DNA from: a bacterium
Lineage (GTDB): Bacteria; Patescibacteriota; Minisyncoccia; Phycocordibacterales; UBA5272
DNA length: 35,172 nucleotides
Reading direction: 5' to 3'
Assembly (NCBI GenBank): GCA_043736875.1
Contig: JAYTBU010000028.1
Coordinates: 1-35,172, forward strand
Part shown: positions 1 to 35,172 of the stretch, one piece after another
How positions within the stretch are numbered: position 1 is the stretch's first letter
How the letters are laid out: the number at the start of each line of letters is the position of its first letter
Made by a program: the position numbers and the translations under genes
The notes under the pieces: model-generated
The model's input: only the letters and a program-made list of their open reading frames with translations
Told to the model about the DNA's origin: nothing
Databases searched by the model: none

Positions 1-1
1 A

Positions 2-3000
2 ACAAACATGCAGACTGATTTAGCTAGGGCTAGTGGTACAAATGTGTCATGTTTAAAATTTGACGCAGGACTTGAGTTCTCTGGTTTTGGTCCAATATAT
101 GCATCAGGACCTAATCCAGCCTTTAGGGTTCCAAACTATGTAACCCAGCAATATTTAGAAAACAGTACAGAAAGTAGTTATATACTAAGAGGTAACACAG
201 AGACCACTCCTACTTTTTTTGGATATACAAATAATCCAAATCCAAATCTTGGTCCTGTATTTGCTTTTAGTCAAGGTAGTCCTATATTTGGTAGTGTAGC
301 TCCGCCAAGACCATTTTTATATGAAGAGGATCCTGTTATAATAGAGTATTCAGATGTAGCAGCCACCAATAACAGGACAGGTACTTGTGATGATGCTACA
401 GGTAACTGGACAACTACTGCACCAGCGGACCTGACCACAGTAAAGAGAATGAGAATAGCTGGTACATATATGGCAAAAGACAGAGTTTTAAATTATCAAA
501 ATAGAGCATTTATAGCAGGAGATATCAGGTTTAAAGTAAGTCCTACAGCATTGCCAGGTAGCATGCAAGCGGTGTGGCAAAGTGAGCTCTCGTCTCCTGA
601 TACTTACACGCCAGCACAGTGGTATCACTCACAAGCGTCAGAAGTAGCAACTAGTTCAGCATATGGTTTTCAGCCAACACCAGGTAATTATTTTGGTTCT
701 TCTGATCGTATCACAGTAGTAACAGCACAGGTTAGAATAGAAAAAAACACAGAGCCAGATGATGTTGTAAGCATAGAGCCAGGAGATACGGTAACTTTTG
801 ATATAAAAAGTAGTTTAGAAGTGGGTGTGCCACCATCATCACCAACTAGTCCTATAACTATAGTTGACTATTTACCAAATGAATTAATGTACGGGACATC
901 TACTATAACAGGAGTTGATCTTACTGGTATGACTTTTGCTACAACTAGCGGCGCCACCAGTACAACTCTTACTTGGACTTTTCCAAATGCAAAAAGTGAT
1001 GGTACTGCTATGCCACGCATACTGTACACAGTACAGGCATCAAGCACAGTTACTCGCGCTTCAGTTGTAAATGTTGTTGAAGTGTATTCTCCTCTTGATA
1101 CCAGTTCACCTATTGCGCTCCGTAAAGATGATCACCCTATACAAATCAGTCGTCCTGGAAACTTTTTTGTGGAAAAAGAAGTGTTGATACAAGAGAGAGA
1201 AAAGGGGGACGATGTAGTATTTAAATTAAATTATTCAAATGTCGGATCTACTACGCTTTCATTCTTTGATTTTATAGATATTTTTCCATACAATGGGCAA
1301 GCTCTTGAGCCTATGTCTAATTTTGACGGGGCACTGACGGTAAAAGACGTGGCTACGATCACACCCTCAGAGACACTCTTTGTAACAAAAGCAATATCAA
1401 ATACTATAAAACTAAATCCTTGCCATATATCAAATGTTGAAACAGGATCAGCAACTGCAGATGCGTGTACTACAGGAGGCATAGATGGAGGTTCACAAGG
1501 TACAGGTTCAATCACAGGTACTGCATCTGCAGGCACGACATGGTGCGTATTAACTGGTCCAATAGGTGCGACCTCGTCATATGCTGGGTTGTCTACATCT
1601 TGTCCTGCTAATCCATCACAAGTTACGGCTATGCGCATACATTCATCATCGCCGCTAGGGGTTGGAGTAGCCGCTCGTTATTTTACTGTAACTTTTACAG
1701 AAGCGAATAATAGTACACTATCAAGATGGGTAAATGAATTTGGTGCGTCAGTAAAAGAATTAGCGTTACAAGTATTTTCAAATGACGTCTTTGCCAGATT
1801 GGTCAGTAGTCAAATAGGTGATAAGGTATGGTATGACTGGAATGCAGACGGGGTACAAGGTGCTGATGAGGCAGGTATACAAAATATACTTGTAACCCTG
1901 ACGGGTATAAGTAGTGGCAATGACGGTATTATGGGTACAGCTGATGATACGCCATATACAGCAACTACAACAACTAGTGCGACGGGTACATATTTGTTCC
2001 CTGGTTTACACTCGGGTGATTATACTGTAACAGTGGGTGCTCCAAATGGTTTTAATAATACTTATAATTTCTTAAACGGCACAAGTACCCAAAGTAATGT
2101 CAGTACTACGAGTTTAGCAAAAGCAACTAGTACACTAGTGCATGACTTTGGTTACAGAGGTAATGCAAAAATTAGCGGTTATACATACAAAGACGATGGC
2201 ACAAACACAAGGCCAACAAGTACAGCCACTAGTACTTGGGCCATACCAGCAACTACTATATTGCTCTACAATGCTAGTGGTACAGTTATAGCGACTACAA
2301 CTACAGATGCAAATGGTTATTATGAATTTCCAAATCTCCCAGGAGATCAAGTGTATACAATAGTACAGTTACAACCAGGAGGATATTTGTCTACAGCTTC
2401 AAACCCAGGTACAAATGGTGGAGCTACAAGCACAGCCAGCACTACTGAAAATATAATATTTGAAATAAGTCTTCCTCTCGGCGTACATTCACAAGAAAAT
2501 AATTTTGGTGAAGAGAAAAATACAAGACCAGATCTGTATATAATCAAAAGCACAAATGCTACATACTTTGTATCAGGTGCCACCACCACTTTTACTTTGA
2601 AAAGTGGATCATATGCAGCGGGCGGTGATGTTCTTATTGGTAACCCTATAAAGATAAAAGATGTTATGCCGGCCGAGCTTATATACATATCAGCTACAGG
2701 GACTAATTGGTCTTGCTCATTTACTGCGCCGCTACTTGCTTGTAATTATACAGGAGTATATCCAGTACTATCAGGTACAGTATTTCCAGATATAACAGTA
2801 GTAACTATGGCTACAGGTACAGCATTAACCACTACAAATACAGCGATGATAAATACTAAAAGCGAGTTAATAAGTACAGGAGGAGTGGGTACATCAAGCA
2901 CAGCGACAAATACAGGCGATAATATATCAAAAGTAACATTAAACGTAGCGCCCACTCCAAATCCTGTATGTACTATAAATTGTGGCTCAATAATTCCTAT

Positions 3001-3277
3001 ACTTCCACCAGCTTGTACACTTGGGTGTGCTTGTAATAACAGTTGTACAGTTCCAACTACAACACCTACAACTACACCAACCACAACAAAAGAAGTCACA
3101 ATTAAAACTATAAAAATAAATAACCCAGAAAAAGAGCCTGTTAAAAAAGTATTAGCCAAAACAGGAGACAGTGTGATCTATTATTCTATAGCTGCGATGA
3201 GTATGATTATGATGATGTATATGATAAATGTCAGAAATCAAAATAGAAAACTACAAATCAGGAGACGTGCCAGATAA
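2..3277 (+). CDS. Large cell-surface repeat protein, 5' end cut by the window edge. Contains DUF11-type repeat domains, two SdrD/Cna-B-type domains, a Thr/Pro stalk, a Cys-rich module and an LAKTG sorting signal.
   Basis: The reading frame is open to base 2, with no upstream stop and no signal peptide after the first Met at 8, so it is probably 5'-partial. SdrD-B-like segments include GDKVWYDWNADGVQGADEAGIQNILVTL...ATGTYLFPGLHSGDYTV and ISGYTYKDDG...DANGYYEFPNLPGDQVYT. A DUF11-like unit carries a paired-Cys signature (ATGTNWSCSFTAPLLACNYTGVYP). The C-terminus reads TTTPTTTPTTT, then LAKTGD, a hydrophobic helix and a basic tail (RNQNRKLQIRRRAR). Confidence 0.85.
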   Translation, partial: TNMQTDLARASGTNVSCLKFDAGLEFSGFGPIYASGPNPAFRVPNYVTQQYLENSTESSYILRGNTETTPTFFGYTNNPNPNLGPVFAFSQGSPIFGSVAPPRPFLYEEDPVIIEYSDVAATNNRTGTCDDATGNWTTTAPADLTTVKRMRIAGTYMAKDRVLNYQNRAFIAGDIRFKVSPTALPGSMQAVWQSELSSPDTYTPAQWYHSQASEVATSSAYGFQPTPGNYFGSSDRITVVTAQVRIEKNTEPDDVVSIEPGDTVTFDIKSSLEVGVPPSSPTSPITIVDYLPNELMYGTSTITGVDLTGMTFATTSGATSTTLTWTFPNAKSDGTAMPRILYTVQASSTVTRASVVNVVEVYSPLDTSSPIALRKDDHPIQISRPGNFFVEKEVLIQEREKGDDVVFKLNYSNVGSTTLSFFDFIDIFPYNGQALEPMSNFDGALTVKDVATITPSETLFVTKAISNTIKLNPCHISNVETGSATADACTTGGIDGGSQGTGSITGTASAGTTWCVLTGPIGATSSYAGLSTSCPANPSQVTAMRIHSSSPLGVGVAARYFTVTFTEANNSTLSRWVNEFGASVKELALQVFSNDVFARLVSSQIGDKVWYDWNADGVQGADEAGIQNILVTLTGISSGNDGIMGTADDTPYTATTTTSATGTYLFPGLHSGDYTVTVGAPNGFNNTYNFLNGTSTQSNVSTTSLAKATSTLVHDFGYRGNAKISGYTYKDDGTNTRPTSTATSTWAIPATTILLYNASGTVIATTTTDANGYYEFPNLPGDQVYTIVQLQPGGYLSTASNPGTNGGATSTASTTENIIFEISLPLGVHSQENNFGEEKNTRPDLYIIKSTNATYFVSGATTTFTLKSGSYAAGGDVLIGNPIKIKDVMPAELIYISATGTNWSCSFTAPLLACNYTGVYPVLSGTVFPDITVVTMATGTALTTTNTAMINTKSELISTGGVGTSSTATNTGDNISKVTLNVAPTPNPVCTINCGSIIPILPPACTLGCACNNSCTVPTTTPTTTPTTTKEVTIKTIKINNPEKEPVKKVLAKTGDSVIYYSIAAMSMIMMMYMINVRNQNRKLQIRRRAR
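2969..3046 (+). other. Cys-rich stalk module (CTINC...ACTLGCACNNSCTVP, 6 Cys) just before the Thr/Pro linker and sorting signal
   Basis: Read directly from the translation. It is paralogous to the module at 15132..15209 in the giant protein, with similar DNA (gtgcttgtaa(t/c)aa(c/t)ag(t/c)tgtacagt). Confidence 0.7.
3152..3274 (+). other. Sortase-type cell-wall sorting signal (LAKTG, hydrophobic segment, basic tail)
   Basis: LAKTGDSVIYYSIAAMSMIMMMYMINVRNQNRKLQIRRRAR. This is the tripartite architecture of LPXTG-class signals, with Ala at position 2 and Lys at position 3. Confidence 0.7.
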
Positions 3278-3334
3278 TTAGTGTCAGCAGGGTATAATCT
3301 GTGTGCATAAGTGTAAGCGATAAGCATTTAAATA

Positions 3335-3343
3335 TGTTATCAT
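3335..3343 (+). promoter_or_regulatory. Extended -10 promoter variant (TGTTATCAT) placed 6 nt before the ATG at 3350, implying a leaderless mRNA
   Basis: It has the same TGnTATnAT-N6-ATG geometry as five other genes in the window. There is no Shine-Dalgarno sequence. Confidence 0.55.
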
Positions 3344-3349
3344 ATAATT

Positions 3350-3838
3350 ATGAGAAAATATTTAAAATTATTTATGCTTTTGTTAAAAGTGTCTTTGTTA
3401 AAAATAAATAAAATATACAAGAAATTTAAAAATTTATTTCACAAATTAAATAAAATAGGAAAAGCTATTTTTCTGGGTATTGTTTTACTATTTGTTTTTG
3501 TGCTATATTTTACGTTTTTTTCAAAAAGTGTTTACGGTGATTATGTGGTAACAGAATGGAATGGTAACAAGATATCTTCTGAGCAAAAAATTAAAATAGA
3601 AAAAAATAAAATATCAGGCGTTGTGTGCGGGGACTGGTCAGGCATTTTGACAGAAAAAGACAGTATTTTAAGTAGTCAAATAGTTATAATAGCAGCTACT
3701 TGTGATGCCAACACTCTTGGCCTGCAGTATTCTCTTATATATGGCTTGCAATCAGGACTGCAATACTCTTTTAAAAGTGGGCAGGTTATATTGTTAGATG
3801 GTGCCAGAAATAATACTTTTGTTTTAAAGAAAAGTTAA
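3350..3838 (+). CDS. Small membrane-anchored hypothetical protein, possibly META/HslJ-like
   Basis: 162-aa ORF with a basic N-terminus and one hydrophobic helix (AIFLGIVLLFVFVLYFTFF). The ectodomain has two Cys in contexts (GVVCGDWSG, ATCDAN) that loosely resemble META-domain GCN/C motifs. It has an internal GLQYS repeat. The functional call is weak. Confidence 0.6.
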   Translation: MRKYLKLFMLLLKVSLLKINKIYKKFKNLFHKLNKIGKAIFLGIVLLFVFVLYFTFFSKSVYGDYVVTEWNGNKISSEQKIKIEKNKISGVVCGDWSGILTEKDSILSSQIVIIAATCDANTLGLQYSLIYGLQSGLQYSFKSGQVILLDGARNNTFVLKKS

Positions 3839-3857
3839 AAAGTTAAAAGGTTAAAAT

Positions 3858-6800
3858 ATGCAAAATCTTTATATTAAAATAACGAAAAATAAACAAATAC
3901 AAAAAATATTATCTAGTATAAGTATAATTAGTATTCTACTGCCTATGTTATATACCATCTCTGATATAAAATTTGCAGAGGCTAGCTATTTACAAAATGA
4001 TAGTACTGGATATTTTCTTTTAGATTTTAATGACAATGCACAAGGTTTCGCTCCGGTAGGGCCGCTACGTGATGGAATAGTGCATGACTCAGCTGCCGGT
4101 ACGATAAAGCGTTATGCGGCCAGTAGTACTGGATTTTTCTATACTAGTGATATATCTCCTAGCTCTTTTTCTGATTGGACCAAAATAAAAATAACTGGTA
4201 CATATAGTAATCTAAATGACATAAAAGTAAGTGCTTATACTTGTGATAGTTCACCTGTAGCTGTGCCTGGACTACAAAATGTAGCTATAAATAGTGCTGG
4301 GGAAATTGACTTATCAACAAGCTTGTCTTTGTCGGAGCAGTGTTTGCGTTTTCGTGTGGACTTTGGCTCACAAGGATTTGTAACACCAAGTATTACAGAT
4401 TTTAGAGTGGAGTGGATACCTTTACCAGTATTTTTGATAGCAAAATCAGCAGCAAGTACAGCGCCGGTAGGAGACGAGATAACATACGGCATTAACTATT
4501 CTGTATCATATGTTGATGATAAAGGTGTGGTGGTATGGGATACACTACCTACTATTGCTAATGGGGGAGTCACTAATTATACAGCTGCATATGGACAAAA
4601 TCCAGAAATGACATTTGTATCAGCTTCTAATGGGGGCATATATACAGCAACAGGTATTACAGTAAATGGCATAGCAGTACCTGCAGGATCTGTCTATTGG
4701 AATCTTGGTAATGTGACAGCAGGACAGACAGGTACTCTCACATTCACAGCAAAGTCTCAAAATGGATTACAAAACGGCATAAAGCTTAATAATTTTGTAA
4801 ATATAGATTCTTTGGCGGGGGAAATTAAAACCTCTGACTCAGACAGTAATGTGCCAGGCAATCAAGGTGTTGTGACTACTCTTACCTCTGCCCCGGCACC
4901 AAAAATAAATAAAGTATCAGAAGGGGTGATAAAGCTTGGTAGTGCTAATTATGTATACTCCGGAGGGGCATATACTCCAGTAGTTACATATGTGATACGT
5001 CAGCCAGATAGTGCTGCTTCTAATGCTTTTTCTGCTACAGGTCGCGAGACCATATTTAATCCTCATTATGAAGATAATGTCTCTGATATATTAGCAAAAT
5101 TATCTGGTGCTTGTCGCGCTACAGACCCAGCAACTAGGATAAATATATCAGGTGGTGGAGTGCTTACTGGGGGCAATATAATATGGCCGGTAGCGCCGCA
5201 CATAGGTCCAGGGTCTAATTATGAAGTACGCTATACTGTAGACTATACAGGTTGCCCCAGTAACATGATAGCAGACAATAAAGCTACTTTGTATGCTTCA
5301 AATACAACACCAATTTCAGATTCAGAGCAAGTTAAAATAGGTATAGACCTGACTCCAAATGGCATGTTCGCAAAAGGAGATACTGTTTTTAATACACAAT
5401 CAATAACCAATGACGAGGATGATAACAGCACAAAAGTGCAGTCATCAGGAGATGTATTTGATTATAATCTCTTTGCAAGAAATCCTTCTACTGTAAACTT
5501 GGGTCAAGTGGTAATGATAGATAAGATAAGTACTCAATTAGAATTTGTATCTATCATCGCGCCAGCAGGAGCATCGACTACTTTACTTTATAATACGACA
5601 GGAGTAGCCAGTCCAGTCAGTACACCAGTTGACTATAGTGCTGCTACAGGAGTGTTTGGACCATCGTGGACTACTGTGCCACCAGCAAATCCAGCAGATA
5701 CTGTCTGGGTTGCTGCAGTTGTAGTCTGTCTTGATTCTGCTATTTTCCCAAGTCCAGCAGGACAGAGCTGTCACCTCGCCCCTAATTTTGTAAATGTACC
5801 TATAAAAGTGAAAGTGAAACCATCGCCAGATGCTTGTACCCAAGTTGATGTTACGAATGTCGGTAATTTTTATACATACAAAGCATCAAATGATATAGCT
5901 AACACAGACGCAAACATGTCTACGATCTCCACTCCTATAAGTGCATCAGATAGTGAGCTGACACATCTCGGACCAACACTCGGAGCTTTTGGAGGCAATA
6001 ATTTTTTAGTAAATGCTTCAACAGCAACAGTTAATCCTGGCAATGATATAACTTATAATATTTCAGCTACAAATGACGGGAGTGACACCTCTCTAAATAG
6101 TATTATTAAAATAAGTATACCAAAAGTTATGGTTAATGGAGCGTTAACACCCCTCACATATGTAAATGCTTTGGGCGGAGCTGTTAACACAGTTAATCTA
6201 CCTAGTTATATAGAAGTAAACGTGGGTAATGTTATAGCAGGTCAAAACAAACAAGTCTCTGTAACTTTTGGTGTGCCGTCAGGAGTTATGAATGCTGCTA
6301 CTTTTTCTGTAGATGCGAGCATAACAGGATCAGATGATAATAATTGTGATATCATATTTCAATCAGGCTCAAAAACTACAACAGTATTATCCGAGCCTAA
6401 GATTTTAGTATTTAAAGAAGTTGACGAGTCTATTATTTCTTCTAAGGGTTTGATACATTACAAGATGACTTATCAAAATATTGGTACCAGTCCAAGTGCC
6501 GAAACATACATAATAGACAGGGTGCCAGATTATACTAACTTTGTAAATGCTTATACTAGCGGTACAGATGGCAATGCTAATACTTTTACTTGTGTTGGTT
6601 GTAGTGTCTCATTCTCTCAAAATATACCATTTCTTCCGCCTGGAGTATCTCCTTTTTCAGCATTTAATGTGCCGATGATAAATAGTAATTTTACTCCTGG
6701 TACAGAGACCAGCCCTGGATCTGGTGTCTGGAACTCTCCTTTTGCTGATGGTACACGCTGGATAGCTTATAAATTAGACAATCCAGCACTTACCCCACCA

Positions 6801-9800
6801 CTAAATACAACAGGCAGTAGTGCCTCTGTAGGTCTCACTGTTATAAATGACGATAACGGAGAAGCTGTAGGTACAGCAGGGTCGCCAAGCGGGACTATAA
6901 TACGTAATCAAGCTGGCATATTCTCTTCACAGCTACTACAAGCTATAGGTAACCAAGTCACCACCACCATACTTCCTGATCCAGGACTAAGATTAAATAA
7001 GACTTCGGACAAAGACATGCTATCAGCAGGAGAGCAGTTCAATTGGAATATTTCATATTATAATGACTCGGGTAATGATGATACATCAGTAACGATAACA
7101 GACACTTTACCTGTCGGTGTAACCTTAAATGGCGTCTACCATAAATGGAACTCTAGAACAATCACTAATGGTGCGACGCCAAATACAGAAATAAACGTAA
7201 ACCCTAATCCAAATGTGACAGTGGTTAACAATGCAGACGGCACAAAGACTGTTACCATTAACATTGTCGGACTTCGCGGCAACATAATACAAAACCTAGA
7301 AGGAGGAAATATAAGACTAGATGTATCAGTACTCCCTACCATAACTAGCGGCACTAATCTTGTCAATACTAGTACAGGATGTTTTGGAAATGAATTTGGT
7401 AAAGGTTGTGTCTCGGACGAGGACCCGGTATCAGTATCCAATCCTGATCTTTATATAAATAAATCAGTAGACAGGATGGATCCACTGCCTGGGGAAAACT
7501 TGATGTACACACTAGTCATAGCTAATAGAGGGTCTCATTTTGCACCAAATGTTATTATACGCGACACTCTACCTGTCGGTATATGTTATGTGCCTGGAAC
7601 TACAGCGATAGTGTCACCAACAGGTTGGTCCCTACCAGAACCTACAGTTACGGGTGTGTGTGGTAGCGCCCAGACACTTATCTGGAACAGTGTACTTGTA
7701 GGACCATCAACCAGTACACTAGGATATATGCCGGGCAATAGCGGTGATATTTATGTCAGATATACTACAAATCTACAAACAAATGTCCCAGCGGGTGCCT
7801 CACTTATTAACGGAGCCAGTATCAGTACACCACTAATAGAAGAGCCAGTATACCCTAATAATGATAGCCAGCCTGTACAGACACCATATCCAGATCCGTA
7901 TATATTAAAAGAGGCGACAGAAGTAGTGGATCCTGGCCAGACTATCGCTTATACACTTCGTTACGGTAATGCGGCGCGTATCGCAGCTAAAGGTGTTTAT
8001 TTTATAGACACACTTCCTGATTATGATAATGATGGGACGGTGGATGTAAAGTTCACAAGTGCAGCAGGAGGTAATGGAGAGACTTTTTACTATCATGCAG
8101 GACCTGACTCTCCTGTGCCAGTATTTGATTTTGCTAATCCTGTTTCAAATGGCTGGAGTACTAGCTCATCATCTGTGATGCCAGTCGGTCATATCGCTGT
8201 GTCTATTGGTAACCTGGCTGCAAATGCAGGACCTTTTACAGTATCTATAAACGCACAGGCCATAGATCCAGATACAAATACTAATATAGCTCCTGGTACA
8301 AGAGTAAATAATATAGCAAGTATCTTTTCAGCTACTACAGATGCGACTAGCACCAACAATACAAGTAATGCCACTACGTCCATCCCATCGCTTGATTTGG
8401 CCATAGAAAAAATAGGTAATCCAGAAGGAGCTTTTCCAGGAGCAAAGCCTAGTGACAATATTATTTATACCATCAAAGTAAAAAATGTAGGTACCGTAGA
8501 TGCTTGTGCTGTAGTAGTTGAGGATACTTTACCTGCAAATGTGACTCTTGTGTCACCTATACATAATTTTAACAATATCTCTCTTGTTAGTAGTCTCACA
8601 GGCAATGCAGTAATAGCGCATAATGGACTAGGTGTTAACATATCTACCCCAATATCTGTGTCATACACACTTTCGGGCGGTATTATGAAGTGGAAATTAG
8701 GCTCAGTAGGTACAACACCATACAGCAATGTCTGTATGCCTCCAAAAAGTGAGCAGTCATTTAATGTCTATGCAAAGATTAATGCTAATGTTGCAGATTC
8801 CCAAAGTGTTATTAATACCGTAAAAGTATTTGAAGAGTCGCCGGCAAATGAGGATAATATGAATAACAACAATGCGACTACTACAGTCACAGTATACAGA
8901 GCAGACCTAACGATAAATAAAAATGGAGTTAGTTATGGTCCAGATGGTATACTTGGCACAACTGATGACAATGAGACATATGTAAATCCTGGAGAAAAGA
9001 TACATTACACAATAGGTTATAACAATATAGGTAACATAGATGCAGTACCAGCAACTATAACAGAAAATGTACCAACAGGAACTTGTTATGTAAATGGGTC
9101 TGTGGCCATCCCTGCTGGATCAGTATTGCAATTATCAAACAATAGTGGTGCTGCTTGGAATTATGTTTCTGCTTCTGCTGCGGGAGATGTTGATTGTGGT
9201 GTGACTAATTTTAAATTAGTTTTTGCAAATATACCTGCGCCTGCTAATTTTGATGCAGAGGATACAAATAGTAATTTTACAGGCTCTCCAAGAATCCTTA
9301 TAAATACGACAGCTATTTCTAACTCAGTGTCTTTGACCTCGACAGGTATAGGTAATAATTTTACTCACGAATATACTCCTTATGTAGGTCTCCCACTAAA
9401 TATAAATAACGGGGGAGTGGATTGTTTTAATCCTGCTGTTAACCCTATACAGATATGTACGCCAGCTGACTTGGCCGCTGTAATTGACTACAACACAAGT
9501 GATTTTATATTACAAAATGATATAGATCTTGCAGGATATACTTGGACCTCTCTTTTTGACGACACTGTAACAACAAGAAGTTATAATGGTGATTTTAACG
9601 GTAATAACAAAACTATATCAAATATGACCACAGCTTCTGGCATAGAGCATGGAGGATTATTTGGTAAAACTGGACCTTTGGCACACATACATGACATAAG
9701 ATTAAAAAATGCAAACATAAGACCTGCCCTCACATCTCATGCTGGCCTGATTGGATTAGTTGACGGATCAAAGATATCTAATGTGTGGCTAGATAATATA

Positions 9801-12800
9801 GTTATAAATGGAAATGAGACAGCAGGAGCCTTGATCGGCTTTGCCGCAAACAGTTCAGGAGTGTGTAATATTAAAAGTATTTTTGCAACATCAACCATAA
9901 ATGTTCCATCTTTTGCAGGAGGTATAGCAGGTAGTATCGAGGGTATGGGGTGTAATATGATAAATGTTCAGTCTCACGGTACGTTAAATGTTAATAGTAG
10001 TGGTCAGAATATAGGAGGATTGGCAGGTCACGCAGTAAATACTCAGATAAATGCATCGTATTCAGATATGGACTTGAATATATCAAGTGGTAGCTCAAAT
10101 ATTGGTGGTCTCGTAGGTCAGTCTCTGGATCAGACACAAATAGGTAACTCTTATTTTGTTGGTGATATCGACATAAGTGCAGGTAATATAAATACTGTCG
10201 GAGGGTTGTTGGGTCTTGCTACTGGTAACGGAGGAAATGTTGGCGACAGTTACGCTATTGTTAATTTTGTGGATGCTACACTTACAAAAGTATACGCTAG
10301 AATAGGAGGCTTGATAGGTAACGTCACAAATGTTAATAGTCCGTTTACGATGAATAATTCTTTTTCAAAAGGAAATATATCACTTGGTAATAATGCTACA
10401 GAGATAGGAGGGTTAATAGGTTTAAGCTCAGGTGCTACAGCTACTTATAGTAATAATATTAGCTATGTAGAGGTAAGAGGAGGTACAAATGTAGGAGGAG
10501 CATTTGGTAAAATAGTTGCCTCTAATCAGGTTCTAAAAAGTAATTTTTCATATGGTAATGTAAGAGGAGGAACAAATGTTGGGGGGTTTGTAGGTGTGGC
10601 TGCTGGACAGGTAAATATTGCTGAGAGTGGGGCATATGGTAATGTGATGGGGGGCAGTGTTGTAGGGGGATTTGTAGGATTAGCGGCTGACGGAGCCCAA
10701 ATAATCCAGTCTTATTCAAGAGGTGACGTATCAGGAGTAAATAGTCTCGGAGGGTTTGTGGGCAGTGTTTCAGATCTTGCATATTTAAGAAGTGTTTACT
10801 CTTGGGGTGATATTCTCTCTTCTGGTACTTTATATATTGGAGGCTTGGTTGGTTACCATAATTCAGCTCAGAACGTAGACTTATCTTATTCTGCTGGATC
10901 AGTGACAGCTCCAAACGCAGAGTACGTTGGTGGGCTAATTGGGTACTTGGGTGGTGCCAGCCTCAGGTATAGTTTTGTCATAAATGAGGGTGGTGTAACA
11001 GGATCTTCTTGTGTGGGCTGGGTGGCAGGAGGAAGTTTTGGATATATAGACAGGGTTACATACAATCAGACAACAGGAAATGCAACAACTAGTGTCGCTT
11101 GTAACAGGGGAGCTGTTGGATCAATCACAGCTGTTGTTAATAATTCTGATTATTTTAAGATAGAGGCAAGTCAAGCCGGTGCATCTGGTGCTGGAAATAT
11201 CACCACTTTAGGTAACACATCTTTTCCAGTATTTACCTGGGAACCAAGAGCAGGATATAGACCGTCTGGTACATACACTACTATGATAGATAGTGATGCG
11301 GGATTTTTATCTTGGAAAAAGCTAGCTATAAATGCTACAGTACCACTAAACACAAGGATAGAATTAGGTATATATGATCCTACTTGCTCTACTTTACTCG
11401 CAGGACCTATAAGTGTACCTGACGGAGGTATGATGTTTGACGCCTTGCCAACTATGAATGCATATACTAGTCTGTGTACGATATATAAATTAACAGGAGA
11501 CGGTAATACCCCTTCTGTTAGCACCCCTAGCTTGGACGCTTGGAAATTCTCTTATAACTCTACTCAGACACCCTCATTCTCTTGGGATGCACAGGTGCAA
11601 AACAGTCGATTGCTTCCAGCTCAGATCAATAACACAGTAAATATACAGACAAATACACCAGAAACTAATTATGATAATAATACCGCTACAGATACATTAT
11701 ATCTAATACAAGCAGATCCAGAGATTAAGAAAATTGTGGACAAAGCAGCTATGGACTTAACAGAAGTAAATGCAGGTGATGAACTAACTTATACTATTAC
11801 TATTAAAAATAATGGCCCAAATGTAGCTATGGGTACATATATTATAGATCAGCTCCCAGCGTATATTAATCTACCACTTGTAAGTGTGGTGGCACAAGTC
11901 TCTACTGGAACACTTGCTTGTACGGTGAATGCTGTGACCAGGATTATATATTGCGATAATGACGGATTGGTAACTAGTTCATCCACTCTCAACATGTCTA
12001 TCACAGACACGGCGACTATTACAGTCAAAGTCAAGGTTAACACTACTGTAAATGCAGGAGATCAATTAGACAATGTCGCAAAAGTATTTAGCTCTACTTT
12101 TGATACTAATACAGATAATAACGAGGACACTGCCAGTACAGTTATAGGAGGCTTTGCTAATCTATACATAGAAAAGACAGGGCCAATAAGGGCAAATGTC
12201 GGTAAAAATTATACTTGGTCTATAAACTTTGGTAATAATGGTAACATTGCAGCTACCAATACTCGTATTATAGATAAGCTTCCAAATGAAGATATAAATA
12301 ATAATGGCATATTAGACCCAGGAGAGGATATTATTGTTAATGGAGCGATAGACAAATACTTTACTTTTGTAAATGGATCAGGTACAGCACCTACAAATAC
12401 ACAGTGCTCTGTACTGTCAGATACTGCGACAGTTACATATGTGATTTGTAACGTAGCGGGCTCGTCAGTAGACACTAGCTGGAATATTGGAGCAGGTGCG
12501 ACAGGGACAATTAATCTAACAGCATTAGTAATTAATAATTACAACTTGTTAAATGGAGGTACCAGCACAAATAGAGTAAGCATAATAACAGATACGCCAG
12601 AGACAAATATCGCAGACAATAATGACGATCATACGGCACCGTTTTGGCCGCTAGGGTACTCTTCTTTATCGGGCTTTGTCTATTATGATACAAACAATAA
12701 TAATATTAAAAATGCTACAGAGACATCAATAGCAAATGTACCAGTATTTCTAGTTGGTAAGGATAGTAGCAGCAGGATAATACTTCCGAGTCCAACATCA

Positions 12801-15425
12801 AGCCCAGCAGAATATGCGCAGGCATTAGCAATGCTGGCAGCAGCAGGTATGACAGTTGGTACAAATCTTGTATATCAAAATCCAGCTTTGACTGACGCTA
12901 CAGGAGCATACAACTTTGGAGGGCTATTGCCAGGAACTTACTTTGTTATAGAGAGACAGCCAGTGCAATATACAAGTACAGGATCAAATGGCGGATATCT
13001 CGGAGTAAATGCTAGCGGTACACCAGACCTTAAACCTACTCTTGATGGTGTTGGCACTTTTGAAGGAGGTGTAAATCCAAATCATATCACAAGTATAATG
13101 TTAGGTGAAAATGAAAATAGTCAAAATAATAATTTTGGAGAAATAGGAGGTAGCATAGGTAATCAGATTTTTATAGACACAAATGAAGATGGTATATATA
13201 ACACTGGCGATACAGCATTAGCAGGTATAATAGTAGAGCTTATAAATGATACAAATGGAAATGGTATAGCAGACGCCGGAGAGCAAGTGAGCATAGTCAT
13301 GACAAATGCGTCAGGTACTTATATGTTTAACAATTTACCGCTTGGCAATTATGTTGTAAGAGTGAACCCTATAGATGCTAGTAGCACTATACCAAGTATG
13401 GGCCTTGTACCATCAATGGGAATGTCAACGACATTGGATAATCACGGAAAAGATCCTTCTGGTTATGCCGTAAATATATCAGCCACAAATACACAAGTAT
13501 TAACAGTAGACTTTGGCTGGAAGCCTACACACCCAAATATGGGTATAGTAAAGACGGGTCCAAGTATTGTATCTTTTGGAGGTAATATAACATACAGTTT
13601 AGATGTTACTTTGCTGGCTACCTCATCTGGTATAATATTTGCCGGAGAGAAAATATTTGTCATGGATGTTTTGGCTACGGGTACTAGTTTTGTATCAGCT
13701 ATTGGTACTGGTTGGATTTGCTCACATATAAGTGGTGTTGTAAATTGTGAATACTTAGTAAGTGCTACGACCACTCCGACAAGCACTTTCCCAAACATAA
13801 CACTAATAGCGAATCTGACAGACTCACTAGTAACTAGTATTAAAAATTATGCATATACAAATCATCCTCGCGAGGCAACTAGCACAGGTGGCAGTATAGG
13901 AGGAGTATTATCTACAAGCACTTTGCCTACAGCAGAAAATTTATCAAGTACTACAGCCTCAGTCTCTGCTATCATACCAGATCTAGAAATAATAAAGACG
14001 GGACCTGCTACATACTTGGCGGGAGGAGTTGTAAACTATAATCTTAGCGTAAAAAATGTTGGAAACACTTTTGCTAATCAGACAATAATAGTGACAGATA
14101 CATTGCCAAATTATTTGACAGTCTCATCTGTCGGAGGGGTAAATTGGAATTGTGCATCGTCGACACTTACAAGTATAAATTGTATATATGCAGGGGTATA
14201 CCCAGTAGCCACAACTACGATACTTATGCCAGTACAGATAATAGCAAGTGTAGCATCTAACGCTACGGGCAGTATTACAAATATTGGCAATGTATCTACT
14301 ACGTCAGAGCTTGCTAGCACTACAAGTAATAATACTTCTAGCACTACTATGACATCTACCACTACGCCACCAGTAACACCCACCACTACTCCGACTACGA
14401 CACCCACAACAGGCAGCATAGGTAATCAAATATTCCAAGACATAAATAATGATGGTGTCTATAATGTAGGAGATACACCACTTGCAGGTATAATTGTTAA
14501 TCTATACAATGTTAGCGGTACATTAGTCGCCGCAACAACAACAGGGCTAAATGGACAATATATATTTACCAATATACCATTTGGTATATATACGGCATCT
14601 GTACCATCACAAAGCACACTCGCATCATCTACTAACACACTAGGAACATTTGGCACAGATAACAATAGTCAAAATAGTACAGGGTATGTGATGGGTATAT
14701 CTACAAGTAGTCCAAATAACAATACAGGAGACTTTGGATTTAATTTTCTAACACCAGTACAATTAGGATCAATTGGTAATCAGGTCTGGAATGATACAAA
14801 TGGTGACGGACAATACACATCAAATGAAATGGGTATAGCAAATGTTATAGTTGAGATTAGAAATGCTAGCGGTACATTACTCGCGACCACTACCACAAAT
14901 GCAAATGGGCAGTATCTATTTTCTAATTTGCCCCTAAATAAAGCATATACAATAAAGATATTATCATCTAGCTTGCCAATAGAGCTAACAAATACAACAG
15001 GATTATCAGGTACAGATAACAATAGTCAGGTTGGTGATGTTTTAGTAAATCTAATTAGTGCAAATCCAAATGTGTCATGGGTAGACTTTGGATATACTTC
15101 ATCTACAACAAGCACTACGACACCACCAATATGTACAGGATGCGGATGTAATAATAGTTGCTCTGTACCACCCATATGCATGCTCGGATGTGCTTGTAAC
15201 AATAGCTGTACAGTACCTACAAGTACATCTACCACAACCAATCCAATTATACAAACAATAACAAAAATACCAAAAGTTATAAAAACTATTACCATAAATG
15301 ACCTCAAGAAATCCTTGTCCAAGACAGGAGATAATATAAGTATATATATTTATATTTCACTAGTTATAATATTTATTACCTTGTTTGTAAATAAAAGACA
15401 GAACAGAAAAGAAAATAAGTCTTAA
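3858..15425 (+). CDS. Giant (3,855 aa) sortase-anchored surface adhesin-like protein. Contains an N-terminal signal anchor, many DUF11-type repeat domains, a central GLUG-motif block, four SdrD/Cna-B-type domains, Thr/Pro linkers, a duplicated Cys-rich module and an LSKTG sorting signal.
   Basis: Uninterrupted 11.6-kb ORF. The N-terminal hydrophobic segment is ILSSISIISILLPMLYTI. There are more than 10 DUF11-like units, e.g. PLPGENLMYTLVIANRGSHFAPNVIIRDTLPVGICYV, AKPSDNIIYTIKVKNVGTVDACAVVVEDTLPANVTLV and VNAGDELTYTITIKNNGPNVAMGTYIIDQLPAYI. SdrD-B-like units begin GSIGNQIFIDTNEDG, GSIGNQIFQDINNDG, GSIGNQVWNDTNGDG and LSGFVYYDTNNNN. The C-terminus is LSKTGDNISIYIYISLVIIFITLFVNKRQNRKENKS. Confidence 0.92.
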   Translation: MQNLYIKITKNKQIQKILSSISIISILLPMLYTISDIKFAEASYLQNDSTGYFLLDFNDNAQGFAPVGPLRDGIVHDSAAGTIKRYAASSTGFFYTSDISPSSFSDWTKIKITGTYSNLNDIKVSAYTCDSSPVAVPGLQNVAINSAGEIDLSTSLSLSEQCLRFRVDFGSQGFVTPSITDFRVEWIPLPVFLIAKSAASTAPVGDEITYGINYSVSYVDDKGVVVWDTLPTIANGGVTNYTAAYGQNPEMTFVSASNGGIYTATGITVNGIAVPAGSVYWNLGNVTAGQTGTLTFTAKSQNGLQNGIKLNNFVNIDSLAGEIKTSDSDSNVPGNQGVVTTLTSAPAPKINKVSEGVIKLGSANYVYSGGAYTPVVTYVIRQPDSAASNAFSATGRETIFNPHYEDNVSDILAKLSGACRATDPATRINISGGGVLTGGNIIWPVAPHIGPGSNYEVRYTVDYTGCPSNMIADNKATLYASNTTPISDSEQVKIGIDLTPNGMFAKGDTVFNTQSITNDEDDNSTKVQSSGDVFDYNLFARNPSTVNLGQVVMIDKISTQLEFVSIIAPAGASTTLLYNTTGVASPVSTPVDYSAATGVFGPSWTTVPPANPADTVWVAAVVVCLDSAIFPSPAGQSCHLAPNFVNVPIKVKVKPSPDACTQVDVTNVGNFYTYKASNDIANTDANMSTISTPISASDSELTHLGPTLGAFGGNNFLVNASTATVNPGNDITYNISATNDGSDTSLNSIIKISIPKVMVNGALTPLTYVNALGGAVNTVNLPSYIEVNVGNVIAGQNKQVSVTFGVPSGVMNAATFSVDASITGSDDNNCDIIFQSGSKTTTVLSEPKILVFKEVDESIISSKGLIHYKMTYQNIGTSPSAETYIIDRVPDYTNFVNAYTSGTDGNANTFTCVGCSVSFSQNIPFLPPGVSPFSAFNVPMINSNFTPGTETSPGSGVWNSPFADGTRWIAYKLDNPALTPPLNTTGSSASVGLTVINDDNGEAVGTAGSPSGTIIRNQAGIFSSQLLQAIGNQVTTTILPDPGLRLNKTSDKDMLSAGEQFNWNISYYNDSGNDDTSVTITDTLPVGVTLNGVYHKWNSRTITNGATPNTEINVNPNPNVTVVNNADGTKTVTINIVGLRGNIIQNLEGGNIRLDVSVLPTITSGTNLVNTSTGCFGNEFGKGCVSDEDPVSVSNPDLYINKSVDRMDPLPGENLMYTLVIANRGSHFAPNVIIRDTLPVGICYVPGTTAIVSPTGWSLPEPTVTGVCGSAQTLIWNSVLVGPSTSTLGYMPGNSGDIYVRYTTNLQTNVPAGASLINGASISTPLIEEPVYPNNDSQPVQTPYPDPYILKEATEVVDPGQTIAYTLRYGNAARIAAKGVYFIDTLPDYDNDGTVDVKFTSAAGGNGETFYYHAGPDSPVPVFDFANPVSNGWSTSSSSVMPVGHIAVSIGNLAANAGPFTVSINAQAIDPDTNTNIAPGTRVNNIASIFSATTDATSTNNTSNATTSIPSLDLAIEKIGNPEGAFPGAKPSDNIIYTIKVKNVGTVDACAVVVEDTLPANVTLVSPIHNFNNISLVSSLTGNAVIAHNGLGVNISTPISVSYTLSGGIMKWKLGSVGTTPYSNVCMPPKSEQSFNVYAKINANVADSQSVINTVKVFEESPANEDNMNNNNATTTVTVYRADLTINKNGVSYGPDGILGTTDDNETYVNPGEKIHYTIGYNNIGNIDAVPATITENVPTGTCYVNGSVAIPAGSVLQLSNNSGAAWNYVSASAAGDVDCGVTNFKLVFANIPAPANFDAEDTNSNFTGSPRILINTTAISNSVSLTSTGIGNNFTHEYTPYVGLPLNINNGGVDCFNPAVNPIQICTPADLAAVIDYNTSDFILQNDIDLAGYTWTSLFDDTVTTRSYNGDFNGNNKTISNMTTASGIEHGGLFGKTGPLAHIHDIRLKNANIRPALTSHAGLIGLVDGSKISNVWLDNIVINGNETAGALIGFAANSSGVCNIKSIFATSTINVPSFAGGIAGSIEGMGCNMINVQSHGTLNVNSSGQNIGGLAGHAVNTQINASYSDMDLNISSGSSNIGGLVGQSLDQTQIGNSYFVGDIDISAGNINTVGGLLGLATGNGGNVGDSYAIVNFVDATLTKVYARIGGLIGNVTNVNSPFTMNNSFSKGNISLGNNATEIGGLIGLSSGATATYSNNISYVEVRGGTNVGGAFGKIVASNQVLKSNFSYGNVRGGTNVGGFVGVAAGQVNIAESGAYGNVMGGSVVGGFVGLAADGAQIIQSYSRGDVSGVNSLGGFVGSVSDLAYLRSVYSWGDILSSGTLYIGGLVGYHNSAQNVDLSYSAGSVTAPNAEYVGGLIGYLGGASLRYSFVINEGGVTGSSCVGWVAGGSFGYIDRVTYNQTTGNATTSVACNRGAVGSITAVVNNSDYFKIEASQAGASGAGNITTLGNTSFPVFTWEPRAGYRPSGTYTTMIDSDAGFLSWKKLAINATVPLNTRIELGIYDPTCSTLLAGPISVPDGGMMFDALPTMNAYTSLCTIYKLTGDGNTPSVSTPSLDAWKFSYNSTQTPSFSWDAQVQNSRLLPAQINNTVNIQTNTPETNYDNNTATDTLYLIQADPEIKKIVDKAAMDLTEVNAGDELTYTITIKNNGPNVAMGTYIIDQLPAYINLPLVSVVAQVSTGTLACTVNAVTRIIYCDNDGLVTSSSTLNMSITDTATITVKVKVNTTVNAGDQLDNVAKVFSSTFDTNTDNNEDTASTVIGGFANLYIEKTGPIRANVGKNYTWSINFGNNGNIAATNTRIIDKLPNEDINNNGILDPGEDIIVNGAIDKYFTFVNGSGTAPTNTQCSVLSDTATVTYVICNVAGSSVDTSWNIGAGATGTINLTALVINNYNLLNGGTSTNRVSIITDTPETNIADNNDDHTAPFWPLGYSSLSGFVYYDTNNNNIKNATETSIANVPVFLVGKDSSSRIILPSPTSSPAEYAQALAMLAAAGMTVGTNLVYQNPALTDATGAYNFGGLLPGTYFVIERQPVQYTSTGSNGGYLGVNASGTPDLKPTLDGVGTFEGGVNPNHITSIMLGENENSQNNNFGEIGGSIGNQIFIDTNEDGIYNTGDTALAGIIVELINDTNGNGIADAGEQVSIVMTNASGTYMFNNLPLGNYVVRVNPIDASSTIPSMGLVPSMGMSTTLDNHGKDPSGYAVNISATNTQVLTVDFGWKPTHPNMGIVKTGPSIVSFGGNITYSLDVTLLATSSGIIFAGEKIFVMDVLATGTSFVSAIGTGWICSHISGVVNCEYLVSATTTPTSTFPNITLIANLTDSLVTSIKNYAYTNHPREATSTGGSIGGVLSTSTLPTAENLSSTTASVSAIIPDLEIIKTGPATYLAGGVVNYNLSVKNVGNTFANQTIIVTDTLPNYLTVSSVGGVNWNCASSTLTSINCIYAGVYPVATTTILMPVQIIASVASNATGSITNIGNVSTTSELASTTSNNTSSTTMTSTTTPPVTPTTTPTTTPTTGSIGNQIFQDINNDGVYNVGDTPLAGIIVNLYNVSGTLVAATTTGLNGQYIFTNIPFGIYTASVPSQSTLASSTNTLGTFGTDNNSQNSTGYVMGISTSSPNNNTGDFGFNFLTPVQLGSIGNQVWNDTNGDGQYTSNEMGIANVIVEIRNASGTLLATTTTNANGQYLFSNLPLNKAYTIKILSSSLPIELTNTTGLSGTDNNSQVGDVLVNLISANPNVSWVDFGYTSSTTSTTTPPICTGCGCNNSCSVPPICMLGCACNNSCTVPTSTSTTTNPIIQTITKIPKVIKTITINDLKKSLSKTGDNISIYIYISLVIIFITLFVNKRQNRKENKS
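9450..11000 (+). repeat. GLUG-motif repeat block inside the giant protein, with about 15 G-[GL]-[LFAI]-x-G repeats
   Basis: An entry segment (ICTPADLAAVIDYN..FILQNDIDLAGYTW...YNGDFNGNNKTISNM) precedes the repeats. The repeats include HGGLFGK, NIGGLAGH, NIGGLVGQ, TVGGLLGL, RIGGLIGN, EIGGLIGL, NVGGAFGK, NVGGFVGV, VVGGFVGL, SLGGFVGS, YIGGLVGY and YVGGLIGY, spaced about 20 aa apart. This matches the pattern of the GLUG motif family. Confidence 0.75.
15132..15209 (+). other. Tandem Cys-rich stalk module (CTGCGCNNSCSVPPICMLGCACNNSCTVP, 8 Cys)
   Basis: Read directly from the translation. It holds two copies of a C-x2/3-C-x-C-N-N-S-C-[ST]-V-P unit, located between the last SdrD-B-like domain and the sorting signal. 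Confidence 0.7.
15315..15422 (+). other. Sortase-type cell-wall sorting signal (LSKTG, hydrophobic segment, basic tail)
   Basis: LSKTGDNISIYIYISLVIIFITLFVNKRQNRKENKS, read from the translation. Confidence 0.7.
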
Positions 15426-15428
15426 TAG

Positions 15429-15469
15429 AAATACGAAAAGGCCGCGCTTCGCGCGGCCTTTTCGTATTT
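15429..15469 (+). terminator. Strong rho-independent terminator with a perfect 19-bp stem
   Basis: aaatacgaaaaggccgcgc-ttc-gcgcggccttttcgtattt. It has a GC-rich core, an A-tract on the 5' side and a T-tract on the 3' side (bidirectional design), and starts 4 nt after the giant gene's stop. Confidence 0.9.
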
Positions 15470-15496
15470 AATTTACTTTCTGTATTCTATTTATTA

Positions 15497-15505
15497 TGCT
15501 ATAAT
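15497..15505 (+). promoter_or_regulatory. Extended -10 promoter (TGCTATAAT) for tRNA-Val
   Basis: The -10 ends 10 nt before the mature tRNA 5' end at 15516, which implies a leader of only a few nucleotides. Confidence 0.6.
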
Positions 15506-15515
15506 ATACAGCATA

Positions 15516-15588
15516 GGGCGGTTAGCTCAGTTGGTAGAGCGCTACATTGACGTTGTAGATGTCAGGGGTTCGAATCCCTTATCGCCCA
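15516..15588 (+). tRNA. tRNA-Val: tRNA-Val (anticodon GAC)
   Basis: Manual cloverleaf fold. Acceptor GGGCGGT/ATCGCCC with one G-U pair; D arm GCTC-AGTTGGTA-GAGC; anticodon stem CTACA/TGTAG with loop TTGACGT (GAC); 5-nt variable loop; T arm AGGGG-TTCGAAT-CCCTT; discriminator A. The 3' CCA is not encoded (next bases are CA A). Confidence 0.9.
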
Positions 15589-15628
15589 CAAATAAAATCC
15601 CAAAAGGAATTTATCTTAGTGATTTAAA

Positions 15629-16027
15629 ATGCAAGATATATATACAGAAAATATTTTGGAGAAAGCGAGAGATAAAAGTTTTGACATAGACAATCAGGAC
15701 ATATTTTATTTTGATCTAGATCAAAATTATAAAAGGGGTATAGGTACCAATCCTAGTTGTGGTGATACAGGCGACGTATATTTTTTATTAGAAAATAATA
15801 TTATAAAAAATATAAAGTTAAACAAAGAGGGTTGTGCCATATCGCAGGCAGGACTAGTTATGTTATCAGAAAAAATAATAGGCAAGAGTATAGTAGAGTT
15901 AAAAAATATAATGCCGAGTGACATATATGATATGCTTCAAATACAAATAAGTCCCTCGCGTGCTGGTTGCGCCCTTTTGTGTTATAATGCTTTAGAGGAT
16001 TTTTTAAAGAAATATGCTACAAATTAA
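15629..16027 (+). CDS. sufU: SufU/IscU-family Fe-S cluster scaffold protein
   Basis: Three conserved Cys lie in family-typical contexts: NPSCGD, EGCAISQAG and SRAGCALLCYNALE. These resemble SufU NPTCGD / GCSISMAS / RIKCATL. The length is 132 aa. Confidence 0.8.
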   Translation: MQDIYTENILEKARDKSFDIDNQDIFYFDLDQNYKRGIGTNPSCGDTGDVYFLLENNIIKNIKLNKEGCAISQAGLVMLSEKIIGKSIVELKNIMPSDIYDMLQIQISPSRAGCALLCYNALEDFLKKYATN

Positions 16028-16712
16028 AGACCTAAAAATAAACACAAAAGATGGGAAAGAGATTATAGAAAAAGCTAATCTAGTTTTAAGTGCTGGACAA
16101 ATAGTAAAGCTGACAGGTGAAAATGGTAGTGGTAAAACTAGTTTTTTAAATGCTATTTTTAAGCATTTTGATTATGACATAGTCTCTGGAGATGTTTTGC
16201 TTAGTGGTGGCGGCGACGAAGTCGCCGCCAAAAGCATTTTAAGTTCGCAGACTTTTGAAATGGTTAGAAGTGGTATGTATTTAGGGCAGCAATTTGTGCC
16301 AGAAATACAAGGAGTGAGTAATATCAAATTTTTATACAAAGCTTTTCAGAATATTTACCCAGAAGATAAAAAAAATATTATAGATTTTAAAAATGAACTT
16401 GAAAAATACTGCGATGATTTTGAAATAGATAAAACTTTATTAAGTAGAGATATTAACTTTGGATTTTCAGGAGGTCAGAAAAAGATTTTTGAAATGCTAC
16501 ATATACTTGCATTAAAACCAAAATACATATTTTTAGACGAGATAGATAGTGGCGTCGATGAGTTTTCTAAAATCAAAATCTATAACATTATAAATCATAT
16601 ACAGAGAACTGGAGCAGCATTTTTGATAACTTCACATGATACAAATATAAAAGACTATATAGATTTTGATGCAGAATATATTATAGAAAATAAAATCTTA
16701 AAAGCATGTTAA
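16014..16712 (+). CDS. sufC: SufC-like ABC ATPase for Fe-S cluster assembly
   Basis: Walker A GENGSGKTS; signature plus Walker B NFGFSGGQKKIFEMLHILALKPKYIFLDEIDSGVD, as in the SufC GFSGGEKKR...LDExDSGLD pattern; H-loop ITSHD. It overlaps sufU by 14 nt. Confidence 0.8.
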   Translation: MLQIKDLKINTKDGKEIIEKANLVLSAGQIVKLTGENGSGKTSFLNAIFKHFDYDIVSGDVLLSGGGDEVAAKSILSSQTFEMVRSGMYLGQQFVPEIQGVSNIKFLYKAFQNIYPEDKKNIIDFKNELEKYCDDFEIDKTLLSRDINFGFSGGQKKIFEMLHILALKPKYIFLDEIDSGVDEFSKIKIYNIINHIQRTGAAFLITSHDTNIKDYIDFDAEYIIENKILKAC

Positions 16713-17029
16713 CAGAAGACAAAATATTAGAAAGCCTAAAAAGTATTATAGATCCAGAGTTAAACATAGACATAGTTAGGCTCGGGCTAATACGCGATAT
16801 TAAAATAGGGGAATACTTTGCTGAGATAAAAAGTTATGAATATATAAAAATAATAATCACACTAACAACACCGATGTGCCCATTTGCAGATATTATAATT
16901 AGTGACATAAAAGATAATATAACAGAGCTTTGTTTTGTTGCTGGTGTAAAAAGTGAAATAGAGGTAGATGTGACTTTTGATCCGCCATGGACATGCCCAG
17001 AGGATATTAGGCTAGAAATGGGGGTTTAG
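16706..17029 (+). CDS. DUF59 / SufT-like Fe-S assembly protein
   Basis: IIDPELNIDIVRLGLI ... TLTTPMCP ... DPPW are the hallmark motifs of the DUF59 (MIP18/SufT) family. ATGTTAA overlap with the sufC stop. Confidence 0.75.
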   Translation: MLTEDKILESLKSIIDPELNIDIVRLGLIRDIKIGEYFAEIKSYEYIKIIITLTTPMCPFADIIISDIKDNITELCFVAGVKSEIEVDVTFDPPWTCPEDIRLEMGV

Positions 17030-17108
17030 ATATCTTGAGTCAGAGAAGAGTTTTTACCCTTAAACACAAAAACATCACAATGTCCATATTATAAATATTT
17101 TTTGAAAG

Positions 17109-17117
17109 TGTTATAAT
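17109..17117 (+). promoter_or_regulatory. Extended -10 promoter (TGTTATAAT), 47 nt upstream of the ATG at 17165
   Basis: Exact 9-mer in an intergenic region. The leader would be about 40 nt, A-rich, with no Shine-Dalgarno sequence. Confidence 0.55.
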
Positions 17118-17164
17118 ATATCTTATATAAATAATACAAAAATAAAAATAAGAAATACAAATAT

Positions 17165-19522
17165 ATGACGCTCACAGGTACATTAAAATCAATCATTTAC
17201 TTTTCATTAGCTATCATACCTATGCTCGCATGGTATGTCAGTGAGGAGACATTTTTCCCGTACATAACAGGAAAAGGTTTTGCCTTTAGGTTTTTAATAG
17301 AGGTTACTTTTGTGTCTTGGATCGCTCTTGCTATATATGAGCCAGCATTTAGACCAAAGAGCTCGCTAGTATTTTACTCATATGCTTTATTTTTAAGTAT
17401 AATATGTGCAGCTAATATATTTGGTGTTAATCCATATTTTTCTTTCTTTGGTAATTATGAGCGTATGGAGGGTTGGTTTACTCACTTGCATTTATTCCTT
17501 TATTTTACAGTGCTTTACAGTGTGTACAAGACTAGCGGTGACTGGTTACGCATGTGGGGATGGTTCACAGTAGCTGCTATTGCGGTTAATGTGCAAGGGT
17601 TATTACAGCTTTTTGGTCAAAAAGATTTCTTTTTGGTAAAAGCTTTTGGGGTTCGCGCCGAAGGGTTTGTAACATTTTTAAATACAGCCTATCCAACTAG
17701 TATGGGCAATGGACTACGTCTTGATTCTACACTAGGTAATGCTGCTTATTATGGTATATTTACTTTATTTTTTGTATTTATCTCAGCTTTACTTGCTTAT
17801 AACATGAAAAAGTGGAGTGGTACTCAGTCATGGTTATCTTTCTTTGCTGTTGTTGTGTCTGTAGGCATGATTCTGCTTGAGAGGTTTATGCTCATAGCAG
17901 CTAATGGTCTAGTTTCTATAAATCAAGGTCTAGCTCAGTCACTTGCTATATTTGGAAAGTTTGTCTGGTTCGCTGGTATTATCGGCCTTGTATTTTTTGG
18001 CTTATCTTTTGTAAAAAAAGTAGCAGCAGGGCAGATTGGTAGCTGGATATTTGTATTACTTGCCGGTATCAATGTTATATTGCTTGCTTTTACTCAGACT
18101 CGTGGATCGTATTTTGGTCTTATTGCTGGTGCTCTTATTTCAGTTATCTGTATTATACTTTTTGGTGGAAAAAAATATAAAAAACTAGTAAAGGGTAGTG
18201 TCATAGCTATGGGACTATTTGCGCTGCTTGTTGTTGGCCTAGTTGCAATAAAGGATACCGCTTTTGCTCAAAACTCTGTGGTACTAAAGCGTATATCTAC
18301 TATACGCATCGCTAACATAGTGCTACATCCTGTGCAGTCATATGACATGATAGCTAATGAGAAAAATGATTATCCGTCTCTTATAACATATTTTGGAGAG
18401 CAGACCATCGTATCGCGTTTTCTAAATGCAAAGATGGCAATAGACGGCATCAATGATACAACCAAGACAACATTACTTGGTTACGGACAGGAGAACTATT
18501 CAACTGTTTTTTCAGAAAAATATGACCCACGTATGTATGCTCAGGAGGCTTGGTTCGACCGTGCTCACAATGTGTTTATGGACTGGTTAGTTGCTGGTGG
18601 TGTGCTGGGACTGGCTGCTTATCTTGCACTATACCTTACTCCAATATACATGATGTGGGCAGGACGTGGCAAGGAAAACATGAGTGTAGTAGAGAGGGCG
18701 ATCACCACAGGTATGTTAGTTGCTTACTTTGTGCATAATGTATTTGTCTTTGACAGTTTATCTTCTTATGTTATATTTATCGCCATACTAGCATATGTAT
18801 CTGCTCGTACCAGAGTACTCGACAATGTTATTAAAAAAGAAACTTTAGAAAAACATAAAAATAATAAAGCATTAGAATACGCTCTGCTTACAGCTGGTTC
18901 TGCTGCGGGTATTGCTTTATTTATCTATACTGTGTCGGGCCCACTGTCTACTAATCTCAGCCTAATAAGTGCTTTGCGTAATGTTCCAAATAATTATACG
19001 ACATTAGCAGCTAGTAGCACAGCAAATATGAAGACATATAGCTCAGCTATAAACAATAACAGTTTTGGTCAGGTAGAAGCTCGTGAGCAGTTAATACAAC
19101 AGGCGGCAAAGATGGTCGGTATAGACACAACCAAGTTACAAGGAGGGGAAAAATTATCAGTAGACAAAGCAATATCAGATTACAAGAATTATGCCGAGTC
19201 ACAGTTCGAGTCTATGATAGCAGAAAATGAGACAGCTAGAAACACTTCTTTTTATGGCTCATATTTGAGACAAACAGGTCAATACAAAAAGGCCGAGGAC
19301 TATATGGCGCTTGCTCACAAGTTATCACCCAACAAGCAGCTTATCAGTTTTGAGTACATAACAGCATTATCAGCAAATGGTAAAAACAAAGAGGCTCTAG
19401 AGTTAGCAAAAAATGTCTATGAATCAGAAACAACTTTTCAGACTTCAAAAGACATATATTATAGTATCAAGCAGATAATATCATCGAGCACAGTTAAGGT
19501 GTTAAAGGGTGGAGTAAAGTAA
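17165..19522 (+). CDS. O-antigen ligase (Wzy_C) family polytopic membrane protein with a C-terminal TPR-like domain
   Basis: About 520 aa of multi-pass hydrophobic sequence, including the FTQTRGSYFGLIAG loop typical of the O-antigen ligase/Wzy_C family. The C-terminal soluble region has TPR-like repeats (FYGSYLRQTGQYKKAEDYMALAHKLSPN...GKNKEALELAKNVYE). Confidence 0.7.
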   Translation: MTLTGTLKSIIYFSLAIIPMLAWYVSEETFFPYITGKGFAFRFLIEVTFVSWIALAIYEPAFRPKSSLVFYSYALFLSIICAANIFGVNPYFSFFGNYERMEGWFTHLHLFLYFTVLYSVYKTSGDWLRMWGWFTVAAIAVNVQGLLQLFGQKDFFLVKAFGVRAEGFVTFLNTAYPTSMGNGLRLDSTLGNAAYYGIFTLFFVFISALLAYNMKKWSGTQSWLSFFAVVVSVGMILLERFMLIAANGLVSINQGLAQSLAIFGKFVWFAGIIGLVFFGLSFVKKVAAGQIGSWIFVLLAGINVILLAFTQTRGSYFGLIAGALISVICIILFGGKKYKKLVKGSVIAMGLFALLVVGLVAIKDTAFAQNSVVLKRISTIRIANIVLHPVQSYDMIANEKNDYPSLITYFGEQTIVSRFLNAKMAIDGINDTTKTTLLGYGQENYSTVFSEKYDPRMYAQEAWFDRAHNVFMDWLVAGGVLGLAAYLALYLTPIYMMWAGRGKENMSVVERAITTGMLVAYFVHNVFVFDSLSSYVIFIAILAYVSARTRVLDNVIKKETLEKHKNNKALEYALLTAGSAAGIALFIYTVSGPLSTNLSLISALRNVPNNYTTLAASSTANMKTYSSAINNNSFGQVEAREQLIQQAAKMVGIDTTKLQGGEKLSVDKAISDYKNYAESQFESMIAENETARNTSFYGSYLRQTGQYKKAEDYMALAHKLSPNKQLISFEYITALSANGKNKEALELAKNVYESETTFQTSKDIYYSIKQIISSSTVKVLKGGVK

Positions 19523-19530
19523 TATTACCC

Positions 19531-19558
19531 TTGACAAAATATTAAAAAGGTGTATACT
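19531..19558 (+). promoter_or_regulatory. Canonical sigma-70-type promoter: TTGACA-N16-TATACT
   Basis: -35 at 19531..19536 and -10 at 19553..19558. An AGGAG Shine-Dalgarno site at 19585..19589 sits 6 nt before the ATG at 19596. Nearly identical to the promoter at 20919..20946. Confidence 0.7.
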
Positions 19559-19595
19559 ATAAGAGTGGTTAATTTATTATTTTTAGGAGTTAAAA

Positions 19596-20846
19596 ATGAA
19601 CAAGTTCTTTTACAATTTATCAATGTTTAAAACATTTTTGGTGTTAGCTAGCTTAGCGCTGATTACATTCTCTGCTACTGCAGAGATGGTTCCGGCCGCT
19701 GGCTCTAAATGGATCAGTGAGCTAAAGTACACCGGCACTGGAGATACTGGCAAGAAATACAGATTACCTGAGACAATGTCTGTGTTGCGCCATGACAATG
19801 GTGTGCCAGTATTTGCCACAGAGGTTTTTGGTTACAAAGGTGAAATAGTAGAGACATCTACTGGCACAGTAGTCTTAACTGAGAAGTGTAAAGACGTAGT
19901 ACCAAAAGAGATATTTACAACACCCAAAAATCCAAATCAATGTGGCTGGCACTTGTGCACAGCTCCAGAAGAGGGCAAGAGCTTTGTCCGCGAGATGATT
20001 TTCTTTACAGAGATGTATTCTTGCGTCCCAAAAGTCGCCACTTATACATTTACATCAACCTCAAAATCTGAGATAAATGGTCAAGCTGTAACAGTTGGTG
20101 ATGTTGTCCTTGATTTTGGTTTATTCCAAAAAGTTAAATGGGAAAGTCATATCAGACAAGGTGTAGGCGAAGTTTTCGCTAAATCAAAGTCAGGTGAGAC
20201 CCATTACTCAGTTGTAGATGTTTCACTTATGCCTTTTGCAAAAATAGGCAATACAGAATCTTCTAATAATGCTGCATTAAAATTTGCAAAAAAAGAAGAG
20301 AAAACTCAGTGTGATGTCATCGCTTTTGGTGACAGTCTAACGCAGGGTGTGGGAGTAGCACAGAATCAGAACTACCCATCAGTATTATCCAAAATGCTAG
20401 GCAAAGACATCTGTAATCTGGGTATAGCGGGTAACACAACTGTGGATGCGAGAGATCGTCTGACACAAGTTCTGGACCTAAAACCAAAAATGGTTTTTAT
20501 GGGTATTGGGGCTAATGACTTTTTGAAAGGTGTAGCACCAGAGACAACTCAGAAAAACATCGGTCACATGATTGATGTTTTTACAAAAGAGGGTATCATG
20601 GTTGTTGTGCTCGGATTTGAAGGGTTAAAAGATGGAGAGAAATACAAAACCGCTCTAAACTTAGATAGTAGAAATGACATAGTGTATGTCCCACTAGCAT
20701 TTGCTGGAGTCCTAGACGATGCCAAGATGTTATCGGCTGACAATATGCATCCTAATGAAATAGGGTACAAAAAAGTTGCTCAAAATATTTATGATGAAGT
20801 TTTTATTTCTCTGGAGACATTGTCTGGTTATGCATTAAAAAATTGA
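19596..20846 (+). CDS. Secreted protein with an unrecognised N-terminal domain and a C-terminal SGNH/GDSL hydrolase domain
   Basis: Signal peptide FKTFLVLASLALITFSATAE. SGNH blocks: I VIAFGDSLTQG, II GIAGNT, III GIGANDF, V DNMHPNE. The stop codon is TGA. Confidence 0.8.
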   Translation: MNKFFYNLSMFKTFLVLASLALITFSATAEMVPAAGSKWISELKYTGTGDTGKKYRLPETMSVLRHDNGVPVFATEVFGYKGEIVETSTGTVVLTEKCKDVVPKEIFTTPKNPNQCGWHLCTAPEEGKSFVREMIFFTEMYSCVPKVATYTFTSTSKSEINGQAVTVGDVVLDFGLFQKVKWESHIRQGVGEVFAKSKSGETHYSVVDVSLMPFAKIGNTESSNNAALKFAKKEEKTQCDVIAFGDSLTQGVGVAQNQNYPSVLSKMLGKDICNLGIAGNTTVDARDRLTQVLDLKPKMVFMGIGANDFLKGVAPETTQKNIGHMIDVFTKEGIMVVVLGFEGLKDGEKYKTALNLDSRNDIVYVPLAFAGVLDDAKMLSADNMHPNEIGYKKVAQNIYDEVFISLETLSGYALKN

Positions 20847-20865
20847 TAAAAGGAGAATCGTATGT

Positions 20866-20896
20866 AACCTGACTACTTTGTGGTCAGGTTTTTTTA
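20866..20896 (+). terminator. Rho-independent terminator
   Basis: aacctgac(ta)-loop-(tg)gtcaggtt followed by a T-run, 20 nt after the stop. Confidence 0.75.
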
Positions 20897-20918
20897 TTCT
20901 AGAAACAAGGTATAGCAC

Positions 20919-20946
20919 TTGACAAAATATTTAAAAGGTGTATAAT
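20919..20946 (+). promoter_or_regulatory. Canonical sigma-70-type promoter: TTGACA-N16-TATAAT
   Basis: -35 at 20919..20924 and -10 at 20941..20946. An AAGGAG Shine-Dalgarno site at 21019..21024 sits 6 nt before the ATG at 21031, giving a leader of about 78 nt. Confidence 0.7.
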
Positions 20947-21030
20947 ATAAGAGTGAAGTAAATACAAGCATATCGCAAGTATTCTTCTTTGTTAAATCGG
21001 GGTCATGCCCATATCTTTAAGGAGAAAAAC

Positions 21031-21513
21031 ATGAATCGCACATTTAAAAACATTTTGATCGCCATCACACTGACACTCTCTGCAGTATCTGGGTTCGCTC
21101 AGACAGAGGTGGAAGTGGAACAGAAAATAGATCAGCCTGTAGTACCTCGTGACCCACCAAAAGATGCTGTAGAAGTAAAAGACTTCAAGTCTTTGCCTGC
21201 CATTAGCGGTCGCTGGACATCACCAAATGGAAATATGCAAGATTTTGAAATTGACTTTGCAAAAGATAATTTTATCTGGTATATGCCAGGTAAAAAATAT
21301 TCAAGACGAGCTAGCTCCGCATGCAACAAGGCTATACTTGGTGTGACTAGTGTCACCGAGACAGACAGCACGTATTATGTACGTGCTACTGTAAAAGAGG
21401 ATACGCTACCAACCTGCCCTAAAGGTGGAGCTGTGTGGAAGTTTGAATTTAGTAAAACCTCTAAAACAGGATTATTCTGGAGAGATACGGGTGACTTTAA
21501 GTTAGTTTTTTAA
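21031..21513 (+). CDS. Small secreted hypothetical protein
   Basis: The ATG at 21031 is preceded by AAGGAG-N6. Signal peptide MNRTFKNILIAITLTLSAVSGFAQ. No domain recognised. The track's TTG start at 20989 lacks a ribosome-binding site and would bury the signal peptide. Confidence 0.7.
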   Translation: MNRTFKNILIAITLTLSAVSGFAQTEVEVEQKIDQPVVPRDPPKDAVEVKDFKSLPAISGRWTSPNGNMQDFEIDFAKDNFIWYMPGKKYSRRASSACNKAILGVTSVTETDSTYYVRATVKEDTLPTCPKGGAVWKFEFSKTSKTGLFWRDTGDFKLVF

Positions 21514-21518
21514 AAAAC

Positions 21519-21551
21519 AAAACCATATAGTTTATACTATGTGGTTTTTTT
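21519..21551 (+). terminator. Rho-independent terminator
   Basis: aaaaccatatag-tttata-ctatgtggtttt: a 12-bp stem with one G-U pair, running into a T-run. Confidence 0.7.
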
Positions 21552-21575
21552 ATTTATTTAAAAAAATAGCTTTTA

Positions 21576-21584
21576 TGTTATAAT
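21576..21584 (+). promoter_or_regulatory. Extended -10 promoter (TGTTATAAT), 6 nt before the ATG at 21591 (leaderless)
   Basis: Exact 9-mer followed by spacer attaat and then ATG. No Shine-Dalgarno sequence. Confidence 0.65.
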
Positions 21585-21590
21585 ATTAAT

Positions 21591-22994
21591 ATGATTGATA
21601 TGTCTAATATAGAAGTAAATAAAAAAATATCTAAAAATGTAGCGATAATTTTAGCTGCTGGGATTAGCTCTAGACTAAAAGGGTCTAAACCTAAGCAGTT
21701 CTTGAGGTTGGGAGGTAAAACTTTAATAGAGCACACTTTGCGAGCATTTGATATCAATAAAGATACATATGAAATTATTCTCGTTATTAACGAAGAATAT
21801 TTAGAAGAGGCAAACTCTCATGTTTTAAACAGTTGTATAAATAAAAAAGTTCACATAGTTTATGGGGGGAATAACAGAAGAGAGTCCTCATTTAAAGCGC
21901 TGTCTTTCTGTAAAAAATTTTATTCAACAGAGAAAGTAAATGTTTTAATTCATGACGCTGCAAGACCTCTCTTGTCACAACAAATAATAAATAATGTCGT
22001 AAAAGCTCTCACTATCTACGAAGCTGTAGATGTTGCCATAGATCCTGTTGATACCCTAATTCAAGTAAATAAAGAAAGTGGGTTAATCGACAGGATTCCA
22101 AGCAGGAGTGATTTTATGAACGGACAGACACCTCAAGGATTTGACCTGAATCTAATATATGAAGCACATGAGAAGTCTCTTCTTTGCGCAAACTTTGAAG
22201 TTTCTGACGATTGTGGTATTTTAAAAAAAATGTTTCCAGAAGTTAAAATATATGTTGTTTATGGCTCCAATAAAAATATGAAAGTTACTTACAAAGAAGA
22301 CCTTTATATATTAGATAAATATTTACAAATTAATGAAGCTTATTCGGAGTCTTTTCAAGATTTTTCCCACCTAAGAGACAAAACAATTGTGGTTTTTGGG
22401 GGAAATAGTGGCATAGGTGAAGAAATATGTAGCCAGGTAAAAAAATACACTAGGAATGTTTTTGCTTTAAGTAGGAGAAATGGTTGTGATGTTCGAAACA
22501 AGGAAAACGTACAACAGAAACTTGCTGATATTTTTAAAGAGACAGGTTCCATAGATCATGTTATAGTAACTGCCGCCGTACTTAATAAAAACAAAATAAC
22601 AGATCTGGTAAATGATGATAAGGATAATCATTTTAGTGTAAATTTTACTGGGAGTGTAAATGTTTCAAGTGCTGCATATGAATACATTATAAAAAGCAAA
22701 GGCTCCATATTTCTATTTGCCTCCAGCTCTTACTCTTTGGGTAGAGGCGGCTATAGTATGTATGGCGCCAGCAAAGCTGCTTTAGTTAATTTTGTTCAGG
22801 CTGCTTCAGAAGAGTGGAATGGGAAAGTTATTATAAATTGTATCAATCCAGAAAGAGTAAAGACTCCAATGAGATTAGATTCTTTTGGCTCGGAGAAGGG
22901 TGTAGACATGTTGCTGCCGTCAGAGGTAGCATATTACACGCTCGGCTTACTGTCTACAGATTTGTCAGGTATGGTTTTCAGTATAAAAAAATAA
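21591..22994 (+). CDS. Bifunctional CDP-ribitol synthase-like protein (Bcs1/TarI-TarJ type): IspD/TarI cytidylyltransferase fused to a short-chain dehydrogenase/reductase
   Basis: N-terminal half: VAIILAAGISSRLKGSKPKQFLRLGGKTLIEHTL and IHDAARPL, which are IspD/TarI motifs. C-terminal half: VVFGGNSGIGEEI (TGxxxGxG-like), S...YGASKAAL (catalytic YxxxK) and INPERVKTPM. The order and size (467 aa) match the Haemophilus Bcs1-type fusion. Confidence 0.75.
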   Translation: MIDMSNIEVNKKISKNVAIILAAGISSRLKGSKPKQFLRLGGKTLIEHTLRAFDINKDTYEIILVINEEYLEEANSHVLNSCINKKVHIVYGGNNRRESSFKALSFCKKFYSTEKVNVLIHDAARPLLSQQIINNVVKALTIYEAVDVAIDPVDTLIQVNKESGLIDRIPSRSDFMNGQTPQGFDLNLIYEAHEKSLLCANFEVSDDCGILKKMFPEVKIYVVYGSNKNMKVTYKEDLYILDKYLQINEAYSESFQDFSHLRDKTIVVFGGNSGIGEEICSQVKKYTRNVFALSRRNGCDVRNKENVQQKLADIFKETGSIDHVIVTAAVLNKNKITDLVNDDKDNHFSVNFTGSVNVSSAAYEYIIKSKGSIFLFASSSYSLGRGGYSMYGASKAALVNFVQAASEEWNGKVIINCINPERVKTPMRLDSFGSEKGVDMLLPSEVAYYTLGLLSTDLSGMVFSIKK

Positions 22995-22998
22995 TTAA

Positions 22999-25023
22999 AT
23001 GAAAAAAGATATAGCTTTTATAATTTACTACCCATTTCAATTTTATGTATATAAAAACATATATAAACATTTATTGGACAGGTCCATTTTCATAATAGAT
23101 TTGTACAACTTTTCTGAACATGATGACATAAATACATTTGGCAGCATTAGAGACTTGCTAGAGAAAAATAATATAGAATATAGAATCATCAAAAAAGAAG
23201 AGTATCAAATTAAAACAAAAATTCAAGAAGTATTTTTTGGTATAGATCTAGCTGTGTCTGTCTGGGAGCAGGGATGTGTAACATTACTTGATAACATTGA
23301 TGGTTTGACTCATATAAAAAAAGTTGGCTTAAGTTATGGTGTTGGTAAGCAGCTAACTATGGTAAGGCCAAGCAGGGCAATTTATGACTTGATACTACCA
23401 TATGGAAAAAGTGAGGAGAAATACTACTCTCTTTTTGCGAAAACCATACCGATAGGAAACCCAAAGTTTGACGATTTTTATGAAAATAATTTAGACCACT
23501 CTCTTGTAGAAAATCTAAAATTAAATAAAAATAAAAAGACTGTACTCTATTTGCCGACGCACAGTAATCTGGGGTCATTTAAACAGGTCATGCCAGAGCT
23601 TATAAAGTTAAAAGATAAGTATAATATACTAATAAAAATACACTACTTTATAGAAAGAGAAGAGTCTGAGTTTATTTCTACTCTCAAACTTTCCGGAGTG
23701 CACTTTTTAAAAGATGATACAGATCTGTTGCCTCTTCTTAAGGTTTGTGACATGGCTATAAGCGATAATTCTAGTGTTATATTTGATGTAATGCAGGCTG
23801 ACAAACCTCTGCTCTTAGAAGATATTTGGAACGAAGAGTTTTTTGAAAAAGATATACATAAATTAGATGAGGTAAAAAGAGGTATAGTAGCACCACTCAC
23901 ATACCCAGATTCTATAGAGCAGAGGATAAAAAGGGAGGGTAAAGTAGCTTTAAATAAAAATGTTAAAAATCTTAACAAAGATATTGAATATGCGATCAGC
24001 AATGACAGTTTTTACTCCTTGTACAGAAAAGATATTCTGTTTGAAACTATTGAGTATACAGATGGTGATTGTGGAAAGAGGGGGGCAGATGCTATCCTCG
24101 GACTCCTGTCTGGAGACATAGAGCCAAGAAAAGGTATAATGTATTATAGAGACATAAGAGAAAAATCTCTTTATCAAATAGGCCAGATGAGCAGCATCAG
24201 CAAAGTTGTCTCTGGAGAAGTTTTTGACGTAAACAGTATACAGTATGTTATTTTTTGTGAAAATATAAAGGACTCTAATACTAGTTTAGATGCTATTATT
24301 GATATGGGTGCAGAGAGAGATAGTGTAACGTTAGTTTCTAACGTAGAAAAAGAAGATTTTAGGACCGTGAAGTATTTAGATATTAAAAGTTTTATGCAAA
24401 ACAAAAAAGTTTTATTCTTAAAGTCTGGAGTTGTTGTGAGTAAAGATGACTTGTCAAAGATTTTTACCAGAGTAAACATAGAAGATACTACATGCATATC
24501 TTTATCAACTAAAAGAAAATATTCAAGCCTGGAAGATATTTTTATAAATCTAAAACTACCTTTCCTTAAAAGCTTAAAAAATAAAAATGCTTATTTTACA
24601 ACAGATTTATTTTGTAATTTTTATGGTTTTGTGCCATCAGAGTATAATGCTGTTTTGCTCGGAGAGACTCTTGTTTCTGAACTCTTCAAGCGAAATGATA
24701 CTATAAAAATTTATGATAGTATTATTTTTTTCTTAAACACTAGATCTGATAAAATAAAAATTTTGATGCTTAATATTTTCACAGACCTTAACTTTGTAAA
24801 AGATTCTCCAGAGCTACTTTCAGAAAAAAGTGTACAATTTTCTTTTTTACAAAAATACTCCAGCATGCAATTTTTAAAAGACTTACTGTCAGACGGTGAA
24901 AATAAAAAGTATCATAAAATGATGAGCAGGTTGAAAATATTTTTACTTGTGTTTCTGTATAGATTTTTATTATATCTAAATCGCCACAAAAACAAATTAG
25001 AGAGAAAAATTAATCAGTTGTAA
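22999..25023 (+). CDS. TagF/TarL-like CDP-alditol phosphotransferase (Glyphos_transf family), with an unrecognised C-terminal extension of about 270 aa and a terminal hydrophobic helix
   Basis: KKTVLYLPTHS (compare YAPTxR), LIKIHYF, and LLKVCDMAISDNSSVIFDVMQADKPLL (compare D-LITDYSSxxFDF..L.KP). It starts 4 nt after the upstream gene. The C-terminus is LKIFLLVFLYRFLLYLN. Confidence 0.6.
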   Translation: MKKDIAFIIYYPFQFYVYKNIYKHLLDRSIFIIDLYNFSEHDDINTFGSIRDLLEKNNIEYRIIKKEEYQIKTKIQEVFFGIDLAVSVWEQGCVTLLDNIDGLTHIKKVGLSYGVGKQLTMVRPSRAIYDLILPYGKSEEKYYSLFAKTIPIGNPKFDDFYENNLDHSLVENLKLNKNKKTVLYLPTHSNLGSFKQVMPELIKLKDKYNILIKIHYFIEREESEFISTLKLSGVHFLKDDTDLLPLLKVCDMAISDNSSVIFDVMQADKPLLLEDIWNEEFFEKDIHKLDEVKRGIVAPLTYPDSIEQRIKREGKVALNKNVKNLNKDIEYAISNDSFYSLYRKDILFETIEYTDGDCGKRGADAILGLLSGDIEPRKGIMYYRDIREKSLYQIGQMSSISKVVSGEVFDVNSIQYVIFCENIKDSNTSLDAIIDMGAERDSVTLVSNVEKEDFRTVKYLDIKSFMQNKKVLFLKSGVVVSKDDLSKIFTRVNIEDTTCISLSTKRKYSSLEDIFINLKLPFLKSLKNKNAYFTTDLFCNFYGFVPSEYNAVLLGETLVSELFKRNDTIKIYDSIIFFLNTRSDKIKILMLNIFTDLNFVKDSPELLSEKSVQFSFLQKYSSMQFLKDLLSDGENKKYHKMMSRLKIFLLVFLYRFLLYLNRHKNKLERKINQL

Positions 25024-25057
25024 ATGTGTCAAAATCTTTTCAGGGTTTAATTTTTTG

Positions 25058-25066
25058 TGTTATAAT
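25058..25066 (+). promoter_or_regulatory. Extended -10 promoter (TGTTATAAT) upstream of the helical-ORF/YcaO gene pair
   Basis: Exact 9-mer in a 31-nt intergenic gap. In-frame ATGs lie at 25067 (abutting the -10, so unlikely to be transcribed) and 25076 (9-nt spacer). Confidence 0.6.
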
Positions 25067-25075
25067 ATGTTCATT

Positions 25076-25957
25076 ATGTATAATAAAAATATAGACATTA
25101 AGAAAGAAGTTTTGAAAAATATAGATGTATTATACTCGCAGATAGATTTTCAAAATTCTAAAATAAATATACATATTAATTATGAAAAAGGAGAAGACTA
25201 TCCTAGAATGGCTTTTGTTTTATTTTCGCTGAGCAGGGCCTACAAAAATAAGTTCCTAGATCAAGACAAGAAACAAGAGCTTTTGAAATTATTTTTTAGA
25301 ATATATGAACAAGTAAAACTTTCTGAAGATAAATCCCCTTTTTTGTTTGTCATGTTATATGGCATGAGAATGTTTAAAAATCTTGATGAGGATTATAATT
25401 TTATTATAGAAGATTTTAAAGAGCAAAATTATAGTCCCATATACAACAATACTATTATGGCGTCTATTTTTATGTCATGTTTTACAGAGTGTGATAAATT
25501 GAGAACAGGCTTTGATTACTCCCAAGAGATTTTTCTACAATGTAAAAAAATCTTTGACTACATTATTTTTTCCAACAAGTCAGAAGATTATGAAGCTTTT
25601 TATTTTTCTGAGTTGTCTACATTAGAAAAATCTTTGCCGTCTTACACATTAAAAGCAACTTACAAGTTGATAGAAGAAAAATTTTCAACAGGATACTTAC
25701 AGAGAAATGTCTCAGCTACAGGTGTAGCTAAATGTATGGAAGACTTTGCAAGGAGGGGGGAGTCACAGCTATTTAATAAGTGTATAAAGTTTTTAGAACA
25801 GAGAAAGTTAAGTAGATTTTCAGAGTATCTGAGACCTGATCAAGAGGTTTTTAAGGATAATCTTTTCACAGAAAATAATGATTCGCAATATATTTGCCTC
25901 GATACAAATGTTCACTTATTAAATACTTATTTAAATATTTATGAAAAAAACAATTAA
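25076..25957 (+). CDS. Hypothetical, predicted all-helical cytoplasmic protein, translationally coupled to the YcaO gene
   Basis: ORF in the track starts at TTG 25055. I prefer the ATG at 25076, downstream of the -10 box. No signal peptide or TM segment and no motif I recognise (no LanC, SagB nitroreductase or E1-like signatures seen). Its last 17 nt overlap the YcaO start. Confidence 0.6.
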   Translation: MYNKNIDIKKEVLKNIDVLYSQIDFQNSKINIHINYEKGEDYPRMAFVLFSLSRAYKNKFLDQDKKQELLKLFFRIYEQVKLSEDKSPFLFVMLYGMRMFKNLDEDYNFIIEDFKEQNYSPIYNNTIMASIFMSCFTECDKLRTGFDYSQEIFLQCKKIFDYIIFSNKSEDYEAFYFSELSTLEKSLPSYTLKATYKLIEEKFSTGYLQRNVSATGVAKCMEDFARRGESQLFNKCIKFLEQRKLSRFSEYLRPDQEVFKDNLFTENNDSQYICLDTNVHLLNTYLNIYEKNN

Positions 25958-27329
25958 ATTACTTTATGAAATAAGGCAAAATAGGGGGGCAAAGTTTATG
26001 TTCATGCCAAAAACTTTAAGTTTTTTTGAGATATGTAAATGTATATATTTTGAATATGTAAACATATGGAAAAGTGATGAGATTATTATAGTAAAATTTT
26101 TAAAAGAGCTTTTTCGAAAAGGTTTAATATTGGAAAAATCCTTAAGTTATAGTACTTATAATTTAGATAATTTTACTTATAATGATGTTAACATAACCAC
26201 TTCAGATAACAAAACTTTTTCAAGAGGAACCTCAATAGATAAGTCAGAAGCCTATGCAAAAGCTGTCGGAGAGGTGTTGGAGCGCACTTCTGTCAGGTAT
26301 AACAAGGATAAAGTTTTAATTGAGTCTCAGAAAAGTATGAGTGAAAAAAAATTAGATTTTATCTCTATTTCTGATTTTTCTCAGCCAACTCAGAAACAGT
26401 TAGAAAAGTACCTACATTTTAATATTGATAATAGTGATATATTTTCTTGGACAAAAGTCTTAAACATAAAAGATAATAAAGATTATTATGCCCCGTCACA
26501 GACAGTTTTTTATGGCAATGCCATATCTTATCCAAATGAGAAACATATAATACATCCAACCACTCATGGTGCAGGAGCTGGTTACACAGAGTACGATGCC
26601 GATAGGTCATGTATATGCGAGGTTATACATAGGCATTTTTATTTGAAAAACTGGTATGCAGGCAAGAGTGTAAACATTATAGACATAGACTCTATACCAA
26701 AAGATAAAAAGATATACAGTCTTATACAGGACTTGAAAAATAGAGATTTTAAAGTTAATCTACTTGATTATAGCGATCAGGCTGGCTTGCCGACTGTAAT
26801 GTGTGTTATAGAAAAAGAGGGTGGGTGGTCATGCGGAGGTACAACAGGAGTTAATATCGACAGCGTAATACAGAGAGCCATTAGCGAGTCGATGGCTGCA
26901 TATTTGTGGTACGCAAAAAATATAGCAGAAGAGGGTTGTAAAATATCGCATGTAGACATATCAAAAGTTGAAGATGGATTTGTGGACGATGTGTACGGAG
27001 AAACTAATAACAAGATCGCGATTTATAATCAAAAATATTTTATAGATAAAAATAAAAATAGTTTAGATTTCCTGCTGTCGGGCAAGGTAATACCTTACGA
27101 CAATAAATATAATAAAAACTTTAATTATGATATTAAAAAACATGCCATAGATATTTTTGGTGATGTTTATTTTTATAAAGTAGAAAATAATTATCTGCCT
27201 GATTTTAATTATTTTGTTAAAAAAGTTATAGTGCCAAATAGTTATTCATTTCCGATGGAGGAGAAATATAGTAGACCTACCCTAAATGGTGATTATCCAC
27301 AGGTAACAATTTTGAACCCTTTTGTATAA
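25941..27329 (+). CDS. YcaO-domain protein (SagD/TOMM cyclodehydratase-like)
   Basis: FSRGTSIDKSEAYAKAVGEVLERTS matches the GKG-x-AxxSAxxEAxER(Y)S ATP-site motif. HGAGAGYTEYDADRSCICEVIHRH aligns by eye to the NGxAxG...ExxERD region, with the second acidic residue replaced by His. DYSDQAGLPTVMCVI and GGTTGVNIDSVIQRAISESMAAY match the later YcaO blocks. The C-terminus ends ...ILNPFV. The first ~90 aa (…KFLKELFRKGLILE) could be an RRE-like winged-helix domain. Confidence 0.75.
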   Translation: MKKTIKLLYEIRQNRGAKFMFMPKTLSFFEICKCIYFEYVNIWKSDEIIIVKFLKELFRKGLILEKSLSYSTYNLDNFTYNDVNITTSDNKTFSRGTSIDKSEAYAKAVGEVLERTSVRYNKDKVLIESQKSMSEKKLDFISISDFSQPTQKQLEKYLHFNIDNSDIFSWTKVLNIKDNKDYYAPSQTVFYGNAISYPNEKHIIHPTTHGAGAGYTEYDADRSCICEVIHRHFYLKNWYAGKSVNIIDIDSIPKDKKIYSLIQDLKNRDFKVNLLDYSDQAGLPTVMCVIEKEGGWSCGGTTGVNIDSVIQRAISESMAAYLWYAKNIAEEGCKISHVDISKVEDGFVDDVYGETNNKIAIYNQKYFIDKNKNSLDFLLSGKVIPYDNKYNKNFNYDIKKHAIDIFGDVYFYKVENNYLPDFNYFVKKVIVPNSYSFPMEEKYSRPTLNGDYPQVTILNPFV

Positions 27330-27338
27330 CATTTTTAA

Positions 27339-27347
27339 TGTTATAAT
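27339..27347 (+). promoter_or_regulatory. Extended -10 promoter (TGTTATAAT), 6 nt before the ATG at 27354 (leaderless)
   Basis: Exact 9-mer in the 24-nt gap after the YcaO stop, followed by spacer taattt and then ATG. Confidence 0.65.
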
Positions 27348-27353
27348 TAATTT

Positions 27354-27557
27354 ATGAAAAATAAGAATATAAAGTTATTATTACTATCTTCTCCGCTTAT
27401 TATACTAGGGTTTTTTATAAATCTATTTAGTTTTAACACCGGTACCGAGGGTGCTGTCATAGAAAAAGCGTATGCAGATATAGCTACTCAGACAATTGAT
27501 GGTAGTAATTGTGCTGGCGGTGGTTCTTGTGAGGGTGCTTGTGGGTGTTGCAGCTAA
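27354..27557 (+). CDS. 67-aa Cys/Gly/Ser-tailed peptide: candidate RiPP precursor with a signal-peptide-like N-terminus
   Basis: MKNKNIKLLLLSSPLIILGFFINLFSFNTGTEGAVIEKAYADIATQTIDGSNCAGGGSCEGACGCCS. It has 5 Cys and 3 Ser in the last 17 residues, its own promoter and a tandem TAATAA stop. The core-coding DNA (27501..27554) is about 55% G+C by my count, within a very AT-rich locus. Confidence 0.65.
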   Translation: MKNKNIKLLLLSSPLIILGFFINLFSFNTGTEGAVIEKAYADIATQTIDGSNCAGGGSCEGACGCCS

Positions 27558-27568
27558 TAAATAAAAAT

Positions 27569-28600
27569 ATGAATAAAATAAAAATAATTACAACTATAGC
27601 TATATTAATACTGATCATACTTATCGGACTGATATTACTGAAACAGTCTAAAAATAGCAATATAGTTGTTAATAATAGCAGCTACACAAAGTACCCAAAT
27701 ACTATAGCTGAGCTAAAAAAAGATGAAAAGACGAGAATTTTAATTGATAGACTTTCCTCAGCTAACTCACTAGAAGTATTTAATTCTTTTAATGACTTAT
27801 CTAAAACTGAGTCGGATCAAAATAAAAAAGAGAGTCTCCAATTATTTGCAGGAGCCTCTTTGCTTGCTTTAGACAAAACTGCAGGGTCTGAGTATTTTAT
27901 GTCTATTGCTAACAATACACAAAATTCTAACTTGACCAAAGCTTATGCTATGATTAAAATATATCAAGAGTCTTTGGCCTATGCTAAACCAGAAATGTTA
28001 AAAGTCTTTTTTACTGACTATGAAAAAGATACAAAAGGCATGTCTGGCAGTGACATAAAATTAGTTATAAACAAAAAGATATTAGATGTTTATCCATTTG
28101 GATTAGCTGCAGCCAGAGCAGGAAGGCTGGAATTAGCCAAAGGCCCAACCTCAGAAAATGCAAAAGTTTTATACGCAAAGTATATGCCAATAATTGATAA
28201 TAATATAGATGAATTTTCAAAAACTGAGGGACAGAGACACTTTGTAAAAAACACATATCTTAACGCTGCAAAATTTTTGGCAGATCTTGAGGTTTATGGT
28301 GCGTCTAATGTTGTAGAGGTTCGTGCTTATTTTGACAAAGGTTATAATGAAGCACTCTCTCAAAAAGATGTGATGACAAAACATTTTATAATGATGGCTT
28401 ATGCTGATTACTTACTCTCTAAAAATCTAAACACAGACGCTGAAATAGTGCTATCTCAATTGGTTTTGCAAGATACCAGTAAAACGATTGCGCCAAGCTT
28501 ATCAGTTACAAAAGGTAAGGATTATCTCAGTGTGTTAAAATATATAAAGAGCAACAATACAGAACTTTCTACAAAGATAAAGAGTCTATTAAATAGGTAA
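27569..28600 (+). CDS. N-terminally membrane-anchored helical hypothetical protein
   Basis: The ATG at 27569 gives MNKIKIITTIAILILIILIGLILLKQ. The track's TTG start at 27539 overlaps the peptide ORF. The rest is helical and repeat-like with no recognisable motif. It lies 11 nt after the peptide stop. Confidence 0.65.
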   Translation: MNKIKIITTIAILILIILIGLILLKQSKNSNIVVNNSSYTKYPNTIAELKKDEKTRILIDRLSSANSLEVFNSFNDLSKTESDQNKKESLQLFAGASLLALDKTAGSEYFMSIANNTQNSNLTKAYAMIKIYQESLAYAKPEMLKVFFTDYEKDTKGMSGSDIKLVINKKILDVYPFGLAAARAGRLELAKGPTSENAKVLYAKYMPIIDNNIDEFSKTEGQRHFVKNTYLNAAKFLADLEVYGASNVVEVRAYFDKGYNEALSQKDVMTKHFIMMAYADYLLSKNLNTDAEIVLSQLVLQDTSKTIAPSLSVTKGKDYLSVLKYIKSNNTELSTKIKSLLNR

Positions 28601-28604
28601 TTAT

Positions 28605-29147
28605 ATGCAAAATAAAAATTGGAATATCTACATAGGTATATTAGCTTTCTTTTTGGGTTTGTTATTGGCTTTATCTTTTAGATTTTTAAAATATTCAGAA
28701 TATATAAATCCAAAAATAGTAGATATAGACCCAGTTATAGCTTATGAGAACATAAAATCTAATCCATCTAAATATATATTTATAGATGTTAGGTCAGAAT
28801 TTGAATATAACAATGCTCACGCTTCTTCTTCTATTAATCTGCCGATACACTATCTCTACGATGATACTCATGGTATTAAAAATGAAAAAGGTATACCAGT
28901 ACCCAAAAATACAGAGCAAGAAATATATCTAATATGTACAGGAGGGCGCCTTGCTGGGGTTGCTTATGGATATTTGGAGCACTATGGGTACAGGAATATA
29001 AAAAGAATAGAAGGAGGTATCAAAAACTGGGATACAAAAAATATGCCAGTTATAACAAAAAGCTTGTTTAATGATTACAAAGAAAAAAGTTTTGATATAG
29101 AGGTAAAATCAGCACCGCTAGACAAAGACTATGTTGAATCAAGATAA
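28605..29147 (+). CDS. Membrane-anchored rhodanese-domain sulfurtransferase
   Basis: N-terminal helix IYIGILAFFLGLLLALSF. Rhodanese signature FIDVRSEFEYNNAHASSSINLP. Active-site loop LICTGGRLAG with Cys codon at 28935..28937, followed by IEGGIKNW. Only a 4-nt gap from the upstream gene. Confidence 0.8.
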   Translation: MQNKNWNIYIGILAFFLGLLLALSFRFLKYSEYINPKIVDIDPVIAYENIKSNPSKYIFIDVRSEFEYNNAHASSSINLPIHYLYDDTHGIKNEKGIPVPKNTEQEIYLICTGGRLAGVAYGYLEHYGYRNIKRIEGGIKNWDTKNMPVITKSLFNDYKEKSFDIEVKSAPLDKDYVESR

Positions 29148-29832
29148 CATTTTAGTTTTTATAAAAAAGAATTTATTTTTAATACTGATTTCATTCTGTA
29201 TTCTTATTTTTTTTACTTATACAATAAAAACTAAGCTAGAAACTGGTAAGCAAGTAGAAAAAAGTTCTCTAGACATGTCGGGAGAATTATATAAAAAAGT
29301 AGATGATTCAGATCATTTTAAACTTAGAAATGCAACTGCAACCATAGATATTGTTAATTATTTTAGTTTGGACTGTCCATATTGTAGAAGATCTTATGTT
29401 TTAGAAGATTGGCTTTTGTTAAAAGAGAAGTATACAAATATTAATATTGTATACAGGCACAATCCATTACTATCTCAACCCTTATCAGCAGAGAAAGCTA
29501 TTATAACAGAATGTGTATACGGGCAGTCTGGAGATATGGGTATGTTTGGTTTTCTTGATCATGTTTTTTCTGATTTTGATATTGTAAATAAAAACAATGA
29601 TTGGATTAAAAAAGTTGCTAATTTTTACATAAGTTCAGAATCAGATTTTGAAAAATGTATGAGCGATGAAAGTGTAAAAAATAAAATCCAGAAACAAAAA
29701 AATGAGAATAACATATCTGGCATAACTTATACCCCAACTATTCTAATTTTTAAGGACGGGATTTTTATAAAAAAATATGAAGAAATAAGCGAAGAAAAGC
29801 TCATTAATATAATTAAATTATATGGTAAATAA
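29131..29832 (+). CDS. Membrane-anchored DsbA-like thioredoxin-fold thiol:disulfide oxidoreductase
   Basis: N-terminal helix LFLILISFCILIFFTYTI. CPYC active site (29374..29385) in the context NYFSLDCPYCRR. A TYTPT segment sits near the C-terminus where the DsbA cis-Pro loop is expected. It overlaps the rhodanese gene by 17 nt. Confidence 0.75.
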   Translation: MLNQDNILVFIKKNLFLILISFCILIFFTYTIKTKLETGKQVEKSSLDMSGELYKKVDDSDHFKLRNATATIDIVNYFSLDCPYCRRSYVLEDWLLLKEKYTNINIVYRHNPLLSQPLSAEKAIITECVYGQSGDMGMFGFLDHVFSDFDIVNKNNDWIKKVANFYISSESDFEKCMSDESVKNKIQKQKNENNISGITYTPTILIFKDGIFIKKYEEISEEKLINIIKLYGK

Positions 29833-30589
29833 ATATTTTCTAAAACTTAAAACCCAAAACCTAAAAAAGTATTTATGTTTTATTTTATTTATGTTTTTTT
29901 TGTCAGTATCTTTTTACTTTAGGCAAAATATTTATTTTTATACTGGAAATCAATTTTTTGGCGGCAAGATTGGTTATGCTAGCTATCACATATCACTTTA
30001 TAACATAGAAGTATCAGAATATTTTTTGCTAAAAGCTAATGATTTTGATAAAAAAATCATATGGAATAATTATCAGCTATCTAGAATTTATTTTATAAAA
30101 GGTGATTTGTATAAAGCTGTGCAGTATAGCAACAGAGAATTGGAATACTTTCCAGACAATTGTCGCACTCATTATATACGAGGGCTAGCTTATGGATATA
30201 AAAATGATTTAGATAATGCGATATCTGATTTCGAAAAGTTCAATACCTGTTTCCCTCTTAGCTGGGCAGGGCACAATGATTTGGCTTGGTTCTGGTTCAG
30301 AAAGGGTGATATGCAAAAAGTTGTCGATGTGGTAGAGGGGGTAATTACTAGTTATGATGACAACCCATGGATACAAAATACTTATGGTACAGCACTTATG
30401 AATCTTGGTCGGGGCAGCGAGGCATTGCTAGCTTTTGAAAAAGCAAAAGTGGCAAGTGAGAGCATGACAGAAACAGACTGGGGCAAAGCTTATCCAGGCA
30501 ATGATCCGTCTATATATGGAAAAGGGTTAAAAGCAATGCGAGAGACCATAGATAAAAATATCCAATTATTAAAAGAGGGAGATCTCTAA
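29822..30589 (+). CDS. Membrane-anchored TPR-repeat protein
   Basis: N-terminal helix YLCFILFMFFLSVSFYF. TPR-like units: YQLSRIYFIKGDLYKAVQYSNRELEYFPDN, HYIRGLAYGYKNDLDNAISDFEKF, LAWFWFRKGDMQKVVDVVEGV, YGTALMNLGRGSEALLAFEKA. It overlaps the DsbA-like gene by 11 nt. Confidence 0.7.
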   Translation: MVNKYFLKLKTQNLKKYLCFILFMFFLSVSFYFRQNIYFYTGNQFFGGKIGYASYHISLYNIEVSEYFLLKANDFDKKIIWNNYQLSRIYFIKGDLYKAVQYSNRELEYFPDNCRTHYIRGLAYGYKNDLDNAISDFEKFNTCFPLSWAGHNDLAWFWFRKGDMQKVVDVVEGVITSYDDNPWIQNTYGTALMNLGRGSEALLAFEKAKVASESMTETDWGKAYPGNDPSIYGKGLKAMRETIDKNIQLLKEGDL

Positions 30590-30665
30590 GGTTTTCCTTG
30601 CTTGTTTTTTATTTATTCTTATCCACATAAACAATTTTTAGTATTTACTATTTTTGGTATATATT

Positions 30666-30674
30666 TGTTATAAT
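30666..30674 (+). promoter_or_regulatory. Extended -10 promoter (TGTTATAAT), 6 nt before the ATG at 30681 (leaderless)
   Basis: Exact 9-mer followed by spacer atattt and then ATG. Confidence 0.65.
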
Positions 30675-30680
30675 ATATTT

Positions 30681-31319
30681 ATGAAACATAAAAATAAAAA
30701 TCTAATAAAATCTTCCTTTTCAGTTTTGCTTATATCTGCCTTATTTGGCTTTCTGTTTGTCTTTAATGTTACTCAAAAAGAAGTACCAGAGGCAGAGCTT
30801 CGCTTTGCTGAGCACAGCGATAACAAAAATATAAAGGGCTCAATGTTGCCAGCCAGTTGTGAATCACGCCCAAGGATTGGTACAGCTCATTTTGCAGGTG
30901 ACAGTAGCGGCTCTTGTGCCTGTGCTGTGACTGGACAGACTTGTAATGGTAATTATATATATAACCATAAAGCTGGTTGTGGTATCGGTTTTAATGTTGC
31001 TTATTGTACACATGGTTGCACTAATAATGGTGGCACACCAAATAGTTTTGGTCCTAGATGTAACGATGCTCCTGTGGCTGGTGGACCTAACTGTCCTGCT
31101 ACTACTGTATCGTGGGCTCCTGGTTGTAGTGCATATGTTGGTCCTTCAAATACTGGCGATGTTGTCAACGTAACTAACTCAGCAGCTGGTTACACAGGTA
31201 ATAACTCAGTCAGCTGTAACGGCAGCTCGGTCCAGGTTGACGGAGCTACATTTTCTGGGATACAACCATCATGCAAGGCTATACTTCCTCCGCCTCAAGT
31301 TCAGATTAATTTTAATTAG
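30681..31319 (+). CDS. Secreted or anchored Cys-rich (12 Cys) Gly/Asn/Thr-rich hypothetical protein
   Basis: The ATG at 30681 gives MKHKNKNLIKSSFSVLLISALFGFLFVFNVTQ. The track's start at 30654 lies inside the promoter. The mature part has 12 Cys (…SSGSCACAVTGQTCNGNY…GCGIGFNVAYCTHGCTNNGG…). The coding DNA is visibly more GC-rich than its neighbours. The stop codon is TAG. Confidence 0.7.
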   Translation: MKHKNKNLIKSSFSVLLISALFGFLFVFNVTQKEVPEAELRFAEHSDNKNIKGSMLPASCESRPRIGTAHFAGDSSGSCACAVTGQTCNGNYIYNHKAGCGIGFNVAYCTHGCTNNGGTPNSFGPRCNDAPVAGGPNCPATTVSWAPGCSAYVGPSNTGDVVNVTNSAAGYTGNNSVSCNGSSVQVDGATFSGIQPSCKAILPPPQVQINFN

Positions 31320-31354
31320 TAAAACCTAAAATAATTAACATAAAAATAGTAGAA

Positions 31355-31381
31355 AAAATAGTAGAAAAATCTACTATTTTT
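31355..31381 (+). terminator. Weak AT-rich hairpin terminator
   Basis: aaaatagtag-aaaaat-ctactatttt plus T: a perfect 10-bp stem with only two G:C pairs. It abuts the murF promoter. Confidence 0.4.
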
Positions 31382-31382
31382 A

Positions 31383-31391
31383 TGTTATAAT
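31383..31391 (+). promoter_or_regulatory. Extended -10 promoter (TGTTATAAT), 6 nt before the ATG at 31398 (leaderless)
   Basis: Exact 9-mer followed by spacer atacac and then ATG. Confidence 0.65.
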
Positions 31392-31397
31392 ATACAC

Positions 31398-32693
31398 ATG
31401 AAAGCTTTATTCAAAATAATTATACTAAAAATAGTAACTATTTTAGCAAAAGAGATACTTGAAAAACATAAACCTTTTATAATAGGTGTGGTTGGTAGCG
31501 TGGGTAAAACTACAACAAAAGATGGTATTGCGGCTGTGCTTGATGGTCAAAATATTATTTTTACTAAAAAGAGTATGAATAGTGAATTTGGAGCACCTCT
31601 TACAATCATTGGGGTAGAGTCTGGCTGGAACAGTATAGTTAAGTGGTTGATGATTATGATCAGAGGTGTAAAAGTTTTACTACAAAAAGATTATGCAAAA
31701 TATCTAGTTCTCGAACTCGGAGCAGATAAGAAAAATGACATACGAGACCTTGCAAAGTGGATACACTGTGATGTTGTAGTCGTTACAAAGTTTGGAGATG
31801 TCCCAGTTCATGTTGAAAACTTTAAAGATAAAGATCAGCTGATAGATGAAGATTTTAAGATAATAAATACTATGAAAAGTTCTGGAGTTATAATATTCAA
31901 TTCTGATTGTACTGATAGTATACACAAGATGCGAGAAGTTATGGAAAAAGAGAAAAATCAAAGCAAGAATGTGATTTCTTATGGTCATAAAGTTGGAGAT
32001 TATAAAATAAGCTTTATTAAAAATAATTTAAAAGAGAGATGTGTCTCTGCAAAAATCTCGCAGCAGAAAGATAGGGTGGTAGAAATAGTCTGCAACAATG
32101 TTTTGGGAGAGGCTAGTCTAATATGTGCTATGCCAGCACTTATTATTTCTGATATTTTAAACCTAGACAAAAGTAACTCTTTAAAAAATATCAAAAATAT
32201 GAAAAGAGAAAATGGTCGCATGAAAATCCTCGAAGGAAAAAATAGTTCTATCATAGTAGACGATACATACAATTCATCTCCTATAGCAGTTCTAAATGGT
32301 ATTAAAACTTTAAAAGATATAGATGTAAAAGGTAGAAAAATAGCAGTGTTAGGTGACATGATGGAGCTAGGTGAGTTCACAAAAGATCAGCACATAAAAA
32401 TCGGAGCGGAGGTGGCAAAAGTTTTTGACATACTTGTAACTGTAGGAAGCAGATCAAAGTTCACCGCAGAATCGGCTAGAGCGAGTGGTATGGGTGAAGG
32501 GTGGATATTAGAATGTGACGACAGTAATGAAGCAGGGTTAGAGGTTTTGAATATAATAAAACCTGAGGATATTATATATTTAAAAGGTTCACAATCGACA
32601 CGCATGGAAAAGGCGGTAGCATTATTAGTCTCAGAAAATGTAAATGTACAGGATAGTCTGGTCAGGCAAAATAAAGAGTGGCTGACTATATAG
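31398..32693 (+). CDS. murF: UDP-N-acetylmuramoyl-tripeptide--D-alanyl-D-alanine ligase (MurF-type Mur ligase)
   Basis: Mur-ligase P-loop VVGSVGKTTTKD; the MurF-type DDTYNSSP motif; AVLGDMMELGEFTKDQHIKIG. The P-loop begins at about residue 33, so the usual N-terminal domain is very short. Confidence 0.8.
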   Translation: MKALFKIIILKIVTILAKEILEKHKPFIIGVVGSVGKTTTKDGIAAVLDGQNIIFTKKSMNSEFGAPLTIIGVESGWNSIVKWLMIMIRGVKVLLQKDYAKYLVLELGADKKNDIRDLAKWIHCDVVVVTKFGDVPVHVENFKDKDQLIDEDFKIINTMKSSGVIIFNSDCTDSIHKMREVMEKEKNQSKNVISYGHKVGDYKISFIKNNLKERCVSAKISQQKDRVVEIVCNNVLGEASLICAMPALIISDILNLDKSNSLKNIKNMKRENGRMKILEGKNSSIIVDDTYNSSPIAVLNGIKTLKDIDVKGRKIAVLGDMMELGEFTKDQHIKIGAEVAKVFDILVTVGSRSKFTAESARASGMGEGWILECDDSNEAGLEVLNIIKPEDIIYLKGSQSTRMEKAVALLVSENVNVQDSLVRQNKEWLTI

Positions 32694-32708
32694 AAATATA
32701 ATTTTTTA

Positions 32709-32717
32709 TGTTATAAT
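32709..32717 (+). promoter_or_regulatory. Extended -10 promoter (TGTTATAAT), 20 nt before the ATG at 32738
   Basis: Exact 9-mer in the intergenic region. It implies a leader of about 13 nt with no Shine-Dalgarno sequence. Confidence 0.55.
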
Positions 32718-32737
32718 TATTTTAAATAAAATCATAT

Positions 32738-34012
32738 ATGCAATATACAAAATCATTTACAAAGACTAGTAAAGATATACCAGCCGATGAGACAAGTAAA
32801 AATGCACGCCTGTTAATACAGGCGGGCTATATACACAAAGAGATGGCAGGGGTTTATAGTTTTACCCCGATAGGATACAAGGTGCTACAAAACATAATCA
32901 GGATAATAAGAGAAGAGATGGATGGCGCTGGAGGGCAAGAGATGTTCATGACCACTCTTCAGGATGCTAACCTCTACAAAAAGACAGATAGATGGGATGA
33001 TGCAAATGTCGATGTATGGTTTAAAACTAAACTTAAAAACGATACTGAGATAGGTATGGGTTTTACTCACGAGGAAGATGTAACCAGTATCGCTATACGT
33101 TTTATAAATAGTTATAAAGATATGCCAAAAATGGTTTATCAGTTTCAGAATAAATTTAGAAATGAGACCCGTGCAAAGTCGGGTATAATGCGTACTCGTG
33201 AGTTTATCATGAAGGACTTGTACTCTTTTGCAGCTGATACAGATCAACATAATATAATGTATGAAAAGATGTCGCAGGCGTATACAAATATATTTAAGAG
33301 GTTGGGCATAGGAGAGAAAACTTTTAAAACTTTTGCGAGTGGTGGCAGCTTTGCAAAGTATAGTCACGAATTTCAAACTATTTGTGATGCAGGCGAGGAT
33401 GAGGTGTATATATGCGACAGACTTAATCTGGCTATAAATAAAGAGGTTTTTAATGATGAGGTTTTAAAAGACCTTGGCATAAGTAGAGATGAAGTGAGAG
33501 TGGAAGTAACAAGTGAGGTTGGTAATATATTTTCACTCGGAACAAAGTTTTCATCTGCTCTTGATTTAAAATACAAAGATGAAAAAGGAGAAGATAAAGA
33601 TGTGATTATGGGCAGTTATGGTATAGGTCCAGCACGTGTCATGGGTGTAATGGCAGAGTTATTGTCTGACGAAAATGGGCTAATTTGGCCAAGTGAAGTT
33701 TCGCCTTATCAGATACATCTTGTGTCGCTACACAAAGAAGAGGGGGACGAGGTTTATAATTATGCAAAAGGTATATATGAAAAACTGATAGCCTTTGGCG
33801 TAGAAGTGTTTTGGGATGATAGGACAGGACATGGCACAGGGGAAAAGCTAGGCGATGCGGATCTTCTGGGTATAAATATGCGTGTATTAGTTTCTGCTAA
33901 AACTATGACAGAAGAAAGTGTGGAAATAAAAGAAAGAAAAGCTAAAAAAGAAGATTCTCAAATAATAAAAACTACAGCTCTTTTAAAGAGTTATAGTGTA
34001 GATTGTGAGTAG
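32738..34012 (+). CDS. proS: Prolyl-tRNA synthetase, short form lacking the INS editing domain
   Basis: The N-terminus TKTSKDIPADETSKNARLLIQAGYIHKEMAGVYSFTPIGYKVLQNI is typical of ProRS. Class II motif 2 is RTREFIMKDLYSF and motif 3 is GSYGIGPARVMG. A C-terminal anticodon-binding region is present (PYQIHLV...). Total length is 424 aa. Confidence 0.85.
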   Translation: MQYTKSFTKTSKDIPADETSKNARLLIQAGYIHKEMAGVYSFTPIGYKVLQNIIRIIREEMDGAGGQEMFMTTLQDANLYKKTDRWDDANVDVWFKTKLKNDTEIGMGFTHEEDVTSIAIRFINSYKDMPKMVYQFQNKFRNETRAKSGIMRTREFIMKDLYSFAADTDQHNIMYEKMSQAYTNIFKRLGIGEKTFKTFASGGSFAKYSHEFQTICDAGEDEVYICDRLNLAINKEVFNDEVLKDLGISRDEVRVEVTSEVGNIFSLGTKFSSALDLKYKDEKGEDKDVIMGSYGIGPARVMGVMAELLSDENGLIWPSEVSPYQIHLVSLHKEEGDEVYNYAKGIYEKLIAFGVEVFWDDRTGHGTGEKLGDADLLGINMRVLVSAKTMTEESVEIKERKAKKEDSQIIKTTALLKSYSVDCE

Positions 34013-34020
34013 ATGTAATT

Positions 34021-34428
34021 ATGAAAAAAGATTCTGATATTAAAAATTTTGAAGATTGGTTAAAAATAAAAGAGAAGACTGAAAATAGGGTTAGGGTAGA
34101 AGCTTATAAATATTCTGTTTTTTGGTGTGCATATGGTGAAAATATAGGGTCAGAAGTTTGTGGTAAAGGTGATAATTTCCTGAGGCCAGTTATAATTTTA
34201 AAAAAATTTGGAGACAGATGTGTTTTGGTCGCACCACTGACATCTAAAAATAATGAAGATAAAAATAATATAAATATTAAAATAGATACAGAAGAAAAAG
34301 AAAAGTGTGTACTAGTCAGTCAGATAAGAGTTGTGGACACAAAGAGGTTGTTTGATTATGTGGGTAAAGTGTCAAAGGAGAGTAGATTAAATCTAAAAGA
34401 GTCTTTTAATAAAATAATCAAAATATAA
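34021..34428 (+). CDS. PemK/MazF-family toxin-like protein with no adjacent antitoxin ORF
   Basis: VFWCAYGENIGSEVCGKGDNFLRPVIILKKFGDRCVLVAPLTSK ... CVLVSQIRVVDTKRL matches the PemK/MazF pattern (G-E..G..RPvlIl...v.v.PlTs...QIR.iD..RL). It starts 8 nt after the proS stop and has no Shine-Dalgarno sequence. Confidence 0.7.
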   Translation: MKKDSDIKNFEDWLKIKEKTENRVRVEAYKYSVFWCAYGENIGSEVCGKGDNFLRPVIILKKFGDRCVLVAPLTSKNNEDKNNINIKIDTEEKEKCVLVSQIRVVDTKRLFDYVGKVSKESRLNLKESFNKIIKI

Positions 34429-34432
34429 AAAT

Positions 34433-34465
34433 CCTCCCCCCCCACATTTCTGTGGGGGGGGGAAG
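34433..34465 (+). other. GC-clamp hairpin built from C8 and G9 homopolymer runs; possible terminator without a U-tract
   Basis: cctccccccccaca-tttc-tgtgggggggggaag, about 11 consecutive pairs, starting 5 nt after the toxin gene's stop. It is followed by aagtacg rather than a T-run. Confidence 0.5.
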
Positions 34466-34540
34466 TACGATGGTCTAGCCATCAATATTCTTATTATATA
34501 CCTAAACATAAAAAAAGTCAATTGAAAATACTTAACTGTA

Positions 34541-34549
34541 TGTTATAAT
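34541..34549 (+). promoter_or_regulatory. Extended -10 promoter (TGTTATAAT) with a TTGAAA -35 (34522..34527, 16-nt spacer), 6 nt before the ATG at 34556 (leaderless)
   Basis: Exact 9-mer followed by spacer attact and then ATG. Confidence 0.7.
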
Positions 34550-34555
34550 ATTACT

Positions 34556-35161
34556 ATGCAAAACCTCTTAAATCCAGATACAATTATATACATAGCTATA
34601 GTTATATATAGCATCATATTACATGAGATAGCTCATGGTTATGTTGCTTATCTCTGCGGTGACAATACTGCCAAAAATGCAAATAGGTTAACCCTTAACC
34701 CTGTGCCGCACATAGACCCAGTGGGCAGTGTATTGTTGCCGGTTATCGCTGTTATGTCTGGTTTTGGTGTGTTCGGCTGGGCCAAGGGTGTGCCAGTTAA
34801 TTTGTACAATCTAGGTAGCAAATTAAAACAGTTCATGGTGGCGTCAGCAGGTATAGTCACTAATTTACTTATTGCTAGTGTATTTTTATTCTTAGTAAAA
34901 TTTGGAATATTCCAGAACTATCAAGGTCTATTTTTAAAAGTAGCTATAGTTAATATTGGTCTTGGTTTTTTTAATCTTTTACCTATACCACCTTTTGACG
35001 GCATGAGCATGCTACGTAGTATATTTCCACAGTTAGGTCACAAGTATGAGCACCTGGAACACAATCCAGCTGCGATGATAATATCTATATTATTAGCTTC
35101 ACAATTATTTGGATTAATATATCCTAGTATTACAAAGTTTGTATTTGAGGTATTTTTTTAA
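34556..35161 (+). CDS. Site-2 protease family (peptidase M50) membrane metalloprotease
   Basis: HEIAHG (HExxH) lies in the first TM segment. The second signature is FNLLPIPPFDG (NxxPxxxxDG). Multi-pass hydrophobic protein of 201 aa. Confidence 0.85.
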   Translation: MQNLLNPDTIIYIAIVIYSIILHEIAHGYVAYLCGDNTAKNANRLTLNPVPHIDPVGSVLLPVIAVMSGFGVFGWAKGVPVNLYNLGSKLKQFMVASAGIVTNLLIASVFLFLVKFGIFQNYQGLFLKVAIVNIGLGFFNLLPIPPFDGMSMLRSIFPQLGHKYEHLEHNPAAMIISILLASQLFGLIYPSITKFVFEVFF

Positions 35162-35172
35162 AATAAAGAGCG

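Follow-up and report, generated by a model that had tools for sequence, protein, structure and literature searches.

In microcin B17 biosynthesis, in E. coli, the YcaO cyclodehydratase McbD requires the E1-like scaffold McbB and the FMN dehydrogenase McbC; the precursor McbA carries a non-secretory leader, removed by TldD/E, and is exported through the McbEF ABC pump. In the microcin B17 and streptolysin S classes, a Cys following Gly or another Cys is the preferred context for cyclodehydration. Neither the bottromycin YcaOs nor the archaeal enzymes MJ1094 and Mk-YcaO, which may or may not be accompanied by TfuA, depend on an E1-like or Ocin-ThiF partner; the two archaeal enzymes form thioamides. 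Clusters of the LAP type, containing a YcaO gene, have been reported on bioinformatic grounds in genomes of the candidate phyla radiation (CPR): a nitroreductase is found beside YcaO in 89 of the 110 reported clusters, and the example shown has a peptidase (Sharrar et al. 2020, mBio, PMC7298704).

The locus described here, from a CPR bacterium with a tiny genome, lies within a window of 35,172 nucleotides, the whole stretch of DNA that was analyzed. The comparison set includes 18 distinct loci with a YcaO of a small divergent clade, marked as type A; all the named ones are from Patescibacteria. With a probability of about 0.6, this is a YcaO-dependent RiPP locus of the linear azol(in)e type, whose variant form is known to date from Patescibacteria only; the most likely outcome is a modified peptide natural product, made via a variant of a known route. 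What can be read directly from the data is which genes are present, how their products fold, which motifs have changed, how the operons are arranged and which genes keep occurring together. These observations support the initial annotation, where the locus had been seen as a candidate azol(in)e or thioamide RiPP, with less support for thioamide than for azoline formation. All the sequence features listed there were found in place. The YcaO and peptide genes had been correctly recognized, while a 293-aa partner protein (25076-25957) and an operon (27569-30589) had been overlooked.

The type A YcaO of the window (25941..27329, forward strand, 462 aa) contains the blocks KSEAYAKAVGEVLERTS, HGAGAGYT, GLPTVMCVI and VIQRAISESMAAY, and its C-terminal end is NPFV. 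The Pfam model PF02624 matches residues 96-399 with 109.6 bits (cutoff 25.7; E=2.5e-31). In the AlphaFold model (pLDDT 90.6) residues 1-90 form an N-terminal domain of three helices and a beta-hairpin, followed by the YcaO domain; MusD, MJ1094 (the M. jannaschii YcaO), LynD, E. coli YcaO, Mk-YcaO and McbD are found as fold matches, with E values from 1e-10 to 3.5e-15. Profile and fold both place the ORF in the YcaO superfamily, as initially proposed; a failure of profile searches to do so had been named as one outcome that would speak against the proposal. A hydrophobic N-terminal segment was absent when the protein was scanned. The best NCBIfam match is TIGR03604, the SagD family, with 98.4 bits against a cutoff of 219.25 and an alignment covering only model positions 1-239 of 377, while TIGR03266, describing thioamidation YcaOs, reaches 38.5 bits (cutoff 365): the best match being SagD-type rather than thioamide-type (98 vs 38 bits), an azol(in)e product is favoured, although the large shortfall from the SagD cutoff and the coverage of just two thirds of that model count against it. 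The C-terminal end may also count for an azol(in)e product. NPFV had been noted as departing from a clear PxPxP motif: this is true for the window, where alone the terminal Val is found, but not for the type A clade, which ends ...YPQNTxINPFP, close to the canonical PHPFP with which the type B paralogues end. The NPFP end of the clade resembles the PxPxP C-terminus of azoline-forming YcaOs, a motif whose definition reportedly goes back to Dunbar and colleagues in 2014.

The first acidic ATP/Mg motif (S/A-x3-E-x2-E-R) is present as AKAVGEVLER, and residues E111, E114 and R115 are invariant in 17 out of 17 clade members. The second one, E-x-x-E-R-D, is changed to E-V-I-H-R-H in the window and to E-[IV]-x-[NH]-R-H in the clade consensus. 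HMMER aligns EVIHRH to the ELVERD, EIVERD and EIIERD sequences of TruD, LynD, MusD and MJ1094, in agreement with the replacement originally noticed by eye, which is now seen to be kept across the family. Type A enzymes feature a second motif devoid of one Glu and of the Asp (E-x-x-[N/H]-R-H), and, in addition, a His at the position of the conserved NG Asn of canonical enzymes; the residues involved, in the window, are H209, H230 and H232. Because of these changes, the activity or the chemistry of type A YcaOs may differ from that of canonical cyclodehydratases.

Three active-site positions turned to His or Asn clade-wide are also an argument for an alternative, which we regard as unlikely, where precursor and enzyme are paired as proposed, but the type A YcaO and its partner perform a chemistry other than Cys cyclodehydration: formation of thioamides, of amidines or macrocycles when a distant nucleophile attacks the activated amide, or cleavage of the peptide at the expense of ATP. 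MusD, the best match of the YcaO by both sequence and fold, also points this way, being a YcaO with ATP-dependent peptidase activity. The absence of TfuA from the window, along with the weak score of the thioamidation model (38 bits vs a cutoff of 365), argues against it.

Wherever a locus includes its upstream flank, the gene directly upstream of YcaO codes for an orphan protein, U296, 293 aa long in the window (25076..25957, forward strand). The end of this gene and the beginning of YcaO share 17 nt, and the two genes are always translationally coupled. No Pfam, NCBIfam or PDB sequence match was found for U296, nor any Pfam hit at E<=10 in 10 out of 10 family members; the family amounts to 42 representative clusters among 1.84 billion proteins. 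U296 is predicted to be cytoplasmic, a hydrophobic N-terminal segment being absent in the scan, and its AlphaFold model (pLDDT 93.6) is an all-helical (alpha/alpha)-toroid. The best PDB fold matches, the GH76, C3d and GH105 toroids, only reach E=2e-3 and TM 0.64; the AprG toroid is also among the hits, all with E values of at least 2e-3. Type A YcaOs are accompanied by a helical partner protein not described before. The toroid fold of U296 is not known to have been linked to YcaO chemistry, which is a point against the azol(in)e reading.

Residues C220, C236, C274, D276 and H280 of U296 are invariant. The presence in a toroid of Cys, Asp and His residues that never vary, in this arrangement (C220, C236, C274-L-D276-T-N-x-H280), would again suit a reaction different from cyclodehydration, since it recalls the Zn sites of the thiol-activating toroids LanC and prenyltransferase beta subunits; the same may be said of the position of U296, which is that of the SagB dehydrogenase in type B cassettes. 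However, LanC and farnesyltransferase are missing from the top 50 PDB fold matches of U296, and the putative Zn site is derived from sequence only. An assignment of U296 as a LanC-like or prenyltransferase-like, Zn-dependent toroid enzyme is not supported by the Pfam profiles or by the top 50 PDB folds.

A gap of 24 nt (27330-27353) separates YcaO from a 67-aa ORF (27354..27557, forward strand), terminating in SNCAGGGSCEGACGCCS. Its position and its Gly/Cys/Ser-rich tail agree with the initial annotation, and the gene is conserved. Among the ORFs of 25-150 aa in the window, no other has two or more Cys together with four or more Gly in the last 22 residues. A leader, or signal-like part (residues 1-41; 27354..27476), begins with MKNKNIK and ends with VIEKAYA, with a hydrophobic helix containing P-x4-G in between; the Gly/Cys tail after the junction is the predicted core of 26 aa, DIATQTIDGSNCAGGGSCEGACGCCS, which with the stop codon covers 27477..27557, both parts on the forward strand. 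Each member of the family shows the same plan: the start is rich in Lys, a hydrophobic helix comes next, and an [AV]-x-[AG]|[DE] junction leads to a tail of Gly, Glu and Cys. Orthologues keep the junction motif [FLV][FI][EQ][KR]A[YHK]A|D, and L003, L016, L020, L022 and L023 share C-[EQ]-G-[AS]-x-C-C as a C-terminal motif. Cores contain 1-5 Cys in every member, mostly behind Gly or Cys, which counts for a cyclodehydration substrate. If the chemistry were a different one, the conserved C-[EQ]-G-A-x-C-C end could be a functional motif, for example metal- or redox-active.

The leader had been described as resembling a Sec signal or a membrane anchor, and a Sec-like leader is indeed present: MKNKNIK is followed by a hydrophobic stretch of 19-20 residues and by AYA|D, the c-region being long, with 14 residues here and as many as about 35 in L012. 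AxA sites like EKAYA|D are present in other secreted proteins of the window; in some relatives, 13-35 residues separate the hydrophobic helix from the site, a long spacing for a signal peptidase I substrate.

The peptide ORF is short and of low complexity, and its L020 orthologue was missed by a gene caller, as might be expected of a chance ORF or a mis-annotation, next to a YcaO acting as a stand-alone housekeeping enzyme like that of E. coli. This is extremely improbable: 17 more ORFs are homologous to it (20 or more in total when second copies and type B-linked peptides are counted), and they keep the three-part architecture and the motifs despite very different nucleotide composition, and no other ORF of that kind is present in the window. 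The YcaO clade, in turn, is distant from E. coli YcaO (PDB profile match with E=2.6e-4 over 29 residues). The conservation data essentially refute an origin of the ORF by chance.

A promoter-like extended -10 element, TGTTATAAT, is located 9 nt before the U296 ATG (25058..25066, forward strand). A second one (27339..27347, forward strand) lies 6 nt before the peptide ATG at 27354, where the initial annotation had recognized a module consisting of the element, six nucleotides and ATG. The window contains 11 copies of this 9-mer, where 1.7 would be expected, most of them 6 nt upstream of start codons. The copy before the peptide gene indicates that the peptide gene belongs to a separate transcription unit, probably leaderless. 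It is reasonably likely that the genes form two such units, one (25076-27329) for U296 and YcaO, the other (27354-30589) for the peptide and four membrane-anchored proteins.

The first of the four, U343 (27569..28600), consists of an N-terminal membrane anchor and a helical domain of about 300 aa, devoid of Cys, with no match in Pfam or PDB; in most loci that include the downstream flank its gene comes after that of the peptide, and in L012 after both peptide copies. The second (28605..29147) is a membrane-anchored, single-domain rhodanese (PF00581, 49.1 bits, cutoff 22.2, E=8.5e-13), having one Cys in the active-site loop CTGGRLAG; this catalytic Cys (C[TSN]GG[RS]LAG) is kept in 7 out of 7 orthologues, sharing 65-68% identity. 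A membrane-anchored, DsbA-like thioredoxin follows (Thioredoxin_4; 29131..29832; PF13462, 49.2 bits, cutoff 23.2, E=8.9e-13), with CPYC as its CxxC, also kept in 7 out of 7 orthologues. The last gene of the operon (29822..30589) codes for a protein with TPR hits and an N-terminal hydrophobic segment, homologues of which are found near the cluster in L003, L006, L011, L012, L013, L016, L018 and L021. All four genes are on the forward strand and, together with the peptide gene, are close-packed or overlapping, enclosed between TGTTATAAT-N6-ATG and a terminator-like hairpin (30575..30599, forward strand). A hydrophobic segment is present at the N-terminus of every protein of this unit; in the TPR protein it is below the scan threshold and was recognized by eye. 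The topology of rhodanese and thioredoxin, predicted by the positive-inside rule only, is ambiguous for the window copies; in most orthologues the rhodanese is predicted to face outward. The conservation of a rhodanese, a sulfur carrier, at 65-68% identity might again be taken in favour of another YcaO chemistry, but the protein is N-terminally anchored and mostly predicted outward, and would therefore be badly placed to donate sulfur to a YcaO in the cytoplasm. Rhodanese and thioredoxin could also be general envelope housekeeping genes, because SecDF and DsbB adjoin in some loci.

Profile searches found no E1-like, SagB, TfuA, ABC-exporter or dedicated protease domains near the locus, as already suspected by eye, nor a recognisable PqqD-type RRE or an E1-like/Ocin-ThiF partner among the ORFs of the window; the last two absences count against the azol(in)e reading. 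In the whole window, ABC and protease matches are limited to an ABC ATPase (16014-16712), located among Fe-S assembly genes, and to a Peptidase_M50 fragment (34556-35161), both far from the locus.

YcaO orthologues from other Patescibacteria are 35-45% identical to the YcaO of the window. Whether peptide and YcaO genes are adjacent also in relatives, a check proposed with the initial annotation, may be answered positively in spite of such low identity: a homologous small ORF is found directly after YcaO in 16 of the 18 distinct loci, while it is 8 kb off in one (L009) and none is nearby in another (L002). In L011, L012, L013 and L018 the peptide family is also found beside a canonical type B YcaO (ExxERD, PHPFP) and a SagB-family dehydrogenase, scoring 119-136 bits with TIGR03605 (cutoff 78.4); the presence of the family beside such pairs is independent support for an azol(in)e-type RiPP precursor. 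SagB-family dehydrogenases (TIGR03605/PF00881) are absent from the whole window, and score above cutoff only beside type B YcaOs in relatives. The place held by the dehydrogenase in the paralogous type B cassettes is taken, in type A ones, by U296.

The same loci bear on a further explanation, where YcaO does not act on the peptide. Sec-exported and handled only by the extracytoplasmic module of U343, rhodanese, DsbA-like and TPR proteins, the peptide might serve in the envelope, for instance in thiol redox reactions or metal binding, while U296 and YcaO would modify another target, or YcaO would be catalytically dead, adjacency being just inherited synteny. In L009 the peptide is grouped with U343, rhodanese and thioredoxin, 8 kb from YcaO, and L002 has the U296-YcaO pair without a peptide nearby; the promoter-like elements are separate and the leader resembles an ordinary signal peptide of the host organism. 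Yet adjacency is kept in lineages with unlike flanking genes and YcaO identities of 35-45% only, the peptide adjoins canonical YcaO-SagB pairs without rhodanese or thioredoxin in L011, L012 and L013, and L012 and L018, where two YcaO cassettes are found, have one peptide copy for each. As to the enzyme, its Mg-binding motif is damaged, but invariance is seen at 4 of the 5 acidic positions that bind ATP/Mg, at the Arg residues and in the C-terminal tail, which argues for a working YcaO. On balance, a peptide foreign to YcaO appears rather improbable.

If the peptide is an azol(in)e precursor, as we prefer to think, it would be finished, short as it is, before export. In the cytoplasm YcaO, with ATP, would activate backbone amides beside the Gly-flanked Cys of the core SNCAGGGSCEGACGCCS, generating, most likely, thiazolines; azolines are expected, rather than azoles, because no dehydrogenase is present. 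Recognition would probably involve the leader motif ...EKAYAD and either the winged-helix-like N-terminal domain of YcaO or U296, or both. The signal-like N-terminus would direct the peptide to the general Sec pathway, and signal peptidase I, as the most likely protease, would cleave behind AYA and release an acidic Gly/Cys peptide of about 26 residues. Outside the membrane, rhodanese and DsbA-like oxidoreductase may act on the leftover thiols by disulfide or persulfide chemistry, while U343 and the TPR protein might be helper or immunity factors.

Among known systems, MusD and the cyanobactin heterocyclases TruD, LynD and PatD provide the closest solved structures, by sequence profile and fold; they are, however, E1-like/RRE-YcaO fusions of about 780 aa, about 16% identical to the window YcaO, whose N-terminal extension is only about 90 residues long. 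Bottromycin and MJ1094-type YcaOs share the absence of E1-like partners, and MJ1094 is a strong fold match, but they have a canonical ExxERD (EIIERD in MJ1094), whereas the type A clade always has a partner of its own. From thioamide YcaO/TfuA systems the window differs in having no TfuA domain and a TIGR03266 score of 38 bits against a cutoff of 365. With azoline-forming cyclodehydratases it shares the adjacent precursor with a Cys core, but not a TIGR03604 score above cutoff or an E1-like/Ocin-ThiF partner; the SagB-type FMN dehydrogenase of azole-forming LAP clusters is absent from it. The streptolysin S-type SagBCD/TOMM systems include the best-scoring curated family for the YcaO, an x-P-F-P-type end and a Cys-rich precursor core; in the window, in contrast, no SagC-like or SagB-like gene is found, the second acidic motif is altered and TIGR03604 scores 98 bits vs 219. 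The resemblance to microcin B17 lies in McbD, a fold match of the YcaO, and in a Gly-rich core with Gly-Cys/Gly-Ser sites; the cores of the family, for instance GCGQGGSEGCSQGCGGQGI of L011, look similar to that of McbA. McbB-like, McbC-like, TldD/E and McbEF components, however, all lack a counterpart in the window, and the cores are also Glu-rich.

The LAP clusters of the candidate phyla radiation (PMC7298704) differ from the window in their nitroreductase and peptidase, both missing here, while a YcaO clade with E-x-x-[N/H]-R-H, an alpha/alpha-toroid partner and a rhodanese/DsbA-like module are features of the window not described there. They belong, nevertheless, to the same radiation, and likewise feature a YcaO beside a precursor of about 70-100 aa with a Cys/Ser core; moreover, the reported arrangement of YcaO and nitroreductase/SagB is matched in L011, L012, L013 and L018, beside the same peptide family that accompanies the type A YcaO.

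The 462-aa ORF at 25941-27329 is present as described in the initial annotation, with the sequence blocks quoted for it, and its assignment to the YcaO enzymes is borne out both by Pfam (PF02624, 109.6 bits against a cutoff of 25.7) and by its fold: the AlphaFold model (pLDDT 90.6) matches MusD, the M. jannaschii and M. kandleri YcaO proteins, LynD/TruD, E. coli YcaO and McbD, with E values from 1e-10 to 3.5e-15. Homologues are rare: 17 were returned, at 35-45% identity, from a search of 5.8 billion clustered proteins, and the named carrier genomes are all Patescibacteria (Paceibacteria, Minisyncoccia, Adlerbacteria and one labelled Saccharibacteria). Within this divergent clade, indicated here as type A, the first acidic motif (AKAxGExxER), E227, E316 and Arg residues are invariant. 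The second acidic motif, suspected by eye to be altered, reads E-[IV]-x-[N/H]-R-H in 17 of the 17 members, and aligns with ELVERD, EIVERD and EIIERD in enzymes of solved structure; in the conserved '(S/T)NG', an invariant His stands in place of Asn. The unusual NPFV C-terminus is correct for the window, and for the window alone, the clade ending in NPFP. The enzyme scores 98 bits, against a cutoff of 219, with the curated SagD-family model (model positions 1-239 of 377), and 38 bits, against 365, with the thioamidation model. In the AlphaFold model, residues 1-90 fold into three helices and a long beta-hairpin, which look like a winged helix.

In every locus where the upstream flank is present, the YcaO gene is directly preceded by a gene which usually overlaps its start (by 17 nt in the window, where it spans 25076-25957 and encodes a 293-aa protein, indicated as the partner). 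At the sequence level, Pfam, NCBIfam and PDB contain nothing that matches the partner: Pfam returned nothing at E<=10 for 10 members, nor for the distant members collected when 1.84 billion representatives were exhaustively searched with a profile, where the family amounts to only 42 clusters. The model predicted for it (pLDDT 93.6) is an all-helical alpha/alpha toroid, weakly resembling the GH76, C3d and GH105 toroids (E=2e-3, TM 0.64). Membership of a known family was considered and rejected, as the fold search retrieved generic alpha/alpha toroids only; no match was found in a viral structure library. Invariant residues include C220 (in AKCMEDFARRG), C236 and the stretch C274-L-D276-T-N-x-H280. 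The partner is not an E1-like protein, nor is it a recognition element of PqqD type; to our knowledge, within a limited coverage of the literature, its fold has never been linked to YcaO chemistry.

Downstream of the YcaO ORF, the 24-nt gap contains the promoter-like 9-mer (extended -10) TGTTATAAT at 27339-27347, six bases, and then the ATG of the 67-aa ORF (27354-27557), the predicted precursor peptide, whose end is SNCAGGGSCEGACGCCS; both features had been correctly read from the sequence. Conservation of this adjacency, proposed as a check, was evaluated in the window and 17 other distinct loci: in 16 of the 18, YcaO is immediately followed by a small ORF of the peptide's family, one (L020) having been overlooked by the gene caller. 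In one of the remaining loci (L009, on the same contig as L001) the peptide is found 8 kb upstream; in the other (L002) none was found. A metagenome scan contributed only two short loci. All peptides share a common plan, with a Lys/Arg-rich start followed by a hydrophobic helix, often with P-x4-G, and by a spacer ending in [AV]-x-[AG] before Asp/Glu, commonly [FLV][FI][EQ][KR]-A-[YHK]-A before D. The tails, 25-53 residues long, contain 1-5 Cys and otherwise mostly Gly, Glu and Ser/Gln. Those of the window's sub-clade terminate in the conserved motif C-[EQ]-G-[AS]-x-C-C, as in CEGACGCCS, CEGAGCCGSI, CEGAGCCSG, CEGAGGCCGSG, CQGAGGCCG and CCEGSCCSS. Within the window, a small ORF with such a tail is unique to the peptide gene, and none of the peptides matches a curated precursor family (NCBIfam). 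That the 67-aa ORF is open by chance is extremely improbable. CaaX-like prenylation, involving the partner and the C-terminal Cys, was rejected because the position of the Cys relative to the C-terminus is not conserved and no prenyltransferase fold match is found.

Several relatives hold a second YcaO, indicated as type B, about 20% identical to type A and retaining the canonical E-x-x-E-R-D. Long type B enzymes (480-518 aa; L011 11709-13154, L012 13379-14935, L013 9602-11152, L018 1244-2686) end in PHPFP or PHPFI, and in all four loci are paired with a nitroreductase-fold protein scoring 119-136 bits, against a cutoff of 78.4, as a SagB-family dehydrogenase. Short ones (about 400 aa, ending in PHLLC/PHLLP) stand beside the type A pair (L002 9415-10608, L008 13109-14347, L010 3524-4690, L017 11089-12291). 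The pairs of type B and dehydrogenase are followed by the same kind of peptide: L013 features the type B pair, the peptide and the TPR gene only, while L012 and L018 contain both cassettes, with one copy of the peptide for each. This adjacency is an independent support for precursors of azol(in)e type. In the sampled loci, the short type B enzyme (4 loci) and a rhodanese/thioredoxin pair (about 10) never occur together, a pattern that could be functional or simply phylogenetic.

The window contains 11 copies of TGTTATAAT, where shuffles predict 1.7, and 10 of the 11 are on the coding strand (334, 15980, 17109, 21576, 25058, 27339, 30666, 31383, 32709 and 34541 on the plus strand; 29500 on the minus strand). 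At 21576, 27339, 30666, 31383 and 34541 it lies exactly 6 nt before an ATG, and the copy at 25058 precedes the ATG at 25076 by 9 nt. Such placement suggests that leaderless or near-leaderless mRNAs (0-3-nt leader) are common in this genome, and that the locus comprises two transcription units, one for partner and YcaO, the other from the peptide through the TPR gene. The arrangement of L009, where the peptide, U343, rhodanese and thioredoxin genes have moved together, off the partner-YcaO pair, agrees with this split. A separate promoter, together with the distant peptide of L009 and its lack in L002, would also fit a peptide that is not a YcaO substrate at all; against this, the peptide adjoins three different YcaO types across deep divergence, and we consider such independence quite unlikely.

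In the second unit the peptide gene comes first, followed, all on the plus strand, by U343 (27569-28600), a rhodanese (28605-29147), a DsbA-like thioredoxin with CPYC (29131-29832) and a TPR protein (29822-30589). The genes are 4-11 nt apart or overlapping, and a terminator-like hairpin (30575-30599) closes the operon. The unit, or most of it, recurs in the relatives' loci L003-L007, L009, L016 and L018-L023. U343 consists of a membrane anchor and about 300 helical residues, without Cys; it has no Pfam, NCBIfam or PDB match, is unrelated to the adjoining TPR protein, and a word-indexed homologue search returned a single relative. Conservation within the set is highest for the rhodanese (65-68% identity, with its single active-site Cys invariant), and the CxxC of the thioredoxin is invariant in orthologues. 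An N-terminal hydrophobic segment is present in every product of the operon, that of the TPR protein falling below the threshold of the hydropathy scan; the same scan detects none in YcaO and partner. A role of the rhodanese as cytoplasmic sulfur donor for thioamidation is disfavoured by the outward topology predicted for most orthologues. The absence of the usual accessory genes, pointed out in the initial annotation, was confirmed by Pfam analysis of all window ORFs of at least 100 aa and by NCBIfam analysis of the nine ORFs from 22999 to 31319: E1-like, Ocin-ThiF, TfuA and SagB/nitroreductase proteins are missing among ORFs of at least 100 aa of the 35-kb window, and no ABC exporter, C39 or other dedicated protease is found near the locus.

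Next to the operon, the window encodes a secreted, Cys-rich protein of 212 aa and 12 Cys (30681-31319, plus strand), with its own TGTTATAAT-N6-ATG element and a conserved N-terminal motif, ELRF[AS]E.S...GS.[LI]PASC. It has no Pfam or NCBIfam match, and its relatives lie beside the TPR gene of the cluster in three other lineages (L003 4441-4998, L006 6274-6834, L016 3153-3659, all on the minus strand); it may act in this system too, for instance as a substrate of DsbA. Its leader resembles that of the peptide (38% over 63 aa), a kinship dismissed as mere signal-peptide composition, because it is not repeated in L003. Directly upstream of the partner, several lineages encode a protein of about 405-414 aa that spans the membrane several times and has a soluble C-terminal part with Cys; Pfam gives no match for it (L003 5896-7113, L006 7741-8961, L016 4968-6212, L020 3873-5111, L022 550-1764, and L011 15845-17260 on the minus strand). 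It is absent from the window, where its place is taken, on the plus strand, by a fused cytidylyltransferase (IspD/TarI-like) and short-chain dehydrogenase (TarJ-like; 21591-22994) and by a 674-aa protein of the CDP-glycerol:poly(glycerophosphate) glycerophosphotransferase family (22999-25023), which make up a teichoic-acid-like polyol-phosphate pathway; their synteny with the YcaO locus is shared by L009 (5785-7946). About 40% of the window is occupied by two very large predicted surface proteins (1089 aa, 8-3277; 3855 aa, 3858-15425; both plus strand), with SdrD B-like, DUF11, prealbumin-like and CarboxypepD_reg repeats. A single tRNA-Val (15516-15589) is directly followed by a compact Fe-S assembly set (15629-17029, plus strand: NifU-like scaffold, ABC ATPase and FeS_assembly_P protein). 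G+C drops to 29.4%, its minimum in the window, across the YcaO-peptide-rhodanese segment (25001-30000), the other parts ranging from 33 to 40%. Both in the window (34021-34428, plus strand) and in L016 (1759-2154, minus strand), the cluster has a gene for a MazF/PemK-type toxin a few kb away; Fic, NYN, ParE and Phd/YefM genes are also often encountered around related loci.

YcaO enzymes require ATP, and modification must therefore be cytoplasmic; since the 67-aa product is also complete before contact with the translocon, an order of modification followed by export is proposed. YcaO and partner would modify the Gly-flanked Cys, most likely to thiazolines, as no dehydrogenase is present. The peptide would then be exported by Sec through its signal-like N-terminus and cleaved after AYA; comparable sites occur in other secreted proteins of the genome (IKFAEA before S, ATA before E, GFA before Q). 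Finally, the rhodanese and the DsbA-like protein would perform thiol chemistry at the outer face. The leader motif by the cut site is conserved beyond the needs of signal peptidase alone, which fits recognition by a biosynthetic protein. The scheme is weakened by the changes at the Mg site, by the absence of a recognition partner of any known kind, by the wide spacing between helix and AxA in some relatives, and by the ambiguous topology predicted for the window's own rhodanese and thioredoxin. There is also a chance that the latter two are general envelope genes, since SecDF and DsbB adjoin the cluster in some loci.

The same pairing of YcaO and peptide might instead perform a different chemistry, as the active site is rich in His and a toroid bearing Cys, Asp and His takes the position of SagB in the paralogous cassette; we regard this as unlikely. 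A broader proposal, which we hold as doubtful, is that type A YcaO and toroid form a new two-component peptide-modifying enzyme, whose product matures in part on each side of the membrane. Between them, the His-rich active site and a Cys/Asp/His site in the toroid, possibly binding Zn, would steer the chemistry at the conserved C-[EQ]-G-A-x-C-C terminus to something other than plain azoline formation. Export of the product would rely on the ordinary Sec machinery and its cleavage on signal peptidase, and the rhodanese and the DsbA-like protein would finish it outside the cell, through persulfide or disulfide chemistry. If true, two features would be without precedent among bacterial RiPPs: a general secretion signal used as leader, and extracytoplasmic sulfur transfer.

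The genomes of Patescibacteria are very small, and hardly any of these bacteria has been cultured. A seven-gene peptide-modification cassette kept across many such lineages is therefore likely to matter for living with or against other cells. As a genome-mining lead the locus is well supported; it combines several unusual features and comes from a radiation that is poorly explored. To RiPP enzymology it offers a clade of compact YcaO enzymes whose ATP/Mg site is naturally altered, their obligate partner, of a fold not known to be linked to YcaO chemistry, and precursors whose leader resembles an ordinary secretion signal. Modification of the peptide, if found, would widen the range of substrate recognition modes of YcaO enzymes and provide a first chemical entry point to a natural product of this radiation; an unmodified peptide would make type A a documented YcaO with changed function.

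The general class is already known. The enzyme of the window falls below the curated SagD threshold and lacks ExxERD, and its locus has neither the partner nor the dehydrogenase of SagBCD and McbBCD; it is therefore not placed in those families. YcaO-nitroreductase-precursor 'LAP' clusters have been described bioinformatically in 93 candidate-phyla-radiation genomes (PMC7298704), and match the layout of type B, SagB-family dehydrogenase and peptide found in the relatives. By function, the locus, known here from its sequence, is closest to the LAP/TOMM systems, such as microcin B17, streptolysin S and these CPR LAP clusters.

Follow-up and report, generated by a model that had tools for sequence, protein, structure and literature searches.

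The 35,172-nucleotide stretch of Patescibacteriota DNA analysed here (the window) carries a gene block in which a small Cys-containing peptide, a TPR-like scaffold, a rhodanese and a DsbA-like protein are inherited together as a block in many related uncultured Patescibacteria; this conserved gene set points to a putative undescribed extracellular maturation of a ribosomal peptide. The best explanation, to which we give about an even chance of being right, is a Patescibacteria/Paceibacteria-specific RiPP-like system around an exported peptide, in which cytoplasmic tailoring would be followed by extracytoplasmic handling of the Cys residues by the rhodanese, DsbA-like and TPR proteins.

A five-gene unit behind a single promoter

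The initial annotation described five packed + strand genes headed by the peptide gene; the gaps recomputed from the ORF coordinates (11, 4, −17 and −11 nt) agree with it, and the packing and a promoter in front of the peptide gene both support one unit of five genes. The features of the unit and its neighbours are:

25058-25066, + strand: TGTTATAAT extended −10 box of the unk300-YcaO unit, 9 nt ahead of the ATG at 25076
25076-25957, + strand: unk300, orphan 293-aa protein, obligate upstream partner of the YcaO
25941-27329, + strand: YcaO1, YcaO-domain protein, presumed cytoplasmic tailoring enzyme (PF02624, E=2.5e-31)
27339-27347, + strand: TGTTATAAT promoter of the five-gene unit, ending 6 nt ahead of the peptide ATG
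27354-27557, + strand: precursor peptide gene (67 aa), head of the unit
27569-28600, + strand: helical343 gene (343 aa, ATG start), second in the unit
28605-29147, + strand: rhodanese gene (180 aa), third in the unit
29131-29832, + strand: DsbA-like gene (233 aa), fourth in the unit
29822-30589, + strand: TPR gene (255 aa), fifth in the unit
30575-30599, + strand: hairpin and T-run, putative end of the transcription unit (−11.2 kcal/mol)
30666-30674, + strand: TGTTATAAT box of the gene for the Cys-rich 212-aa protein, 6 nt before the ATG at 30681
30681-31319, + strand: Cys-rich N-anchored 212-aa protein (cys212), 12 Cys, with its own TGTTATAAT box

The window contains 11 copies of the TGTTATAAT word where 1.7 would be expected; in 100 shuffles the count never reached 11. 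No + strand copy lies between 27348 and 30665, and the claim of a single promoter for the unit thus came out stronger than expected. The 6-nt spacing to the start codon is repeated at the ATGs at 21591, 30681, 31398 and 34556; such a constant distance implies leaderless mRNAs, including a predicted leaderless mRNA of the five-gene unit with its 5′ end at or near the peptide ATG. Among relatives, a −10-like box was found at −17 to −11 before 14 of the 23 peptide genes (compared with 25% for long ORFs and 4.4% for random positions; p=3e-4); over the 10 loci with the contiguous block described below, such boxes preceded six peptide genes, two helical protein genes, one rhodanese gene and no DsbA gene. 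The rhodanese and DsbA-like reading frames overlap by 14-23 nt in 8 of these 10 loci, which together with the peptide-first promoter argues for co-expression. The terminator hairpin is weak and not exceptional (z = −0.64 against shuffles).

As the initial annotation stated, all four larger products begin with a single hydrophobic helix (scores of 1.6-3.3 in Kyte-Doolittle 19-aa windows) and have no further hydrophobic stretch. The domain calls of that annotation were borne out by Pfam and a motif scan: a rhodanese with CTGGR, a Thioredoxin_4 protein with CPYC and a TPR protein. Pfam has no family for the peptide or the 343-aa protein, and in the Pfam and NCBIfam searches no curated family covered the peptide, the helical protein or unk300.

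Conservation of the block in related genomes

About 20 loci of Paceibacteria-type MAGs contain a family peptide followed by an N-anchored helical protein, and the contiguous order peptide-helical-rhodanese-DsbA is present in 10 distinct loci (the window, L002/L003, L006, L013/L014, L016, L017, L018, L020, L021 and L024). The gene order, whose conservation in relatives had been proposed as the check on the operon, is clearly conserved; because it recurs in 10 loci with a YcaO only 35-45% identical to that of the window, the arrangement goes beyond chance. All the loci come from one bacterial class (Paceibacteria-type genomes), so shared ancestry could explain part of the synteny. The block shifts together with the peptide through rearrangements that leave wholly different flanks (window, L006, L016, L020, L023 and L024). 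When loci were centred on the rhodanese, and picked solely by identity and length of available sequence, all five independently sampled homologues had a family peptide nearby. Neither rhodanese nor DsbA was found near five YcaO1 loci (L005, L007, L008, L009 and L015), and these two proteins are therefore not obligatory for the peptide family; the constant part across relatives is apparently the peptide with its scaffold protein.

The precursor peptide and its tailoring enzymes

The proposal that the peptide is an export substrate fits its sequence, which looks built for export: the n-region MKNKNIK, an h-region spanning residues 8-27 (nt 27375-27434), in which P14 and G19 are invariant, and A-Y-A-D at residues 39-42 (nt 27468-27479), followed by an acidic core of 26 aa (residues 42-67, nt 27477-27554) with five Cys (positions 53, 59, 63, 65 and 66). 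The family peptides found in related loci (n=23) have a K-rich n-region, an h-region with a conserved P-x4-G, an A-x-A-D motif (of the A-x-A-(D/E) type in all) and an acidic Gly/Cys tail; with an invariant P and G inside it, the h-region looks more like a target of specific recognition than a generic signal. Between the h-region and the A-x-A site there are 10-35 residues, a long distance for cleavage by signal peptidase I. All 23 cores lack K and R and contain 1-5 Cys; the odd number of Cys emphasised in the initial annotation holds for the window peptide but is not a family rule. In the YcaO1-linked peptides P14, G19, A41, D42, C59 and G61 are invariant, C59 (in C-E-G) being the sole invariant Cys. 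The core sequences are hypervariable, and their composition follows the adjacent enzymes (Gly/Glu/Cys with YcaO; Pro-rich with a 2OG-Fe(II) oxygenase in L024).

The unk300 gene adjoins or overlaps YcaO1 in every related locus, and the protein has 27 invariant residues, including S-Q-Y-x-C-L-D-T-x-A-H, with no match in sequence searches of Pfam and PDB; its AF2 model was too poor to use (pLDDT 43.6). YcaO1, with an invariant GEV(L/F)ER motif in its family, scored 98 bits against the SagD-type model TIGR03604, under the cutoff of 219; its closest solved relatives are MusD, TruD, MJ1094 and McbD, and a search of 5.8 billion proteins yielded only 17 homologues. The tailoring sets seem to be interchangeable: depending on the relative, the peptide is accompanied by YcaO1/unk300, by a second YcaO together with a SagB-type dehydrogenase, by a 2OG-Fe(II) oxygenase, or by no such enzyme nearby. 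In L016, where a YcaO1 module coexists with a YcaO2/SagB module, rhodanese and DsbA follow the YcaO1 module. The window contains no SagB-type dehydrogenase, DsbB or fam8 genes. The combination of a YcaO with a membrane-face set was retained in part: the YcaO is a frequent neighbour, but a dispensable one, the block lying 6 kb from unk300-YcaO in L006 and having no YcaO within the ±10 kb inspected in L020 and L024.

This dispensability bears on the strongest alternative, which we consider unlikely: a YcaO-independent extracytoplasmic sulfur/redox carrier, in which the peptide, cleaved or still anchored, would act as a ribosomally made thiol of low molecular weight, much like the Gly-rich arm of SoxY with its Cys, loaded with sulfane sulfur by the rhodanese or cycled in its redox state by rhodanese and DsbA, the YcaO and other enzymes being optional or acting elsewhere. 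Besides the loci with a distant YcaO or none nearby, it is favoured by the wider rhodanese family (64 clusters, against 17 in the YcaO1 set), by the rank of the rhodanese as the most conserved component (57-72% identity where the YcaO has 35-45%), and by a Cys in a Gly-rich tail as the only core feature common to all rhodanese/DsbA-linked peptides. However, in 14 loci the peptide gene lies immediately 3′ of a YcaO gene, the cores look like the Gly/Cys/Ser substrates of microcin-B17-type systems and co-vary in composition with the adjacent tailoring enzymes, their hypervariability would be unusual for a housekeeping carrier, and a distal YcaO is possible in L020 and L024 beyond the inspected 10 kb.

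Identity and orientation of the rhodanese and the DsbA-like protein

The 180-aa protein is an N-anchored single-domain rhodanese (PF00581, E=8.5e-13; closest solved structure 6mxv, E=1.4e-19) with the catalytic C111 in CTGGR (residues 111-115, nt 28935-28949); the catalytic Cys is present in all 64 homologues (44-85% identity) and the loop CTGGRLA in 43 of them. The 233-aa protein, also N-anchored, belongs to Thioredoxin_4 (PF13462, E=8.9e-13; closest solved structure 4n30, E=4.7e-8) and has CPYC at residues 82-85 (nt 29374-29385), a cis-Pro TPT at 201-203 and a second Cys pair (C128/C176); conservation across 11 orthologues extends to the CxxC (with a variable dipeptide), to this second Cys pair and to the TP(T/S) loop. 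This protein might serve as the cell's general oxidase.

An outward orientation of both domains is favoured, not decisively: for the rhodanese because the net charge of the flanks points to N-in/C-out in 46 of the 64 homologues and to the reverse in 5; for the DsbA-like protein because the second Cys pair and the cis-Pro loop are conserved, and its family and best PDB matches are of the disulfide isomerase/DsbA type. The presence of SecDF and DsbB genes directly behind the block in L013, L017, L021 and L023 also fits an extracytoplasmic location. Raw K/R counts in the flanks are balanced for both proteins (2.2 vs 2.1 for the rhodanese). The dedicated extracytoplasmic module of the initial annotation therefore stands as a conserved set co-inherited with the peptide, but its outward topology is favoured only, by charge bias and the second Cys pair.

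The orientation also bears on a second alternative, distinctly improbable in our judgement, that a cytoplasm-facing rhodanese is the sulfur donor for YcaO thioamidation or another sulfur insertion at the membrane, DsbA acting later or being unrelated. The rhodanese gene is 2 nt from the YcaO gene in L022, without DsbA, and divergent from YcaO2-SagB in L023; two conserved basic residues directly follow the TM helix (SF-R-x-x-R/K-Y), with the K/R balance given above; the thioamide-forming MJ1094 is among the nearest solved YcaO relatives; and TfuA is absent. Against this reading are the net-charge bias and long N-tails with 3-5 K/R, the retention of the rhodanese in L020 and L024, the overlap of its gene with the DsbA-like gene, the YcaO's best matches to cyclodehydratases (MusD, TruD, SagD-type model), and a C-terminal N-P-F-P, which is typical of azoline-forming YcaOs. 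Least probable is the absence of any dedicated link, with rhodanese and DsbA being part of a neighbourhood that serves envelope export and oxidative folding in general (DsbA, SecDF, DsbB) and their adjacency inherited within the class: SecD, SecF and DsbB genes do lie directly downstream of the DsbA-like gene in L013, L017, L021 and L023, the loci are all from one class, each has a single DsbA-like gene, and the true clients could be other exported Cys-rich proteins encoded nearby (cys212, fam8), but the block travels with the peptide while its flanks change completely, the window's flanks have no SecDF or DsbB, promoter position and overlapping frames speak for co-expression, and the five sampled rhodanese homologues all adjoin a family peptide.

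Scaffold and TPR proteins

The second place after the peptide is occupied in all loci by a helical343 homologue or positional analogue. This orphan family (52 clusters among 1.84 billion representatives) matches consensus TPR structures as a profile (E=3e-4), and Pfam TPR_21 matches 6 of 46 members; the window protein has no Cys, its AF2 model is all-alpha at low confidence (pLDDT 51.8), and the only near-invariant residues are R124, A127 and P176. It is predicted to be an N-anchored, TPR-like, non-enzymatic scaffold, with flank-charge counts across its family (19:12:10) uninformative on topology. The 255-aa protein matches TPR_2 (E=1.6e-9), TPR_8 and TPR_1, and its family profile, with 22 invariant residues, matches consensus TPR structures at E=1e-43; an N-flank with 3-6 K/R favours N-in. 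A TPR gene is in the neighbourhood of 15 loci, mostly on the opposite strand. Its place in the operon, as initially annotated, holds for the window only, since most relatives transcribe the TPR gene divergently together with that of the Cys-rich 212-aa protein; by tblastn the two genes adjoin in L003, L013, L017, L018, L021, L022 and L023.

Proposed maturation pathway

In the preferred reading, that of a RiPP-like system with an extracytoplasmic step, a leaderless transcript from the TGTTATAAT box would encode the 67-aa precursor and four single-pass membrane proteins. The unk300-YcaO pair would first tailor the core in the cytoplasm, by ATP-dependent backbone activation at the invariant Cys of (G/S)-C-E-G, most likely giving a thiazoline; if the YcaO does convert Cys to azolines, fewer free thiols are left for DsbA and rhodanese. 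The hydrophobic leader would route the peptide via Sec, consistent with the conserved set having no ABC exporter or dedicated peptidase, and either signal peptidase I or a dedicated protease may cut after A-x-A. On the outward side of the membrane, the anchored rhodanese, together with the DsbA-like protein to which it is translationally coupled, would process the remaining thiols, typically a C-terminal Cys-Cys pair, through disulfide formation or sulfane sulfur transfer, while both TPR-type proteins may serve to hold the peptide or to present it. That the peptide is persulfidated or oxidised is purely our inference. The end product would be a small, strongly acidic, sulfur-rich surface peptide, with a metal-binding or redox/sulfur-carrier role as the most plausible one.

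Relation to known systems

Microcin B17 (McbA with McbBCD) and streptolysin S (SagA with SagBCD) likewise place a YcaO-domain enzyme beside a small precursor with a Gly-rich core containing Cys/Ser, and several of the relatives add a second YcaO and a SagB-type nitroreductase-family dehydrogenase. The present system differs in its leader, a Sec-like signal or anchor with an A-x-A site; in the orphan all-helical 293-aa partner in place of an E1-like or Ocin-ThiF-like one; in the absence of an ABC exporter and, in the window, of a dehydrogenase; in the YcaO score below the SagD-family cutoff; and in the additional anchored rhodanese, DsbA-like and TPR proteins.

Bufferins are MNIO-enzyme RiPP metallophores whose precursors have Sec signal peptides. 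They share with the system proposed here a ribosomal Cys precursor with a Sec-type signal, cytoplasmic Cys modification before export and action in the envelope; the differences are a YcaO rather than MNIO/DUF692 with DUF2063, another host lineage, the long spacer between h-region and cleavage site, and the extracytoplasmic rhodanese/DsbA/TPR set. No sequence relation of the peptide to bufferins was found, and Pfam and NCBIfam gave no match for it.

Dedicated thiol-disulfide oxidoreductases are encoded in other peptide operons: BdbA/BdbB in that of sublancin, and PedC/BrcD in those of pediocin-type bacteriocins. There too a thioredoxin-fold oxidoreductase accompanies an exported Cys peptide, presumably setting its disulfides, but those systems are without rhodanese, YcaO and TPR scaffolds, and their peptides carry double-glycine or Sec leaders paired with ABC transporters. 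The DsbA-like protein matches NCBIfam TIGR01295 (PedC_BrcD) weakly (E=0.022; 14.6 bits, far under the 120-bit cutoff).

PspE interplays with DsbA/DsbC in E. coli, and periplasmic sulfur relays include SoxYZ with its arm GGCGG, the rhodanese-like SoxL, the thioredoxins SoxS/SoxW, and Sud; the SoxY acceptor is a Cys within a Gly-rich C-terminal tail. The likeness is a single-Cys, single-domain rhodanese beside thioredoxin-fold proteins in a (here predicted) extracytoplasmic location, whereas the rhodanese here is membrane-anchored and shares its operon with a small, hypervariable peptide, Sox, quinone and cytochrome genes are absent from the surroundings, and the hosts are fermentative, reduced-genome bacteria. 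PspE and Sud are both among the solved relatives of the rhodanese (2jtq, E=0.002; 1qxn, E=0.003).

Organisation and transcription of the five-gene unit

The initial annotation described five ORFs packed behind a single promoter, a Cys peptide followed by four anchored proteins, and this layout was recovered. The gaps of 11, 4, -17 and -11 nt were all reproduced in the six-frame ORF list, the rhodanese, DsbA-type thioredoxin fold and TPR domains were borne out by Pfam and NCBIfam, and the CTGGR loop (rhodanese residues 111-115), the CPYC site (DsbA-like residues 82-85) and the five Cys of the peptide were all present. In all four larger proteins the only strongly hydrophobic segment is the N-terminal one. 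The 67-aa and 343-aa products gave no Pfam or NCBIfam match, and in Pfam, NCBIfam and PDB searches no curated model covered the peptide, the helical scaffold (helical343) or unk300, a 293-aa orphan protein encoded upstream (25076-25957).

Table. Five-gene unit (six-frame ORF list) and copies of the extended -10 box word TGTTATAAT (exact-word count) in the window.
27354-27557, +, peptide ORF, 67 aa
27569-28600, +, helical343 ORF, 343 aa from ATG
28605-29147, +, rhodanese ORF, 180 aa
29131-29832, +, DsbA-like ORF, 233 aa
29822-30589, +, TPR255 ORF, 255 aa
30575-30599, +, hairpin and T-run at the end of the unit (weak evidence alone)
334, 15980, 17109, 21576, 25058, 27339, 30666, 31383, 32709 and 34541, +, starts of TGTTATAAT copies
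29500-29508, -, sole minus-strand copy of TGTTATAAT, within the DsbA-like gene

The single promoter at the head of the peptide gene also held: TGTTATAAT occupies 27339-27347, stopping 6 nt short of the peptide ATG, and there is no + strand copy in 27348-30665. The window contains 11 copies of this word compared to 1.7 expected, a number reached by none of 100 shuffles. The exact 6-nt spacing to the ATG is found at five starts (an IspD-like gene at 21591, the peptide at 27354, a Cys-rich protein at 30681, MurF at 31398 and an M50 protease at 34556), and a further copy lies ahead of unk300. This position, repeated at five starts, indicates leaderless mRNAs, and this organism seems, from the sequence, to transcribe its genes mostly without leaders; by the pattern TGTTATAAT-N6-ATG, leaderless transcription units can be mapped simply in these genomes. 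The minus-strand copy inside the DsbA-like gene could be an antisense promoter.

The evidence for promoters consists of the exact-word test and a position-specific -10 test with controls; a generic sigma-70 and terminator scan was discarded for this purpose, as it returned 46 sites compared to 37 expected in this AT-rich DNA. A -10-like box at -17 to -11 lies ahead of 14 of the 23 peptide genes of the relatives; the share was 25% for long ORFs and 4.4% for random positions (p=3e-4). Among ten loci, it preceded the peptide gene in six, the helical gene in two, the rhodanese gene in one and the DsbA-like gene in none, and eight of the ten show a 14-23 nt overlap between the rhodanese and DsbA-like genes. 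The placement of TGTTATAAT, the distribution of -10 boxes and the gene overlaps indicate that the five genes form one peptide-headed unit. The peptide gene starts only 24 nt beyond the unit formed by unk300 and YcaO1 (25941-27329), with no terminator in the gap, so that read-through into the peptide unit is also likely.

The precursor peptide family

Judged by its relatives, the 67-aa peptide is a real, conserved gene. Its family has 23 members in the related loci. In all of them the n-region is rich in K/R and is followed by a hydrophobic h-region, position -3 is A or V and position -1 is A or G, and each has an A-x-A-(D/E)-type motif (AYAD, AHAD, AKAD and similar). The spacer between the h-region and the A-x-A site measures 10-35 residues across the family (19 in the window), and the short c-region (about 3-7 residues) expected for a signal peptidase I site was not found in these peptides. 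Leaders are conserved and cores hypervariable with Gly and Cys; the cores have 23-60 residues, are acidic, lack Lys and Arg and contain 1-5 Cys, a C-terminal-proximal Cys-Cys pair being common. The odd number of Cys highlighted initially did not hold as a family feature, since the peptides linked to rhodanese and DsbA-like genes have 2, 3, 4 or 5.

The 13 peptides linked to YcaO1 share invariant P14 and G19 (both within the h-region), A41, D42, C59 and G61. The P-x4-G in their h-region (window 27375-27434, residues 8-27) is odd for a generic signal peptide, and the invariant Pro and Gly hint at recognition inside the membrane or by a cytoplasmic partner; together with the invariant acidic +1 residue, they suggest some specific recognition beyond signal peptidase I.

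YcaO, unk300 and other tailoring genes

YcaO1 matched PF02624 above the cutoff (E=2.5e-31). Only 17 homologues were found among 5.8 billion proteins (35-45% identity), and GEVxER, like other acidic residues, is invariant across them. Its nearest solved relatives are the heterocyclases MusD and TruD, followed by MJ1094 and McbD; against the SagD-type model TIGR03604 it scored 98.4 bits (cutoff 219.25) and is not a member by score. The invariable partner of YcaO1 is unk300, with 27 invariant residues. Sequence searches with unk300 against Pfam and the PDB found nothing, nor did they connect it to any protein of known function, and its single-sequence AF2 model was unusable (pLDDT 43.6). Neither an E1-like/Ocin-ThiF (RRE) or TfuA partner nor a SagB-type dehydrogenase was found in the window.

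Three tailoring sets were found among the loci: unk300 with YcaO1; YcaO2, a second, distant YcaO type, with a nitroreductase-family (SagB-type) dehydrogenase; and a 2OG-Fe(II) oxygenase with an SDR-like protein (L024). The core composition tracks these genes, being Gly/Glu/Cys-rich near YcaO and Pro-rich near the oxygenase. In L024, the oxygenase and SDR-like genes (7256-8969) replace YcaO ahead of a peptide with the Pro-rich core DTPISPITPITPCPGPSCCDISAGD, which suggests that tailoring enzymes may be interchangeable on a common leader and export chassis. The second YcaO was seen in L005, L007, L008, L009, L010, L015, L016, L022 and L023. The dehydrogenase, present in some relatives only and beside a second YcaO, accompanies it in L008, L009, L010, L016, L022 and L023, often with a family peptide and helical protein of their own. 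L022 also encodes a DUF6817 protein.

The resemblance to the microcin B17 and streptolysin S systems lies in the Gly/Cys core, the YcaO and, in relatives only, the SagB-type dehydrogenase; two features of such clusters are missing, as there is no E1-like, Ocin-ThiF or TfuA partner and the YcaO falls below the SagD model cutoff. In one paper, CPR YcaO genes appear simply as antiSMASH hits.

The precursor gene directly follows a YcaO gene in 14 loci. YcaO is nevertheless not the obligatory component that the initial annotation implied: L020 (a 757-kb contig) and L024 have no YcaO within 10 kb of the block of peptide, helical, rhodanese and DsbA-like genes. These two loci are what a carrier peptide acting independently of YcaO, comparable to SoxY, would predict; given the 14 loci with adjacent YcaO and precursor genes, we consider this reading unlikely.

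Rhodanese and DsbA-like proteins

The rhodanese is the best conserved component, with 57-72% identity to its relatives compared to 35-45% for YcaO. It matched PF00581 (E=8.5e-13, 49 bits, cutoff 22) and carries the six-residue active-site loop of the superfamily, the conserved C-T-G-G-R-L, which begins with the catalytic Cys; all 64 homologues keep this Cys, 43 of them with the loop CTGGRLA, and the nearest solved structure is 6mxv (E=1.4e-19). The anchor is followed by a conserved juxtamembrane motif, SF-R-x-(I/V)-(R/K)-Y-(S/T)-(E/D). Identity with the PspE equivalog was rejected (NF007627, 25.7 bits, cutoff 102), and the N-terminal anchor looks uncleaved, where a PspE-type protein would be soluble in the periplasm after loss of its signal peptide. 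No rhodanese relatives were found on viral contigs in a viral-contig scan.

Positive-inside counts were ambiguous for single sequences and informative for the rhodanese family only, through net charge: the flanks of 46 of the 64 homologues favour N-in/C-out, 13 are neutral and five are reversed. A rhodanese facing the cytoplasm and supplying sulfur to YcaO would fit L022, where the rhodanese gene abuts the YcaO2-SagB pair; with the family charge pattern pointing outwards, we regard it as improbable.

The DsbA-like protein matched PF13462 (E=8.9e-13, 49.2 bits, cutoff 23.2), and PF01323 (DSBA) remained below threshold (19.8, cutoff 25.6). Besides CPYC, it has a T-P-T cis-Pro loop. In its 11 orthologues the CxxC is always kept, with a varying dipeptide, and conservation extends to the T-P-(T/S) loop and to a further two Cys, C128 and C176. 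This second pair would look like the structural disulfide of an exported domain and, together with the single N-terminal helix, argues for a catalytic domain outside the cytoplasmic membrane; the charge counts of the flanks are balanced. DsbB is encoded near the DsbA-like gene in L013, L017 and L023, where it follows SecD and SecF, and was not found in the window. SecD and SecF genes lie directly downstream of the DsbA-like or rhodanese gene in four loci (L013 13412-17873, L017 8973-12063, L021 11319-13573 and L023 10635-13403).

Helical343, TPR255 and the Cys-rich protein

The family of helical343 is an orphan one, with 52 clusters among 1.84 billion representatives; this count comes from an exhaustive representative search, used because a word-indexed search gave one relative only. 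The family profile matched consensus TPR structures over one repeat pair only (E=3e-4 to 1e-2), and all its Pfam matches were sub-threshold: TPR_2 in 5 of 46 members and, in 6 of 46, TPR_21, which we take to be a YfgM-type family of N-anchored periplasmic proteins. With three near-invariant positions only and no Cys, helical343 looks like a scaffold, not an enzyme. Flank charge counts across the family were uninformative on topology, and the AF2 model (two-sequence alignment) was all-alpha, with a pLDDT of 51.8 that is too low for use. The proteins of approximately 370-430 aa encoded 3' of the peptide in L005, L007, L008, L010 and L022 showed no detectable relation to helical343 by HMM and hhalign and are treated as positional analogues only.

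TPR255 scored above the cutoff for TPR_2, TPR_8 and TPR_1, its family profile matched consensus TPR structures at E=1e-43, and it has 22 invariant residues and a clearly basic N-flank. It is not a paralogue of helical343 (hhalign probability 4%). TPR and Cys-rich 212-aa genes occur in the neighbourhood of about 15 loci, mostly divergent and upstream; the position of the TPR gene inside the operon, counted initially as part of the set, and that of the Cys-rich gene behind it are peculiar to the window. The Cys-rich protein cys212 (30681-31319) has 12 Cys, an N-terminal anchor and no Pfam family, and a TGTTATAAT box of its own precedes the gene. Conservation covers roughly the first 80-120 residues, and it adjoins the TPR gene in L003, L013, L017, L018, L021, L022 and L023. 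It is possibly a further client of the DsbA-like protein.

Conservation of the gene set among related loci

The window proteins were mapped onto 23 further loci, obtained by YcaO-centred scans and independent rhodanese-centred look-ups. The MAGs that contain the loci with YcaO homologues are labelled Candidatus Paceibacterota, Paceibacteria, Minisyncoccia and Adlerbacteria (Patescibacteria/CPR). The peptide is always followed by an N-anchored helical protein of roughly 340-430 aa, mostly a helical343 homologue and otherwise a positional analogue, and the contiguous order peptide, helical, rhodanese, DsbA-like was found in ten distinct loci.

Table. Loci with recurrent gene arrangements.
Contiguous peptide-helical-rhodanese-DsbA: window, L002/L003, L006, L013/L014, L016, L017, L018, L020, L021, L024
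Polytopic membrane protein just upstream of unk300-YcaO or the peptide: L002 397-1614, L003 7741-8961, L013 4968-6212, L018 4219-5457
Polytopic membrane protein, further loci: L020 7373-8611, L024 6010-7239, L008 15845-17260 (-)
IspD-like and CDP-glycerol glycerophosphotransferase genes: window 21591-25023, L006 5740-8453, L020 2400-5805

In L006 the block lies 6 kb away from unk300-YcaO, with teichoic-acid-type genes between them, and of the two modules in L016, one with YcaO2/SagB and one with YcaO1, it is the YcaO1 module that has the rhodanese and DsbA-like genes behind it. In a rhodanese-centred sample of five, picked only by identity (49-68%) and by the size of the surrounding contig, all five rhodanese genes adjoin a family peptide, four of them with a DsbA-like gene, in place of which L022 has the YcaO2-SagB pair. 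Five YcaO1 loci have no rhodanese or DsbA-like gene nearby (L005, L007, L008, L009 and L015). A mere neighbourhood with housekeeping oxidative-folding genes would fit the SecD, SecF and DsbB genes found behind the DsbA-like gene in relatives, and is very improbable in view of the ten contiguous blocks and the rhodanese-centred sample.

Two other arrangements recur around the cluster. One is a gene for a polytopic membrane protein of 405-414 aa, unassigned in Pfam and Cys-rich in its C-terminal domain, which is absent from the window. The other is the teichoic-acid-type pair, in which an IspD-like cytidylyltransferase/SDR accompanies a CDP-glycerol glycerophosphotransferase, found near the peptide or YcaO in three loci.

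Proposed function of the module

The peptide, the scaffold, the rhodanese and the DsbA-like protein very probably form one functional module. Of the dedicated extracytoplasmic module put forward initially, functional linkage and an export signal stand, on co-inheritance and the leader respectively; an outward topology is only favoured, and the chemistry is one that we infer. In the scheme that we propose, a cytoplasmic step by unk300-YcaO would alter the core, the simplest reaction being cyclodehydration at the (G/S)-C-E-G motif, on its invariant Cys; the hydrophobic leader would direct Sec export, with a cut after A-x-A; and outside the membrane, leftover thiols would be acted on by the rhodanese and the DsbA-like protein via disulfide formation or sulfane-sulfur transfer, the TPR-type proteins serving as peptide holders. 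This would yield a short peptide, strongly acidic and rich in sulfur, its most plausible role being metal binding or that of a redox/sulfur carrier. We give this composite scheme, from the cytoplasmic step to the role of the product, about an even chance. A more specific version is tentative and rather doubtful: a Patescibacteria-specific class of Sec-exported peptides in which the anchored rhodanese, translationally coupled to the DsbA-like protein, would load sulfane sulfur onto the conserved C-terminal Cys or Cys-Cys or build a vicinal/tri-sulfide bridge there, with two TPR-type membrane scaffolds presenting the peptide and interchangeable cytoplasmic tailoring.

Parts of the scheme have counterparts elsewhere: bufferins are RiPP precursors with Sec-type leaders, the sublancin (BdbA/B) and pediocin (PedC) operons include dedicated thiol-disulfide oxidoreductases, the exported rhodanese PspE of E. 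coli interacts with the Dsb system, and SoxY has a Gly-flanked carrier Cys served by the rhodanese-like SoxL and the thioredoxin SoxS. We know of no described system that joins a YcaO substrate with a Sec leader to a rhodanese/DsbA/TPR set, and, to our knowledge, rhodaneses as an enzyme class have no association with RiPP pathways. The sequences point to a system of the YcaO/RiPP-like kind that would combine a Sec-type leader with a rhodanese/DsbA/TPR module acting outside the cytoplasm and would be restricted to Patescibacteria. It would widen YcaO and RiPP biology by Sec-type leaders on YcaO substrates and an extracellular maturation step with a rhodanese, and it provides a concrete candidate substrate for an anchored rhodanese-DsbA pair; the physiological clients of such membrane-anchored pairs are generally obscure. 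Patescibacteria (CPR) are abundant, mostly uncultured episymbionts with reduced genomes, from which we know of few natural products or envelope redox systems. The locus is a conserved, testable gene set with three orphan families (precursor, TPR-like scaffold and YcaO partner).

Other features of the window

The window has a low GC content and all its genes on one strand, among them genes for a giant surface protein, for murein and for aminoacyl-tRNA synthetases, all of which fits an origin in Patescibacteria. SdrD_B, DUF11 and prealbumin-like repeats occur in two predicted surface proteins of very large size:
8-3277, 1089 aa
3858-15425, 3855 aa

Rfam and tRNA scans of the window returned tRNA-Val (GAC) at 15516-15589 only; behind it lies a small Fe-S assembly set (NifU_N-like, SufC-like ABC ATPase and FeS_assembly_P; 15516-17029 with the tRNA). 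At 34021-34428 there is a gene for a PemK/MazF-type toxin, upstream of which no ORF for an obvious antitoxin was called, and a PemK gene is also found near the cluster in L013/L014.
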